DNA of 64,000 nt from contig OY761611.1 of NCBI GenBank assembly GCA_963664875.1, positions 2,112,001 through 2,176,000 of the forward strand. Reading direction: 5' to 3'. Below the pieces are notes generated by a model, which saw only the letters and a list, made by a program, of their open reading frames with translations, had not been told where the DNA came from and searched no databases. Positions 1-64,000 of this stretch are shown here, piece after piece; the stretch's first letter is position 1; the number at the start of each line of letters is the position of its first letter. Origin of the DNA: Candidatus Kapaibacterium sp. (GTDB lineage: Bacteria; Bacteroidota; Ignavibacteria; Kapaibacteriales; UBA2268). The translations under genes and the position numbers were made by a program.

Positions 1-130
1 GGGGCTTGTCTGAGTAGATATGTATAAGGCATCCTTTTTTTTATGGCATATCTGCATCTCCTCAAAGATTAGTTACCTAATATATGAATCCCATTTTAAA
101 CAAAAATATAAAACTAACGATGAGGCAGAA

Positions 131-1858
131 ATGATTCGTATTATTTCTCTATTCCTAATAACCTTAGTACTGCTTCAATCATGTACTACAATTTCTTATA
201 AACAAGAAGATTGGACATCTGATAAATCAAGAGGACTTCATATTTACGAAAATATCCGTAAAGACGAGTCTTATTCTTTATGGTCATATTTGACATTCAC
301 AGGAGTACCTTTAGCTGCATTTGCTGGCGGAGGTCAAGCATATTATGATATTGCAACAAAAAATGGAACCCCTGCTGATTCTGCAAGAGATATTAGAAAC
401 TTAATATGGGCAGCAGGTTTATTTGCAGCAGGGTCTGGGGTTTATTACCTAATAAAACAAGATTCCACACTTCCAAAAGGTCAATCAATTTATGGAGCTT
501 CTGCTATTGAAGAGTGGTTCGTAAGCGAATTTGATACAGATGATTATATCCTTCTTGGATTTAGTGGAAGTACAGCTTACGTATTAGAGGCAGACAAGGA
601 AAACACATTTGGAGCAAGAAGTAATAGTGAACTTAAAAGTATTTACTCAGCTATGAAAAATTATGTAGTTGATAAAAACATTTTAAGTAAGATTGCAAAA
701 AATTCGGTAAAAACAATTCCTAAATCTGAACACTTTGTGGCTTATTATACTCTTGATAAAAAGTATCCGATATTCTTGACTGATTGTATTGATGAGATTT
801 ATGAAATAAAAGATTTGTATATCTATGCAAGTGAAATTGAAGTCTTAAAAGATGATAAGGTAAAGAGCGAACTCCGAAGTAAAACAGCTAAAAGAATATT
901 TGACAGAATACAAGAATCCTATTCAAACGAAATAGCATACTATGATGAATGGCTTAATTTTTACTCAAAATATGAGGATGGAGAAATCTTAACACTTAAA
1001 GGTGAAATGGTAAAAAAATACCAAGACATTGTACTCTCAAAATATGAAGTATTAGCTAAACTACTAAAGGAATTAGAAGAAGAGCAAGATCTTGAGGTAA
1101 AAAAAATAAAAACAACTCTCACTTCCTATAAAAATGATATTGATTTAGAATTAAAAAAGATATTAGTAAAAATGGATAACTTTATAAAACATGCTCAGAG
1201 TAAAGATTCGGGTAAACAACTCACATTAGAAATTCAGGAATTTGAAGAAAATCTTACAAGAAAACTAAAATCTTCAGAAGAGTTGAAAGCAAATATTTCA
1301 GATGTATCTGATAAAATGGTGTATTTCGATTTTAATAAAGAGAATATTAATTATACTGTATTAGAATTGTTGAATTCGAAGAAAGAAGATATAGAAAACA
1401 CATTATTGAAGATAAAAACAAAAACCAATAAAGCGAAACAAGAAGTAGAAGTAGAGACACAAGTTTTTAAGGTTTTTGTTTCAGAGATTCATGACAAACT
1501 AAACACTAAAGAGGAAGAACTAAAACATGAAGGAGAACTGCAACGAGAAAGACTTAAAGAACAGCGGAGAAAAGAGCAAAAAGCCTTGATTGCAAAATTA
1601 GAACAAGGTGACTGTATTCAATTTGGGACTTTTACAGATGGTTTTAAAATGACAGCATTTTTCTCCACTGCTGAAGTTATGGAAGAGTTGGCTTCTGATG
1701 AAGAAAATGAAAATGTTTATAATTGGCATAGTGTTCAATTTATAAGACTAAAAGGTAATATGATGACTGTTAGGTTTATGAGGAATATGCTGGGTTATGA
1801 AGCAGGACAAGAGATATTCTTGAATATAAACAATTCAAAACTGAGAAGTTGTCGTTAG
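131..1858 (+). CDS. Putative lipoprotein with two further hydrophobic segments and a long coiled-coil C-terminal half
   Basis: ORF 20..1858; ATG at 131 gives signal peptide MIRIISLFLITLVLLQS-C (lipobox-like); K/E-rich heptad region. Confidence 0.7.
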   Translation: MIRIISLFLITLVLLQSCTTISYKQEDWTSDKSRGLHIYENIRKDESYSLWSYLTFTGVPLAAFAGGGQAYYDIATKNGTPADSARDIRNLIWAAGLFAAGSGVYYLIKQDSTLPKGQSIYGASAIEEWFVSEFDTDDYILLGFSGSTAYVLEADKENTFGARSNSELKSIYSAMKNYVVDKNILSKIAKNSVKTIPKSEHFVAYYTLDKKYPIFLTDCIDEIYEIKDLYIYASEIEVLKDDKVKSELRSKTAKRIFDRIQESYSNEIAYYDEWLNFYSKYEDGEILTLKGEMVKKYQDIVLSKYEVLAKLLKELEEEQDLEVKKIKTTLTSYKNDIDLELKKILVKMDNFIKHAQSKDSGKQLTLEIQEFEENLTRKLKSSEELKANISDVSDKMVYFDFNKENINYTVLELLNSKKEDIENTLLKIKTKTNKAKQEVEVETQVFKVFVSEIHDKLNTKEEELKHEGELQRERLKEQRRKEQKALIAKLEQGDCIQFGTFTDGFKMTAFFSTAEVMEELASDEENENVYNWHSVQFIRLKGNMMTVRFMRNMLGYEAGQEIFLNINNSKLRSCR

Positions 1859-1915
1859 ATATTTATTATTTATTATAAATACAACTATAGTTCAACTAAC
1901 TTAAGGAAAACAAAC

Positions 1916-2113
1916 ATGACACAAAATTCAACAGTTTCAGTAGGGCAATGGATTGGTAAGCTTATTTTGGCATCAATTCCAATCATTGGTCTAATTATGC
2001 TAATCGTTTGGGTGGCAGGAGACAGCACTCCCAAAGTTATTGCAAACTGGGCAAAAGCACTATTAGCATTCCAAGCAATAGCATTCTTTTTAGTTATTTT
2101 AAGCATGATGTAA
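1916..2113 (+). CDS. Small two-TM membrane protein (paralog of downstream ORF)
   Basis: SD-like AAGGA upstream; motif SVGQW...IPIIG..ML.VW...ANWAKA shared with next ORF. Confidence 0.8.
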   Translation: MTQNSTVSVGQWIGKLILASIPIIGLIMLIVWVAGDSTPKVIANWAKALLAFQAIAFFLVILSMM

Positions 2114-2128
2114 CGAGGAGTAATTCAA

Positions 2129-2425
2129 ATGGAAAACACAGCACTAAACAACTTTGATGTTGCATCTAATCAAAATGAAATGTCTTTCGGGCAGTGGTTT
2201 GTAACATATCTAATTACAGCAATTCCTATAGTCGGATTTATAATGCTATTTGTTTGGGCATTTGGATCTGATACCAACCCGAATAAAGCAAATTGGGCAA
2301 AAGCATCCTTGATACTAATCGGTATAGCTATTGTCTTGGGAATAATACTTTTTGCAGTAATGGGACTTGCAATCGGAGGCTTAGTAATGTCAATTTTAGG
2401 TGATATGCCTGCAGAAGGCATATAA
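2129..2425 (+). CDS. Small two-TM membrane protein
   Basis: GAGGAG SD; SFGQWF...AIPIVGFIMLFVWAF...NKANWAKA pattern typical of a widespread small membrane family. Confidence 0.85.
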   Translation: MENTALNNFDVASNQNEMSFGQWFVTYLITAIPIVGFIMLFVWAFGSDTNPNKANWAKASLILIGIAIVLGIILFAVMGLAIGGLVMSILGDMPAEGI

Positions 2426-2451
2426 ATTAGGAAGAAAATCTTAGAACTTTA

Positions 2452-2488
2452 TTCAGGCAGGTTGCAATTCTTTATACACCTGCCTGAA
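2452..2488. terminator. Inverted repeat, possible (bidirectional) terminator or mRNA-stabilising hairpin
   Basis: TTCAGGCAGGT (2452-2462) / ACCTGCCTGAA (2478-2488), followed by an A-run. Confidence 0.55.
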
Positions 2489-2558
2489 AAAATGATGATA
2501 TTTTACACTTTATAGATAACAATCCTTGAATATCAAGGAAATACTATTAAGGAAATGT

Positions 2559-4229
2559 ATGAGTAACACAATATACCAAGAAACAACTTCAGAATGGATT
2601 TTAGTTAGATTCTATATGGCTCTTATGTTTTTACTTGAATTGTTCGGAGATCCTGATAAACCTGAATTGCTTGGAAGATTTAAAGTAGAGTGCGAAAATT
2701 GGAAGACAGCACTTGGCGAAGAAAGCTACAAAAAGCTAAAAATCGAAATTGAAAAAATTGAGATGCGAATTGAAACCGGGAAAATTAAGAACAGAGCCCA
2801 ATTGATGTATTGGGAACATCAACTTTGGATAAAACTAAAAAGTAATTATAACAACCGTTCTTTACCGAATATTGACAGACTAAGTTATGATGACTTCTTG
2901 ACATTTAATCAGTTTAAAGATTACCATATAACTTATAAACAGGTGATATCGAAAAATTACTCAGCTCCGCTTTACAAAAGATTTTTAGAGTTCAAAGAAA
3001 ATCTAAGTTGGTCAAAAATATTTATTCAAGTCGGAGTTTACTTCATTAGTTTGATAGCTATTTCATACCTTAACTCTGAAGTGCTGGGAATAGATTTCGC
3101 AAATGACGAGCCGACTGCCTTAAGTGGTCAGGCAGGGCTTATGCAATTATTTCTTCCGTTTCTTATTGCAAAATTTGTAGGAAAAAGATATAAGTTTTCT
3201 AAATATAAGGCATGGTTTAAAAAATATTATGATGAAAATGACTCGGATCATCACGGTATATTAAATCAACTAAGTGATGAAGAAAAGAAAGAGATGTACT
3301 TATATATGAAATCTGACACTACTGAGAATTCTGATTCTGATAGAGTCAACTTCGCAAGGAAAGAAGAGATAGAAGAGACACAGACAGAAATAGAAACACA
3401 ACCAAAAAAAATGGATGCTGATTTTCAAGATTTGAAAAAATCTATATCTGAAGAAAAGTACAAAATAAATGATAGTGAAACCAAGGAGGATAGGTTAATA
3501 GTTCACAAGACTGATAAGCAGCTCAGAGAAAAAATTATAGAAGAGGTATTTGGATTTCAAGAAGAGCCGGTAGAATTTCTATCTTTCTACAGCAATTCGG
3601 ATAGATATATATATGTTTTTATGCTTGTTCCACCAATAATAGCTGCTTCCGTGTTATTTGTTAGAAATATACTTAATGGTGATTCAAATATATTGATGAA
3701 TATCTTAATTTTCATTGCGATGCTATTAGCATTTTACGTCGCTTGGTTTCTATTCTTGGTAGCAATGCCATACATTATAGTGGTGATATTTGGGATATTA
3801 TATCTTGCAACTTCTTTGGTAGTTTGGATATTGGATTTGATAATCTCACCTTTTTTACCAAAAGAAAAGAAGAATATCCTGAGAAAAGTTTTTGATAAGT
3901 ATTTCAAAGACAATAAGAAAGCAGAAAAAGTAAAACTCACTCCTAAACAAAAAGAAAAACTGCTTGTCCGAGTAGATAAAAAGGGACTGCAATATAAAAA
4001 TCGCTTTTATGCTTGGAAAGACATAGAGTTGCCTGAATCATTCAGGAAGCTTGTTTTAGAGGTTATGTTCAAAGAACTTGACTCAAATCTTGACTCTAAC
4101 ACATTTAATCTAAATTTTAATTACAAAGGTAAGAAAACAAACTTGCACGTAACTCATGTTGGAGATTCCTATATGATATACGGAGCAGTATGGTATTTCT
4201 ATAATTTAAGAGAAGAACAGGCTCAATAA
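2559..4229 (+). CDS. Multi-pass membrane protein of unknown function
   Basis: ORF 2526..4229, likely ATG at 2559; two clusters of hydrophobic helices separated by a charged linker. Confidence 0.7.
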   Translation: MSNTIYQETTSEWILVRFYMALMFLLELFGDPDKPELLGRFKVECENWKTALGEESYKKLKIEIEKIEMRIETGKIKNRAQLMYWEHQLWIKLKSNYNNRSLPNIDRLSYDDFLTFNQFKDYHITYKQVISKNYSAPLYKRFLEFKENLSWSKIFIQVGVYFISLIAISYLNSEVLGIDFANDEPTALSGQAGLMQLFLPFLIAKFVGKRYKFSKYKAWFKKYYDENDSDHHGILNQLSDEEKKEMYLYMKSDTTENSDSDRVNFARKEEIEETQTEIETQPKKMDADFQDLKKSISEEKYKINDSETKEDRLIVHKTDKQLREKIIEEVFGFQEEPVEFLSFYSNSDRYIYVFMLVPPIIAASVLFVRNILNGDSNILMNILIFIAMLLAFYVAWFLFLVAMPYIIVVIFGILYLATSLVVWILDLIISPFLPKEKKNILRKVFDKYFKDNKKAEKVKLTPKQKEKLLVRVDKKGLQYKNRFYAWKDIELPESFRKLVLEVMFKELDSNLDSNTFNLNFNYKGKKTNLHVTHVGDSYMIYGAVWYFYNLREEQAQ

Positions 4230-4270
4230 GCTCAATTTGATATTGATTCATTATTGAAAGGATATACATT

Positions 4271-5119
4271 ATGTTTTGTAAAGAATGTGGTAAAGAAATA
4301 CAGAAAGGAGCAAACTTTTGTAACAAATGCGGAATTAAGGTAATAGCTTTAGATGGTGAGGAGTCGGTTGTTTTACAAAATACAAAAGGCTCAAATGAGT
4401 CAAAAATAATCTTTCCCAAAAGAGTTGTATTCTTTGCTTTTCTTCCGGGGGCATTATTAATTCTATCAATGGGAATTGTATTTAATTGGGGAACTATCCA
4501 AACTTGGGTTTCGGCAAAAGAAATCCGCATTTTTAATCAAACATGGATGACTCGCAATTTAGATGTGATATCTTATAAGAATGGAGACTTAATCCCCCAA
4601 TGTAAAAACAGTTATGAATTGGAAAATGCTTCTCGAAACAAAATTGGAGCATGGTGTTATTATAACTTTGATGAAAGTCGAGGAGCAAAATTTGGGAAAC
4701 TTTACAATTGGTATGCAGTCTCTGATGATCGTGGAATCGCACCAGTTGGATATCGTATTCCTACAGATGAAGATTGGCAAACATTAGAATCATTGCTTGG
4801 ACTGTCAGAACATCAACTTGAGTCATTCGATAGGAATAATAAATCTATTGGTATAAAACTCATTGGGTTTGAAAGTTTATGGAACTATACTGAAAAGATG
4901 GAAGAAATCGGTGAAAGTGGTTTTTTAGCAATTCCAAGTGGCAAATATGAAGACGGATTCTCAGGTTTATGTGTTGTCAGTACTTGGTGGACAGCTACTG
5001 AACTTTCAGATACTAATGCAATTTCAAGATCTCTTAAAGTTGAATACTCCTCAGATGAACTTCTTCGAGAAAGCAGTAACAAGGAGAACTTTTATTCTAT
5101 TAGGTTGATTAAAGATTAA
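4271..5119 (+). CDS. Zinc-ribbon + TM + FISUMP (Fibrobacter succinogenes major paralogous) domain protein
   Basis: N-terminal CxxC-x10-CxxC; QTWMTRNLDV, GKLYNWYAV, P.GYRIPT..DW..L and YSIRLIKD motifs. Confidence 0.85.
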   Translation: MFCKECGKEIQKGANFCNKCGIKVIALDGEESVVLQNTKGSNESKIIFPKRVVFFAFLPGALLILSMGIVFNWGTIQTWVSAKEIRIFNQTWMTRNLDVISYKNGDLIPQCKNSYELENASRNKIGAWCYYNFDESRGAKFGKLYNWYAVSDDRGIAPVGYRIPTDEDWQTLESLLGLSEHQLESFDRNNKSIGIKLIGFESLWNYTEKMEEIGESGFLAIPSGKYEDGFSGLCVVSTWWTATELSDTNAISRSLKVEYSSDELLRESSNKENFYSIRLIKD

Positions 5120-5147
5120 CCAACAAACCATAGGAATCGTTCAATAA

Positions 5148-6230
5148 ATGGAGTATAATATGCGAAATTGTTCTGCTTGTAATTTACCGATTGCAGAAAA
5201 TGCCAATTTCTGTAATAATTGTGGAGAGAAAGTTAACCACTTGAAAATTTGTTCAAATTGCAGAGCCGAAAATCATCAAGATTCAAAGTTTTGCTCGAAT
5301 TGTGGAAATAAAATAGGAAGTGACACCAATAATTTGCCAAATCGTAAAGCTGTGGAAGGAGAAGTATTTATACATAAATCCAATGCTACTGTTATTGATA
5401 AACAAAAGTCGGTAGCAACTGAGGATGACAGTAAAATAGACACAGAATCAAATCAATCAGCTCCAACTAAAGAGACTAATAGAACGACTTGGTTCTACAG
5501 AAAAAATGGGCAAGTCTATGGTGCATATGACTTTGAGAAAATATTAAAACTTACTTTAGATAATACTATTTCATCTGATACAGAAGTAAGTTCAGACAAT
5601 CAGGAGAATTGGCAGGAAGCTAAGATAATTGTAAATCAAAATGCACAGAGATTGAATCAAGATTTACCAAAAGTTTGGTTCTATAGCAGAAATGGGGACA
5701 GAGAAGGTCCTTTTACAGAATTTGAAATGAGATTAGCAATTGAAAAAGAACATATTAGTTACGGAGATGCTGTTTATAAAGAGGGCAGACATAACTGGGT
5801 TGCTGTTGAAGATACAGAGCTGAAGAAATACATTCACACTCCACCTCCTGTGTTAGGAGAAAATGCCCCGAATGGTTCAATTTGGTGGGTTGCATTTTCT
5901 CCATTAATTAGTAGTCTTGTACTTCTTCTAATTATGAGTTTCAGTTGGGAGCAATATATACAAACCAACGTCCAAGCTTATGCTGATTTATATCACTTTT
6001 TAAGCAATTGGGGGGGTGTCGTTTATATCATGTTTAATCTGATATTTATCGGGATTGATTCTTCTAAACTTAAAAATTTAGGTCATGATACTGAACAATT
6101 TGGGTCAATATTTTGGATTCCTGTTTACATTTGGAAAAGGAATAAAATTCTACAAAAGACTCAAGCAAGTTTTTGGATATGGATGATCCTAACTTTTTTT
6201 GATGTTTTGATTGGACCTGCATTGATGTAA
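5148..6230 (+). CDS. Double zinc ribbon + two GYF_2 (DUF4339)-like domains + C-terminal TM helices
   Basis: Four CxxC pairs; WFY..NG...G(A/P)(Y/F) repeated twice; PPP linker then TM segments. Confidence 0.8.
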   Translation: MEYNMRNCSACNLPIAENANFCNNCGEKVNHLKICSNCRAENHQDSKFCSNCGNKIGSDTNNLPNRKAVEGEVFIHKSNATVIDKQKSVATEDDSKIDTESNQSAPTKETNRTTWFYRKNGQVYGAYDFEKILKLTLDNTISSDTEVSSDNQENWQEAKIIVNQNAQRLNQDLPKVWFYSRNGDREGPFTEFEMRLAIEKEHISYGDAVYKEGRHNWVAVEDTELKKYIHTPPPVLGENAPNGSIWWVAFSPLISSLVLLLIMSFSWEQYIQTNVQAYADLYHFLSNWGGVVYIMFNLIFIGIDSSKLKNLGHDTEQFGSIFWIPVYIWKRNKILQKTQASFWIWMILTFFDVLIGPALM

Positions 6231-6280
6231 GAAATATGATTTAATAATATTAAAATAAAAACAAAAAAGGAAATAACACT

Positions 6281-6766
6281 ATGTCAAATTTTATCACAGA
6301 TTTTATAAACTCAATCAGAAAAAAAATTGTTTGGGTAGGGTTTAGTTTTGTTGATTGGGCAGAAGATCTTGATACTGCCGAAAAGTTAGCTAAATTTATA
6401 GAAACTCAAATTAAAGATAAAGAAGATGACTATAAGTTCTTTACCAGTAATGATGAAGAACGGAAAGTTCTACTTGCAAAAATTGTAGAAGATGCTTTAG
6501 AAGAAGGTAGAAAAGAAGCCGAAGAAGAGCTACAAAAAGAAGTTGTATTTAGCACAAGTGAGTATGAGCACTTGTTTGAAGAGGCAATGCAAAAAGCCAA
6601 AGAAGATCTTGTAGAATTTGAAGAGAAATTTGTAGAAGCAGAAGCAAAAGAATTTATCGAAGTTTTGAAGCTTGTTCTTCAAGAAGTCAAAGACGGCAAA
6701 CATGGAGATGATTTGGTTTCTGCTATGAAAAGAGTTGAAGAGCTCACAAGCTATGAAGCATTTTAA
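6281..6766 (+). CDS. Acidic helical hypothetical protein
   Basis: 161 aa ORF with SD (AAGGA), codirectional in cluster. Confidence 0.7.
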   Translation: MSNFITDFINSIRKKIVWVGFSFVDWAEDLDTAEKLAKFIETQIKDKEDDYKFFTSNDEERKVLLAKIVEDALEEGRKEAEEELQKEVVFSTSEYEHLFEEAMQKAKEDLVEFEEKFVEAEAKEFIEVLKLVLQEVKDGKHGDDLVSAMKRVEELTSYEAF

Positions 6767-6797
6767 ATTGGATAATTCTCAATACATTACATATTAA

Positions 6798-7871
6798 ATG
6801 TTTATGTTAAAATCTAAGCATGGTTCAAAGAAAATTGAAAAGCTCATAGATTGGGCTTATGAAAAATCTTTTGAAGGACTGCCTGGCACATATTCTGCAA
6901 TAGAGCTTGCTGATTCGGTTTATAATCCAAATGATAGTTTACTTTCTATGGCAAACAAAATCATCAGGAAAGAAACCTCAAAAGCTTCTATTTCAGGATT
7001 TATAACAGGCTTAGGCGGTCTTTTAACTATGTCTTTTATGATTCCTGCATCTTTAGTTGGCGTTACATTCCTACAGATGCGAATGGTAGCTGCAATTGCA
7101 CATTTAGCAGGGTTTGATTTGAAAGATAAAAAAGTAAAGACATTTGTTCTTTTAAGTTGGACAGTTGGTAAAACGGCAGATTTACTTAAAAATGTAGGTG
7201 CCAAATTTGCATCCCACACAGCAGGCGAATTGTTAGTGAAAGGTTTAAGTGAGGAAGCAATCAAGATAATCAATGAAACTGCTCTGAAGTCAATAGTACA
7301 GCGTTTATCAGTCAAAGGAGCAGAAGAAGTTACTTATAGTATTCCTCTCTTAGCAAGCATTGTAGGAGCATCCTTTGACGGAATCTCAACACTGATGATT
7401 GGGAACCGTGCTAAACAAATCTTTATAGTAAGAACCTCAAAAGAAGAAGACAATAATCGACTTGAAGAACATCTTAAGTTAGAGTACAACAAAATTGCTT
7501 TGTATATCAACTTGATAAAAATTGATGGAAAACTTCAAAGGCAAGAAATTAAAGTAATAGAAAAACTAATTGTTGAATCTGACTTGCCTAAAGTAGATAA
7601 ACGTACATTTGGTGAATCTCTGTGGGATTGTAAGCTAATACAAGTCGATTTTGCTTTGTTGAATAACCATCCTTTTGAAAAGCACAACATTCTATACACT
7701 TTGTTGGATTTAGCGAAAGTTGATGGAGAAATTGCTGAGCGTGAATTGAATTATGTCAGATTGATAGCCAAAAAACTGAATGTAAGCGAAAGAGCATTTG
7801 GGAATATTTTTAATACTGAATTTAGAAGCATTGTTACCGACAACGCCTCGAAATTTGATGTGTTGAAGTAA
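6798..7871 (+). CDS. EcsC-family protein fused to a C-terminal TerB-like domain
   Basis: GFITGLGGLLT...QMRMVAAIAHLAGFDL (EcsC); two DG....E helical motifs (IDGKLQRQE, VDGEIAERE) typical of TerB. Confidence 0.75.
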   Translation: MFMLKSKHGSKKIEKLIDWAYEKSFEGLPGTYSAIELADSVYNPNDSLLSMANKIIRKETSKASISGFITGLGGLLTMSFMIPASLVGVTFLQMRMVAAIAHLAGFDLKDKKVKTFVLLSWTVGKTADLLKNVGAKFASHTAGELLVKGLSEEAIKIINETALKSIVQRLSVKGAEEVTYSIPLLASIVGASFDGISTLMIGNRAKQIFIVRTSKEEDNNRLEEHLKLEYNKIALYINLIKIDGKLQRQEIKVIEKLIVESDLPKVDKRTFGESLWDCKLIQVDFALLNNHPFEKHNILYTLLDLAKVDGEIAERELNYVRLIAKKLNVSERAFGNIFNTEFRSIVTDNASKFDVLK

Positions 7872-8613
7872 TTATAAATTTGACGATTCCATTTGTACCT
7901 CAATCTTCGTTATATTAAGCTCCCCCCCCCCCAAATGTGTAGAAGAGAGAGATTTTTTTGTTTTATTCTTTATAAGCTTAATATGCTTCATCACTGATAA
8001 TATTAAATATTTATATAACTAATCAGCGAGGAAACAGTTTTGTATATAATATTGTAAATGATTTATATTTCTAATATTTAAAGCATTTTTATTGTTTATC
8101 TGTAAATCTCAAAGATGAAAAAGAATGCTACAAGTTAGCATTTTAACTTGAACTACAAACTCTTGATTGAAATAAAGTCAAAAAGAAGAATGAGTGGTAT
8201 AAAATATGAAGTATTTAAGATAGAAGGTTAAGAGATAAAGAAGCAGACATAACAATATAAATAATAGCAAATAAGCCACATAAATCTATTCTGTTAGGTT
8301 TTTATTGAAGAGCAGGATGTTTTAGTTGATAAACATGAAAAGCTCTTAAAATAGCTATTATGGCGAAATATTAGCTTTAAAGATTTAAGTTTAAGAAAAA
8401 ACGACTCTAAATTAGCTTTCCCTTCCAATAATATTTCCAAGAAGCACCAAAAATTGTAAATTTATGCAGCCAACCTGTTTTAAAAACATACCTATACAAT
8501 TTTTTCAAGTTAATTATCAACTTAACTGAAATTTTATTTTTGTAATTGCTGTGTATTTTATATATTCACATTATAAGTTAATGATATTCTCTTTATCTAT
8601 TTGCGGAGGCTTT

Positions 8614-9939
8614 ATGCAAAAGCTCATTTCATTGCTTCTATTAGTAATTTTTCTTCTACCTAATTATCTGCAAGCACAAGAATTTGAAAATGTCTTGTGG
8701 TGGAAGGCTTTAGAAGATCCAGCAGGTGTATGGAATGTAGCGATTTCACCCGATGGAAATACTATGGTAACGTTAACACATAAACTAAAATTGTGGAATG
8801 CAAATACAGGAGACTTTATCTTAGAATGCGAGATTGGTGAGTTTTTCAAAAATGTTGAAGATATATATTTTTCCAAAGATGGAAAATATATCTATACTGA
8901 TAGTAAGATGCGTGATGGATATTTTAATATTTGGGAAGTTGAAACAGGCAAAATAAAATATTCCAAATATTTTGTAGATAATGTGTTTGATGCCAAAATG
9001 TCAAATGATGGAACAAAAATTGCGATTTATGGACATGATAGATTGTTAAGAATTTACAATTTTATCACTTGGGAATTGTTAGCAGAAAGACAGCTCAAAG
9101 AATATGTGAAAGGAGGAATAGAATACTCACCGGACGACAAATATATTCTGCATGCTTGGACAAGCAATAGTGAAGAACAGCACGGTGTATATTTTTTAGA
9201 TGCAAATACTTTAGAATATGTTGATTATTTGCCTCAGCATATGCACGAAAGTGCAACTTCTGATGTTGCTTTCAGCAGAGATGGTAAGTATTTGTTAGTT
9301 TATACAAGTTTCCATTCTTATGGACAAATACCAACTTCAATATATAGCTATCCTGATTTGGAAGAGTTAGATTTCGATTTAGACTATAATGGATTATCAA
9401 ATGCAAACTTCTATGTTTCTCCTTGTAGCTATGACTTCATAGCTGATTTTGAATCGGATATAGCTTATAGTATAGATTTATATATATTTAGACATAGTGA
9501 TAAAAAACCTCTAAATAATAAAAAGTTAGGACAGATACCATTTTTTTTCCTCCGTGATACTGATACATCAGGATCAAAGATGCCAGGATTTTATCCAAGG
9601 ATAAAATTTATTTCTACTACCGACACAATAGGAGTATTTCTTCCTCCTTGGAATAAAACTAAAGTAAAAGAGAAAGAGGAAATAAAGGAAGATAAAATAT
9701 ATCCAAATCCAAGCACAAACACAGCAGAGATTTCTTTCACAATAGCTAATGCAGAAGACATCAGTGTCTTGATTTATGACAACTCAGGCAGAGTAATACA
9801 AACATTACATCAGGGCTTATTAGAAGCAGGAGAACATACTTTTTCATGGGACTGTTCCAATGTGGGTGCAGGTAAGTATATCTGTAATATCAGAGGCAAC
9901 AGTGTTTTTAAGTCGTTGAAAGTAATGATCAATAAATAG
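8614..9939 (+). CDS. Secreted WD40/beta-propeller protein with T9SS type A C-terminal sorting domain
   Basis: GGAGG SD before ATG 8614; signal peptide; SPDG/SKDG/SRDG repeats; IYPNPS...IYD..GR...G.Y...K CTD. Confidence 0.85.
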   Translation: MQKLISLLLLVIFLLPNYLQAQEFENVLWWKALEDPAGVWNVAISPDGNTMVTLTHKLKLWNANTGDFILECEIGEFFKNVEDIYFSKDGKYIYTDSKMRDGYFNIWEVETGKIKYSKYFVDNVFDAKMSNDGTKIAIYGHDRLLRIYNFITWELLAERQLKEYVKGGIEYSPDDKYILHAWTSNSEEQHGVYFLDANTLEYVDYLPQHMHESATSDVAFSRDGKYLLVYTSFHSYGQIPTSIYSYPDLEELDFDLDYNGLSNANFYVSPCSYDFIADFESDIAYSIDLYIFRHSDKKPLNNKKLGQIPFFFLRDTDTSGSKMPGFYPRIKFISTTDTIGVFLPPWNKTKVKEKEEIKEDKIYPNPSTNTAEISFTIANAEDISVLIYDNSGRVIQTLHQGLLEAGEHTFSWDCSNVGAGKYICNIRGNSVFKSLKVMINK

Positions 9940-9949
9940 GATACAAAAC

Positions 9950-12900
9950 ATGAAAAATTATATTCTTTTATTTTTGCTGGGTTTTGCTTCAATTGTTTCA
10001 GCTCAAGACATGTTTTCTCCTAATGTACTGCTTGTTTATGATTCTATACCCATTCCCAATGCGATGCCAGACCGATTTGTTCTTGGATGGCAATGGGGTG
10101 GGCACCCCGCATTATCACATCCAATGGGGATGAGTTATCACCTTGGAGGTGGTTTAGAATCTTATGCTGAAGGTTTAGATACTTCTATTCAAAAAAAGAC
10201 GTTTAACTATATATATGATGATAAGAGCATTACGTCATATTATGCTCAGGCATATCAGTTTGAACCTACAATTGAAGGAGAAGATTTTGTAAAAGACTAT
10301 GGTGATGACTTTAGAGCAGTAACAGGATTTAAACAAGTTGATAGTCGAGCTGTTAAAAATGATACTTTAGGAAGTGAAAATTATGGCAGATTGGAATTGT
10401 GGAAATCAAGATTTACTTCTCCAACAGAGGTTCTTTCAGAGCCAAATATGCCACATCCACTATATTTTGTTTCATATCCTCGGCAACAAGGTTTAGATGG
10501 AAAGCTTTATTCCGATGGTAGATTTTGGTATTTCACTATCAATTTACGTAGAATCAATGATAATACAAATGGTAGCGATACTATTTTGAAAATTTCTTTG
10601 CCCTATAATCTAAAATCAGGAACTACTGGTACGATTTACTTTGATTCTATTCCTGATAAACAAAATCAAATAAGTATTGACTATGGAAATGGTTCCGGAA
10701 GAGGTGTCGCATTGACGTGTAAAGGTATTCAATCTTATCAAGATACCGTATATATTACAAAAGATATGCTTCCCAAATCTTCTGATACAGAACAAGATAT
10801 TACTATTTCTGCCTTCTTTATATGTGAATACTCTTTCCCGATAGATCCACTATTGAATAGAGCATTAAAAGGAAGAGGGATTCAGGATTCTTCTGAAATC
10901 ACTAAAATTGAAATAGACATAGAATATACCCCAAACTGCGACATAGCTATAGATTACATCAGATTAGAAACTCCAAGAGCACAGATGATGTTCAGAGGTT
11001 ATTCAGACTTGCATGATTTCAATTATGGATGTGCTTTGCTTGAAACTGATTATAACAATTTTAAATTACAATTTTTGGAAGATTCTTTATATACAAGACT
11101 GAATACTTTATCAAATCCGATTATTTCTCTACAGAAAGCAATAAATAGGACATGGGACGCAGTCACTAATGCAGAAGATAACCAATTCTTTAGAATTTAC
11201 AGTTATGAAGAAGTAGGTATGGAGCATTGGCTTGCAAACAGATACCTAAATAAAATCTTTAACAATTCAGTTTGTACAGAAACAAATCTTGAATATAACG
11301 AATATTACAGTTTTGTAGTAGAGCCGAACTTCAATTACTATGGAATGTTGCATAAGAACTCTAATGTTTCTGTTCCATATGCCAAAACTAAATATTTTTG
11401 GGCAAATAATTCAGATGCTTTGGCACTGCAATACGGTATTCAAAATGGTTACCTTGGGAACTACGAAACTGTTGATTTTAATCCTGGTGGTAGTTTTGAT
11501 AATAGTAAGGATTCTATAAATTCAGTATTCGAAACGTGGCTAACTGTCAGTAGAGGAGAAAATTCAGGGGTTAAATTTATAGAAGATGCAGAAGTTGATT
11601 GGAAAGTATTTGCTGAGCTGAATGATACAAGTGCAAATTCTGCATATACTCAGTATATGTATGAAGAGAGTATTTTGAGCTTCTACAATTCAACAGTACG
11701 AAGAAGTGTGCAAACCCATTGGGAAAGCATCCTTTATAGAAGTTATAAGTATCATAATTCGGGATATTTTTTGTTTGAAGATAAAGATTGGTGGGCTAAT
11801 ATTTGGCTCAGTCCTGGTTTTTCAAGCTATTTCTATAAAGGAAATAATACAGTAGGAAGTAGTTCTAAAACACGAATTTATTATGATGAGGGAGTATCTC
11901 AGGATTCTTGTGATTTATTTACCATTCGTACAAGAAGACCTTGGACGGGTGAAGAAATAAATTTGAAACTTTGGTCTGCCGTTTTGAAAGGTGCAAAGGG
12001 GATGATGTATGACAGAAGTTGGTATGCTCCAATTGAGGATATTAATATCGACAACCCCAAAGAAGAGTATGAAATTGATTTGGGAATTGCTTGCGGCTTG
12101 TATTCAGGTAATATTACAACTGATTTTGAAAAAGTGCTACAAAGTTCAGATCCATACGGTGGTGATTTCTTAGAATTTGATGCTGATGGAGACCCTTCAA
12201 ACTTAAATGCTTATGCTGACCCATCCGTAATAGAACACAATTTAGAAATACCAGGAGATAGGTTCTATCTTGGAAGGCTTTCAACAAGATTAGAAATGAA
12301 AAAAGTGCATGATTGGATCAATGCTTTAGAGGATGCTCATGTACAAGATGAGTCAAACCTCTCTTTGATGGCTTTGAAGTTGGTTTCTTATTACTCAAAA
12401 GGCTTCAGACCTTTTACAGTTACCGATCCTTCTTTAGACGAGAACATATTAAGCAATTTCGTAGATATAAGTAATATTACAACAAGACCTATAGGTAGAG
12501 TTTATCCAAATAGTTCAACTCCTTATTATGAAAACAGTAATTTAGTTTTCAACCCTGCTGACAGTAGTCAATCTGCGGTAGTGGATTCAGGTTTCTACGA
12601 TATTACTTTACACCGACTTAAAACCGATGATATTTATAATACTAATAAAGTATATTTAGGTGTTCAAAATAGAAGAACAGATCCACTTCTACATTTTACA
12701 GATGATGGTGCAAGTGGGATGGTATTTCTCACTACTGCTGAATTTGATACTTTTGTTCAGGACTCAGGAGAGTGCTATTTAAACAACAAAATGTATTCTG
12801 CTGACTTCTGGAAATCGAAATGGTGGAAACGTCTTGGATGTAGAGAGTTACGCATTCCAATAAACTACTTGGCAGACAACGATTCGACATACTTTAGCGG

Positions 12901-14761
12901 TAGATATTATGAGATTAAGGAATTGGGTTGCGATAATACCGAATTGAATTCCAAGTTTTGGAGACAGCCTGATTTATATCACATGATTGACACTGTTATA
13001 CAAGAAAACGAAGTGTTAAGTGCTCATTTTCTACCAGGTCAAGGCAAACTGATTGAAATCGAAGCAAAATATTTAGCTACGACACCTGATATGAGTGATA
13101 CATCATGTGTTACTTGCGAAGCTATAAACTCTGCACTCGAAGTATCGATTCAGGAAACTAATGATTATTGCTATTCAGTTACTATTATAAATAACTCTGC
13201 TTGTGATTTTATCGAACTCAATTTGATATTTCAAAACGAACGAGTTGAATCAGATCTAAATTACACATGCAATACACCTGAGTGGACATTTACTTGGAGT
13301 AACACAGAACCTAATATCTGTTATGGAACAGGTATGTTAAATTCAGGAGAAGTACTAAGTATTGATATATGTACAAATGATACAGAAGGGAACAATCTTA
13401 TTATCTATGCAGGTGCAATTATCAACGGAATAGAAATCAAATGTGATAATCCAATAGCAGAAGCATATACAACCGACTGTTGTTCATTCCTAAGCCCTGT
13501 TACCTTAGAAGAATCTGACATTGATTGTGATTCTACAGGCGGCTGTGCTTGGAAAGTGATGGCGGAAGTAAATCCTGACTCCACATGTTATACTTCATAC
13601 GGCATCAGAGCAGTCAAAGAAGATGGAACAACAGAAGATATAACTGAAGATTTAATCGGTGATGGTAGCATATATGCTGAATTTTGTTATTGTGGTGAAG
13701 AAGTCAATTTCGAATTCTACCTTAAAGACGAAAATGACAGTATTGCATGCGTTAAAGAATTAGTTGATACATGTAATTTATGTGACAAATACACTATCAA
13801 AGATGGTCTTCCTATTGATCCAAGACATCCTGAACAAGAACTATATTTATATACTCATATAGATGAACTTCAGGTAGCTTATCCACGAACTCACACTAAT
13901 GCTCTATGGTTCAAAACTATCGAATTGAATGAAATTGGATGTATGCTCGATAAAATCGAAATCGAAGAGTATGATATGTCAGGCAATTTACTTAAGATAA
14001 ATGATGTTTATATCAATGAATCATCTACAATTGCATATCCTGCTGATTTCCAAAGGGCACTTGATTCAAAATATCGAATTGTGTTCTATGACAAAGACGG
14101 TAATGTTCTCTGTTCTTATGAATTTGAAAGACATTGGGAGCTACTTCAGGATAATGACATTTTTGAACCTTCAGCTATGGCAATTCCTGTAGGAAATTTC
14201 TGTGAATATGGCATAGATGTAGAACAAAATCAAACACCTGTCGATCCGATTGACATTTATTATGTCATTGTTTCTGACATGGAGGCTCCGAGTATTGTAT
14301 TGCACTATGAGTTTAGAGACCCAAAATCTGCATCACCTTTTGATTTCAGCACCTCATACCATTTAACAGATTTGGTGAAACCTATAGACAGTACACTAAA
14401 AGTGGAAATCCACTATTACGATGCTAACTTCCAACCTGTTGAAGTAAGTGAACTAACATCTAGTTGTATGCAGATGAGAACTATGAGTTTTGCATCTCCG
14501 ATATTGTCGAGCATCTCAACTATGCCACACCCTGCCAATGACAAATTTTCGGTAGAATATACATTGCTTCAGTCGGCAAAAGTTGAGTTTGAGATAAGGA
14601 ATCAATACGGAACAGTACTATACTATAAAAATGAAGGGAATCAAAAATCAGGGGTAAATTACAAAGGGTTTGATACGAGCAGTTTCATTTCAGGTCAGTA
14701 TTATTTAGTGATACAGGCAGGAAGCGAAACAAAAGTAATTCCTTTTGTTGTAATTCACTAA
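9950..14761 (+). CDS. Large secreted protein with Cys-rich region and T9SS type A sorting domain
   Basis: Signal peptide; C-terminal PHPAND...IRNQYG...SGQYYLVI...FVVIH. Confidence 0.85.
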   Translation: MKNYILLFLLGFASIVSAQDMFSPNVLLVYDSIPIPNAMPDRFVLGWQWGGHPALSHPMGMSYHLGGGLESYAEGLDTSIQKKTFNYIYDDKSITSYYAQAYQFEPTIEGEDFVKDYGDDFRAVTGFKQVDSRAVKNDTLGSENYGRLELWKSRFTSPTEVLSEPNMPHPLYFVSYPRQQGLDGKLYSDGRFWYFTINLRRINDNTNGSDTILKISLPYNLKSGTTGTIYFDSIPDKQNQISIDYGNGSGRGVALTCKGIQSYQDTVYITKDMLPKSSDTEQDITISAFFICEYSFPIDPLLNRALKGRGIQDSSEITKIEIDIEYTPNCDIAIDYIRLETPRAQMMFRGYSDLHDFNYGCALLETDYNNFKLQFLEDSLYTRLNTLSNPIISLQKAINRTWDAVTNAEDNQFFRIYSYEEVGMEHWLANRYLNKIFNNSVCTETNLEYNEYYSFVVEPNFNYYGMLHKNSNVSVPYAKTKYFWANNSDALALQYGIQNGYLGNYETVDFNPGGSFDNSKDSINSVFETWLTVSRGENSGVKFIEDAEVDWKVFAELNDTSANSAYTQYMYEESILSFYNSTVRRSVQTHWESILYRSYKYHNSGYFLFEDKDWWANIWLSPGFSSYFYKGNNTVGSSSKTRIYYDEGVSQDSCDLFTIRTRRPWTGEEINLKLWSAVLKGAKGMMYDRSWYAPIEDINIDNPKEEYEIDLGIACGLYSGNITTDFEKVLQSSDPYGGDFLEFDADGDPSNLNAYADPSVIEHNLEIPGDRFYLGRLSTRLEMKKVHDWINALEDAHVQDESNLSLMALKLVSYYSKGFRPFTVTDPSLDENILSNFVDISNITTRPIGRVYPNSSTPYYENSNLVFNPADSSQSAVVDSGFYDITLHRLKTDDIYNTNKVYLGVQNRRTDPLLHFTDDGASGMVFLTTAEFDTFVQDSGECYLNNKMYSADFWKSKWWKRLGCRELRIPINYLADNDSTYFSGRYYEIKELGCDNTELNSKFWRQPDLYHMIDTVIQENEVLSAHFLPGQGKLIEIEAKYLATTPDMSDTSCVTCEAINSALEVSIQETNDYCYSVTIINNSACDFIELNLIFQNERVESDLNYTCNTPEWTFTWSNTEPNICYGTGMLNSGEVLSIDICTNDTEGNNLIIYAGAIINGIEIKCDNPIAEAYTTDCCSFLSPVTLEESDIDCDSTGGCAWKVMAEVNPDSTCYTSYGIRAVKEDGTTEDITEDLIGDGSIYAEFCYCGEEVNFEFYLKDENDSIACVKELVDTCNLCDKYTIKDGLPIDPRHPEQELYLYTHIDELQVAYPRTHTNALWFKTIELNEIGCMLDKIEIEEYDMSGNLLKINDVYINESSTIAYPADFQRALDSKYRIVFYDKDGNVLCSYEFERHWELLQDNDIFEPSAMAIPVGNFCEYGIDVEQNQTPVDPIDIYYVIVSDMEAPSIVLHYEFRDPKSASPFDFSTSYHLTDLVKPIDSTLKVEIHYYDANFQPVEVSELTSSCMQMRTMSFASPILSSISTMPHPANDKFSVEYTLLQSAKVEFEIRNQYGTVLYYKNEGNQKSGVNYKGFDTSSFISGQYYLVIQAGSETKVIPFVVIH

Positions 14762-14787
14762 TTCGCATTTCCATACCTCAATAAGTC

Positions 14788-14822
14788 GGGCTTATATCCT
14801 ACGGGAGTAAGCCCTTTTTTTT
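14788..14822 (+). terminator. Rho-independent terminator
   Basis: GGGCTTA...TAAGCCC stem followed by a T-run after the T9SS gene. Confidence 0.8.
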
Positions 14823-14986
14823 AGCTAAATCAGGTCATTCTTTATATTGTAAAGGATTTTGATTTTTCTCAGTTATATGCTGTAAATAATACCAATCTCT
14901 TATTTATTTTCATATGATTGATTTGCTTCTATTTTTTACACCTGAAAAAAACTTGCTTAGACCTGTCTTTTTGGGCTTCTTTTTAA

Positions 14987-16461
14987 CCCAAAAATGTCAT
15001 TAGCGATAATCTCTAATGACTGTCATTAGAAAAAAGAAGATATAACATGTTGATAAATAGTGCTTTAGCAGATATTAAAAAAAGTCTATATTAGGAAAAC
15101 AGATGTAAGAAAATCTTACGAAAAATATGGATGTAAAAATTGCTTTTACCGACAAAGAAATTACACCTTGGGCAGGTATTTCTTTGATGCAAAATATGCT
15201 AAAAAAAATGTCTTTTGATCAAATATTAAAAGATTTGGCGTTACCATCACAGGGTTCGAATAGAGGTTACAAACCAGAACAACTAATACAACACTTTTTA
15301 CTGGGTATTTGGTGCGGTGCAAGTTGCTTCGAACATTTAGAAGTAACAAGACATGACAAAGTCATCCAAAATTTGTTTGGATGGTCAAAAATGGCTGGAA
15401 GCAAAGCATTTCACAGATATTTTAATAAGTTTTCTCAGGCAACAAATCAACAGGTTTTTGATGAGCTTTACACTTGGTTCTTCAATAATTTTCAGTTTGA
15501 CAACTACACAATTGACTTTGATTCTACGGTGATAACTCGCTATGGAAATCAGCAGGGTGCTGCAAAAGGTTATAACCCTCGTAAACCGGGAAGGAATTCA
15601 CATCACCCTTTGCTTGCATTTGTCTCAGATTGCCGAATGATAGCCAATTGCTGGCTTCGGCCCGGCAATACCGGTGCATCAAGCAATTTTCTGAGTTTTT
15701 TGGAAGATACACTTTATAAGCTTGGTAATAAAAAAGCAGGTTTAATCCGTGCCGACAGCGGATTTTACTCAGACGAAATAATGAAATATCTCGAAAGTAC
15801 CAAACATAATTATATAATAGCAGCAAAGTTTTACAGACCTTTGAAAGTAAAAATTGCCAAACATACAAAATGGTGGCCTATAAGTAAAGGTTTAGAAATA
15901 GGCGAAACAAGCTACCAATCAGACAACTGGGATGAACCCCGCCGAGTTATAATGATAAGACAGTATGTTCCACAACGTCCTAAAGCAGTCGGAAAACAAT
16001 TGAGCTTTTTCGAAGGAGACATGCAATTCAAAGATTATCGCTACTCTTGTTTTGTAACAAATTTGGATTTGCCTGCACAAATAATATATGATATGTATCG
16101 TGGGAGAGCCGATTGCGAAAATAGAATCAAGGAGATAAAGTATGATTTTGGAGCAGAAAATTTCAATATGCGCAATTTTTGGGGTACAGAAGCAGCACTA
16201 AATTTTGTTATGATTGCCTATAATCTGATGAGTCTGTTTAGGCAAGCAGTTTTAAAAACTAAAAAGCAAAATTTTCTAAGCACACTCAGATATAAGACTT
16301 TTGCAATAGGCGGATATTTAATTAAAGATGGAAATTCTAAAATTTTGAAGTTATCTTTAGCAATGCAAAGGAGGCAATGGTTTAAGGGACTTTGGAGTTC
16401 GTCAACCTATATAAAATTGCCTCATGTGCTTTAATATGATATTTCTAATGACAAATTTGGG
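14987..16461 (+). mobile_element. IS1380-family insertion sequence
   Basis: Terminal IRs CCCAAAAATGTCATTAG / CTAATGACAAATTTGGG; 5-bp target duplication TTTAA (14982-14986 and 16462-16466). Confidence 0.85.
15127..16434 (+). CDS. IS1380-family DDE transposase
   Basis: TIDFDST, GYNP.KPGR.SHHPL, LRPGN, IRADSGF, YRGRADCENRIKE motifs. Confidence 0.9.
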   Translation: MDVKIAFTDKEITPWAGISLMQNMLKKMSFDQILKDLALPSQGSNRGYKPEQLIQHFLLGIWCGASCFEHLEVTRHDKVIQNLFGWSKMAGSKAFHRYFNKFSQATNQQVFDELYTWFFNNFQFDNYTIDFDSTVITRYGNQQGAAKGYNPRKPGRNSHHPLLAFVSDCRMIANCWLRPGNTGASSNFLSFLEDTLYKLGNKKAGLIRADSGFYSDEIMKYLESTKHNYIIAAKFYRPLKVKIAKHTKWWPISKGLEIGETSYQSDNWDEPRRVIMIRQYVPQRPKAVGKQLSFFEGDMQFKDYRYSCFVTNLDLPAQIIYDMYRGRADCENRIKEIKYDFGAENFNMRNFWGTEAALNFVMIAYNLMSLFRQAVLKTKKQNFLSTLRYKTFAIGGYLIKDGNSKILKLSLAMQRRQWFKGLWSSSTYIKLPHVL

Positions 16462-16870
16462 TTTAAAGTCTTCAAACTGTGACTCAAGATATTAAAATTG
16501 CTCATTTCAAGTTTCTCTGTTCTAAGATTATTGCTGACAGCTCTTCATCAGAAAGGTGTTGAATATCAGGGTAAGTAATTGTTGCTGATTGAGCCAAGGA
16601 AATATATTTTGACACGGTTTTGCGTGCAACTCCAAGAGAGTTTTCTATTTTACGCATGGAATGATGCTCGTGGTGCATTCTTAGAATTTGTCTGATATCT
16701 ATCAATGAAATACTTTTGTTAGTCATACACAATGCCCTCTACCTGTGACCATAATTATCAATTTAGAGGGACTCATTTTTTATGCCATGTTTGGTTTGGT
16801 GAAAAGTGGAGTTCTTTCACCGAAATATCAATAATATTCTAATTGGTCACCATGGGGCAGCAATCTTACA
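16462..16870 (-). pseudogene. istA: IS21-family istA N-terminal remnant with degenerate left end, interrupted by IS1380
   Basis: HTH-like MTNKSISLIDIRQILRM...LGVARKTVSKY...LSDEEL; premature stop; degenerate continuation ESQFEDFK|KE across the IS1380 junction; TGTAAGATTGC.. IS21-like end at 16870. Confidence 0.6.
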
Positions 16871-16902
16871 CCAATCGAACCAAATATTAGAAGTTTAAAA
16901 CC

Positions 16903-17526
16903 TCACGACTTCCTTTTAAATCCTTCACCAACATAAGTTCGGATTGGATTACCACGCTCCAAATCCCAATGATTTAGCCAACGATCCCTTTCGGCATCAG
17001 AATGATTTTTGTCGTCAATATGTTTAATAATACCATATAGTCGTGATACAGCAAGACTTTTATTCCTTAGTTGGGAGCGTTCTTCACTTGCTAAAACGGA
17101 TATATTCGAAGGGATATGAGTTGCTCTGACTGCTGTTTCCACCTTGTTAACATTTTGTCCACCCGGACCTGAAGAACGTGTAGTTTCAAATTTTATATCA
17201 TTCTCTGAAAATTCAGTTGGCTTTGGCATTGAAAGAACATTTACTCCTACATACCAATTCTTTCTTTTATGGTTTTTACGGTAAGGGCTTTGTCCTATCC
17301 AAAGAATAGTACCAGTCCATGATTCCAAGAATGATTTTAAATTATCACCTTCTATACTTAGGAGTGCTGATTTCAAAGTGCCTCGTTTCTGTCCACTGAC
17401 TTTTTCAAGTATATCTAACTTAAGTTTAAACCCCTCTGCTTCTTTAGTAATTTCATTAAGAACCTTATTTACCACCCAAGCACATTCTTCGGGACATCTA
17501 CCTGCAGTAAGTTGTAACCAATGCAA
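16903..17526 (-). CDS. prfH: Peptide chain release factor H
   Basis: N-terminal LQLTAGRCPEEC; RKNWYVGV; SGPGGQNVNKVETAVRATH; LERGNP; near rtcB. Confidence 0.92.
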   Translation of the reverse strand: MHWLQLTAGRCPEECAWVVNKVLNEITKEAEGFKLKLDILEKVSGQKRGTLKSALLSIEGDNLKSFLESWTGTILWIGQSPYRKNHKRKNWYVGVNVLSMPKPTEFSENDIKFETTRSSGPGGQNVNKVETAVRATHIPSNISVLASEERSQLRNKSLAVSRLYGIIKHIDDKNHSDAERDRWLNHWDLERGNPIRTYVGEGFKRKS

Positions 17527-17540
17527 ATTCTTATTTCCGT

Positions 17541-18191
17541 TTATTTATAATATTGATAAATAGTTTTGAAGTCAACCCATATAATCTTTATGCGTGAGAT
17601 TTCTTCAAATGACAGATGCTGATGATCATATAGTTCATGCAGCATAAATGTATGTATAAAGCTGTTTAAATCAGATTTGTCATCTGACAAATTTTTAAAT
17701 TCATTGTGATCGTAATTATTTGAATAATAGAATTTTTCAATATAATCTTCCAATTTATTAGAAGAATCATAGCTCAAACTGTCGGAGAAACGAGCTATAT
17801 AATTATCATCATCTTCTTTATAGGCAGGATCACCCTCACCTATAGAAAATTCAATTTCCCATTCAATTTCAAAATCTCGAACCCAATCATAATAATCATC
17901 AACTCTTGCCTTAGCGACTTTATACTGCCTATTTACTTCATCTTTGATAAGGACATTAATTTCGCGGAATCTTTCATTCAATTTCTTAACTGATTGCACA
18001 ATATCCTGCCATTTTTCATCGCTTTGTGTTTTTGTTATTCTATGAGCAAAGCTTATATCTTGATCGAGCTTTTTTATAATGCTACTAAATTGCTTGTATT
18101 TACTTTCTACAACTTTATTTACTGCATCAAATCCTCTTATTCTACGAAGAGTTGAGGGCATACTCAATACATTAAATTTCTCACTGAGCAC
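17541..18191 (-). CDS. Hypothetical protein between rtcB and prfH
   Basis: 216 aa ORF starting 2 nt after the rtcB stop; no family recognised. Confidence 0.7.
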   Translation of the reverse strand: MLSEKFNVLSMPSTLRRIRGFDAVNKVVESKYKQFSSIIKKLDQDISFAHRITKTQSDEKWQDIVQSVKKLNERFREINVLIKDEVNRQYKVAKARVDDYYDWVRDFEIEWEIEFSIGEGDPAYKEDDDNYIARFSDSLSYDSSNKLEDYIEKFYYSNNYDHNEFKNLSDDKSDLNSFIHTFMLHELYDHQHLSFEEISRIKIIWVDFKTIYQYYK

Positions 18192-18193
18192 AA

Positions 18194-19306
18194 CTATTTC
18201 CTTGTTTTATAAGTAATAATTGGTTTGAGCTGAGCCAGTACTTTTATTATTCCTGCATCAGCCAATGCTGCAATTATATGCTCAATATTCTTGTATGCCT
18301 GTGGTGCTTCTTCGTATAAGAGATTTTTATCTTCACAAATTACGGCACTTCCAATTTCGGTGAGTTGCATTTTATCAATTGTATATTTATCACCAAGGAT
18401 AGATTTAGCGTTTTTACGTTTCCACTTTCTACCCGAACCATGAGCAAGTGAAAAAAGATTTTGTTCCTGACCACCAATAGGTAGCACAAGGTAGCTATAT
18501 GTACCACGAGACCCTGCAATTACAACAGCACCAAGGTCTGAACGAGCCGCACCCTTTCTATGTAAGTAGTATTCTTGATGACCAACAGTTGTTTTAGCAA
18601 TACAGTTGTGTTCTACATCTAAAACCGTCTTTGAAAAACTACCTAACTGTTCTAAAAACCTTTCAGCAATCAGCTTTCTACTTAGTTTTGCCCAATGAAC
18701 CGCATTATCATGTTGCTGAAGATACTTAGTTGCCTCTTCAGATTCTATTTTGAGCCCAGTAGAAGTGTTTGTTTCTGCAAATTCTTGAAAAATTGCAGAT
18801 CCAAGGCTTCTTGAACCACTATGTACTAATAATACAAGATTCTTTGAATCAACTCCTAAATCTAAAAGAGCGTTTTCATCAAAAACCTTTTCAATAGATT
18901 GAAGCTCTGCAAAATGGTTTCCACCACCAATTGTACCAATAGAAGAATCATATGAGGTAGATTCAACACCTGCTTCTTCCATAATAGCATTTATATTCCC
19001 ATCATAAGAATCCTCTAAGCCTGATAGCTTTCTGACCCACTTATCTCTTTTGATTTTAGATTTCTTTAGGTCTGTTTGGAATAATGCCATTCCACATCCC
19101 ACATCATTGCCAATTAAATGCGGATAAATAATCTTTTGTGTTGCTATGGTAACTCCTACTGGTCCTGAATGGATGTCGGGAAGCCCAATAGCTTGTTGAA
19201 CACCTTCAAGTTCAGAAACAAGCTTAAGTTGTTCGATTGCTTCGCTTTCTACCCAATTTTTGTCATTAGTTATTAGCTTGATTTTGTTGTTTATTTCTTT
19301 GAACAT
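18194..19306 (-). CDS. rtcB: RtcB-family RNA ligase (PrfH-associated RtcB2 type)
   Basis: PDIH, GNDVGCG, GTIGGGNHFAE, VHSGSR, HN, HRKGA, SLAHGSGR, EEAPQAYK motifs; ~370 aa. Confidence 0.92.
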   Translation of the reverse strand: MFKEINNKIKLITNDKNWVESEAIEQLKLVSELEGVQQAIGLPDIHSGPVGVTIATQKIIYPHLIGNDVGCGMALFQTDLKKSKIKRDKWVRKLSGLEDSYDGNINAIMEEAGVESTSYDSSIGTIGGGNHFAELQSIEKVFDENALLDLGVDSKNLVLLVHSGSRSLGSAIFQEFAETNTSTGLKIESEEATKYLQQHDNAVHWAKLSRKLIAERFLEQLGSFSKTVLDVEHNCIAKTTVGHQEYYLHRKGAARSDLGAVVIAGSRGTYSYLVLPIGGQEQNLFSLAHGSGRKWKRKNAKSILGDKYTIDKMQLTEIGSAVICEDKNLLYEEAPQAYKNIEHIIAALADAGIIKVLAQLKPIITYKTRK

Positions 19307-19387
19307 AGATTTTCTTTTAAATTATAATTGCTGAAATATACTTCAATGAGTGTCAAATCTTGTCGTTGATGTATAGATTTGAGTTTG

Positions 19388-19624
19388 CTATTGTTTTTTT
19401 GCATATCCCCATGCTTCCCAAACTTTTTCCCTACCATAAGATTCAAAGCTATTAACAAGCTGCAACTCCTGAAGCACTTGTAAATCTCGTTCAACGCTTC
19501 TCTGAGCTACATCATCACCTGAAGAATCTAATTGTAGCAAGATTTCTCTTTTTGTCAGTTTTAGACCTTTTAGAAACATTTTAAGAATTGTCAAGGTTCG
19601 AAAGGTTTTGTTTGTCGATGCCAT
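19388..19624 (-). CDS. Small winged-HTH protein resembling the N-terminal HTH of WYL/DeoR-type regulators
   Basis: GGAGAG SD before ATG 19624; helix motif VAQRSVERDLQVL; paralog at 21448-21684. Confidence 0.7.
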   Translation of the reverse strand: MASTNKTFRTLTILKMFLKGLKLTKREILLQLDSSGDDVAQRSVERDLQVLQELQLVNSFESYGREKVWEAWGYAKKQ

Positions 19625-19650
19625 GATTTCTCTCTCCAAAATTTTACAAA

Positions 19651-19753
19651 TGGAGTATCAAGTAGCGGACTTTTTTTGCTTAAAAGCCGTATCCTTTTGC
19701 CACCGTGGCTACCTTGCTCGGTTGGCACACTACTTAAAGTGTTCTTGATACTA
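19651..19753 (-). ncRNA. Putative structured, tRNA/Y-RNA-like RNA at the head of the rtcB operon
   Basis: 9-bp closing stem AGTATCAAG/CTTGATACT followed by CCA; three internal hairpins; GC-richer than flanks; directly downstream of a promoter motif. Confidence 0.5.
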
Positions 19754-19760
19754 TTTCTAA

Positions 19761-19792
19761 ATAATACGTCAAAAATTGTAATTCGTTACAAT
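19761..19792 (-). promoter_or_regulatory. ECF-sigma-type promoter TGTAAC-N16-CGTATT
   Basis: Minus strand ATTGTAAC gaattacaatttttga CGTATTAT; same boxes and spacing at 21700-21731. Confidence 0.6.
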
Positions 19793-19874
19793 TTAATCTA
19801 CCGAAATAAGCACAACATCTCATCACTTTGTTAAAAGTGTTCACAAAGAAAAAATAAAATTTATCAAAATCGTT

Positions 19875-21107
19875 TTATCTATCCTCCAAATATTTTTTAT
19901 GAGCAGCTACAACGTCTTCTGTTGTACTTCTTATGTATTTTTGTAATGACTTAATTGATTTATGACCAGACAGTCTGCAAACAGTAGATAGTGGAACGTT
20001 TTCATGTATCAACCAAGTAATAAATGTCCTTCTTGCAGTATGACTTGAAGCAGCTTCATATTTCGGTATCCTTTTTTCAACACGTTCCTTGCCTCTGAAA
20101 GAAGTGAGTATTATATCTTGATTTATCTCTGCCATTTTGCAAATTTCTTTAATCTTCCTATTGTAAACTTGACTACATTCTTTTGGTAATTGATAATTAT
20201 ATTTTTCAAGCATTTCTTTTGATATTTCATTATATGCGACAGTGACAGTTGTTGTTGTCTTTAGCATCTTAAAAGTAAGAGTTTGTTGACTCTTGTCAAA
20301 ATTTTCTGGTTTAAGATTAAACAAATCACTTACTCTTACTCCAGTATCAATTTGAAAGAGAAATAAATCTCTGTATTTTAAAATACCATCATCTAAATTA
20401 ATGAGATTTCTTATCCGATTTACTTCTACTATAGTTAGATAGATTGAATCTACTTCCTTCTGTATAACTTTCAATCCTTTTTTGTAAGCTACGGATGTAT
20501 GCCATTGTTGCTCATACGCATATCCCATAAATGTCTTTACTATTTTAACAACCTTACCAATAGAATTATCAGATAGATTATTTTGAATTAAAAATGTCGA
20601 AAATTTGCCTGCGAACACATCACCAACAGTAAAAAATTCTAATTGGTAATTTTCTTTTTTTACAAAGTTTTTTAAATGATTATAAGTAGATAAATAGCTG
20701 TCGATAGTTGATTTTTTTATCTGATTGCCATTACTCAATCTTATACCTGTTTTGGATCTCTCTATAAATTCTCTGAAATAGTCAAAAAATGTTTCTAAAG
20801 ATTTTGATGGATTGATTGTTCTTTCCAACTCATTTTTAAAATCTTCTTTTAGAAGAGGCAACATATGGCTAATTTTATTATTGTAAAATGTTACCATATG
20901 TGATTCGATTGTATGGAGAAAAGAATTTAGGTTTGTTGTATTTGTTGCACTACTTTTGAATCTCTTTTTCTTCTTATCCCAAAGTCTTTCGGAAAACTGT
21001 ATTCCTGTGTTTTTTTTGATTCTTGTTTTATTGAAATAGAGTTCGCAATACAGATAAACTTTATCTTTGCTTCGATGAGGATAAAATTTTACACTGATTC
21101 CTGCCAT
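19875..21107 (-). CDS. Tyrosine integrase (Bacteroidota-type, arm-binding + SAM-like + catalytic domains)
   Basis: TGVRVSDL, SSHTARRTF, SGH, QKYIR catalytic motifs. Confidence 0.9.
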   Translation of the reverse strand: MAGISVKFYPHRSKDKVYLYCELYFNKTRIKKNTGIQFSERLWDKKKKRFKSSATNTTNLNSFLHTIESHMVTFYNNKISHMLPLLKEDFKNELERTINPSKSLETFFDYFREFIERSKTGIRLSNGNQIKKSTIDSYLSTYNHLKNFVKKENYQLEFFTVGDVFAGKFSTFLIQNNLSDNSIGKVVKIVKTFMGYAYEQQWHTSVAYKKGLKVIQKEVDSIYLTIVEVNRIRNLINLDDGILKYRDLFLFQIDTGVRVSDLFNLKPENFDKSQQTLTFKMLKTTTTVTVAYNEISKEMLEKYNYQLPKECSQVYNRKIKEICKMAEINQDIILTSFRGKERVEKRIPKYEAASSHTARRTFITWLIHENVPLSTVCRLSGHKSIKSLQKYIRSTTEDVVAAHKKYLEDR

Positions 21108-21275
21108 ATTTAATTCCTTGTTTTATTAGTTGGGACGTATGTTGGGGCAAAAAGGTGCAATATAATGAAATATTATGCAATGTTGTTTTTGTCTATGGGG
21201 ATTAAAATCTACGTAAATTACTTAAAATCAAAGTATATGCCAATCAGTAGATTTCAGTGCAATTTATTGTGTTAG

Positions 21276-21290
21276 TCCGTCCCCGACCAC
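21276..21290 (+). repeat. att core direct repeat copy 1 (tRNA 3' end-like TCCGTCCCCGACCAC)
   Basis: Identical 15-mer at 36382-36396; ~170 bp upstream of an integrase; flanked by 12-bp-period arm-like repeats. Confidence 0.8.
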
Positions 21291-21447
21291 AAGGCAAAGC
21301 TCTAAATTGCTATTTTGCAAGGAGTTGAAAAGGTTTGAAAATGGTGTTATGACACATGTTATGACACCTGTTTCTTTTTTATACCTTCTGTGCTTATAAA
21401 ATACATTCAAAATCTTTGTATATCTTCCCTATTACCAACCTCAAAAT

Positions 21448-21684
21448 TCAATTGCGTTTGCAATATCCCCACGCCTGATAAACGTTTTCTCTTCCAGATC
21501 TCTCAAAACTGATAATAAGCTGCTGCTCTGATAGTAATTCAATATCTCTCTGCAAACTTCTCTTCGACACATCATCACCTTCGCAACTTAATTCGAACAG
21601 TAAATCTGAAATTGTTAACTGCCTACCTTTCATAAATTGCTTTAATATGTACACAGTTCTTTCTGCACGTCTCATAACAGCCAT
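21448..21684 (-). CDS. Small winged-HTH protein, paralog of 19388-19624
   Basis: AGGAGG SD; GDDVSKRSLQRDIELL...GRE.V..AWGY shared with paralog. Confidence 0.72.
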   Translation of the reverse strand: MAVMRRAERTVYILKQFMKGRQLTISDLLFELSCEGDDVSKRSLQRDIELLSEQQLIISFERSGRENVYQAWGYCKRN

Positions 21685-21699
21685 AAACACCTCCTATAG

Positions 21700-21759
21700 A
21701 TAATACGGACGTAAATTCGTGCAGTTACAATGTAATTATTCCAACGTCAATTATTGACG
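21700..21759 (-). promoter_or_regulatory. ECF-type promoter plus upstream palindromic operator
   Basis: ATTGTAAC-N16-CGTATTAT on minus strand; palindrome CGTCAA-TTA-TTGACG at 21745-21759. Confidence 0.55.
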
Positions 21760-21830
21760 ATGTATAATTAGCAGGAGATGTTATAGTTTTTCTATATAAT
21801 AAGATAAGAAAATGTATAAATTTAATACAA

Positions 21831-22790
21831 TTACTCTATAGCAATGTAGTTTAACAAGGTTTGATAGAGTTGGTCTTCAAACTTCTTTAGTAGTTCATCA
21901 TCATAATCATGTACTACAAAACCGTTATTTAACTTTGATTCCAATTGTTTTGGTCTATAAGTTTTAAATTTTGCTTTATGTGGTTTTAGTGTTTGTTGTA
22001 GTTTTTTCAAGCCACCTATTTGTTCTACTCCTATCTCAAATATAGCTGATATAACATCAGAGTTAGTTAGTTGTGTTGCTTTTGAAAAATCTAAATAGGT
22101 TGCAATAGATTGTTTCGGTATTGTGCAATAACTTTCTAAAATTAAATCAAGCATCTTATTCCATATATCCATACTGCATAAATTATACAGTGTAATATTT
22201 TGACCTAAAAAATTACTAACTTGCTTTAAATTTGTAAATTTAATCTAGTAACGTAAAATATTTTGGTTTAGGTTTGATTCTTTGGACTTATCGTATATAA
22301 CTATTGTATAATCCTTTCCTTTATAATAGATAGTATTGCTAAAGTTTCCATAAACAAAATCATCAAAATCTTTTTTTACGAAGACATTTTCAAGGTAATC
22401 ATTTACAGGTCTATCCAATGGTATATTAATTCCAAATTCAGCACTATATACTTCAATTTCATTCATGCCTACATCAAGAATTTTGGTTAGATAGTCAACA
22501 GCTTTTTCAACTAAATCGAATGTAAAACAACTTGAATTCTGATTTAGTAAAAATTTTTGCAACGAAAATTCAAAAGACAATACCTCATTTTGATTGAATT
22601 TAAACTTCAAATCATTGTAACTATAATAGCACCATATTTTGTCGTTGATTAAGTTTTTTTGAGCGGTTATTAGCTTCATGTGTTCAGACAATTGTCTTGA
22701 ATCATACCCCTGAATTCTACAACTTATTTTGTCAATCACTACTACACCATAGTTGTTTTTAACATATGGTATATAGTTGAACAAGTACAC
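21831..22790 (-). pseudogene. Phage/plasmid replication-initiator-like gene split by an in-frame TAG
   Basis: ORFs 22245..22790 and 21831..22172 share a frame with one TAG between; motifs EFGINI, IYDK, NILRY*IKF (homologues typically LRYE). Confidence 0.6.
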
Positions 22791-23158
22791 CCTAAATATA
22801 CTGTATAGGGTGGTATTGTGTGATATCTAATGCTGAGATATATAGTATATAACAAGAGGAATTGATAATGACTATAGCACTTACAAGCTGTCGGGTCGAC
22901 AGGATGTATCTAAATACAGTGTGGATTGCAACAAAACGATTCGGTGTTAAACAGGTAACTATACCTTGGTGGTGGCGTTACAGTGCAAAAGGAAGGCAAA
23001 TTATAAAAAGGGCTTCGCTGTTACCAACATCTATTGTTGAAGAATATAAAAGTGGTGATGAAGCGGATACAATCTATGTTAAATTTCTGCTGTAAAAATA
23101 GAAATGTTAGTTACTATACTGTCGTGATGGAGATTAAAGCTTTACTCTCTTAGTATAG

Positions 23159-23962
23159 TTATACAGAATATTTTATACTGAACTCCTTATAATACTTGGA
23201 TAGGGGTGAATCACTTGGAAGCATTTTTAGTATATCCTCCCAATGAATTGGCTTAAGATGGGATTTATATTCATCTTTTAAAACATTTTTTGAAAATACA
23301 GATTCGACCTCTTGTGCAACAGCCAAATTTGCTTTTGGATATAAGAAGATTACATAACTATTTTCATCTATATGGATTAAATTTCTAAAAATCTGATATC
23401 TTTGCAAGAACGTCTGACTGTTTGCATATTTGGGAGAAATTACACTCAGGTGGTGTTGGTAAATGTCTTCGTATTTCTTCAAATGCTCACTATCATTAGT
23501 GGCTTTTCCAAATCCATTTTCGGTATATTTGATTCCAAAATAGAATTTCTTTTCGTTTTCAGTTTTGAAATAGAAATCAAAGTTGGTCGGACGATGTCCA
23601 TTCTTGCTATCAATCTGTGAAGTTTTCTCAAATTCTATTGAATTATAATCAATGACTTCATCATCGATTTTTAAATATTCTAATATCAGGGAGAGTGTCC
23701 TTTCTGCAATTAGTGGGAAGAAGAAATTAATACACATTGCTTGTGATGAATTGAGATGATGGAAATAAATATGTTTCTTGATTCCAGCAAATCTACTTTG
23801 AAAAAACTTATCACGATAATCTTTTATCAAGTTAAAAGCACTATCTTCAACTTTTAAAATATGTGAATATGGAATACCCTTCCAAGTTCCTTCTGATACA
23901 TTAGGATACTTTGATTCTTTATAGCTGATTAGGCCTTGCTTTGCTTTTTTAGAATAACTCAT
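23159..23962 (-). CDS. Putative PD-(D/E)xK restriction-endonuclease-like protein (PGN_0703-like)
   Basis: HHLNSSQAMCINFF, FEK, TNFDF, IKYTE, YQIFRN motifs. Confidence 0.7.
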   Translation of the reverse strand: MSYSKKAKQGLISYKESKYPNVSEGTWKGIPYSHILKVEDSAFNLIKDYRDKFFQSRFAGIKKHIYFHHLNSSQAMCINFFFPLIAERTLSLILEYLKIDDEVIDYNSIEFEKTSQIDSKNGHRPTNFDFYFKTENEKKFYFGIKYTENGFGKATNDSEHLKKYEDIYQHHLSVISPKYANSQTFLQRYQIFRNLIHIDENSYVIFLYPKANLAVAQEVESVFSKNVLKDEYKSHLKPIHWEDILKMLPSDSPLSKYYKEFSIKYSV

Positions 23963-23974
23963 AAAGGTTCCCGT

Positions 23975-25234
23975 TTACTTTTTCTTTTTGATAATCTTTT
24001 TCAATATAGGGCTATATTCTAAATTTACAATCTCTTCTGTGCGAATATAGCTAATAGCTTGTCTGATGATTTCCAAAGGAACAAGGAACCATTCATTTGC
24101 TTTTCGAACTACACCTTTTGAATCTGTAACTTCAATATCCACTTGTGCAGACCTGAAAAAATCTTGAATCAATTTTTCGTATTTGTGGGCCTCAGCATTA
24201 TATATTTTGTAAGTATCTACTATTTTAACTGGAGCCATCAAATATGTTGTTGATTTCTCTGCATTTTTGATTCTCTCTTCAACGGGAGTTGTACAAAATC
24301 CAACCTTGTGTAAATCCCTTTCGTATTTTATTTTTGGTTGATTGCTTAGAGATTTAAGAATATATAAATATCCTGTAGGTTTGTCATCTTTTGTTATATC
24401 CGTTAGAGATGCTACTGCACTTATAATAGATTCTTCACTATTATCAGTTAAAACTTTGCCGTTGGCATATAGTATTTTAGCAACAGATCTATATAACATA
24501 TTTGATTCTGTTCCATTTTCAAAGATGCATCTTGTTCGCCCATCTTTTCTAATTCGTTTACCACTTTTAAAAGTTTGTTCTTCTTGTGTTATGTTGATTT
24601 TTTCTAAATAAAAGACAACACCATTATGTAAATAATAAGCTCCTTCTCTGAGGTTGTCTTCTTTAAAATCTATAAATTTCCTTGTTCCTTCTCTCAATTC
24701 TCTGTGTACAGTTTTGAATAAATGTTCGTAGTTGTGAAAATCTTTGCAAGGTTTTCTTTTAGCTACAAAATCTGAAGCGGCTCTTTCTGTTTCTTTTGGA
24801 ATATGCTTATATGTAAAAAGATCTGGCTCATCATCTTCAAACAGATTAAACTCATCATCATTCAAAATATCATCGATAGATTCTACTTGTTTCTTTTGTT
24901 TTGGTTGATACTTTGTTTGAGGTTCAGACACAAAATCCTTCGCAATTGATGGTAATAAGTCATAAACATCATGTTCCTTGAGTTGTTGTATTTTATTAGC
25001 ATCCGACTTTAAACCGTCTAATCTCCAGCATAAGCTGGCTTCGGTCATGTTGTCCGAATCAGATTTTGGTTCTCGGCCATTTTTCTTATAGAAAGAGTTG
25101 ATTTCCATAAATGAACTTAAGAGTCTGTCATCACTGCTAACTTTTTGTGTTTCTTCCTTCTTATCGTCTATTAAGTCAAACTCCGAGTCTGCCAAAACCT
25201 CATCTATAGATTTATATTTTTTACGCATTTCCAT
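23975..25234 (-). CDS. YeeC-like GIY-YIG/T5orf172 nuclease
   Basis: GYLYILKS...KVGF....VEERIKNA....TYLMAPV, EWF; follows YeeB-like helicase. Confidence 0.82.
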   Translation of the reverse strand: MEMRKKYKSIDEVLADSEFDLIDDKKEETQKVSSDDRLLSSFMEINSFYKKNGREPKSDSDNMTEASLCWRLDGLKSDANKIQQLKEHDVYDLLPSIAKDFVSEPQTKYQPKQKKQVESIDDILNDDEFNLFEDDEPDLFTYKHIPKETERAASDFVAKRKPCKDFHNYEHLFKTVHRELREGTRKFIDFKEDNLREGAYYLHNGVVFYLEKINITQEEQTFKSGKRIRKDGRTRCIFENGTESNMLYRSVAKILYANGKVLTDNSEESIISAVASLTDITKDDKPTGYLYILKSLSNQPKIKYERDLHKVGFCTTPVEERIKNAEKSTTYLMAPVKIVDTYKIYNAEAHKYEKLIQDFFRSAQVDIEVTDSKGVVRKANEWFLVPLEIIRQAISYIRTEEIVNLEYSPILKKIIKKKK

Positions 25235-27152
25235 TAGCTTTTCTTTTTCTTTTTTCGTTATTCAAAAATATTATTGCTTCAGCCATCCTACGTTCTTGAG
25301 GATTTGTAGATTCGATATCAGGTTTTTTATTATACTGTTTTATAAATTCCTTTATTTTAGGAAATAGCAGTATGGCTTCTTCTTCAGTCATTTTGATATG
25401 AATGCCATCTATTGTGTCTTTAATTACTTTTAAAACCTTAGATGTTACCGATTTTGATAATACTTCAAACGCTCTTTGGAATGGGTTTACCTGATCTATC
25501 AAGTCAATATGCAAATCATCAATATCTACAAAGCGTCCTGCCATATTTACAAAGCGTTTATCTCCTTCTTGTCTAATTGTTCCATTCTTGATTACAGAAT
25601 CTACAACAACATGTTGTCGTAATTCTTCAATTTCTTCCTCAGTGCAGTCAGGATACTTCTCTCTGATAATTTTTGGTATAATTACTGCATTCATCACTTC
25701 AGGATCTACATTACCTGGCATTGCCTTTAGCATATCCGAATTTTGCATTATAGCTGCTTTTAAATCATTCAAATCAGATTCAACGATATTTTTGACTCTT
25801 TGAGTTGAAGGCTCTTTAAATCCTTTTATCTTGATTTCTCCCTCTTGGGGTTTGTCCTCATCTGATATTTTGGTTTTGAATTTCCAATTAGGAGCTAATA
25901 CCTGTTCCATAAGTAGAGAGGCAGTAATGGCTTTTAGCATATTATTTACTGCAACCATTACTTCTTCATTTTTAGCGTCTGGTTGGGCTATTAAGTTCGT
26001 AAACTGAGCATGGTTTTTGTTTTCGCTATCTCTTGTAGCTCTTCCAATAATTTGAATGATTTCAGTAAGAGAACCTCTGTATCCAACTGTCAATGCATGT
26101 TCACAAAATGGCCAATCAAATCCTTCCTTCGCCATACCTAACGCAATAATCAAATCCATATCATCTACTTTTTTGATATTTCGAAGATAATCTACGATTC
26201 TATTCCTCTCATTTGGTCTGTCATCTACCAAATCTGCTACTTTAATCTTTTTTCCGTCGGTATGTCTTTTTAATAATATCACACCAGTATTTTTATCCTG
26301 TCCTATCACATCTCCGATTTCATCTAAAATAAAATCAACTTCATTATGTTTGTCTTTGGTAGATTCACCAGAATTTACAGAAGGGATGTGTAAAATAGTT
26401 TTCTTGTCGGTATCTAACACTTCCATTATGGCTTCTGTATATTTTCCTTGATAAAAGTGATAACCGATGCCCAGTGATTTCAGAAAGTCATATCCATTGA
26501 GCTGCTCATAATAGTTATAGGTTACTTTTGTAAACTTACGTTCGTCAGCAGGCAACAAAATGGGTACACTATCGCCTCTAAAATATGAACCTGTCATAGC
26601 TACAACATGAGCGGTAGAATTCTTCGTAATCGCTCTCAGCAAATCGCCCAATCTATTACCATCATCAGCAGATACATGATGGAACTCATCTATCGCAAGC
26701 ACAGTATCGTTAAATTTTACATCTTCAATAGATTCACAAGCAAAGCGAAGAGTTGAATGTGTACAAATCAAAATCTCTTCATTGCTCTCCATGAACTCCT
26801 TAAACTTTGGTACTTTTCTACTTGCACCACCTGGTGTGCAAAGATTCCATTCATCTTTAGGAGACCAATCTTCGAAGAATCCATATTTCTTGAGTTTTGT
26901 TTTAGAAAAAGAACTGCCAATTGCACGCTCTGGTACAGCAACTATTACTTTCTTCAACCCTTGATTTCTAAGTTTATCTAACCCAAGAAACATTAATGCC
27001 CTTGATTTCCCTGATGCTGGGGGTGATTTAATAAGTAAATATTGACTGTTTCGCTTTGCGTATGCTCTTGCCTGCATTTCACGCATGCCCAATTCGTTGA
27101 TGCTTGTACTTTGGCCCGTTTGCCCGTATGATACTTCTACTATATTTGTCAT
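25221..27152 (-). CDS. YeeB-like SF2 DEAD/DEAH helicase
   Basis: SPPASGKS Walker A, IDEFHH, MTGSYFRGD, MAKEGFDWP, QIIGRATRD; likely start ATG 27152. Confidence 0.88.
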   Translation of the reverse strand: MTNIVEVSYGQTGQSTSINELGMREMQARAYAKRNSQYLLIKSPPASGKSRALMFLGLDKLRNQGLKKVIVAVPERAIGSSFSKTKLKKYGFFEDWSPKDEWNLCTPGGASRKVPKFKEFMESNEEILICTHSTLRFACESIEDVKFNDTVLAIDEFHHVSADDGNRLGDLLRAITKNSTAHVVAMTGSYFRGDSVPILLPADERKFTKVTYNYYEQLNGYDFLKSLGIGYHFYQGKYTEAIMEVLDTDKKTILHIPSVNSGESTKDKHNEVDFILDEIGDVIGQDKNTGVILLKRHTDGKKIKVADLVDDRPNERNRIVDYLRNIKKVDDMDLIIALGMAKEGFDWPFCEHALTVGYRGSLTEIIQIIGRATRDSENKNHAQFTNLIAQPDAKNEEVMVAVNNMLKAITASLLMEQVLAPNWKFKTKISDEDKPQEGEIKIKGFKEPSTQRVKNIVESDLNDLKAAIMQNSDMLKAMPGNVDPEVMNAVIIPKIIREKYPDCTEEEIEELRQHVVVDSVIKNGTIRQEGDKRFVNMAGRFVDIDDLHIDLIDQVNPFQRAFEVLSKSVTSKVLKVIKDTIDGIHIKMTEEEAILLFPKIKEFIKQYNKKPDIESTNPQERRMAEAIIFLNNEKRKRKANGNA

Positions 27153-27399
27153 TGTATTTCTTTCTTTGTTTACATGAAGGTTTTGTTTTCGAATAAACCA
27201 CAATTTTAATAATTCTATTATTTCCTATATACCATGAGCTTACAAGATATTTAGGCTCGTTTTGGTTAGTATTTCTTGTTTAGATAGTGATTATTTCTAT
27301 TTGTTCATCGTTTTCATTTAACCACTATTTTCATTTTTCTATATCTTCAATCTGAGAAAATGTATATTTACAGCATAAAGCATGATGTTGTAGCTTGTT

Positions 27400-30090
27400 T
27401 TATTTTTTCTTTCTTCCTTTTCGTTTGGGCTTTGTCTGCTCAAATAAAGTATCTTTATATTGCTCTGCTTCAATCATCTTTTCGTATAGTTTGAAAAGAT
27501 GTTCCAAACGCTCTTCATCACTTTCGAAGGGCTTTGCTCTATAGCATCTTTCTATCACTTCGTCATTTGCAGTATGTGCGTCTCTAAGGCTTTGCGGCAT
27601 TTTGTCAGGATCGTATAACTCAGCCAAAGTTTTTTCAGAGTGTTTTTCTCTTTCTCTGATTATTGCTGAAGCGCTTCTTTTTATTTCTTTTTTCTGCTCT
27701 TCAGTTATGTTTGGAAAAGGAAAAGTGTTATATACCAATGTAGAAGAATATCTAAAATCTGTTTTTAATCTACCTGCAACTGTTTTTACCCAAGCCATAT
27801 GTATCTTAGAAGATAGCACTCCGAGGAGCCAAGGTTCTGCATCGTAAATAGAATGTGCAGAATCACTAATAACATCTTTTTCTGTGAGAAATCCCAAAGG
27901 GATATAGTCACGTGTTTCTGAGGAAACTCTGGGAACAATAATGGCGTTGTTTTTTTTGTATCTTCTTTCACCAAATGCATGTGGTTCACTTGCAAGTTTA
28001 TTTGTAGATTCCCTTTTGCTGTTTAACCTGGCCTGTTTTGTTTTGTCTATTCTTTCTTTTATTTCTTTAATTCTAATTGCATCTGATACTTCAGTGTCTT
28101 CAATCCATAAACAATACTTTTCTATTCCCCTGATAAACTCTAAGGATCCATATAATCTTTTTATATATTTTTCTGCTGAAGGGGCTGATGCAATAATACT
28201 TTTTTTCTCCTCTGCGGACAAAAGTAAATGACCTCCATCGTTTGCCATACTTCCAAAACACATTTGCGGTAAATTGGAAATAGAACTGCTCCTGCCTACA
28301 ACAAATATATCTTTAGCGTCTAATAAGTAAGCATTTATCCTTGATACCTGTTCTTCAAAATTGTTTTTGTACATTCTTTTAAATCGGATATCATTTTTAC
28401 AAACACCAATAATTGAAACTGTTACACCAGCTTTTCCTTTGGCATTATTAGTCCATTTAAAAGATTTGTGCACAAAGAAAATTGATAGTTCTTTTTTAGC
28501 TATGTATGGCCATAATATACTAACCTGATCCCCTTGGTTGATAGAGTTAGTTGTAACAAAAGCGTATTTTATACTGTACCAATCTGCATAATCAGTTGCT
28601 AATTTGAACCAGCAAGCTATGTAGTCAAGATTATTGTATTTTTTAAACCCATGAAAAACTTTTTTCATGTCATCTTTTTGAGCTTGAGATTGAAGCCTTG
28701 CACCCAAATACGGTGGATTTCCAAGAATATAAATTTCATCATCTATTTCTTTAGGGCAAACATCCTCCCAGTCAATTCGGCAAGCATTCCCTTTGACTAT
28801 TACTCCAGCATCATTCAAAGGAAGTGGAGGAGTCTTTATGCCAGATATTTTAAAATATTCGTGATCCATCTGATGTTTTGCAAGCCATAGAGACAGCTTG
28901 GCTACTTCACAAGCAGTTTCGTTTAGTTCTATACCGTAAAATTGAGATAGATTGATATTCGAAAATCCTGTAAAGTCACTCAATTTCTGCAAGATTTTCA
29001 TTTCTAATGAGCGAAGTTCTTTGTAAGCAATAATCAGAAAGTTCCCACTGCCACAGGCAGGATCAAATATTTTCAATTTATAGATTCTTATCAGAAGTTT
29101 CTTCAACTTGCTTTTGCTGTCTTCAGCTTTGTAAAACTCTTCATAAAGCTCATCAAGGAACAATGGGCTGATTACCTTCATTATATTAGGTACAGAAGTA
29201 TAATGTTTTGTATTGTCATCATCAGCCAGACCACGAACTACTGCTTGGATCATGGATCCGAAAATATCAGGATTGATGTCTTTCCAATCCAAATCACCAC
29301 TATCAAGTATCATTTTACGTGATTTCGTAGAAAACTTAGGTAATCTTATCTTTTCTCTAAATAAACCACCATTGACATAAGGAAATCTATCTAAATAATC
29401 AGGTAACTCTTTCCTGTCTTTGTTCGGTGTATCCAGAACTCTAAACAATCTGTCCAAATAGGTATTTAGATCACTTCCATCAGCCTTCGTATGATTATCT
29501 AACGCTTTTGTAAAGTAAGAATCTTCAAATATATCAGTGTCTTCAGCAAAGAAACAGAATAGTAATCGTGTAAAAAAGATATTGAGCTCGTGTAAAAATC
29601 TTTCTGCGGTATTGGGATTATCTTTCCTGATTTCATCAAAAAGCTTAGCCATTTTCTCAGCCGCCTTAACATCGGCAGGGTTTTCATTTTGGTGGTCTGC
29701 TTTTTCAATACCAGCGAAAGGGAAGAAAAAGTCATAATGCTTATATAATTCAGAAAATTCAATTTCGATTTTATCATCTACTTTCGTATCTATGGCAACA
29801 AATGTTTTGAAATTTGTCAAAATTACAAAGCGTTGTTGATGTTTAAGGTTATCAGCAATTTCTATAGCGTCTGTAAGAATTGTGTTCGAATCAGTAATCT
29901 TATAAAATAACTTCTTTTTCCAAGACACTTCACCTGGAACTTCAGACATATTATATCTACCGCCTGGTTTTAGAAACTTTACGGTACTTTTTGGAGTCTC
30001 GTATAGTTTAAGTAGCTCATAAATAAAAGTGTCTCTATCGTAGTTTTTGACAAGCTTTTTTATATCTTCTTCCAACTTTGTTATATTCAT
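27400..30090 (-). CDS. YeeA/MmeI-like N6-adenine DNA methyltransferase with target-recognition domain
   Basis: FPYVNGGLF, INPDIFGSM, DPACGSGNFL, GNPPYLG, YSSTLVYNTFPFP. Confidence 0.9.
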   Translation of the reverse strand: MNITKLEEDIKKLVKNYDRDTFIYELLKLYETPKSTVKFLKPGGRYNMSEVPGEVSWKKKLFYKITDSNTILTDAIEIADNLKHQQRFVILTNFKTFVAIDTKVDDKIEIEFSELYKHYDFFFPFAGIEKADHQNENPADVKAAEKMAKLFDEIRKDNPNTAERFLHELNIFFTRLLFCFFAEDTDIFEDSYFTKALDNHTKADGSDLNTYLDRLFRVLDTPNKDRKELPDYLDRFPYVNGGLFREKIRLPKFSTKSRKMILDSGDLDWKDINPDIFGSMIQAVVRGLADDDNTKHYTSVPNIMKVISPLFLDELYEEFYKAEDSKSKLKKLLIRIYKLKIFDPACGSGNFLIIAYKELRSLEMKILQKLSDFTGFSNINLSQFYGIELNETACEVAKLSLWLAKHQMDHEYFKISGIKTPPLPLNDAGVIVKGNACRIDWEDVCPKEIDDEIYILGNPPYLGARLQSQAQKDDMKKVFHGFKKYNNLDYIACWFKLATDYADWYSIKYAFVTTNSINQGDQVSILWPYIAKKELSIFFVHKSFKWTNNAKGKAGVTVSIIGVCKNDIRFKRMYKNNFEEQVSRINAYLLDAKDIFVVGRSSSISNLPQMCFGSMANDGGHLLLSAEEKKSIIASAPSAEKYIKRLYGSLEFIRGIEKYCLWIEDTEVSDAIRIKEIKERIDKTKQARLNSKRESTNKLASEPHAFGERRYKKNNAIIVPRVSSETRDYIPLGFLTEKDVISDSAHSIYDAEPWLLGVLSSKIHMAWVKTVAGRLKTDFRYSSTLVYNTFPFPNITEEQKKEIKRSASAIIREREKHSEKTLAELYDPDKMPQSLRDAHTANDEVIERCYRAKPFESDEERLEHLFKLYEKMIEAEQYKDTLFEQTKPKRKGRKKK

Positions 30091-30595
30091 GACTCACGCA
30101 AAAAAGATGATTGAATTGTGCCAATTTAGTTTACAGATATCCCTGAAACCAAGGAACATAGATACTTTTGCAAATGTTTACTATGCTGTCTATGTAATAT
30201 CATTAATATACCACAAGATATGAAAGAATACAAGCAAATATGCAGTCAAATACCAAAACAAGGACTAATAAAATACTATTTTTACATAATTACATAAAAA
30301 CAGTACCAACTTATTCTTTTCAATATCAATATTTTTATTAAATTAAGGTATATTCAAGTAATGACAATGATAGTTGCGTTGGAATACAGCTTTATTACGA
30401 CGCTGAGCATCCGTAGGTGTATATATGACTGGAACTACTAATAAGAAACTTCCCTTGATTACTTATAAAGCAATGCTATCTCAGCTTGATGGTCAAGAGA
30501 GTCATAGATTTAGGTGGACAGATTAATCATTATAAAACGTATTTATAGATATTGCTGTTACTTAGGAAATAGAAGTAAAATAGGAGGAAGGCGAA

Positions 30596-31672
30596 ATGAA
30601 AAAGAGTAATCTGAATAATCTTGAATTTGATAATATCCAATCCTACCAAGAAGTAATTGACAGTCTTGAGAAAAAGAAACGACAAAAACATCTCTTGATT
30701 GGTAATGGCTTTAGTATGGCATACGATCACAAAATCTTTTCATATAATGCTCTGTATGATTTTGTAAATAATCAACAAGATGAGAATCTTAAAAAGCTTT
30801 TTTCTGCTATAAGAACACAAAATTTTGAACTGATTATGCAACAACTCGATGATTTTATACGGCTTGCAGAGGCATTCGATATATCAGAAGAGTTCTTAAA
30901 TACTATTCAAGACGCAAAAGAGCAACTCCAAAATAGCTTAGTTGATGCGGTGAAAACATTACACCCTGAGCATGTATATTCTATTCCTGATGAAAAAAAC
31001 AATTCATGTGTAGCTTTTCTAAGAGGGTTTATTGATAAAAATGGATATATTTTTTCTACTAATTATGATTTGCTTCTATATTGGGTTTTGATGAGAAATG
31101 AACTTGAAAACAAATGTGATGGTTTTGGTAAAGAAGTGCTAAATCCTGAAGAAGTAAAAAAAGGACAAACTCCAATTTTATCTGATTTAGATTGGGGCAT
31201 TAATAAATCTAATCAAAGAATATTCTATGTTCATGGTGCTTTACATCTCTTTGATATTGGAGCTGAAATTACTAAAGAAACATTTAGCGGAGGCAGAAAC
31301 TATCTACTTTCTAATATAAAGAAGAGAATGGCTAACAAACAGTATCCTGTTTTTGTAACAGCAGGCGATGGGAACCAGAAATTAAACCACATTATGCATA
31401 ACAAATATTTGACCTATTGTTATGAATCTCTTGCCCAAATTCAAGGTTCAATGATAACATTTGGTTTCAACTTTGGCGATTATGACGAACATATTATCGA
31501 TGCAATAAACAAAGCTGCATTGCATGGCAGAAAAGCAAGCGATAAACTACATAGTATTTATATTGGTGTCTTTAGCAGCAGTGATTTTGAACATATAAAA
31601 GAAATAGAGCAAAAATTTCAATGTAAAGTAAATGTTTTCAGGTCTAATACTGCCAATGTATGGGGGAACTAA
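30596..31672 (+). CDS. DUF4917 family (SIR2-like fold) protein
   Basis: HLLIGNGFSM, FSTNYDLLLYW, YVHGALH, FGFNFGDYDEHI; AGGAGG SD. Confidence 0.8.
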   Translation: MKKSNLNNLEFDNIQSYQEVIDSLEKKKRQKHLLIGNGFSMAYDHKIFSYNALYDFVNNQQDENLKKLFSAIRTQNFELIMQQLDDFIRLAEAFDISEEFLNTIQDAKEQLQNSLVDAVKTLHPEHVYSIPDEKNNSCVAFLRGFIDKNGYIFSTNYDLLLYWVLMRNELENKCDGFGKEVLNPEEVKKGQTPILSDLDWGINKSNQRIFYVHGALHLFDIGAEITKETFSGGRNYLLSNIKKRMANKQYPVFVTAGDGNQKLNHIMHNKYLTYCYESLAQIQGSMITFGFNFGDYDEHIIDAINKAALHGRKASDKLHSIYIGVFSSSDFEHIKEIEQKFQCKVNVFRSNTANVWGN

Positions 31673-32100
31673 TATAAATTTAAAACTCATATAACTTACA
31701 AAAGATAGCTTGAATTAACTATTTTACGAAGGTAAACCTAACATAAGGGTACTGCTAAAAGTATTCTTTATCCAATTAAACAAAATCATGGCAAATAAAG
31801 CTGTTTTTGTTTAAACATTGTTGAATAAATACTACAATAAATCATTCAAAAATTTCTTAACTTCATGATACACAGAGACATATCGTCTTGTTGTTGTTAA
31901 ACAAAATAATCTGTTTTTTGTTGATGATTTAACAGCGCAAAGGCATGTTTTAACAGCGTTTTTAACAGGATACAATTTGTAAACAGCTGATATGTCAGAT
32001 GTTATAAAAGTTATGGCTTGTTAGATTTAGCAGCGTTTCAACATACAAAGCGATAGTGATTTCAAAAGGAATTATGGGCAGATGTATAAGGAGGATTTTA

Positions 32101-32670
32101 ATGCAAGAAGTAATAACGTATTCAAATGTACTGCTAACTGTTTTAACAGGAATATATGTCTATCTTACTTACAAGATTTCTAAAACAAATTCTGATCTGT
32201 TAAAAGAACAAACACGCCCTTTTGTGGTAGTAAAATTTCCGTTAGAAGACAATGCTTTAGATATAGTGATTGAAAACATAGGTTTACGACCTGCTTATAA
32301 TGTTTCCATTAAGATCTTAAACTTGGAAGAATTGAAGTCTGTCATCCACCCCCATAAATTGAACGCAGGGGATTTTAATAAGCAATCTGATTTATTTCAG
32401 CATACATTTCTACCTCCGAATCAGATTATCAGAGATTTTATAAACTTTTCTGAACTCATCTTGAAGAAAGAAAATTTAGAGCTTCCTTTTTTGAAATTAG
32501 AGATTTCATATTTAGATACTTATAAAAAAAAGTACAAAGAGGAATATACGATTTCTTTACAAAGCTATCTATACAAATCTAAAATAAAGCAATTCACTGA
32601 TACTTACTTTATTGAAGAAATATCAAAACAACTGAAAGAAATTAACAAAACTCTAAAGGCAAAGAAATGA
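32101..32670 (+). CDS. Hypothetical protein with N-terminal TM helix
   Basis: GGAGG SD before ATG 32101; TM then RPFV...IENIG.RPAYNV. Confidence 0.7.
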   Translation: MQEVITYSNVLLTVLTGIYVYLTYKISKTNSDLLKEQTRPFVVVKFPLEDNALDIVIENIGLRPAYNVSIKILNLEELKSVIHPHKLNAGDFNKQSDLFQHTFLPPNQIIRDFINFSELILKKENLELPFLKLEISYLDTYKKKYKEEYTISLQSYLYKSKIKQFTDTYFIEEISKQLKEINKTLKAKK

Positions 32671-33053
32671 GACGGGATAAAGATTTAATCAGAAAGCTAT
32701 TATTATTTGCTGAAGAAAGACATGATTTTCAGATAGGTTTCGAAGGCAACATTGATTCAGCTTCAAGTGAAGATTTTGCAGGTATAACTGAAGGTGATTT
32801 AGCTGGTCACTTTAAATTACTAATTGATTCTAAATATTTGGAAGGTAGTTATTTAAAAGCAGAAGATGGTATCATATATGCAGTAGCAGTAACAGCCATC
32901 ACTGAAAAAGGATATGATTTATTAGATTCCATCAGAGACAATAGTGTTTGGTCAGAGATAAAACAAGAATTAGGCATAGCAGGCGAATCATGGAGCATGG
33001 ACGTTATTGCAAAACTATCCAGTAGAATCATTGCAAAAAAATTAGGGCTATAG
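32667..33053 (+). CDS. DUF2513-like wHTH protein
   Basis: MRRDKDLIRKLLL...H..LL.D..YL...IT.KGYDLLDSIRDNSVW..IK. Confidence 0.8.
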   Translation: MRRDKDLIRKLLLFAEERHDFQIGFEGNIDSASSEDFAGITEGDLAGHFKLLIDSKYLEGSYLKAEDGIIYAVAVTAITEKGYDLLDSIRDNSVWSEIKQELGIAGESWSMDVIAKLSSRIIAKKLGL

Positions 33054-33149
33054 CTTAAAGTCCATATACTTATCAATAGTTTTTGCACCACTATAACAAA
33101 AAGAATACATATTCGTACCACCTAATACATTATATTAGGGTATTGAATT

Positions 33150-33533
33150 ATGCACAAAATACACGAAACTTTATATTGTCCATTCTGCTATGCAAGGGCT
33201 TACTTTAAGGAATATTATCCTTCAAAAATAAAAGCTACTGGCGAAAATCCATCACGCAAACGGTACAAATGTATTCATTGCAAGAAAACTTACATCGCTG
33301 AAGGTGACTTTTATATCAACGCACGTCCGCAAAAACCATCCGCACAGCTTGACAAAGTCAGTAAATTGCTGAGAGAAAAAGTCGATGAAATAGCTAAACT
33401 ATACCCTCAATTTGATAATCTATTCAATTTACACTATAAAAAGCAAACAGATCCTCTCGGCAACACAGCCATAGAAAGATTTAAGCAGGATATTCTATCT
33501 TCATTAGACAGTACTATCAATGAAGATGAATAG
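33150..33533 (+). CDS. Zinc-ribbon hypothetical protein
   Basis: CPFC...RYKCIHCKKTY; convergent with integrase. Confidence 0.6.
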   Translation: MHKIHETLYCPFCYARAYFKEYYPSKIKATGENPSRKRYKCIHCKKTYIAEGDFYINARPQKPSAQLDKVSKLLREKVDEIAKLYPQFDNLFNLHYKKQTDPLGNTAIERFKQDILSSLDSTINEDE

Positions 33534-33541
33534 CATATTAT

Positions 33542-34873
33542 TTAACCAACAAACCTTATAATATTGGCATCCCTATAACCCTGCTCATTCGGTTCATAGA
33601 TTTTTTGGACTTCTTCGCATGCTTCTAATTTTGTGCGTCTTATATATTTGTTAAAATGCTTATCTGAGCGATGTCCTGAAAGTTTTTTAACGACATCAAT
33701 GGATACACCTCGTTTAATCAAGTTCGTAATAAACGACCTTCGCCCAGTATGAGACTTGACCATTTCAAACCTCTGTTTTTGTACTAATTCATTACCTGAC
33801 AGTAGAGCAGATTCCACAGTAATTAAGTTGGTAATGTTTGCCCTTTTTGCGATTTCTTTTAAATATTTGTTATAAACAGCATTTGAAAAAGTTGGGAAGC
33901 TGTTATTATAAATACAATTTCTAATTATCCCCCGAATGTGTGGTAAGATTGGCAGTGTAACTCTCTCATTAGTTTTCATGGTAATTAGTGAAATAGTATT
34001 ATCTTCCAAATTGATACTACTTGAATTTAGATTATTAGCATCTTCGAATCTAAGCCCTGTCCAGGATTGTATCATAAACAAATCCTTTGCTTTTCGTTCG
34101 TCTTCAGATAAGCCTTTCAAACTCCCGATTCTTCCTAATTCTTCTTCCGTCAAATATACTTCATCCGCTGAAGCAGTAGGTATTATTAAAACTTTACTAT
34201 AGTTTTTGTTGTCAATTAAGTTACAATCGTAGCTGTAGTTCAACATACTTTTGATGATTTTGATATGCTTGCCAAAGCTATTAATCTTCATATCAGACTG
34301 GGAGCAAAAATCACGGAAGCTATTATAAAATTCTTTACCAATATGATTCGCATTGATATTAAATGCACACTCTGTTTGAAATCTTTTTAGAAGGTTATAG
34401 GTTGATTGATATGACTTTATAGTAGCACTCTGAAGCAATCTCCCATTAATGTTTCTGCGGTTTCCTGACTTAGAATCTTCAATAAAGTTATAAAAAAGAT
34501 CTTCAATTGTTGCTTGTGTGCTACTCGGAACTCCTTTAGTTTGGACAATAAGTTTTTTAAGATGAGTTGTCTCTACAAAATCAATTTTATTGTTAATTAA
34601 GTCGATGCAATAGTTTATAACAGCATCTTCCAAATTATCAAGAAAATTATTGATAGTAGCTGAATGTGGATCTGTTCTCTTCAATCTTTGTTTATTTTTA
34701 TCCCAAAAATGTTTATTTACTTCAAGAGATAGGCTTGTTCGAATCCTTCTCTTGTTAAAATTAAAAACAATATAAAGATATGATCTTCCATGTACATCCT
34801 GTATATAGAATCGTATATTCGGTATTTTACATCTATCGAAGAAATTTATATTACTGTTTTTTTCTTGCATCAA
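33542..34873 (-). CDS. Tyrosine integrase
   Basis: TGLRFED, SHTGRRSF, SGH, NKYIRR. Confidence 0.9.
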   Translation of the reverse strand: MMQEKNSNINFFDRCKIPNIRFYIQDVHGRSYLYIVFNFNKRRIRTSLSLEVNKHFWDKNKQRLKRTDPHSATINNFLDNLEDAVINYCIDLINNKIDFVETTHLKKLIVQTKGVPSSTQATIEDLFYNFIEDSKSGNRRNINGRLLQSATIKSYQSTYNLLKRFQTECAFNINANHIGKEFYNSFRDFCSQSDMKINSFGKHIKIIKSMLNYSYDCNLIDNKNYSKVLIIPTASADEVYLTEEELGRIGSLKGLSEDERKAKDLFMIQSWTGLRFEDANNLNSSSINLEDNTISLITMKTNERVTLPILPHIRGIIRNCIYNNSFPTFSNAVYNKYLKEIAKRANITNLITVESALLSGNELVQKQRFEMVKSHTGRRSFITNLIKRGVSIDVVKKLSGHRSDKHFNKYIRRTKLEACEEVQKIYEPNEQGYRDANIIRFVG

Positions 34874-34945
34874 GCATACTCAAATTGGTTTGTTTGATGT
34901 ATATATTTCCGTTGCTTTGCCCTATTTGTGGAGAATAGGGTGTTA

Positions 34946-36187
34946 TTACATACTATCCAAAATATTTCTTATGCTATTAACAGATTCTACCTGAGTTATC
35001 CGCACGTATTTATCGAAGGATTTACGTGATCTGTGCCCAGAGACTTTCATGACCAACTCTGGTAAAACTCCACGTTTTAACATTAGTGTGATGAACGTTC
35101 GACGTGCTGTGTGTGAAGTCAGCATTTGAAATTTGGGCATCAACTTTTCAATACGACGATTCCCAGAATATCTCACAGTTTTGACTGCTTCATGTATTCC
35201 TGCAAGTTCCGCTATGCGTTTTATATGTTTATTGTATAGTTGAACATTTATTTTTGGAATTTCAAAATTATATTTTTGTAGAATTGCTATACTCTTGTGT
35301 GATAATGGGATAACAAGGTTGTGTTCTGTTTTATGAGTAGTAATTATTAACAACTGTTCTTGAATGTTTATATTAGAGCTTTCTATTGACAATAGATCTC
35401 CAACTCTGACACCTGTGAAGCATTGGAGTAAAAATAAATCTTTTGCAAACAATAATGTATTTGGTAGGTTATCAGTAACTTCAATTTTGTTCAGTTCGTC
35501 TTCAGTCAGAGCTATGTGGTTGGGATCAGATGGAAATACACGCAACCCTTTTACGAATTTGTCATATGAGTTCCAGGATTGTTCTTTCGCATAATGCAAG
35601 AACGTCTTTATTATTTTGACCAGTTTGCCAGCAGACCCATTCAAAATTGACAGAGACGAACAATATGAAGTAAATTCTGAAAAGAAGATTTTATCAATAT
35701 TCTCAAATTTTAACTTGTATCCCGTCGATGTTTGAAACTTGACCAAGTGATTGTAGCAACTATGATAACTTTGAATGGTAGATTTTTTTATTCTTCGTCC
35801 ATTAGGTGTCAATCGTTTTCCTTCAGAAGAATCTGAAATAAATTCTAAGAAAAAAGCCAAGAATGTTTTCTCTTTATTTTGAGCTTTAGGTGATATTAAA
35901 TCATCAATATACTCTACAAAATTTGTTAAATCCACAGCTTCGTTTCTCAAAAGATGGCTATTGTAAAATTCATAGATGTCATTTGTTAATTGCGCAAGAT
36001 AGTTATTGACAGTTCGATTGTTTGAAGACGAAGCATCTAACCTCTGCTTCTTCTTGTCCCAGTCAGATGCTTGAAAAACGACATGAAGTTTTTTGCGAAT
36101 TCTTTTTCTATTGTGATGTATTGAAATGTATAAATAAGAATTATTTCTTACTTTGATAAGATTAAAATTGACATTTAGCTTCCCCAT
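34946..36187 (-). CDS. Tyrosine integrase
   Basis: TGVRVGDL, SHTARRTF, SGH, DKYVR. Confidence 0.9.
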   Translation of the reverse strand: MGKLNVNFNLIKVRNNSYLYISIHHNRKRIRKKLHVVFQASDWDKKKQRLDASSSNNRTVNNYLAQLTNDIYEFYNSHLLRNEAVDLTNFVEYIDDLISPKAQNKEKTFLAFFLEFISDSSEGKRLTPNGRRIKKSTIQSYHSCYNHLVKFQTSTGYKLKFENIDKIFFSEFTSYCSSLSILNGSAGKLVKIIKTFLHYAKEQSWNSYDKFVKGLRVFPSDPNHIALTEDELNKIEVTDNLPNTLLFAKDLFLLQCFTGVRVGDLLSIESSNINIQEQLLIITTHKTEHNLVIPLSHKSIAILQKYNFEIPKINVQLYNKHIKRIAELAGIHEAVKTVRYSGNRRIEKLMPKFQMLTSHTARRTFITLMLKRGVLPELVMKVSGHRSRKSFDKYVRITQVESVNSIRNILDSM

Positions 36188-36381
36188 CAGATTCCCACTA
36201 TATTGATAAAAATTTTATGTCAAACTGTATGACAGTATTTGACATTCTTACCGCCAAAACTTTAAATTGAAAGATAAAGTATATTTAACATATATGTCTA
36301 TTCGGTTGAGATTATGGGAGATATGAAATATATAACAAAGAAGAAGGATAAATGCTTTTCTAAACAATTGACTTATGCAAT

Positions 36382-36396
36382 TCCGTCCCCGACCAC
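36382..36396 (+). repeat. att core direct repeat copy 2 (tRNA 3' end fragment)
   Basis: ATTCCGTCCCCGACCAC resembles T-loop end, T-stem and acceptor strand of a tRNA (Phe-like); followed by a terminator. Confidence 0.75.
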
Positions 36397-36410
36397 TGGA
36401 AGAAACTTAT

Positions 36411-36450
36411 AAATCCTTATAGCTGATAAAGTTATAAGGATTTTTTGTTT
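36411..36450 (+). terminator. Rho-independent terminator, likely the native terminator of the targeted tRNA
   Basis: AAATCCTTATAGCT / AGTTATAAGGATTT stem then T-rich tail. Confidence 0.7.
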
Positions 36451-36461
36451 GGGGTTGGGGG

Positions 36462-36555
36462 GTGTCAGCTTAACACTATTGAAAATTTACAATATTAAGC
36501 CCACCGCCCCACCCACTCGAAAGGCAGTGTCAGCTTAACACTATTGAAAATTTAC
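36462..36555 (+). repeat. Two 29-bp direct repeats, 65-bp period, containing TATTGAAA
   Basis: GTGTCAGCTTAACACTATTGAAAATTTAC at 36462-36490 and 36527-36555. Confidence 0.85.
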
Positions 36556-37155
36556 TACATTGTAAATTTCTACAAATGCTTTACTCTGAGTTCTTAGAGT
36601 TTTGCTTTTATTAAACCTCAATTCCTTTTTACTTTGATAGACTCAATGTGTTTTTTCTTCCTCAGCGGTATTTGAATTCATTCTTGCAAAAAATTTACAT
36701 CACTCTTCCTGCCTTCCATTGAATTTAGGCAAATTAGAATCTCGCGGTACTTACTTCAGAACTATTTTAGAACTTTTTGATAGCTCTTAGTCGTCCTATC
36801 TACTCTATGTTTTCCCTGCCTTATTGCTTTAAAATTAAAGTGCTTCAACTAATACTCATCTGTAAAGTAAATGTTATTCCAAAATTTTGATTAGATATAC
36901 CATTTAATATTATTTTTGTATAAATAGGTGTCATAATATGTCACTAATAAAAGTCTATATACATATAAACGATAATAGATTCAGGGAATACAAAAAAAAG
37001 AAATCTCAAAGAAGTTAAAAAATAATTAGACAATTGGAAAAATATTATTATATTCATTGTATTGTATGTTTGTTATCCTACGGGAATGCTCTAATATACA
37101 ATATTATAAACAATATTCTAACAATAAAAAATATTCACAATGTTAAGGAGGATAC

Positions 37156-37812
37156 ATGAGGTTATATGTAAATTTTAGTGCAAATGACTCACCTATTCCA
37201 TTTGACTATCAGTACAAGCTAACCGGGTTGCTGCACAAATGGCTCGGTAAAAATGATATTCATGATGGCAAAAGCTTATATTCTTTCTCGTGGCTCAAGG
37301 GTGACTACTATCTGCAGCATGGTCTAAACTTTGAGCAGGGAGCGAAGTGGTTTATAAGTTTTCATGACAGTGAGCTTGGCAAAATTCTGATTGACGCAAT
37401 CCAAAAAGACCCAACCGCTATTTACGGGATGAGAGTCGAAGAGATTGTTATAAAAACTGATCCTGAATATACTGACAAGGCACACTTACCTGCTGCCTCA
37501 CCAATTTTAGTTCGTGACTATAGCAGCAATCCAAACGGGAACTATCTAACGCCTAAACACGAGGACACCGGCAAGCTACTTACCGACTCTATCAAGAACA
37601 AAATGAAGTTTGCGGGGTTAGACTACGACATAAAAATCAATTTTGACAAAACTTATCCAAGAGCCAAAACCAAACTAATCGACATCAAAGGCATAAAACA
37701 CAGAGCCAATATCTGCCCTGTGATAATGGAAGGCGACCCGGAAGCCATTCGTTTCGCCAGAAATGTAGGCATAGGTCACCTGACCGGTTGTGGTTTTGGA
37801 GCATTGGAATAA
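37156..37812 (+). CDS. cas6: CRISPR-associated endoribonuclease Cas6
   Basis: SLYSFSWL; C-terminal G-rich loop GIGHLTGCGFG; first gene of cas operon. Confidence 0.92.
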   Translation: MRLYVNFSANDSPIPFDYQYKLTGLLHKWLGKNDIHDGKSLYSFSWLKGDYYLQHGLNFEQGAKWFISFHDSELGKILIDAIQKDPTAIYGMRVEEIVIKTDPEYTDKAHLPAASPILVRDYSSNPNGNYLTPKHEDTGKLLTDSIKNKMKFAGLDYDIKINFDKTYPRAKTKLIDIKGIKHRANICPVIMEGDPEAIRFARNVGIGHLTGCGFGALE

Positions 37813-37824
37813 AGGAGAGAAGAG

Positions 37825-38439
37825 ATGAAACTATACTTAGTTAAATATAAAGGCCCATTTGGATATATCAAACCTTGGACCGCTGTCAGAGACGATGAAA
37901 CTTTCAGCCAGCAATTTTTGACACCTTCCATTATAGAGGGTATGGAGAAAAAGCTTTTTCCGGAAATGCTCTCCCAAAAGGGAATTCAAAAGATTAAGAG
38001 ACATCGGTTGAGGTATAGAAGCATGTCAAAACAACAGGAAGTTACTCAACCCAAAGGTACTGAAATTAAAAGCAAACCAAAAGAAGGTAAAATTGAAGTC
38101 AAGAGAGATAGATCTATTATCAATCGCTTTGTACTCGTTGAACCAACTTTGTTTTTAGCATTTGATAACCAGGAAGATGCTGAAATAGCTTCAACACAAC
38201 ACATCTGCTTATGTAGAAATGAAGATGTGTTGCTTCCTACTCAGGAAATTATCGAAACAACTTCCGATGAATTCGATAACAATAATGGGAGTTTCAATGG
38301 TTTTGAACTAGTTTTTGGAGAGTCGGAAGATTCGTTTATTGTAGGTATGAATCGATATGATATGTCAAAAACCATGCACGGCAGTTTCAAAATAGTCGGT
38401 CAAAATCCTTTAATTTCTGAGTTTACTCATGAAGACTAA
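37825..38439 (+). CDS. cas5: Divergent Cas5
   Basis: Y.GPFG....W..VRD..T.SQ..LTPS...G N-terminal RAMP motif; position in operon. Confidence 0.7.
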   Translation: MKLYLVKYKGPFGYIKPWTAVRDDETFSQQFLTPSIIEGMEKKLFPEMLSQKGIQKIKRHRLRYRSMSKQQEVTQPKGTEIKSKPKEGKIEVKRDRSIINRFVLVEPTLFLAFDNQEDAEIASTQHICLCRNEDVLLPTQEIIETTSDEFDNNNGSFNGFELVFGESEDSFIVGMNRYDMSKTMHGSFKIVGQNPLISEFTHED

Positions 38440-40570
38440 TAGATATATTTACGCAAAAAGTGATGGAGTTTTGCTTAAAGATCACCTAAATCAAGTTGCA
38501 ATAGTTGCGGAACGAATAGCACACAAATTAGGCTATAATCCTAAGTTATTGAAAAATGGTGCAATTTTGCATGATATTGGTAAAACTCACCCAAAATTTC
38601 AAGAAGCCCTTTTCAGTAAAAGCAAGCCAACTGAGGAAAAGGTGTTTAGACATGAGATTGCTTCTATACTATTTTTGCCCTTATTTCCTAAAGAAGAATG
38701 GAATCAGCTGATTGAGATGGTTATTGCACATCACAAATCACCTGAGACTTCTGAAAAAAAAGGTAACGGTATTATCGATCTTATAGAAATTGAAGGGGAA
38801 GAAGAGATCTTTGATTTTCACACTTCTCAATGGGATGATTGGTCTAAAGACGCATTGCAAATTTTGGATTCTTTTGGGATTACTTCTAAATATTTATCAT
38901 TAGATGATGCCCAAGAAGCATTTGATTATTGTATCGATTATTGCGAAAATTTAGGCTCTGGGTGGTCGGAATACAAAGGAATTTTGAACATAGCAGATCA
39001 CATAGCATCTTCTATATATGATGCAACTGAAACTATTTCAGAACAACTTTTTAATATTCCTAATTTGGAACAATATAATGCCTTAGAGAGAAAATCTGAG
39101 TTATTCCCTTTGTCCCTAATTTCTGTAGAAAGTAAATGTCCTCACTCTTTGGTGATTGCTCCAACCGGAGCTGGTAAGACAGATTATTTGTTTAGAAGAT
39201 GCAATGGTCGGGTTTTTTATACACTGCCATTTCAAGCCTCAATAAATGCAATGTATCATCGAGTGAGAGACTTTCTGCCTGATGACACTGATATTAGATT
39301 GCAGCACTCGACTTCAAGGTTACAAATTGACGACAAGAATAATTTTGAAGAAAAGGTGATGCAATCTAAAGCCGGAGCTGCTATCAAAATTCTTACTCCT
39401 CATCAGTTAGCTGCTTTAATATGTGGCACAAAGGGGTTTGAAGCTATCGCTTTAGATATAAGAGAATGTGATGTCATTTTGGATGAAATACATTGCTATT
39501 CTGATGTATCTCAGGCAATGGTAATTGAAATAGTGAAAGTATTAGTTAGACTTGGTTGCAGAATACACCTTGGGAGTGCGACTATGCCTACTGTGTTGAC
39601 GGATATGCTGTTAGATATCCTTGGTCGAGATAATGTGCTTATCACTAAACTTGATGATAATGAGCTTGACAAATTTGACAGACACAGAATTATTAAATGT
39701 GATACTGCAGATTTGCCAATAAACACTGTCTCTGAGTACATTGAGCAAAACCAGAAAGTATTGGTTGTATGCAATAAAGTTGATACAGCACAAGCGAGAT
39801 ATGATTCTCTCAAAGAGACTTTTCCTAACATTCCGATTTTGCTACTCCACAGCAGATTTAAAAGAGCTGACAGAGCGCAAAAAGAATTCGAACTCATTAA
39901 TACGTACAACAATCGAGAAGTAAATCCTGATGCGTGCATAGTAGTTTCTACACAAGTAGTAGAAGTAAGTTTAGATATTAGCTTCGATGTGATGTTTACT
40001 GATGCAGCACCAATAGATGCTATGATACAAAGATTTGGTAGAATCAACAGAAAACGTACAAAAGAAACAGTAGCAAAGAAAATTATAAAAGATATACATA
40101 TTCTTGCACCACCTGATTCCCAAAGAGATGTTCTTCCATACAAAAAAGAAATAGTTGATGCTTCATTTGAGCAATTCGAAAATGGGGAAATTGTCAAGGA
40201 AAAACTTATCCAAAATAAAATTGACAATGTTTATCCAAAAATAGATATGGCATCAATCAAAACTAAAATTGTATGGGATGGAGACAGGTTTTTGCTTAAA
40301 AAGCTAAATCATTATCCTAAAGCAGTTTTGATGGAAACATTAAATATCGAATCTGCTACAGCTATTGTTTATCAAGACGCTGAGACTTATAACAAGAGTA
40401 AAGGTGATGATAGGATACCTCTTGAAATACCTATACCAAGAAGCACCCGCTTCAAAAAGTTTACAAACTTTGGATATAGTTCTGAAGGAGCAAGACCTGT
40501 AATAGTCCATGATGACCTATATTCATACGAACGTGGATTGATTTTTGAAGAAATAGATAACTTTTTATAG
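38429..40570 (+). CDS. cas3: Cas3 HD nuclease-helicase
   Basis: L.DHL, LHDIGK, HE, AHH, IADH; APTGAGKT; LDEIH; SAT; STQVVEVSLD; QRFGRINR. Confidence 0.95.
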   Translation: MKTNRYIYAKSDGVLLKDHLNQVAIVAERIAHKLGYNPKLLKNGAILHDIGKTHPKFQEALFSKSKPTEEKVFRHEIASILFLPLFPKEEWNQLIEMVIAHHKSPETSEKKGNGIIDLIEIEGEEEIFDFHTSQWDDWSKDALQILDSFGITSKYLSLDDAQEAFDYCIDYCENLGSGWSEYKGILNIADHIASSIYDATETISEQLFNIPNLEQYNALERKSELFPLSLISVESKCPHSLVIAPTGAGKTDYLFRRCNGRVFYTLPFQASINAMYHRVRDFLPDDTDIRLQHSTSRLQIDDKNNFEEKVMQSKAGAAIKILTPHQLAALICGTKGFEAIALDIRECDVILDEIHCYSDVSQAMVIEIVKVLVRLGCRIHLGSATMPTVLTDMLLDILGRDNVLITKLDDNELDKFDRHRIIKCDTADLPINTVSEYIEQNQKVLVVCNKVDTAQARYDSLKETFPNIPILLLHSRFKRADRAQKEFELINTYNNREVNPDACIVVSTQVVEVSLDISFDVMFTDAAPIDAMIQRFGRINRKRTKETVAKKIIKDIHILAPPDSQRDVLPYKKEIVDASFEQFENGEIVKEKLIQNKIDNVYPKIDMASIKTKIVWDGDRFLLKKLNHYPKAVLMETLNIESATAIVYQDAETYNKSKGDDRIPLEIPIPRSTRFKKFTNFGYSSEGARPVIVHDDLYSYERGLIFEEIDNFL

Positions 40571-40581
40571 GAGATTCTTAT

Positions 40582-41958
40582 ATGTACGCTTCGCACATAG
40601 GGAAGAAATTCCTGCAATATTACAACAAAAAACATGGGACTAACTATTCTGCAAAGGAATACTTTATAAAAGTACATTGGCCTTTGTTTTACGATGACCC
40701 TAATTATTTACACTATTCAGGAAACGACCCTATCGGACAGTTGACTAAGCAAAAAGATGTAAATAATCAACCAAAACAAAACATAGAAATTGAAAGAAGA
40801 ACTGCATTAGAGAAGTTAACATTAAAACTTGACAAATATGATTCTTCTGAATTAAAGTTTCCAAATGCAGGTATGAGTGTGTCGTTTCCTGCGGAGAGCC
40901 TAATAGGAACAACTTCAGGTCAAATTACTTCCTTATATCCTAATTTTAGATCTGAAGACTTGTATCTAGATTGGATAGGAATTGCTTTTACCATTGGCAT
41001 TGCAGGTGGTATAAATATACTCATCGACGATGAACAAGTTTTCGAATTTTTGGAAGAAGGATTTTCAATCTATAGAGAATACATAAAAGAGACCCCTGAA
41101 ATAAAAAATAAGATTGAAACATGGAATGGCATTTGGCTGATGCACAGAACTTCCAAACATTATGATTCTGATAATCCAAGATATCAATTTAATCCTGTGT
41201 CATTCAAAAAAGATAATATTGAAATGACACGCATCACTTGGATACAAATCTACTTTATCTTTTCGGATATTTCGGATAACGAAATTGTAAATGCTTATGT
41301 CTTTTCATTAGGACAGATGAATAAAACCATCGGGTTTATCCAGTTTATCATAAAGGATGTTAAGAGACTATCTCATTTATATAAAGAATTATATTCAAAC
41401 AATGAAAGTCTCTTAAATAAAAAACTATCAATGATTTATGAGACCGAAAGAGGTTTCTATGTTACGTGTCAAAGTGGAGTTGTCGGTCTAAAACAACTCG
41501 AACCTAAAGACTTCAAAAAATTTATGCATCCGGGAGCAAATGGCACTTATCCCAAACCAAAGACAGATGAAAACTCACAAATCAGTTATTATATTTACAA
41601 ACTATGGATTGTTGCTATGTTAAATAACAAAGACATGTTAGAATTAGCTAAAGAATCTGCAAACGCCTTTAGAGACTTCACCAAGCTAATTAAGAGAGTG
41701 GGTACTGCAAAGGACACCATAATTTCAGCAATTCTCGAAGCTAAAAGTAAAAAGGCATTTGTTGATGCTATTAATGATTTATTAAGCTCGAAAGACTTCA
41801 AAGCAGAAGTGTTCATGGAGTTTGACGGGAATCCTTCTTTAGCTTCTGTTTTAGAAAAACTTGTTGAAGCAGCGATGTTAGACATTGCCACTGACAACTT
41901 ACCGTTATTCATTTCACTTTTAAAATTCGAATATCTAATCAATAACTTGGAGAAATAA
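40582..41958 (+). CDS. cas8: Putative Cas8b-like large subunit
   Basis: Size and position between cas3 and cas7; helical C-terminal Cas11-like region; no strong motif. Confidence 0.6.
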   Translation: MYASHIGKKFLQYYNKKHGTNYSAKEYFIKVHWPLFYDDPNYLHYSGNDPIGQLTKQKDVNNQPKQNIEIERRTALEKLTLKLDKYDSSELKFPNAGMSVSFPAESLIGTTSGQITSLYPNFRSEDLYLDWIGIAFTIGIAGGINILIDDEQVFEFLEEGFSIYREYIKETPEIKNKIETWNGIWLMHRTSKHYDSDNPRYQFNPVSFKKDNIEMTRITWIQIYFIFSDISDNEIVNAYVFSLGQMNKTIGFIQFIIKDVKRLSHLYKELYSNNESLLNKKLSMIYETERGFYVTCQSGVVGLKQLEPKDFKKFMHPGANGTYPKPKTDENSQISYYIYKLWIVAMLNNKDMLELAKESANAFRDFTKLIKRVGTAKDTIISAILEAKSKKAFVDAINDLLSSKDFKAEVFMEFDGNPSLASVLEKLVEAAMLDIATDNLPLFISLLKFEYLINNLEK

Positions 41959-41959
41959 T

Positions 41960-43030
41960 ATGAAACAGGATTTTTTATATATCCGCGGCTTAAAACATGC
42001 AGATCATACTGTATTTGCAGTGACTGAAGGGCAAAAAAACTACTGGGACAATCAGTTTGACAGACGTGTTGCATACTCAAGTGGCCAACAAGTGAAAAGA
42101 CAAATTTTGGAAAATGTTCTCAGTTTTTTGGGTGAAGAACCTACTCCAATTACATTTTACTTCGAAAACAAAAGTAAAATGAAAGAGTTAGAAGTTACTT
42201 CACCTGCTAATCCAAAATACACAGACCAACTATTAGGGGGCTGGATGGTTGCAAAATCTAAAACTTCAAAAGATGCAGGCAGAACTGTAAAAAGAAGAAG
42301 TCCACTTTCAATATCTGCTATGCGACCTTTGCATCCTTTATTGAGTAATATTGATAGTGAAAATGTGTCCTTTGATAGAAGCGACAGACCTGATTTGCAT
42401 AAAGTAGTTGTTTATGAAGGTACAGCAGGAACAAAAGAGTTAACTTCCGAAGAAATTGCTGAAGCTCTTAGCGGCTCTGACAGAAGTTTACGTAGAAAAT
42501 GGATACAAGATAATAAAAGAACGAGCGGCTTATTTGTGTACGATATTTGTATTGACATGAGAACACTTTTTGCTGTTTCTTTGAGCGATACTGAGCCCGA
42601 ACTTACACCGGAAACAATTGAAGAATTACTAAATGAGGGTTGGGTAAAAAGTACAAACGCTTTTGGACCTTGTCTGATTGCACCAAAAAATATTAGAGAA
42701 AAGATTATTCCGGCACTTGCCAACTCAATTGTAAATTGGCGAATTGCTACAAATCAATCTCGTACATTTTCTCTTATGGAAACTCTTGCTATTGCAACAA
42801 GTGACAATGCTAATCAGCTTGCAGGTGCGATTAGAGCTCAACTCGTTCCTGAAGTGGAAAGACCAAAAGCCAAACCAATTATCGACGAAACGGCTAAAGC
42901 AGATATATTTGTTTCACTTCCATGTGATGGCTATATCGAAAATGCTCACGGCACTGCCAACGCCCTCGACGATGCCCAAGCTCACATCACTAAAATTCTT
43001 AGTGAGTATGACTATGAAAATCAAATGTAA
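41960..43030 (+). CDS. cas7: Cas7 backbone subunit
   Basis: YSSGQQVKR, DQLLGGWM, KRRSPLSISAMRP, GLFVYD. Confidence 0.82.
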   Translation: MKQDFLYIRGLKHADHTVFAVTEGQKNYWDNQFDRRVAYSSGQQVKRQILENVLSFLGEEPTPITFYFENKSKMKELEVTSPANPKYTDQLLGGWMVAKSKTSKDAGRTVKRRSPLSISAMRPLHPLLSNIDSENVSFDRSDRPDLHKVVVYEGTAGTKELTSEEIAEALSGSDRSLRRKWIQDNKRTSGLFVYDICIDMRTLFAVSLSDTEPELTPETIEELLNEGWVKSTNAFGPCLIAPKNIREKIIPALANSIVNWRIATNQSRTFSLMETLAIATSDNANQLAGAIRAQLVPEVERPKAKPIIDETAKADIFVSLPCDGYIENAHGTANALDDAQAHITKILSEYDYENQM

Positions 43031-43035
43031 CGCTT

Positions 43036-43551
43036 ATGTTTGATCAGATTTATAAATCGCTTTCCGCTACAGGCACTGAGATTAACTATTTCTTTGTCTG
43101 TAAGCGGAAGCTTTGGTACTCAGCTCATCAGATTAACTGCGAAAACGAAAGTGATAATGTAGCTGCCGGTAATCTTTTGCACTCTGCCTCCTACCAAAAT
43201 AAAAGAAAAGAATACCTTTTCGATAAAATCAAAATTGACTGGTTGGATCTGAAAAACGGAATCATCCACGAAGTCAAAAAGTCTGACAAAATGGAAGAGG
43301 CTCACCTCTGGCAGCTTAAATACTATCTGCACTATTTCCGAGAAAAAGGTATTGGCAACTTCACCGGCGAACTAAACTATCCTCTACAAAAAAGCAAACT
43401 CACGGTTTCACTCGAAGATGATGATATCCCTAAATTGGAAAAGCTGCTGGAGGATATAGAAGCCATAAAACTGCTCGAAACAGTGCCGCCTTTGCCTTCA
43501 AAGAAGTCAATTTGTAATAAGTGCGCATACTATGAGCTGTGCTATATCTAA
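43036..43551 (+). CDS. cas4: Cas4 nuclease
   Basis: NYFFVCKRKLW, KID, HEVKKS, QLKYY, C..C.Y...C Fe-S motif. Confidence 0.93.
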   Translation: MFDQIYKSLSATGTEINYFFVCKRKLWYSAHQINCENESDNVAAGNLLHSASYQNKRKEYLFDKIKIDWLDLKNGIIHEVKKSDKMEEAHLWQLKYYLHYFREKGIGNFTGELNYPLQKSKLTVSLEDDDIPKLEKLLEDIEAIKLLETVPPLPSKKSICNKCAYYELCYI

Positions 43552-43560
43552 GGGGAACTT

Positions 43561-44634
43561 ATGAAAAAAAATATGTTTATTTTTACTCCGGGGAAGCTAT
43601 CGAGAAAAGATAATACCGTTTTTTATATGCCGTTTGCGTTTCCTACAGAAGCGGATGACGAGCAGTTGCAGGAAGAAATACTGCTTTCTATCGATAGTGA
43701 GCAGCCGGAAACTAACAGAGGTAACAAAAAAGTGCTGCCTATTGCCGACATTGATTCATTTTATATTATGACCGAAGCAAGCTACAATACTAAGTTTTTA
43801 GAGTTTTGTTCACAAAATAGCATAAGTATCCATTACTTTAACCGATTCGGATTTTACTACGGCTCATTTATTGGCAAAAGCAAACTCCAAAGCGGATATG
43901 CCCTTGTGCATCAGGTAGAGCATTACAAAAACAAGAAAAAGCGTCTTGCCCTTGCAAAATCTTTTGTTCGAGGTGCCGCATTTAACATTAGTAAAAATCT
44001 GAAATACTACAACAATCGCGAAAAAGACATGAGTGCCCAGCTTGACACAATTGAGTCTGTGCTTTATGAAATAGACGAAGCACAGGATATTGAGCACATT
44101 ATGAATGTGGAAGGCAGGATTCGCAAAATATACTATACTGCTTATAACGAGATATTGTCGAATGGATTTAAGTTCGAGAGGCGAAAATACAATCCGCCGA
44201 CCGACCCGATAAATGCGATAATTTCATATTGCAATTCGCTTGTTTATACTACTTGTTTGTCCGAGCTTTATCACACCCAGTTAGAACCGACAGTCTCGTT
44301 CCTGCACCAACCAAGCGAAAGGCGTTACTCTTTAGCGCTGGACTTGGCAGAGATATTCAAGCCTCTTATAGCAGACAGAATGATGTTCAAACTCATCAAT
44401 CAGGGGCAGCTCAAGCTAAATGATTTTGAAAAAGACCTTAACTACTGCTATCTCAAAGAATCCGGCAGAAAGAAAATCACACAGGAATATGACAAACGAC
44501 TACAAAAAACTATCAAACACAGAGATCTAAACAGAAATGTATCCTATCGCCGGCTAATCCGACTCGAATGTTACAAGCTGATAAAACACATCACCGGCGA
44601 AAAAGAATATGTACCATTTAAGGCATGGTGGTAG
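43561..44634 (+). CDS. cas1: Type I-B Cas1 with N-terminal acidic insertion
   Basis: RKDNT, EG.IR..YY, PP.DPINA.IS, SFLH, SLALDLAEIFKP, FKAWW. Confidence 0.95.
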   Translation: MKKNMFIFTPGKLSRKDNTVFYMPFAFPTEADDEQLQEEILLSIDSEQPETNRGNKKVLPIADIDSFYIMTEASYNTKFLEFCSQNSISIHYFNRFGFYYGSFIGKSKLQSGYALVHQVEHYKNKKKRLALAKSFVRGAAFNISKNLKYYNNREKDMSAQLDTIESVLYEIDEAQDIEHIMNVEGRIRKIYYTAYNEILSNGFKFERRKYNPPTDPINAIISYCNSLVYTTCLSELYHTQLEPTVSFLHQPSERRYSLALDLAEIFKPLIADRMMFKLINQGQLKLNDFEKDLNYCYLKESGRKKITQEYDKRLQKTIKHRDLNRNVSYRRLIRLECYKLIKHITGEKEYVPFKAWW

Positions 44635-44635
44635 T

Positions 44636-44902
44636 ATGTATTACATAGTAGTTTACGACATCAACGAAAAGCGTGTCAATAAAATGCTGAAGCTATGTCG
44701 GCAGTATTTGCACTGGGTGCAAAATTCAACATTTGAAGGCGAACTGACACCGGTGCAAATGGCAGAATTAAAAATGCGAGCCAAGCAGATAATGATCAAT
44801 GAAGAAGACTCATTAATCATTTATAAAATACGCTCGGATAAGTACTTAGACAAAGAAATGATGGGCAAGGACAAGAGTGACTTGACTTCAAATTTCATAT
44901 AA
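44636..44902 (+). CDS. cas2: Cas2
   Basis: YYIVVYDI...RV.K..K.CRQYL.WVQNSTFEG. Confidence 0.95.
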   Translation: MYYIVVYDINEKRVNKMLKLCRQYLHWVQNSTFEGELTPVQMAELKMRAKQIMINEEDSLIIYKIRSDKYLDKEMMGKDKSDLTSNFI

Positions 44903-45124
44903 TTGGTCGTCGGGCTATAAAAATCCGGACATTTTTTCTCAAAAAACAGGAGACAAATCAACTTTGTTCTTTGACAACTTAGAAATAAAGGGAACATAGA
45001 GATAGTTGTCGCAGTCCCGAGGAAAAAGCAGAATAGCACATCGACAACAGGAGCAATCAAAAACGAATATAAAAAACGACGAAAATAGAAAATATTCGTA
45101 TATTTGCCTATGAAAATTGTCGGC
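44903..45124 (+). promoter_or_regulatory. CRISPR leader
   Basis: A-rich non-coding ~220 bp between cas2 and first repeat, with GTCG/CGAC motifs. Confidence 0.75.
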
Positions 45125-48100
45125 CATCTAATCGCACCACTGTAGTATTGAAATGTTGCATTGTGTCTATGCCAAAGAATAGTGCCGATACATCTAATCG
45201 CACCACTGTAGTATTGAAATCATCACAAACGCAAAGCACAAGTTTATTGTTTTTTCATCTAATCGCACCACTGTAGTATTGAAATAAAATTTTAGCAAGT
45301 TTTTTTGAATAAATTGCGTATCATCTAATCGCACCACTGTAGTATTGAAATAATGTAGCAGAGTCTATTAAGTCGTTCGCTTCCTTTCATCTAATCGCAC
45401 CACTGTAGTATTGAAATGATATTTGCTCTCTAATAAAGTTAAATATGTTTACACATCTAATCGCACCACTGTAGTATTGAAATTTTTGTAATAATACCAT
45501 AGCGGCTCTAATTTGAGTACATCTAATCGCACCACTGTAGTATTGAAATAATAAAAACAGTTTATAGCTTGTTTATGTAGCTCGTCATCTAATCGCACCA
45601 CTGTAGTATTGAAATTCGATTGCTCCACCTTTCCAAAATCCTTTTGCATTTGCATCTAATCGCACCACTGTAGTATTGAAATAATAATTCTTATGTATTG
45701 TACCATATTTACGCAGTCGGCATCTAATCGCACCACTGTAGTATTGAAATACTGATAACTTATAAGCATTTAATACAGACGTTAATCATCTAATCGCACC
45801 ACTGTAGTATTGAAATTTAGGTTCTGAAATTCCATTACTTTCAGTAGATGTCATCTAATCGCACCACTGTAGTATTGAAATGTGAATTGTGAAATACTAT
45901 TAGTTATAGCTGTTAACATCTAATCGCACCACTGTAGTATTGAAATCTCGATAAACTCTATATCGGATAAGTCAAATATTGTCATCTAATCGCACCACTG
46001 TAGTATTGAAATTGCCAAACGTGGAATATACAACTTAGTCAATATCGGCATCTAATCGCACCACTGTAGTATTGAAATTCAAACCTTGCAACGCCTTGCA
46101 ATTTCAATTCAATTTCATCTAATCGCACCACTGTAGTATTGAAATCTAAGATTAACAAAGACGATGCACAATTAAACAGCGACATCTAATCGCACCACTG
46201 TAGTATTGAAATACGTATTCGTAAGCTAAAGTTAAATCTACTGTAACGTCATCTAATCGCACCACTGTAGTATTGAAATTTGGAGTTACAGTTAGATTCT
46301 CTGTCGTTGTTTGGCCATCTAATCGCACCACTGTAGTATTGAAATGTAAATAACAGAGCTATTCACTATCTCTACGAGCAACATCTAATCGCACCACTGT
46401 AGTATTGAAATCATGGGAAACTATATCATATCAGGAACAACTTGAAACATCTAATCGCACCACTGTAGTATTGAAATACTAAAATTATGATAGTAAGCTA
46501 TCTCTGCGGCGTTCATCTAATCGCACCACTGTAGTATTGAAATAGGAATTTCCCCGGCTACATATTTAATAATTCGTGACATCTAATCGCACCACTGTAG
46601 TATTGAAATTCAATACTCTGAAAAATGTCACAAGCTCTGAGTCAACATCTAATCGCACCACTGTAGTATTGAAATTTGCAAGGGCAATACCTTTAGCACG
46701 ATCATTGAAACATCTAATCGCACCACTGTAGTATTGAAATCATTTTGTTAAACAACATATTGATTCTAAAATTCCCGCATCTAATCGCACCACTGTAGTA
46801 TTGAAATGTGTTTTTTACAGTGCGATTGAAAGTATCAAATTCGCATCTAATCGCACCACTGTAGTATTGAAATTTTAATGGTTAGTTATGATATTAATAC
46901 TATCCTCAAACATCTAATCGCACCACTGTAGTATTGAAATGGCTGACGAGTCGTAGAGCTTGGGTCTTGAAACCTACATCTAATCGCACCACTGTAGTAT
47001 TGAAATCTGCATAAACGGCAGCCGCTGCAAGACCGCCCATTACATCTAATCGCACCACTGTAGTATTGAAATTGCGTTCGCTTTGTCAAAACCTACTGTT
47101 TTTATATCCATCTAATCGCACCACTGTAGTATTGAAATGTATGTAATCACTTAAATTAACTGATTTAATATTCCATCTAATCGCACCACTGTAGTATTGA
47201 AATCTCGAATATTGTTTTAGCCTTGATATTGCTCTTTGCATCTAATCGCACCACTGTAGTATTGAAATACCGCACAGGCAGCTACTCAAATTAGAGCTGC
47301 TATGGCATCTAATCGCACCACTGTAGTATTGAAATTCGACAACGGGGCGACGTGGCGTAAATTTGAAACGGCATCTAATCGCACCACTGTAGTATTGAAA
47401 TAAATCTAAAGCAAGCATCTCTAATTCAATATCATTGACATCTAATCGCACCACTGTAGTATTGAAATTATCAAATAGTTGCTACTGAAAAGATAATTGA
47501 AGAACATCTAATCGCACCACTGTAGTATTGAAATATTACTACAATGGCTATAAGTCAGACGACGGTAAACCCATCTAATCGCACCACTGTAGTATTGAAA
47601 TTGATGTAACATTAACTTTAGAGGGTACTGATAATGCATCTAATCGCACCACTGTAGTATTGAAATATAGTGCCTTATGCTATTCAAGCATTCAAAGATT
47701 ATCATCTAATCGCACCACTGTAGTATTGAAATCGATTGAGAATTACGTTATGATCGATAGCCGTTTGCCATCTAATCGCACCACTGTAGTATTGAAATGA
47801 TGTTAGAATTTCTTTAAAATCGGTATCGTATTCGCATCTAATCGCACCACTGTAGTATTGAAATGCTATTAAGTTATAATCTTGTGCTTTTGGAATTGCC
47901 ATCTAATCGCACCACTGTAGTATTGAAATTTAAAAACATCAGTAGAGGCATTAAGCGACGTTGTTCATCTAATCGCACCACTGTAGTATTGAAATTAATG
48001 CAAGATAATTACTATGTAGAAGCGCCAATTTCATCTAATCGCACCACTGTAGTATTGAAATATAGTTAGATATTCAAAAGGGCTTGCAATGGTAAGACAT

Positions 48101-51100
48101 CTAATCGCACCACTGTAGTATTGAAATTTTTGTGAAACAGCAAGCTCTAAAGACTTATTAACCATCTAATCGCACCACTGTAGTATTGAAATCAGTTCAA
48201 AGATTTCTTGCTCTGTCATATCTCGCATCATCTAATCGCACCACTGTAGTATTGAAATTTCGCAAGCAGAAAATCTTGCGGAGGGCTTTATTAGCATCTA
48301 ATCGCACCACTGTAGTATTGAAATTTGACTGCAATGTTTCGTTTGGTATGTATTCGAGGCATCTAATCGCACCACTGTAGTATTGAAATAATAATACGGA
48401 TAACACAGTAACTGACAATACTGATCATCTAATCGCACCACTGTAGTATTGAAATCCAAATAGCGTTTGGCTTCTCGCATCAACAAAACAACATCTAATC
48501 GCACCACTGTAGTATTGAAATTTTTCAAAAACTTTATTAGTGTAGAAGTCCCAAACTACATCTAATCGCACCACTGTAGTATTGAAATTATTAAAATAAA
48601 ATAATTGTATAATTCAAAACTTTTCATCTAATCGCACCACTGTAGTATTGAAATGAATTGTAATCATTTGTTACTAAAGTTTGATACAAACATCTAATCG
48701 CACCACTGTAGTATTGAAATATGAGTATAATCAGGCACTTGCAATCAGCGATAATGCATCTAATCGCACCACTGTAGTATTGAAATTAAGCCAAAAACAA
48801 GACCTATGACTAAAGAGGAAATCATCTAATCGCACCACTGTAGTATTGAAATACTAAATACATAGAAATTGGTTCTTTGGAATCTGACATCTAATCGCAC
48901 CACTGTAGTATTGAAATACCGACAGATAATAAATTATTTTATGATACTAAAGCCATCTAATCGCACCACTGTAGTATTGAAATCAGTACAACAATTAACT
49001 CTGTTAAAGCTATGGATAACATCTAATCGCACCACTGTAGTATTGAAATTTTTCAAAAACTTTATTAGTGTAGAAGTCCCAAACTCATCTAATCGCACCA
49101 CTGTAGTATTGAAATTTCTATCCTTAAAAGAATGAGCAAAAAGCCTATCCACATCTAATCGCACCACTGTAGTATTGAAATTATCTACTCGATTAAAAAC
49201 AATATTGTCCGTGTCAGCATCTAATCGCACCACTGTAGTATTGAAATGCTGGTGAAGCTATTATACCACTTGACAAGTTGCCAACATCTAATCGCACCAC
49301 TGTAGTATTGAAATTTCTGTTTATAAAATTAACTAACTTACTATCTTTGCATCTAATCGCACCACTGTAGTATTGAAATGATTATACTCATCGGTTTGCA
49401 AAAATCGTTCAATATCATCTAATCGCACCACTGTAGTATTGAAATCCAAAATATGATAGTCTTTGCCTGTAATCTTATTCATCATCTAATCGCACCACTG
49501 TAGTATTGAAATTTTATTTTCATAAATTACTAAACTCGGATTTCTATCCATCTAATCGCACCACTGTAGTATTGAAATCCATGAATGACAAAATCACAAT
49601 TTTCTTTATGGAAGCATCTAATCGCACCACTGTAGTATTGAAATATTTATGAAAAACATATCTGTTAGAAAAATATTCAAACATCTAATCGCACCACTGT
49701 AGTATTGAAATCTTGTATTAGTTCCTGTAAAGTTACCGAAAACTTGCCATCTAATCGCACCACTGTAGTATTGAAATTATGTTTGGAGTGCAAGAGCTTT
49801 GGACTTTAGCAAGCATCTAATCGCACCACTGTAGTATTGAAATTTAAATTCATAGCTAAAGATTTAGTTTTAGTGCCACATCTAATCGCACCACTGTAGT
49901 ATTGAAATTTGCAATAAGCGATGTAACAGACTTACAGTCAGAGCTTCATCTAATCGCACCACTGTAGTATTGAAATAACTTTAGCCAAAATTCAGGTCAA
50001 TATTATGATAATCATCTAATCGCACCACTGTAGTATTGAAATCCTGCTGGTTCGATAATGCTTGCACTTTCGGCAGGCATCTAATCGCACCACTGTAGTA
50101 TTGAAATCTTTGTATTTGATAACATTCAAAATAACACGAAGTAACATCTAATCGCACCACTGTAGTATTGAAATTCAAATTGTTGCGACTTAGTCAAAAC
50201 TCGCAATTCCATCTAATCGCACCACTGTAGTATTGAAATAAGTCAGGAGATTACTTAGTTTGGAATTACGGAAGTGCATCTAATCGCACCACTGTAGTAT
50301 TGAAATTATAGACCATCAGATGATGACGGATTAGTACCATTTCATCTAATCGCACCACTGTAGTATTGAAATCACGGTACACATACTATGGTGGCTCTCG
50401 CTTTAATCATCTAATCGCACCACTGTAGTATTGAAATTTAAATTTGCATTTAGCTTTGACTGCTCGCTTCCGCATCTAATCGCACCACTGTAGTATTGAA
50501 ATTTAATCAATGGCTTGTTAACTCGTATAGTTTCGAGCACATCTAATCGCACCACTGTAGTATTGAAATCGTAAGGTTTGCGGTTCATAAGTTTGAGTAC
50601 TTGAACCATCTAATCGCACCACTGTAGTATTGAAATGACACATATTATCAGATTATAGATGACGATGATTCTCATCTAATCGCACCACTGTAGTATTGAA
50701 ATTGCGGAATCGGTCCATATAAGAGCTATGACAGAATCCATCTAATCGCACCACTGTAGTATTGAAATAACGGTCGACGTTGGATATATTAAAGTCCAAT
50801 ACACCATCTAATCGCACCACTGTAGTATTGAAATAGATTTTGATTTATATTACGAAACAGCCGACACAGACATCTAATCGCACCACTGTAGTATTGAAAT
50901 GTAGTATTTTTACGTACTCTGTAATTTTGAGCCGCAACATCTAATCGCACCACTGTAGTATTGAAATAATATAAAAGTAATCGGATTTATAATTTTGTCT
51001 CCACATCTAATCGCACCACTGTAGTATTGAAATCTTGTTCAAAGAGCTGCATAACATTATAACCGTCCGCATCTAATCGCACCACTGTAGTATTGAAATG

Positions 51101-54100
51101 AACTAATACTTGACATTTTGCCCCTGATTTATCTGACATCTAATCGCACCACTGTAGTATTGAAATATGTTATCCTCACCTGTTTCAGCACCACCGATAT
51201 TGCCATCTAATCGCACCACTGTAGTATTGAAATATTGAACTTGTGCATAATTAGTATTTATCTTCTCTCATCTAATCGCACCACTGTAGTATTGAAATTA
51301 GAAAGGATTTAAAACGCAAACATTTGATAGAAAACATCTAATCGCACCACTGTAGTATTGAAATTTTTTTAAATTGTCATTAGTGCCGTCGGGTTGGTCG
51401 CATCTAATCGCACCACTGTAGTATTGAAATTAATAAATATCTAATCAATTTATAATCTTCTTTCTCAACATCTAATCGCACCACTGTAGTATTGAAATGA
51501 GCTTTGATATTTGTAGTCCGAAAGATTCATTTTTCATCTAATCGCACCACTGTAGTATTGAAATTTATTCATTGCTTTTAACATTGGACGGTACTTGTTA
51601 GCATCTAATCGCACCACTGTAGTATTGAAATTTGACTACGTTGTTCTCTTTACATATTCTAAATACCCATCTAATCGCACCACTGTAGTATTGAAATACA
51701 TTTGCCTATAACTATATGCAAAATGTTAGTCGTCATCTAATCGCACCACTGTAGTATTGAAATTTGCTATTTGCTTACACTTCTTACTAATTTTACTTAC
51801 ATCTAATCGCACCACTGTAGTATTGAAATTACTGAGTGCAATGTGGGAAATGACAGAGGCGGCAACATCTAATCGCACCACTGTAGTATTGAAATACAAT
51901 TAAAGCCGATTCAGCTTCAGGAATGCCCTGTCATCTAATCGCACCACTGTAGTATTGAAATAACTCAATTATAGACAATATGTTTGATTTCCAAAAACAT
52001 CTAATCGCACCACTGTAGTATTGAAATCGTTCTAAGGCTGCGATTATATTGCTGAATTGTTGCCATCTAATCGCACCACTGTAGTATTGAAATGCTACGA
52101 CAAATTATGTCGTAATGTTTACAATCCATCATCTAATCGCACCACTGTAGTATTGAAATACGCTACCCGTCACCGTGCAAATAGGGCGTTTGTATCATCT
52201 AATCGCACCACTGTAGTATTGAAATTAAAATTTTTTCAATAGGTCTCGTTCGGCAATATATCATCTAATCGCACCACTGTAGTATTGAAATAAGCTTACG
52301 AGGGCTCAATAACAGAATTAAGTCAAACATCTAATCGCACCACTGTAGTATTGAAATTCGTTCACGGCATCCATTACGACCTGCCCTTGCGACATCTAAT
52401 CGCACCACTGTAGTATTGAAATGCACAATACAGATATTCTTGTCGTGTTATAGCTATACATCTAATCGCACCACTGTAGTATTGAAATGAACGCGCGACG
52501 TTAACAAAAAACAGCTTCGTTGCCATCTAATCGCACCACTGTAGTATTGAAATTAAAGACCCAACAACGGGAGCAAATATCAAGTTCTGGCATCTAATCG
52601 CACCACTGTAGTATTGAAATTTTAACGATGCTCGTATAGTATCTATATGTAACTCTTCATCTAATCGCACCACTGTAGTATTGAAATCATTTGCTCACAT
52701 TTGGTTTGCTATTGTGCAGGCTCCATCTAATCGCACCACTGTAGTATTGAAATTTTTGATTATACTTTATTACTAAGTCGTAATATTGCATCTAATCGCA
52801 CCACTGTAGTATTGAAATTTTTTGAAAACAAGTATATAGTCAGGCTGAGCTGTCATCTAATCGCACCACTGTAGTATTGAAATGTAGAAGAAGCGTTGCA
52901 CTTAAATTGTCTGCTATGCATCTAATCGCACCACTGTAGTATTGAAATACAAGTAATGGATAAGAAAAAAGGAATATAGAATGACATCTAATCGCACCAC
53001 TGTAGTATTGAAATCTTGGCTCTACACAAGCCCCGGAAGAATACTATCCTCATCTAATCGCACCACTGTAGTATTGAAATCCTTTAATACCATGTAATTG
53101 ACTGGTTTATTTCAATCATCTAATCGCACCACTGTAGTATTGAAATGTAAAATTACCAAAAACTTGCACTACTCCTGCACTACATCTAATCGCACCACTG
53201 TAGTATTGAAATAAGTCTAAAATGCTTGCTTCCTGTATCGGTTTAATTGCATCTAATCACACCACTGTAGTATTGAAATTATGGTGGTGCTGGGGAAGTA
53301 TTTAAAGGTCAAGACATCTAATCGCACCACTGTAGTATTGAAATCACGCTTAAATATATAATTAACTTGTTAAACAAACACATCTAATCGCACCACTGTA
53401 GTATTGAAATCTTGGTAGTGGGGGGATATGGAGCGACTCGGCACAACATCTAATCGCACCACTGTAGTATTGAAATAAGAACACAATATCCGCTTGATGC
53501 AGGAAGAACTTTGCATCTAATCGCACCACTGTAGTATTGAAATTAAAGTACCCTCGCCTTTACGTGGGTTCGCACCCGCATCTAATCGCACCACTGTAGT
53601 ATTGAAATACCAAAGACACATAAAGAATGTAAATAAATTTCCACATCTAATCGCACCACTGTAGTATTGAAATTCAGCACTAAACAAGAAGTCAATAGTT
53701 GTCGTCCCGCATCTAATCGCACCACTGTAGTATTGAAATTAAGAACCGAATAGTAGTAAGATACCTAATACTATCCATCTAATCGCACCACTGTAGTATT
53801 GAAATGATACTATGCAACTGGGTAGCGTAACAGAGGTATTTGCATCTAATCGCACCACTGTAGTATTGAAATTATGGTGGTGCTGGGGAAGTATTTAAAG
53901 GTCAAGACATCTAATCGCACCACTGTAGTATTGAAATCACGCTTAAATATATAATTAACTTGTTAAACAAACACATCTAATCGCACCACTGTAGTATTGA
54001 AATCTTGGTAGTGGGGGGATATGGAGCGACTCGGCACAACATCTAATCGCACCACTGTAGTATTGAAAAATCAGTAGAATTGCAGATATTAAAAGAACGT

Positions 54101-57100
54101 ACTGACATCTAATCGCACCACTGTAGTATTGAAAAATGCCTATAATCTGGAACAGCTTGCTTAACTTCGTACATCTAATCGCACCACTGTAGTATTGAAA
54201 AATTGAGGCAACTGAATTAACGGACGACGGGACAAGTCATCTAATCGCACCACTGTAGTATTGAAAAATTGCAATATCAGATGTAACAGGCTTGCAGGGC
54301 GAGCCATCTAATCGCACCACTGTAGTATTGAAAAAAAATTCAAAACCTGAGCCGCCTCCGCCGCCCATTGCATCTAATCGCACCACTGTAGTATTGAAAA
54401 AAAGATAACATTAGTCATTTTTTTCATTTTAGAACTCCATCTAATCGCACCACTGTAGTATTGAAAACCAGCAGCAGCACTAACAATTCCAATCGGTTCG
54501 CAAGGCATCTAATCGCACCACTGTAGTATTGAAAACTTAGCTCTGCATAACTTGCAGCTCTATAACGCATCATCTAATCGCACCACTGTAGTATTGAAAA
54601 CCGCCTGCATTGCGTATCATCTGCCCCCGTGTACGACATCTAATCGCACCACTGTAGTATTGAAAACCGCCTGCATTGCGTATCATCTGCCCCCGTGTAC
54701 GACATCTAATCGCACCACTGTAGTATTGAAAAAAAGTATCAAACAATCCTGAAAACAAAGCTTGTACCATCTAATCGCACCACTGTAGTATTGAAAAAGG
54801 TCTAAATTTGCGTTTTTGGCTCTGATTACGCCACATCTAATCGCACCACTGTAGTATTGAAAAGTAATTTTAGTATTATCACCAGTACCGCCAGCTGTTC
54901 ATCTAATCGCACCACTGTAGTATTGAAAATTATAAGTAGATTTCCCTTGCGTTTCATAAAACAGACATCTAATCGCACCACTGTAGTATTGAAAATAAAT
55001 CCGAATATTTCAAGCCTACAAAGAACGAAAATCATCTAATCGCACCACTGTAGTATTGAAAACAATTAAATACTGATAATTCATTCCGTAAATAAACTTC
55101 ATCTAATCGCACCACTGTAGTATTGAAAATGCAATCCCATTGTAGAAACCACCGCACCAGTCATATCATCTAATCGCACCACTGTAGTATTGAAAATTGC
55201 TTATATGAGTTCCTTTGTAGTAAGTATCTACATCTAATCGCACCACTGTAGTATTGAAAACACTCTTAAAGATGAAGGCAAGGTAGCAATACCTGACATC
55301 TAATCGCACCACTGTAGTATTGAAAATTTTCGGCAACAGCACATACGGCAGAACTATCGTTCATCTAATCGCACCACTGTAGTATTGAAAATTGGATATC
55401 GTTATCAATATCATTCATAAAATCAGCCATCTAATCGCACCACTGTAGTATTGAAAACTAAGCTATCCAATGCCATTGCTTCGGATTCAAATTGCATCTA
55501 ATCGCACCACTGTAGTATTGAAAAAAAGAGTCTTTAAAGGCTACATATAAGCAAATGTTACATCTAATCGCACCACTGTAGTATTGAAAAAAATCAGCTG
55601 GAACCGGAAACTGAACACGCAAAAGCATCTAATCGCACCACTGTAGTATTGAAAACTGTTTATAATCAGCATGTTTTCTAATCTTTGTAAACATCTAATC
55701 GCACCACTGTAGTATTGAAAAAACCCTAAGAACTCCTTAACACCGTTTGCAATGTCCATCTAATCGCACCACTGTAGTATTGAAAACTGCAAATATTATT
55801 GATTACTTGCATCCAAAATCAGTCATCTAATCGCACCACTGTAGTATTGAAAATTTAAGTCAGCACAAATGATGTGTGATAAGCACGTACATCTAATCGC
55901 ACCACTGTAGTATTGAAAATATTCAAGATACAAGAATTATAGGAGCCCGTATATACATCTAATCGCACCACTGTAGTATTGAAAACAGGGTATAGGTGGG
56001 ATTGCTAACAGAATATATCACATCTAATCGCACCACTGTAGTATTGAAAAATTGTTCTTTAATTTTTGTATCTCTTTTAATCGAATCATCTAATCGCACC
56101 ACTGTAGTATTGAAAACACTAATCGGCAGCATAGTATCGACGTCTAACTCACATCTAATCGCACCACTGTAGTATTGAAAATGTTTTAATACTAAAGGGG
56201 GTAATCCATTATTATCTACATCTAATCGCACCACTGTAGTATTGAAAATCCATTATTGCATAATACAAATCTTCTTTGCTCATTCATCTAATCGCACCAC
56301 TGTAGTATTGAAAATGCATTATTTAGAAGTAATCCATGTTCAATATAACCCATCTAATCGCACCACTGTAGTATTGAAAAATTGTAGCTGCTGATGTGAT
56401 TGTGATTGACTGTAAAGCATCTAATCGCACCACTGTAGTATTGAAAAGTTAATGAATTGCCTAAAAGCCTATGCTCTTTATGCATCTAATCGCACCACTG
56501 TAGTATTGAAAAAGTTATACGAATTAGACGTTAATACAATGCTTCATACATCTAATCGCACCACTGTAGTATTGAAAACTCGTTATGAGTGAAACGGTAT
56601 ATGTGCCGGCTGGGCATCTAATCGCACCACTGTAGTATTGAAAAAACAAAAACACGGTTTTGTTCTTCAACAAATTGCACATCTAATCGCACCACTGTAG
56701 TATTGAAAACACCTAACTCGCCCGTGTTGTCATAGACTTGTTTGTCATCTAATCGCACCACTGTAGTATTGAAAAAAAAGTTATTTAGCTCACCGCCTGA
56801 CAAATTGCTACATCTAATCGCACCACTGTAGTATTGAAAAGGATTTGGCACGTACGCAATCAATTCAGATAACGAGGCATCTAATCGCACTACTGTAGTA
56901 TTGAAAAGCGTCTATTTCGTCTCTATGCCTAATTACTTTGTAGTCATCTAATCGCACCACTGTAGTATTGAAAAGCGAAAATCATTAGGCTCTTGAAGCA
57001 ATTTGATTTCACATCTAATCGCACCACTGTAGTATTGAAAAACGCAAAATGAATAACATCAAAGCACAAAGCGAGGGCATCTAATCGCACCACTGTAGTA

Positions 57101-60100
57101 TTGAAAATATAAACTCCAAACGTACTTTGTCAAACTCTTTCACCATCTAATCGCACCACTGTAGTATTGAAAATATAATCTATACGGATACTAATGAGCG
57201 ACGTATTTCATCTAATCGCACCACTGTAGTATTGAAAAGTTCTTTATGAACTATAACTAATTGATTGTTTTCAGCATCTAATCGCACCACTGTAGTATTG
57301 AAAAATTGGTGTTATATAGTAGGGGCGGCTAAGCCCCTATCATCTAATCGCACCACTGTAGTATTGAAAAGACATTGTGATAGGCTTTTTAAATTCTCTG
57401 CATTTCATCTAATCGCACCACTGTAGTATTGAAAAGAATCCCATGTTCGGGCCAATGGATTGTAAACGTTACGCATCTAATCGCACCACTATAGTATTGA
57501 AAACCAACAACAAGTGCATCTATTAAGTCGTTCGCTTCCTCATCTAATCGCACCACTGTAGTATTGAAAATATTCTGAAACATATTTTGCAATTTTTTTT
57601 AGTTTTCATCTAATCGCACCACTGTAGTATTGAAAATAATGAGAATGAAACATATTTTGATGAAGATACTTATGCATCTAATCGCACCACTGTAGTATTG
57701 AAAATTGACAATTTCCCCTGTATAAATAGCAGTTTTAGCCACATCTAATCGCACCACTGTAGTATTGAAAACCATTCAGCACTTTGTTTACATATTCTAA
57801 TTCAATTCATCTAATCGCACCACTGTAGTATTGAAAAGAAACATATAATGCTTTTATAGATTATATATATGCTTCATCTAATCGCACCACTGTAGTATTG
57901 AAAAGCTGATTTCGGAGCCGGCTATTACGTTCCTCGCTCCCATCTAATCGCACCACTGTAGTATTGAAAATTTTCTTTACCGATTCCACAGCTCTCACAC
58001 CCCCACATCTAATCGCACCACTGTAGTATTGAAAATAGCCGTAACAGAGTTAATTGTGGTGCTGTGGTCTCCATCTAATCGCACCACTGTAGTATTGAAA
58101 AAAAAAATGAGCACAAAAGTATTAAATCCAAATATTTCATCTAATCGCACCACTGTAGTATTGAAAATGCCGAGCAATTTATAACATTGACAGCCGACAC
58201 GACATCTAATCGCACCACTGTAGTATTGAAAATTGTGCAATATTCGTATAATAATAATCAGGTTCTTTTCATCTAATCGCACCACTGTAGTATTGAAAAT
58301 GAAACAGTGGTGTTTGAGGATGGTTCAAAACATCATCATCTAATCGCACCACTGTAGTATTGAAAAGATAAACTATAAAATTAGAATAACTACTTGCGTT
58401 CGCCATCTAATCGCACCACTGTAGTATTGAAAATGCACTTGAATTGAGCTGTCTGGGTGCTGATTGGCAGCATCTAATCGCACCACTGTAGTATTGAAAA
58501 CAAAGAACGGCTAAATCATTTAATATGGATTGCACTTCATCTAATCGCACCACTGTAGTATTGAAAACGATTAGCAACTGGTGGCATCGCTACGAGTGAT
58601 ACACATCTAATCGCACCACTGTAGTATTGAAAACATGAAATAATAAAATTGCATGAAAAATATGGCTTCCCATCTAATCGCACCACTGTAGTATTGAAAA
58701 AACGATATGACTTCCTTAAAGGTCAATTTGAGTATTACATCTAATCGCACCACTGTAGTATTGAAAAGTTTTTCAGTCAGTAGGCGGTGCAATCGGTGAA
58801 TTACATCTAATCGCACCACTGTAGTATTGAAAATGACTTCTAAGTTCAATAATCTTCAATGTAACTTTGTCATCTAATCGCACCACTGTAGTATTGAAAA
58901 ATCTATCTATTACATCTAATTGTAACGGATGTACGTGCATCTAATCGCACCACTGTAGTATTGAAAACCGGTTACGAGCTTAACAATTATATTGACTTAA
59001 AGGCATCTAATCGCACCACTGTAGTATTGAAAACCTTCTTGCTCAAATACCTGCTTAACTTCGTAACCGTCATCTAATCGCACCACTGTAGTATTGAAAA
59101 GTCTATTAGTGCCAAGTATTCAGAGTCACCGTACACATCTAATCGCACCACTGTAGTATTGAAAAAAATATCAGCAGGCTCTTTGTAGTCATCAATACCA
59201 AACATCTAATCGCACCACTGTAGTATTGAAAATATTTTTTAATATATGACTTTGCTTTTTGGTATAACACATCTAATCGCACCACTGTAGTATTGAAAAG
59301 TCATTTTCAATAGCCACTATATCCTGAGGTAATTTCATCTAATCGCACCACTGTAGTATTGAAAATTAGGCTGTCCATTAACACCTGAGCCTAAGAGCAA
59401 ACATCTAATCGCACCACTGTAGTATTGAAAATGTTTTTAAATCGAGTGAGTAAGTGAAACGTTCGTATCATCTAATCGCACCACTGTAGTATTGAAAATT
59501 GGAAGTTCAAAGTAAAGAGGTTGAATTTAAATTTCATCTAATCGCACCACTGTAGTATTGAAAATTTTGTAGAGCTGCCTGTATCGCTGTTACTATTCCC
59601 CATCTAATCGCACCACTGTAGTATTGAAAAACGTGCAGGGACTGCCAAACCGTCAAGTTTTGATTTCATCTAATCGCACCACTGTAGTATTGAAAATTAA
59701 TAATCGTTTCTAAATACATGCCATATTCTGCACCATCTAATCGCACCACTGTAGTATTGAAAATAGTATCAATAATACCTAAGACCGAGTCATACATGAC
59801 ATCTAATCGCACCACTGTAGTATTGAAAATATCTACTCATTTTGTAACTCCGATTGCTGTTGTTTGCATCTAATCGCACCACTGTAGTATTGAAAATTTG
59901 CAGGCATAGATATTTAGAGCCGAAAAAATGACATCTAATCGCACCACTGTAGTATTGAAAATTTAGTATATTTCTCTAACTTAACTATTATATCTTTCAT
60001 CTAATCGCACCACTGTAGTATTGAAAATTATCGGGCAGGTCGCCTGTATTTGATTGCCCTAAAACATCTAATCGCACCACTGTAGTATTGAAAACGGAAA

Positions 60101-61056
60101 TTTTATAGTATTGATCCTTTGATTACGTTGTCATCTAATCGCACCACTGTAGTATTGAAAAAAGGCTTGGAACGTGCGAGTATAACGAGATGTTTGGACA
60201 TCTAATCGCACCACTGTAGTATTGAAAATGAAGCAGACAGGCAGGCAGAAGAAGTAATATATACCATCTAATCGCACCACTGTAGTATTGAAAAGCTTGG
60301 AAGTTCGAAGATGCGTCATTATCGAGATGACATCTAATCGCACCACTGTAGTATTGAAAAGTTCCTGCCGTCCCTCCTCCTCGGAAATTTTATAGTACAT
60401 CTAATCGCACCACTGTAGTATTGAAAACCAACACGGAAAAGTCCAAGCTCGTTCGCTACCTGCCATCTAATCGCACCACTGTAGTATTGAAAATTATCAC
60501 TATTGACTGCATTCATAAGCTCTGAATAACATCTAATCGCACCACTGTAGTATTGAAAAACGAGCAGGAACTGCCAAACCGTCAAGTTTTGATTTAGCAT
60601 CTAATCGCACCACTGTAGTATTGAAAACTTCTATATCCTTAATACAATTTTCAACCGAAGCACATCTAATCGCACCACTGTAGTATTGAAAATTTTCTGT
60701 CTTAGCTTCACTTTCTAAGCTCTTGTGAACATCTAATCGCACCACTGTAGTATTGAAAAAAGAAATTTGGTAAAACTACTTTTTTATTGAACTCTCATCT
60801 AATCGCACCACTGTAGTATTGAAAGCTAATTTTTCGGCAATTTCCTGATTCGCTTCAAAAGCATCTAATCGCACCACTGTAGTATTGAAAGTTCATCACG
60901 TATAAGATTTTCAAAATAAATACAAAACATCTAATCGCACCACTGTAGTATTGAAAGGACCGACAACCGGGGTCGGTTTTGTTGTGGTTATATCATCTAA
61001 TCGCACCACTGTAGTATTGAAAGCAGCATTATGCCTTCAAAATTCCCCTCAAGAGG

Positions 61057-62248
61057 CAGGGATGATTTGTTCTTTGTAAATATCATATAATATAGTAAAT
61101 TATAGAAAGCCAAACACAAACTTTTCTAATCTGGGGGGATTTATGGAAAAGCAAACGTTAGTAAATTATCTTGATAAGTTGACAGATAAGCGTCGCAGGG
61201 AAGGCACACGCCATAATCAATCATTTGTATTATTGCTGGTTTTGATGGCGACTATGAGCGGACAATATGGCTATCGTGGCATAGAAAGATTTATAAAGAA
61301 GAATGCCGAAGACATACTGAAATATTTAAAGCCTCATAAAGATAGATTACCAACTTACGCAACAATTTTTAGAGTGGTAAATAATATAGATTTTGATGAA
61401 TTTGCACAGATTTTTAAAGAGTGGTCAAAAGTTTATGCAAAGCCTCAAAGCGGTGAAATAATCAGTATAGATGGCAAAGCTTTGAAAGGCACATTAGTAG
61501 AATACAATTCGAAATACCAGAACTTTATAAGCATTGTTTCTGCACATTCTCAATCAAGTAAAATGTCACTAAGTATAAGCAAATATGAGAATAAAAAATC
61601 AAGCGAGATAAGCGTAGTTGAAGAAATGATTAGAGATTTAGAACTGACTGGCGTAGTCTTTACAATGGATGCTTTACACTGTCAAAAAAACTCTAAGAAC
61701 AATTGTTAGTACTAACAACAACTATATTATTTGCGTAAAAAAGAATCAAGGTCGTTTGTACAAAGAACTGGAGAGTTTGAGTTCGAGCTGGTCAACAAAG
61801 ATCGATTATTATAAAACCGAAGAAACTAATAGAGACAGACGAGAAACTCGTAAAGTATATGTATATTCATTAAACGATAAAATTAAGAACGAGTGGTCCG
61901 GATCACAGCAATTAGTAAAGGTACAAAGGATTAGAAAAACAAAACAAATGCAGGAAGTTCATGTACATTATTATTTGAGCAGTCAAGAAAAACCAGCAAA
62001 GTATTATATGCAGAGCATACGAGGACATTGGGGCATTGAAAACCAGCTACATTGGGTAAAGGATGTGGTAATGAAAGAAGATGCTTGGAAAGTGAGAAAT
62101 ACACAAGCAGCTTCAGTCATGAGTATAATAAAGTCAATTTGTATCAATATTTTTAGGTCAAAGAAGCGTATTGATTGTACCAACTTTTTCTATGAGACTG
62201 CCGACAATGTAGAACTATTGGTGACTTTGTTAGAATGAATCAACCCTG
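61057..62248 (+). mobile_element. ISAs1-family IS inserted within a CRISPR spacer
   Basis: Ends CAGGGATGATT / AATCAACCCTG; flanks restore a 38-nt spacer if 10 bp were duplicated. Confidence 0.9.
61143..62238 (+). CDS. ISAs1 transposase split into two frames at an A7 run (slippage-dependent or pseudogene)
   Basis: D.RR..G.RH, IDGK.LKG, K.SEI, TMDALHCQK | VKKNQ..L, RGHWGIENQLHWVKDV...ED; junction TGTCAAAAAAACT at ~61680-61692. Confidence 0.85.
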
Positions 62249-64000
62249 CCTCTTGAGGGGTGGCATCTAATCGCACCACTGTAGTATTGAAAGAATAGTT
62301 ACAAAGAGGGTACGGAGGAAAATGAGAGGCATCTAATCGCACCACTGTAGTATTGAAAGTGACTTCGAAGCTCAATAATTTTGAGTGTAACTTTACATCT
62401 AATCGCACCACTGTAGTATTGAAAGAAGCTTTTGATAATATTCTTAGGTCTAAGGTATGGCCATCTAATCGCACCACTGTAGTATTGAAAGTAATACGTG
62501 TATCTGGTAGCGTTCGTTATTGATTTCCATCTAATCGCACCACTGTAGTATTGAAAGGTGCCTGCGTTTCTAACAAGATTCTAAAATTCATTCATCTAAT
62601 CGCACCACTGTAGTATTGAAATACATTACCAAGTAGTGTTACTCGGTTTAGTGATTTTGCATCTAATCGCACCACTGTAGTATTGAAATTTGAATATCGT
62701 TATCAATGTCATTCATAAAGTCAGCCATCTAATCGCACCACTGTAGTATTGAAATCCGATGGCGTGAACTATGCTGCAGCTACTGGAAGCGACATCTAAT
62801 CGCACCACTGTAGTATTGAAATTACATCCTCGCCCGCGGTCTTGAAAGTTGCTGCAAGCATCTAATCGCACCACTGTAGTATTGAAATTACATCTTTTCA
62901 ACTGCAAGCGTTGCAACTGCAATGCATCTAATCGCACCACTGTAGTATTGAAATTAAGGCGGTGTAATATGGCAAGAACAATAATAGTTAACATCTAATC
63001 GCACCACTGTAGTATTGAAATTGGATTAACGGCAGGTCGTCTAAGTTAGATTTTGGTCATCTAATCGCACCACTGTAGTATTGAAATACAGTGAATTATT
63101 AGACAAAAAATACTTAGATAACGCATCTAATCGCACCACTGTAGTATTGAAATCAAGCTCCTAATCTAAATAGAAAGCTTTGGCTTGACATCTAATCGCA
63201 CCACTGTAGTATTGAAATACTAAGTGGCAAATATCACATGATAACTACACACACCATCTAATCGCACCACTGTAGTATTGAAATTATGCTTATAAGTATA
63301 AGACCAATTCTCAAGTATATCATCTAATCGCACCACTGTAGTATTGAAATAAAACTTGTACCACACCCTGTGAGTTGTTCGGTATGCATCTAATCGCACC
63401 ACTGTAGTATTGAAATTGGATTAACGGCAGGTCGTCTAAGTTAGATTTTGGTCATCTAATCGCACCACTGTAGTATTGAAATCTTTTTCCTCTAATAATT
63501 GAACTATCAAAGTGTCTTGCATCTAATCGCACCACTGTAGTATTGAAATTGATTTTATGGTAGGCAGATATTTGTTTATCAGTTCACATCTAATCGCACC
63601 ACTGTAGTATTGAAATAGCTAGCAACTATAAAAACACTTTTGCACAATTTGCCATCTAATCGCACCACTGTAGTATTGAAATGATCATGAAGATATAGCC
63701 GCATATATCGAATACACCCATCTAATCGCACCACTGTAGTATTGAAATTAATCAGCACCAACTGTAAATACTATCTCATTGCCTTCATCTAATCGCACCA
63801 CTGTAGTATTGAAATGACTTGTCTTTATCTATTGATTCAAGTATAAAGCAATCATCTAATCGCACCACTGTAGTATTGAAATTCCAATACACATCGCTGT
63901 TATCAACTTCTTCTTTTAACATCTAATCGCACCACTGTAGTATTGAAATACAAATACGGTCTATTTAGTAGCTGTAAGAGTCGCTGCATCTAATCGCACC

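What the first reader, a model, noticed from the sequence alone, without database searches (positions are those of the whole stretch)
45125..64000. CRISPR repeat terminal base switches in four uniform blocks (T to A to G to T): a stratified acquisition record
Seen: every repeat I read at 45125-54003 ends ATTGAAAT (~135 units), at 54040-60759 ATTGAAAA (~102), at 60796-62557 ATTGAAAG (9), and from 62593 ATTGAAAT again. The other 29 nt are nearly invariant (isolated SNPs at 53259, 56891, 57491 did not propagate). Near-identical spacers with the same 5' start follow A in one block (55392) and T in another (62690), so the base belongs to the repeat, not the protospacer. Established: the leader-proximal repeat is copied at each acquisition. 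Inference: three heritable changes all at the same junction nucleotide point to a specific mechanism. One option is a rare 1-nt slip of spacer-side integration that recruits a spacer base into the repeat; another is block exchange between sister arrays. This base is position -1 of the crRNA 5' handle, so four epochs of crRNA coexist.
Basis: partly seen in the sequence, partly recalled or inferred. Interest (0 to 1): 0.78.

Follow-up and report, generated by a model that had tools for sequence, protein, structure and literature searches.

The report
CRISPR repeat's last base switches in blocks
A very long CRISPR array keeps a heritable one-letter mark at the last base of its repeat, laid down in uniform blocks; the pattern is real and recurs in related bacteria.

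Summary
The array has 273 repeats of 30 nt; 267 start inside the window and the rest lie about 400 nt beyond it. Base 30 runs T135, A102, G9, T24, G1, T2, and no other position shows any run longer than one.

Base 30 belongs to the copied unit (the duplicon). It is inherited perfectly within blocks, whereas the next base, spacer base 1, shows no inheritance.

Across 61 related arrays or array pieces (3571 repeats), 17 of 23 heritable variant blocks sit at base 30. This is therefore a family-wide hot spot.

The same genome holds a natural experiment. Its only Cas1 also serves a second array, where an insertion sequence (IS) split the first repeat. Nine more spacers were then added behind a hybrid repeat made of 20 nt of repeat plus 10 nt of IS. 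The far cut is thus set by distance, not by sequence, as shown experimentally in Haloarcula hispanica.

The slip idea fails two tests:
- The founder spacers are not 1 nt short.
- Two relatives toggle strictly between two bases.

My best reading is a few changes at an unconstrained base, followed by repeat-to-repeat recombination between array lineages. Reads and protospacers could not be obtained.

The parts
37156..37812 (+). cas6
   Evidence: TIGR01877, 88 bits against a cut-off of 58.65
37825..38439 (+). 204-aa ORF in the cas operon, family unknown
   Evidence: No NCBIfam or Pfam match. A cas5-like role is only a guess from its position.
38429..40570 (+). cas3 (HD nuclease plus helicase)
   Evidence: TIGR01587, 223 bits; TIGR01596, 75 bits
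40582..41958 (+). 458-aa ORF, candidate large subunit, family unknown
   Evidence: No NCBIfam or Pfam match
41960..43030 (+). cas7-like gene
   Evidence: Weak matches below the cut-off: TIGR01875 at 28.6 bits and TIGR02585 at 22.5 bits. No Pfam match.
43036..43551 (+). cas4
   Evidence: TIGR00372, 75.5 bits against a cut-off of 65
43561..44634 (+). cas1, type I-B class; the only cas1 in the genome
   Evidence: TIGR03641 (Cas1b), 430.5 bits against a cut-off of 304.1. A whole-genome search found 1 match among 6 scored candidates.
44609..44902 (+). cas2
   Evidence: TIGR01573, 55.5 bits
44903..45124 (+). Leader, A+T-rich
   Evidence: Lies between cas2 and repeat 1. The degenerate repeats are at the far end of the array.
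45125..54039 (+). Block 1: repeats 1-135, ending in T (the leader-proximal block)
53250..53446 (+). Units 124-126, whose spacers are identical to those of units 133-135
   Evidence: 0 mismatches and the same lengths of 35, 36 and 36 nt. Repeat 124 carries a private SNP.
53843..54039 (+). Units 133-135, the second copy of the triplet, directly above the T/A boundary
54040..60795 (+). Block 2: repeats 136-237, ending in A
60796..62592 (+). Block 3: repeats 238-246, ending in G
61045..62260 (+). ISAs1-family insertion sequence inside spacer 241; ends approximate
   Evidence: Two overlapping ORFs match NF033564 at 122.7 and 141.4 bits. There are 7 copies in the genome at 99.3-100% identity.
62593..64000 (+). 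Block 4: repeats 247 onward, ending in T. It continues past the window: T24, G1, T2 and a degenerate stub, ending about 400 nt beyond.

Best explanation
This is the array of a type I CRISPR-Cas locus whose Cas1 is of the I-B class.

How the blocks form. At each acquisition the first (leader-proximal) repeat is copied as a 30-bp unit. The leader-side cut sits at the leader-repeat junction. The far cut is placed by distance from inside the repeat, whatever the sequence there. Base 30 is therefore the last base inside the copied unit. Whatever stands there in the first repeat passes to every later repeat, so each uniform block is the clonal progeny of one state of the first repeat. This part is shown.

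Why base 30. The integrase does not read the distal end of the repeat, and base 30 is evidently tolerated by the rest of the system. It is the least constrained and fastest-changing repeat position in this repeat family. This is shown as a pattern; the cause is inferred.

How the order arose. The order T-G-T-G-A-T (oldest to newest) most likely came from a few real changes of that base (T to G, G to A). Repeat-to-repeat recombination between diverged lineages or genome copies of the same array then stacked a T-type segment on top of the A-type one. This part is inferred.

Consequence. crRNAs with three different handle ends would coexist. This is inferred and was not tested.

On the confidence figure. 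I hold the first two parts (inheritance of a 30-bp, distance-defined duplicon, and base 30 as the family's hot spot) at about 0.9. I hold the recombination part at about 0.45. The figure given is for the whole statement.
For: (1) The inheritance boundary is sharp. Base 30 is uniform within blocks. Spacer base 1 shows no neighbour-to-neighbour inheritance: 445 identical neighbours against 447.5 expected, among 1536 pairs in 16 arrays.

(2) The base is not PAM-derived.
- Same-register spacer pairs follow A versus T and A versus G.
- One overlapping spacer pair (231 over 227) gives an upstream flank of CCT for a spacer that follows A.

(3) A natural ruler experiment exists in this genome.
- There is only one cas1.
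- A second I-B effector module without cas1, cas2 or cas4 has its own array.
- An ISAs1-family IS sits in that array's repeat after base 20.
- The 9 units on the leader side carry a hybrid 30-nt repeat (20 nt of repeat plus 10 nt of IS end), with spacers of 35-38 nt.

(4) This matches H. hispanica type I-B, which also has a 30-bp repeat. There the distal cut is sequence-independent and about 10 bp from a motif at positions 18-22; mutants at positions 26-30 still duplicate 30 bp; and no PAM base is taken up (PMC4872114, sections 14-15 read).

(5) The hot spot shows in two independent sets.
- Genome set: 16 array pieces from 12 genomes, 1588 repeats; 11 of 13 variant blocks are at base 30.
- Metagenome set: 45 arrays, 1983 repeats; 6 of 10 blocks are at base 30.
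- Arrays with the same 29-mer differ in their main last base.

(6) Evidence for recombination.
- Spacers 124-126 equal spacers 133-135 in the same order and with the same lengths, three units above the T/A boundary. This fits an unequal join of two lineages, P-X... and Y-X-A...
- Segmental duplicates are common in related arrays.
- Toggling is strictly between two alleles: G/T nine times in G157 and C/T nine times in G092.
Against: - No reads could be laid, so the assembly of a 19-kb array is unverified.
- No protospacer was found, so the PAM rests on one 16-nt spacer overlap.
- No strain was found that carries the T block or the A block alone, so the recombination step is an inference from one duplicated triplet and from patterns in other genomes.
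- That triplet sits three units above the boundary and not on it. It shows recombination in this array but does not show that the T/A switch was made by it.
- Recombination still needs alleles at base 30 to begin with. By a rough count, their number exceeds what the rate of isolated repeat SNPs predicts by about two orders of magnitude, and no mechanism for that excess was shown.
- No second array with this repeat exists in G000. G157, which is 98% complete, shows about 11 copies of the 11-nt repeat motif beyond its 120-repeat array, close to the 11 on its other strand; this argues against a second array there but was not checked directly. Any partner arrays would therefore have to be in other cells or other genome copies.
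- The window's large subunit and cas5 were not recognised by any family model.
Confidence: 0.5

Rival explanations
1. Serial change in place. Every switch happened in this lineage's first repeat, through an error tied to acquisition at the spacer-side junction. This includes the reader's 1-nt slip, in which a 29-bp duplication makes the new spacer's first base become base 30.
For: - The position is exactly the ruler-set cut site.
- Aberrant 29- and 31-bp duplications occur in H. hispanica mutants.
- The hot spot exceeds what isolated SNPs predict.
- The founder spacer of the G block (unit 246) is 35 nt, one below the mode.
- In this array the five switch targets are as likely as chance under recruitment: P = 4.7e-3 against 4.1e-3 for a uniform choice.
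Against: - Pooled over 39 switches, the founder spacers are not shortened: +0.07 nt against the predicted -1, p = 1.2e-7.
- G157 and G092 toggle between only two bases, with P = 4.9e-5 and 9.2e-6.
- Spacer base 1 shows no spill-over of inheritance, which a sloppy ruler would produce.
- Switch rates are very uneven: 0 in 256 repeats in G109, and 0 in the newest 91 repeats of G157 against 9 in its oldest 30.
Confidence: 0.25
2. Ordinary point mutation of the first repeat at the only neutral position. No special process and no recombination are involved.
For: - Base 30 is not needed for adaptation.
- Most switches in the wider family are C/T transitions.
Against: - A rough count gives 62 isolated variants in 3571 repeats x 30 sites. 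From this, well under one first-repeat mutation at base 30 is expected across all 61 arrays. Observed: 17 blocks in 9 arrays.
- This array alone needs 3-5 hits at one base and none at the other 29.
- Two-allele toggling would need repeated exact back-mutation.
Confidence: 0.1
3. Assembly chimera. The blocks belong to arrays of different strains, or to separate arrays, that the assembler joined through the shared repeat.
For: - The array is 19 kb of near-identical repeats.
- No reads could be checked.
- The nearest relative's record is titled a MAG, a metagenome-assembled genome; whether G000 is one is not known.
Against: - The same kind of pattern occurs in 9 of 61 independent arrays, including other single-contig genomes.
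- Every junction is an ordinary repeat-spacer unit of normal length.
- The genome is one contig with no N.
- Later blocks hold updated versions of spacers found in older blocks.
Confidence: 0.07
4. Base 30 comes in with each spacer as the last PAM base, as in E. coli type I-E, and the blocks reflect changes in PAM choice.
For: - In E. coli the last repeat base is PAM-derived (PMC3338789, passages read).
- The one inferred flank here ends in T, which is the family's common last base.
Against: - In E. coli such variants are not propagated, whereas here 135 and 102 consecutive repeats agree.
- Same-register spacers follow different bases.
- The spacer whose flank ends in T follows an A.
- H. hispanica type I-B takes up no PAM base.
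Confidence: 0.03

Closest known systems
Ruler-defined repeat duplication in Haloarcula hispanica type I-B (Wang et al. 2016, PMC4872114; sections 14-15 read)
   Same: - The repeat is 30 bp and ends in an ATTGAA-type 8-nt handle.
- The distal cut is set by distance, whatever the sequence.
- An altered distal end is copied into new repeats.
- No PAM base is taken up.
- The IS-hybrid repeats of array 2 are a natural counterpart of their mutants at positions 21-30.
   Different: - Here the evidence comes from natural arrays and not from engineered ones.
- The mid-repeat motif differs: GTAGT at positions 18-22 here, against GTGGG there.
- The block-wise, recurrent switching of the last base in nature is not mentioned in the two sections I read.
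PAM-derived last repeat nucleotide in E. coli type I-E (Swarts et al. 2012, PMC3338789; passages read)
   Same: The variable position is the last base of the repeat, next to the PAM-proximal end of the spacer.
   Different: In E. coli the base enters with each spacer, matches the PAM, and is not propagated to the next unit. Here it is propagated through 102 and 135 units and does not track the spacer.
PAM-end slipping and spacer-size control in H. hispanica type I-B (Li et al. 2017, PMC5416893; passages read)
   Same: - Spacers are 35-38 nt.
- The third-last spacer base is poor in G and enriched in C, as they report.
   Different: Their slipping concerns trimming of the prespacer, which does not change the repeat.
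Trailer-end repeat degeneracy and isolated repeat SNPs in CRISPR arrays (general knowledge; also the introduction of PMC4466440, passages read)
   Same: Isolated, non-propagated SNPs and a degenerate last repeat are present here too.
   Different: Those features are single repeats. The feature in question is uniform blocks of up to 135 repeats at one position.
Recombination or reassortment of CRISPR loci between strains (recalled from the literature on Sulfolobus and other populations; no paper read here)
   Same: Segments of arrays are joined through repeats, giving mosaics.
   Different: Here the repeat's last base would act as a visible tag of each segment's origin. I did not find this described.

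Membership tests
Type I-B CRISPR-Cas | Cas1 of the I-B class | tested here: met
   TIGR03641, 430.5 bits against a cut-off of 304.1
Type I-B CRISPR-Cas | Cas3 (HD nuclease plus helicase), the type I signature | tested here: met
   TIGR01587, 223 bits; TIGR01596, 75 bits
Type I-B CRISPR-Cas | Cas8b large subunit | tested here: inconclusive
   The 458-aa ORF at 40582-41958 matches no NCBIfam or Pfam family. No structure prediction was run.
Type I-B CRISPR-Cas | Cas7 and Cas5 of the Cascade backbone | tested here: inconclusive
   The Cas7-like ORF matches only below the cut-off, at 28.6 bits. The 204-aa ORF has no match.
Type I-B CRISPR-Cas | Cas4-Cas1-Cas2 adaptation module and Cas6 | tested here: met
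   cas4 at 75.5 bits, cas2 at 55.5 bits, cas6 at 88 bits, all above their cut-offs
Type I-B CRISPR-Cas | Repeat of about 30 nt ending in an ATTGAAAN-type 8-nt handle | tested here: met
   273 repeats of 30 nt end in ATTGAAA[T/A/G]. That these 8 nt form the crRNA 5' handle is by analogy; no RNA data were used.
Ruler-set, sequence-independent 30-bp duplicon (H. hispanica model) | New repeats copy exactly 30 bp counted from the leader-repeat junction | tested here: met
   Base 30 is inherited and base 31 is not. The hybrid repeats of array 2 are identical over 30 nt.
Ruler-set, sequence-independent 30-bp duplicon (H. hispanica model) | The distal cut does not depend on the sequence at the distal end | tested here: met
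   9 spacers were added behind a repeat whose last 10 nt are IS sequence. T, A and G versions of base 30 all supported further acquisition.
Ruler-set, sequence-independent 30-bp duplicon (H. hispanica model) | An anchor motif at repeat positions 18-22 | not testable with these tools
   GTAGT stands where H. hispanica has GTGGG. This is a resemblance only and needs mutagenesis.
E. coli-type PAM-derived last repeat base | The last base matches the PAM's last base of each spacer and is not propagated | tested here: not met
   Uniform blocks of 135 and 102 repeats. Same-register spacers follow different bases.

The most novel reading that the evidence does not exclude
In this I-B repeat family the last base of the repeat is a true hot spot tied to acquisition or to its repair. 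It changes at least 50 times more often per site than the rest of the repeat. It therefore acts as a natural heritable barcode that reveals how giant arrays are built. Arrays that grow in parallel, in sister lineages or in several genome copies of one cell, would be stacked on one another by repeat-to-repeat recombination. The order of spacers would then not be a simple time line.
Probability: 0.3. Interest if true: 0.65.

Novelty: new member of a known kind. Interest (0 to 1): 0.45.

Why it matters
- The order of spacers in an array is widely read as a time line of infections. A one-base tag that marks which state of the first repeat made each unit gives an internal check on that reading. Here it hints that blocks may have been joined by recombination.
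- The pattern, together with the IS-hybrid repeats in the same genome, is natural evidence that a type I-B integrase outside the haloarchaea measures the repeat by distance and ignores its distal sequence.
- Repeat finders and typing schemes that treat the last base as fixed, or as part of the spacer, would mis-set spacer boundaries in such arrays.
- If the hot spot is tied to acquisition, it points to an error mode of integration or gap repair that has not been measured.

Tried and rejected
What led nowhere
- Reads: the look-up of sequencing runs on window 52001-62000 listed no run, so read laying was not used and the assembly is unchecked.
- Protospacers:
  - Megablast of the whole array against the phage collection gave no match.
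  - Five spacer cores scanned in viral contigs gave 0 hits each.
  - BLAST of the array against 130 genomes of the family gave only related arrays, IS copies and weak partial matches. When checked, those partial matches had 6-7 or more mismatches over the full spacer, so I did not use them for a PAM.
- Same repeat elsewhere:
  - The exact 28-mer found one other genome in genome contigs and none in metagenome contigs.
  - With up to 3 mismatches, 2 of 201 genomes of the order have it.
  - The relative shares no spacer with this array.

Ideas considered and rejected
- A sloppy ruler that also passes on spacer base 1. The run AAAAAACCCC of first spacer bases at the top of the A block suggested this, but the pooled test showed no inheritance at base 31.
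- Sequencing error next to the AAA run. This cannot give uniform blocks across 102 different spacer contexts.
- Exchange with a second array in the genome. None has this repeat.

Weak or unused results
- Spacer length differs slightly between the T and A blocks: means of 36.04 and 36.24 nt, chi-square p = 0.017. This is too weak to use.

Rows dropped
- The G129 array (40 repeats) was left out of the counts because its repeats vary at several positions.
- The last two repeats of every array were ignored in the block and SNP counts.
- Metagenome arrays with fewer than 10 repeats were dropped.
- Three genomes contribute 2-3 contig pieces each, so the 16 'arrays' of the genome set come from 12 genomes.

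Literature
- Six searches found no description of block-wise switching of the last repeat base.
- Subscription journals and supplementary files were not visible. Supplementary Data S1 of PMC4872114 may bear on how often single-base errors occur.

Tools and call errors
One search was re-sent within the size limit, and one search was re-sent within the term limit. One search was not repeated.
It was turned back because the confidence field was missing, and it was re-sent with that field filled.
Full report
**What is there**

The window carries a cas operon on the + strand: cas6, an unassigned 204-aa ORF, cas3, an unassigned 458-aa ORF, a weak cas7-like gene, cas4, cas1 and cas2, at 37156-44902. 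Cas1 matches the type I-B model well above its cut-off (430.5 against 304.1 bits), and cas3, cas4, cas2 and cas6 are also above their cut-offs. The two unassigned ORFs match nothing in NCBIfam or Pfam.

A 222-nt A+T-rich leader follows, and then the array begins at 45125.

The window holds 267 repeats. The whole genome is one contig of 3.83 Mb, and the window is C1:2112001-2176000. It holds 273 repeats, all in this array and none on the other strand. The array ends about 400 nt past the window in a degenerate stub, which confirms that the leader is on the cas side.

**The observation**

The repeat is 30 nt: CATCTAATCGCACCACTGTAGTATTGAAA plus one base. From leader to trailer that base runs T135, A102, G9, T24, G1, T2.

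Spacers are 34-38 nt. The exception is one 1240-nt stretch in the G block, which contains an ISAs1-family insertion sequence with seven copies in the genome.

**Does the base belong to the repeat?**

Three lines of evidence say it does.

- Spacer pairs from the same protospacer in the same register follow different bases: 156 (A) against 248 (T), with 3 mismatches, and 208 (A) against 243 (G), with 6 mismatches.
- Spacer 231 overlaps the start of spacer 227 by 16 nt and gives its upstream flank as CCT. Spacer 227 nevertheless follows an A. This is a single weak datum.
- Inheritance stops sharply after base 30. Across 16 related arrays, neighbouring spacers share their first base 445 times among 1536 pairs, against 447.5 expected.

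This is the opposite of E. coli type I-E. There the last repeat base comes in with each spacer from the PAM and is not passed on (PMC3338789, passages read). It agrees with H. hispanica type I-B, where no PAM base is taken up (PMC4872114, section 14).

**A natural ruler experiment in the same genome**

Two spacers of the main array (99 and 189) have near-twins, in the same register, in a second array at C1:1388621-1394491 that has a different repeat.

That second array follows a second type I-B effector module (cas6, cas8b, cas7, cas5, cas3) with no cas1, cas2 or cas4. The genome has only one cas1, the one in the window. The window's integrase therefore most likely loads both arrays; this is an inference.

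The same IS sits inside that array's repeat, after base 20, at two places. On the leader side of the first IS copy there are nine units whose 'repeat' is a 30-nt hybrid: 20 nt of repeat plus the first 10 nt of the IS. Their spacers are a normal 35-38 nt.

Acquisition thus went on after the IS had split the first repeat, and the copied unit stayed 30 bp although its distal third was foreign. This is what Wang et al. showed with engineered repeats: the leader-distal cut is sequence-independent and is measured from a mid-repeat motif. It follows that adaptation places no constraint on base 30.

**Is it special to this array?**

It is not. Only one other genome, of the same genus, has this exact repeat. 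Its 135 repeats (134 matched by the later parser) all end in T and it shares no spacers with this array. Related 30-nt repeats ending in ATTGAAAN are, however, common in the family.

Genome set: 16 array pieces from 12 genomes, 1588 repeats, ignoring the last two repeats of each.
- There are 13 blocks (runs of 2 or more) of a non-majority base, and 11 of them are at base 30.
- They lie in four arrays:
  - this one;
  - G157: T91 G1 T1 G2 T2 G6 T9 G3 T1 G3;
  - G112: T27 C4 T53;
  - G092: C4 T27 C70 T7 C17 T2 C8 T1 C6 T19.
- The other two blocks are at positions 2 and 20 of G092.

Metagenome set: 45 independent arrays, 1983 repeats.
- 6 of 10 blocks are at base 30.
- The majority last base is C in 23 arrays, T in 21 and G in 1.
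- Arrays with identical 29-mers can differ in it.

Isolated single-repeat variants number 62 in all, and 9 of them are at base 30.

Base 30 is therefore a family-wide hot spot for heritable change. By arrays, 9 of 61 have a block there, against 5 of 61 for the other 29 positions together.

**How do the switches arise?**

It makes two predictions, and both fail.

- The oldest spacer of each new block should look 1 nt short. Over 39 switches in 16 arrays it deviates by +0.07 nt (SD 1.02) from its array's mean, which rejects -1 at p = 1.2e-7.
- The new base should be drawn from the first-base composition of spacers. G157 switches nine times between G and T only, and G092 nine times between C and T only, with P = 4.9e-5 and 9.2e-6.

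For this array alone the tests have no power. There are five switches, their path probability is about that of chance, and the founder spacers are 36, 36, 35 and 36 nt. A slip cannot be excluded for the origin of the G and A alleles.

Plain point mutation at a neutral site is also insufficient. From the isolated variants I estimate about 1e-3 changes per site per array lifetime, so well under one first-repeat hit at base 30 is expected across all 61 arrays. Seventeen blocks are seen. This is my arithmetic. It assumes that isolated variants are neutral and that ages are evenly spread.

Strict two-allele toggling means that the 'other' allele is being restored from a template. That points to recombination between arrays, or array copies, that differ at this base.

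In this array there is direct evidence of such an event. Spacers 124-126 recur as 133-135, identical and in the same order, with six other units in between. An unequal join between two diverged descendants of one array gives exactly this structure: one with units 1-123 on top of the triplet, the other with units 127-132 on top of it. A simple tandem duplication does not.

Exact duplicates of single spacers with different 3' ends, such as 52 and 60 at 37 and 36 nt, show that hot protospacers are also re-acquired independently.

The triplet lies three units above the T/A boundary and not on it. It shows recombination in this array but does not prove that the boundary was made that way.

**Reading adopted**

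Shown:
- The blocks are the clonal progeny of successive states of the first repeat.
- Base 30 is the last base of a 30-bp, distance-defined duplicon.
- It is the hot spot of the family.

Inferred:
- A lineage changed T to G and then G to A.
- A T-type segment from a sister lineage or a sister genome copy was later joined on top.
- crRNAs with three handle ends coexist.

Unknown:
- Why new alleles arise so often at this one base.
- Whether the assembly is right. No run was listed and no read was laid.

**Comparison and novelty**

The locus is an ordinary member of type I, with the I-B class assigned through Cas1. Its large subunit is unrecognised.

That a changed first repeat is copied into later repeats follows from the known mechanism and from the H. 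hispanica experiments.

I did not find the following in six literature searches:
- the natural, block-wise and recurrent switching of the last base;
- its concentration at that one position across a repeat family;
- the two-allele toggling.

Subscription journals and supplements were not visible to me.

I rate this as a new member of a known kind with a useful and moderately surprising signature. The IS-hybrid repeats in the second array are, in my view, at least as notable as the original finding.

Noticed in passing
Genome C1:1388621-1389244 (outside the window; locus L081, about 12622-13245): The nine leader-proximal units of the second CRISPR array carry a hybrid 30-nt repeat: 20 nt of repeat plus 10 nt of the end of an ISAs1-family IS that split the former first repeat. 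Spacers are 35-38 nt. Acquisition therefore continued on a repeat that lacks its normal 3' handle. The newest spacer begins with TTGT, the next four bases of the IS, which may be chance or a longer duplication.
   Followed up: partly
Genome C1:1389234-1390440 and 1390965-1392171; window about 61045-62260: The same IS (7 copies at 99.3-100% identity; the transposase is split into two overlapping ORFs of 188 and 189 aa) sits at the identical position in two different repeats of array 2, and in spacer 241 of the main array. Three of its seven copies are thus in CRISPR arrays. Target preference for the array-2 repeat was not tested.
   Followed up: partly
Genome C1:1381865-1394491 (L081 5866-12495 plus the array): A second type I-B effector module (cas6, cas8b/Csh1, cas7/Csh2, cas5b, cas3) has no adaptation genes. 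Its array holds two adjacent spacers that are near-twins, in the same register, of spacers 189 (A block) and 99 (T block) of the main array. Their order in array 2 is the reverse of their order in the main array.
   Followed up: partly
Window 33542-36187, minus strand: Two tyrosine recombinase genes of the XerC/XerD type (443 and 413 aa) lie about 1 kb upstream of the cas operon. The locus may sit on or beside an integrative element.
   Followed up: no
L041 (G129:C2), 4128-6717: A related array of 40 repeats has repeat positions 5 (G/T) and 18 (A/T) varying almost unit by unit and independently of each other. This is unlike the clean blocks seen elsewhere and is unexplained.
   Followed up: partly
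Window 54070-54700 (spacers 136-145): The first bases of ten consecutive spacers at the top of the A block read AAAAAACCCC. Spacers 144 and 145 are identical. The pooled test shows no inheritance at this position, so this is probably chance.
   Followed up: yes
Window 45125-64000, spacer 3' ends: The third-last spacer base is poor in G and enriched in C: 8 G and 38 C among the 135 spacers of the T block. This resembles the preference reported for H. hispanica type I-B.
   Followed up: partly
L033 (G157:C9), about 14233-14330: One repeat of the related G157 array is interrupted by a short palindromic AT-rich insert (AATTCAGAATGCAGAATTCAGAATTCTGAATT).
   Followed up: no
Genome C1:3188182-3188515: A 66-nt tandem repeat, picked up by my crude array finder, reads like a coding repeat rich in GACAGAGAC. 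It is not a CRISPR array.
   Followed up: no
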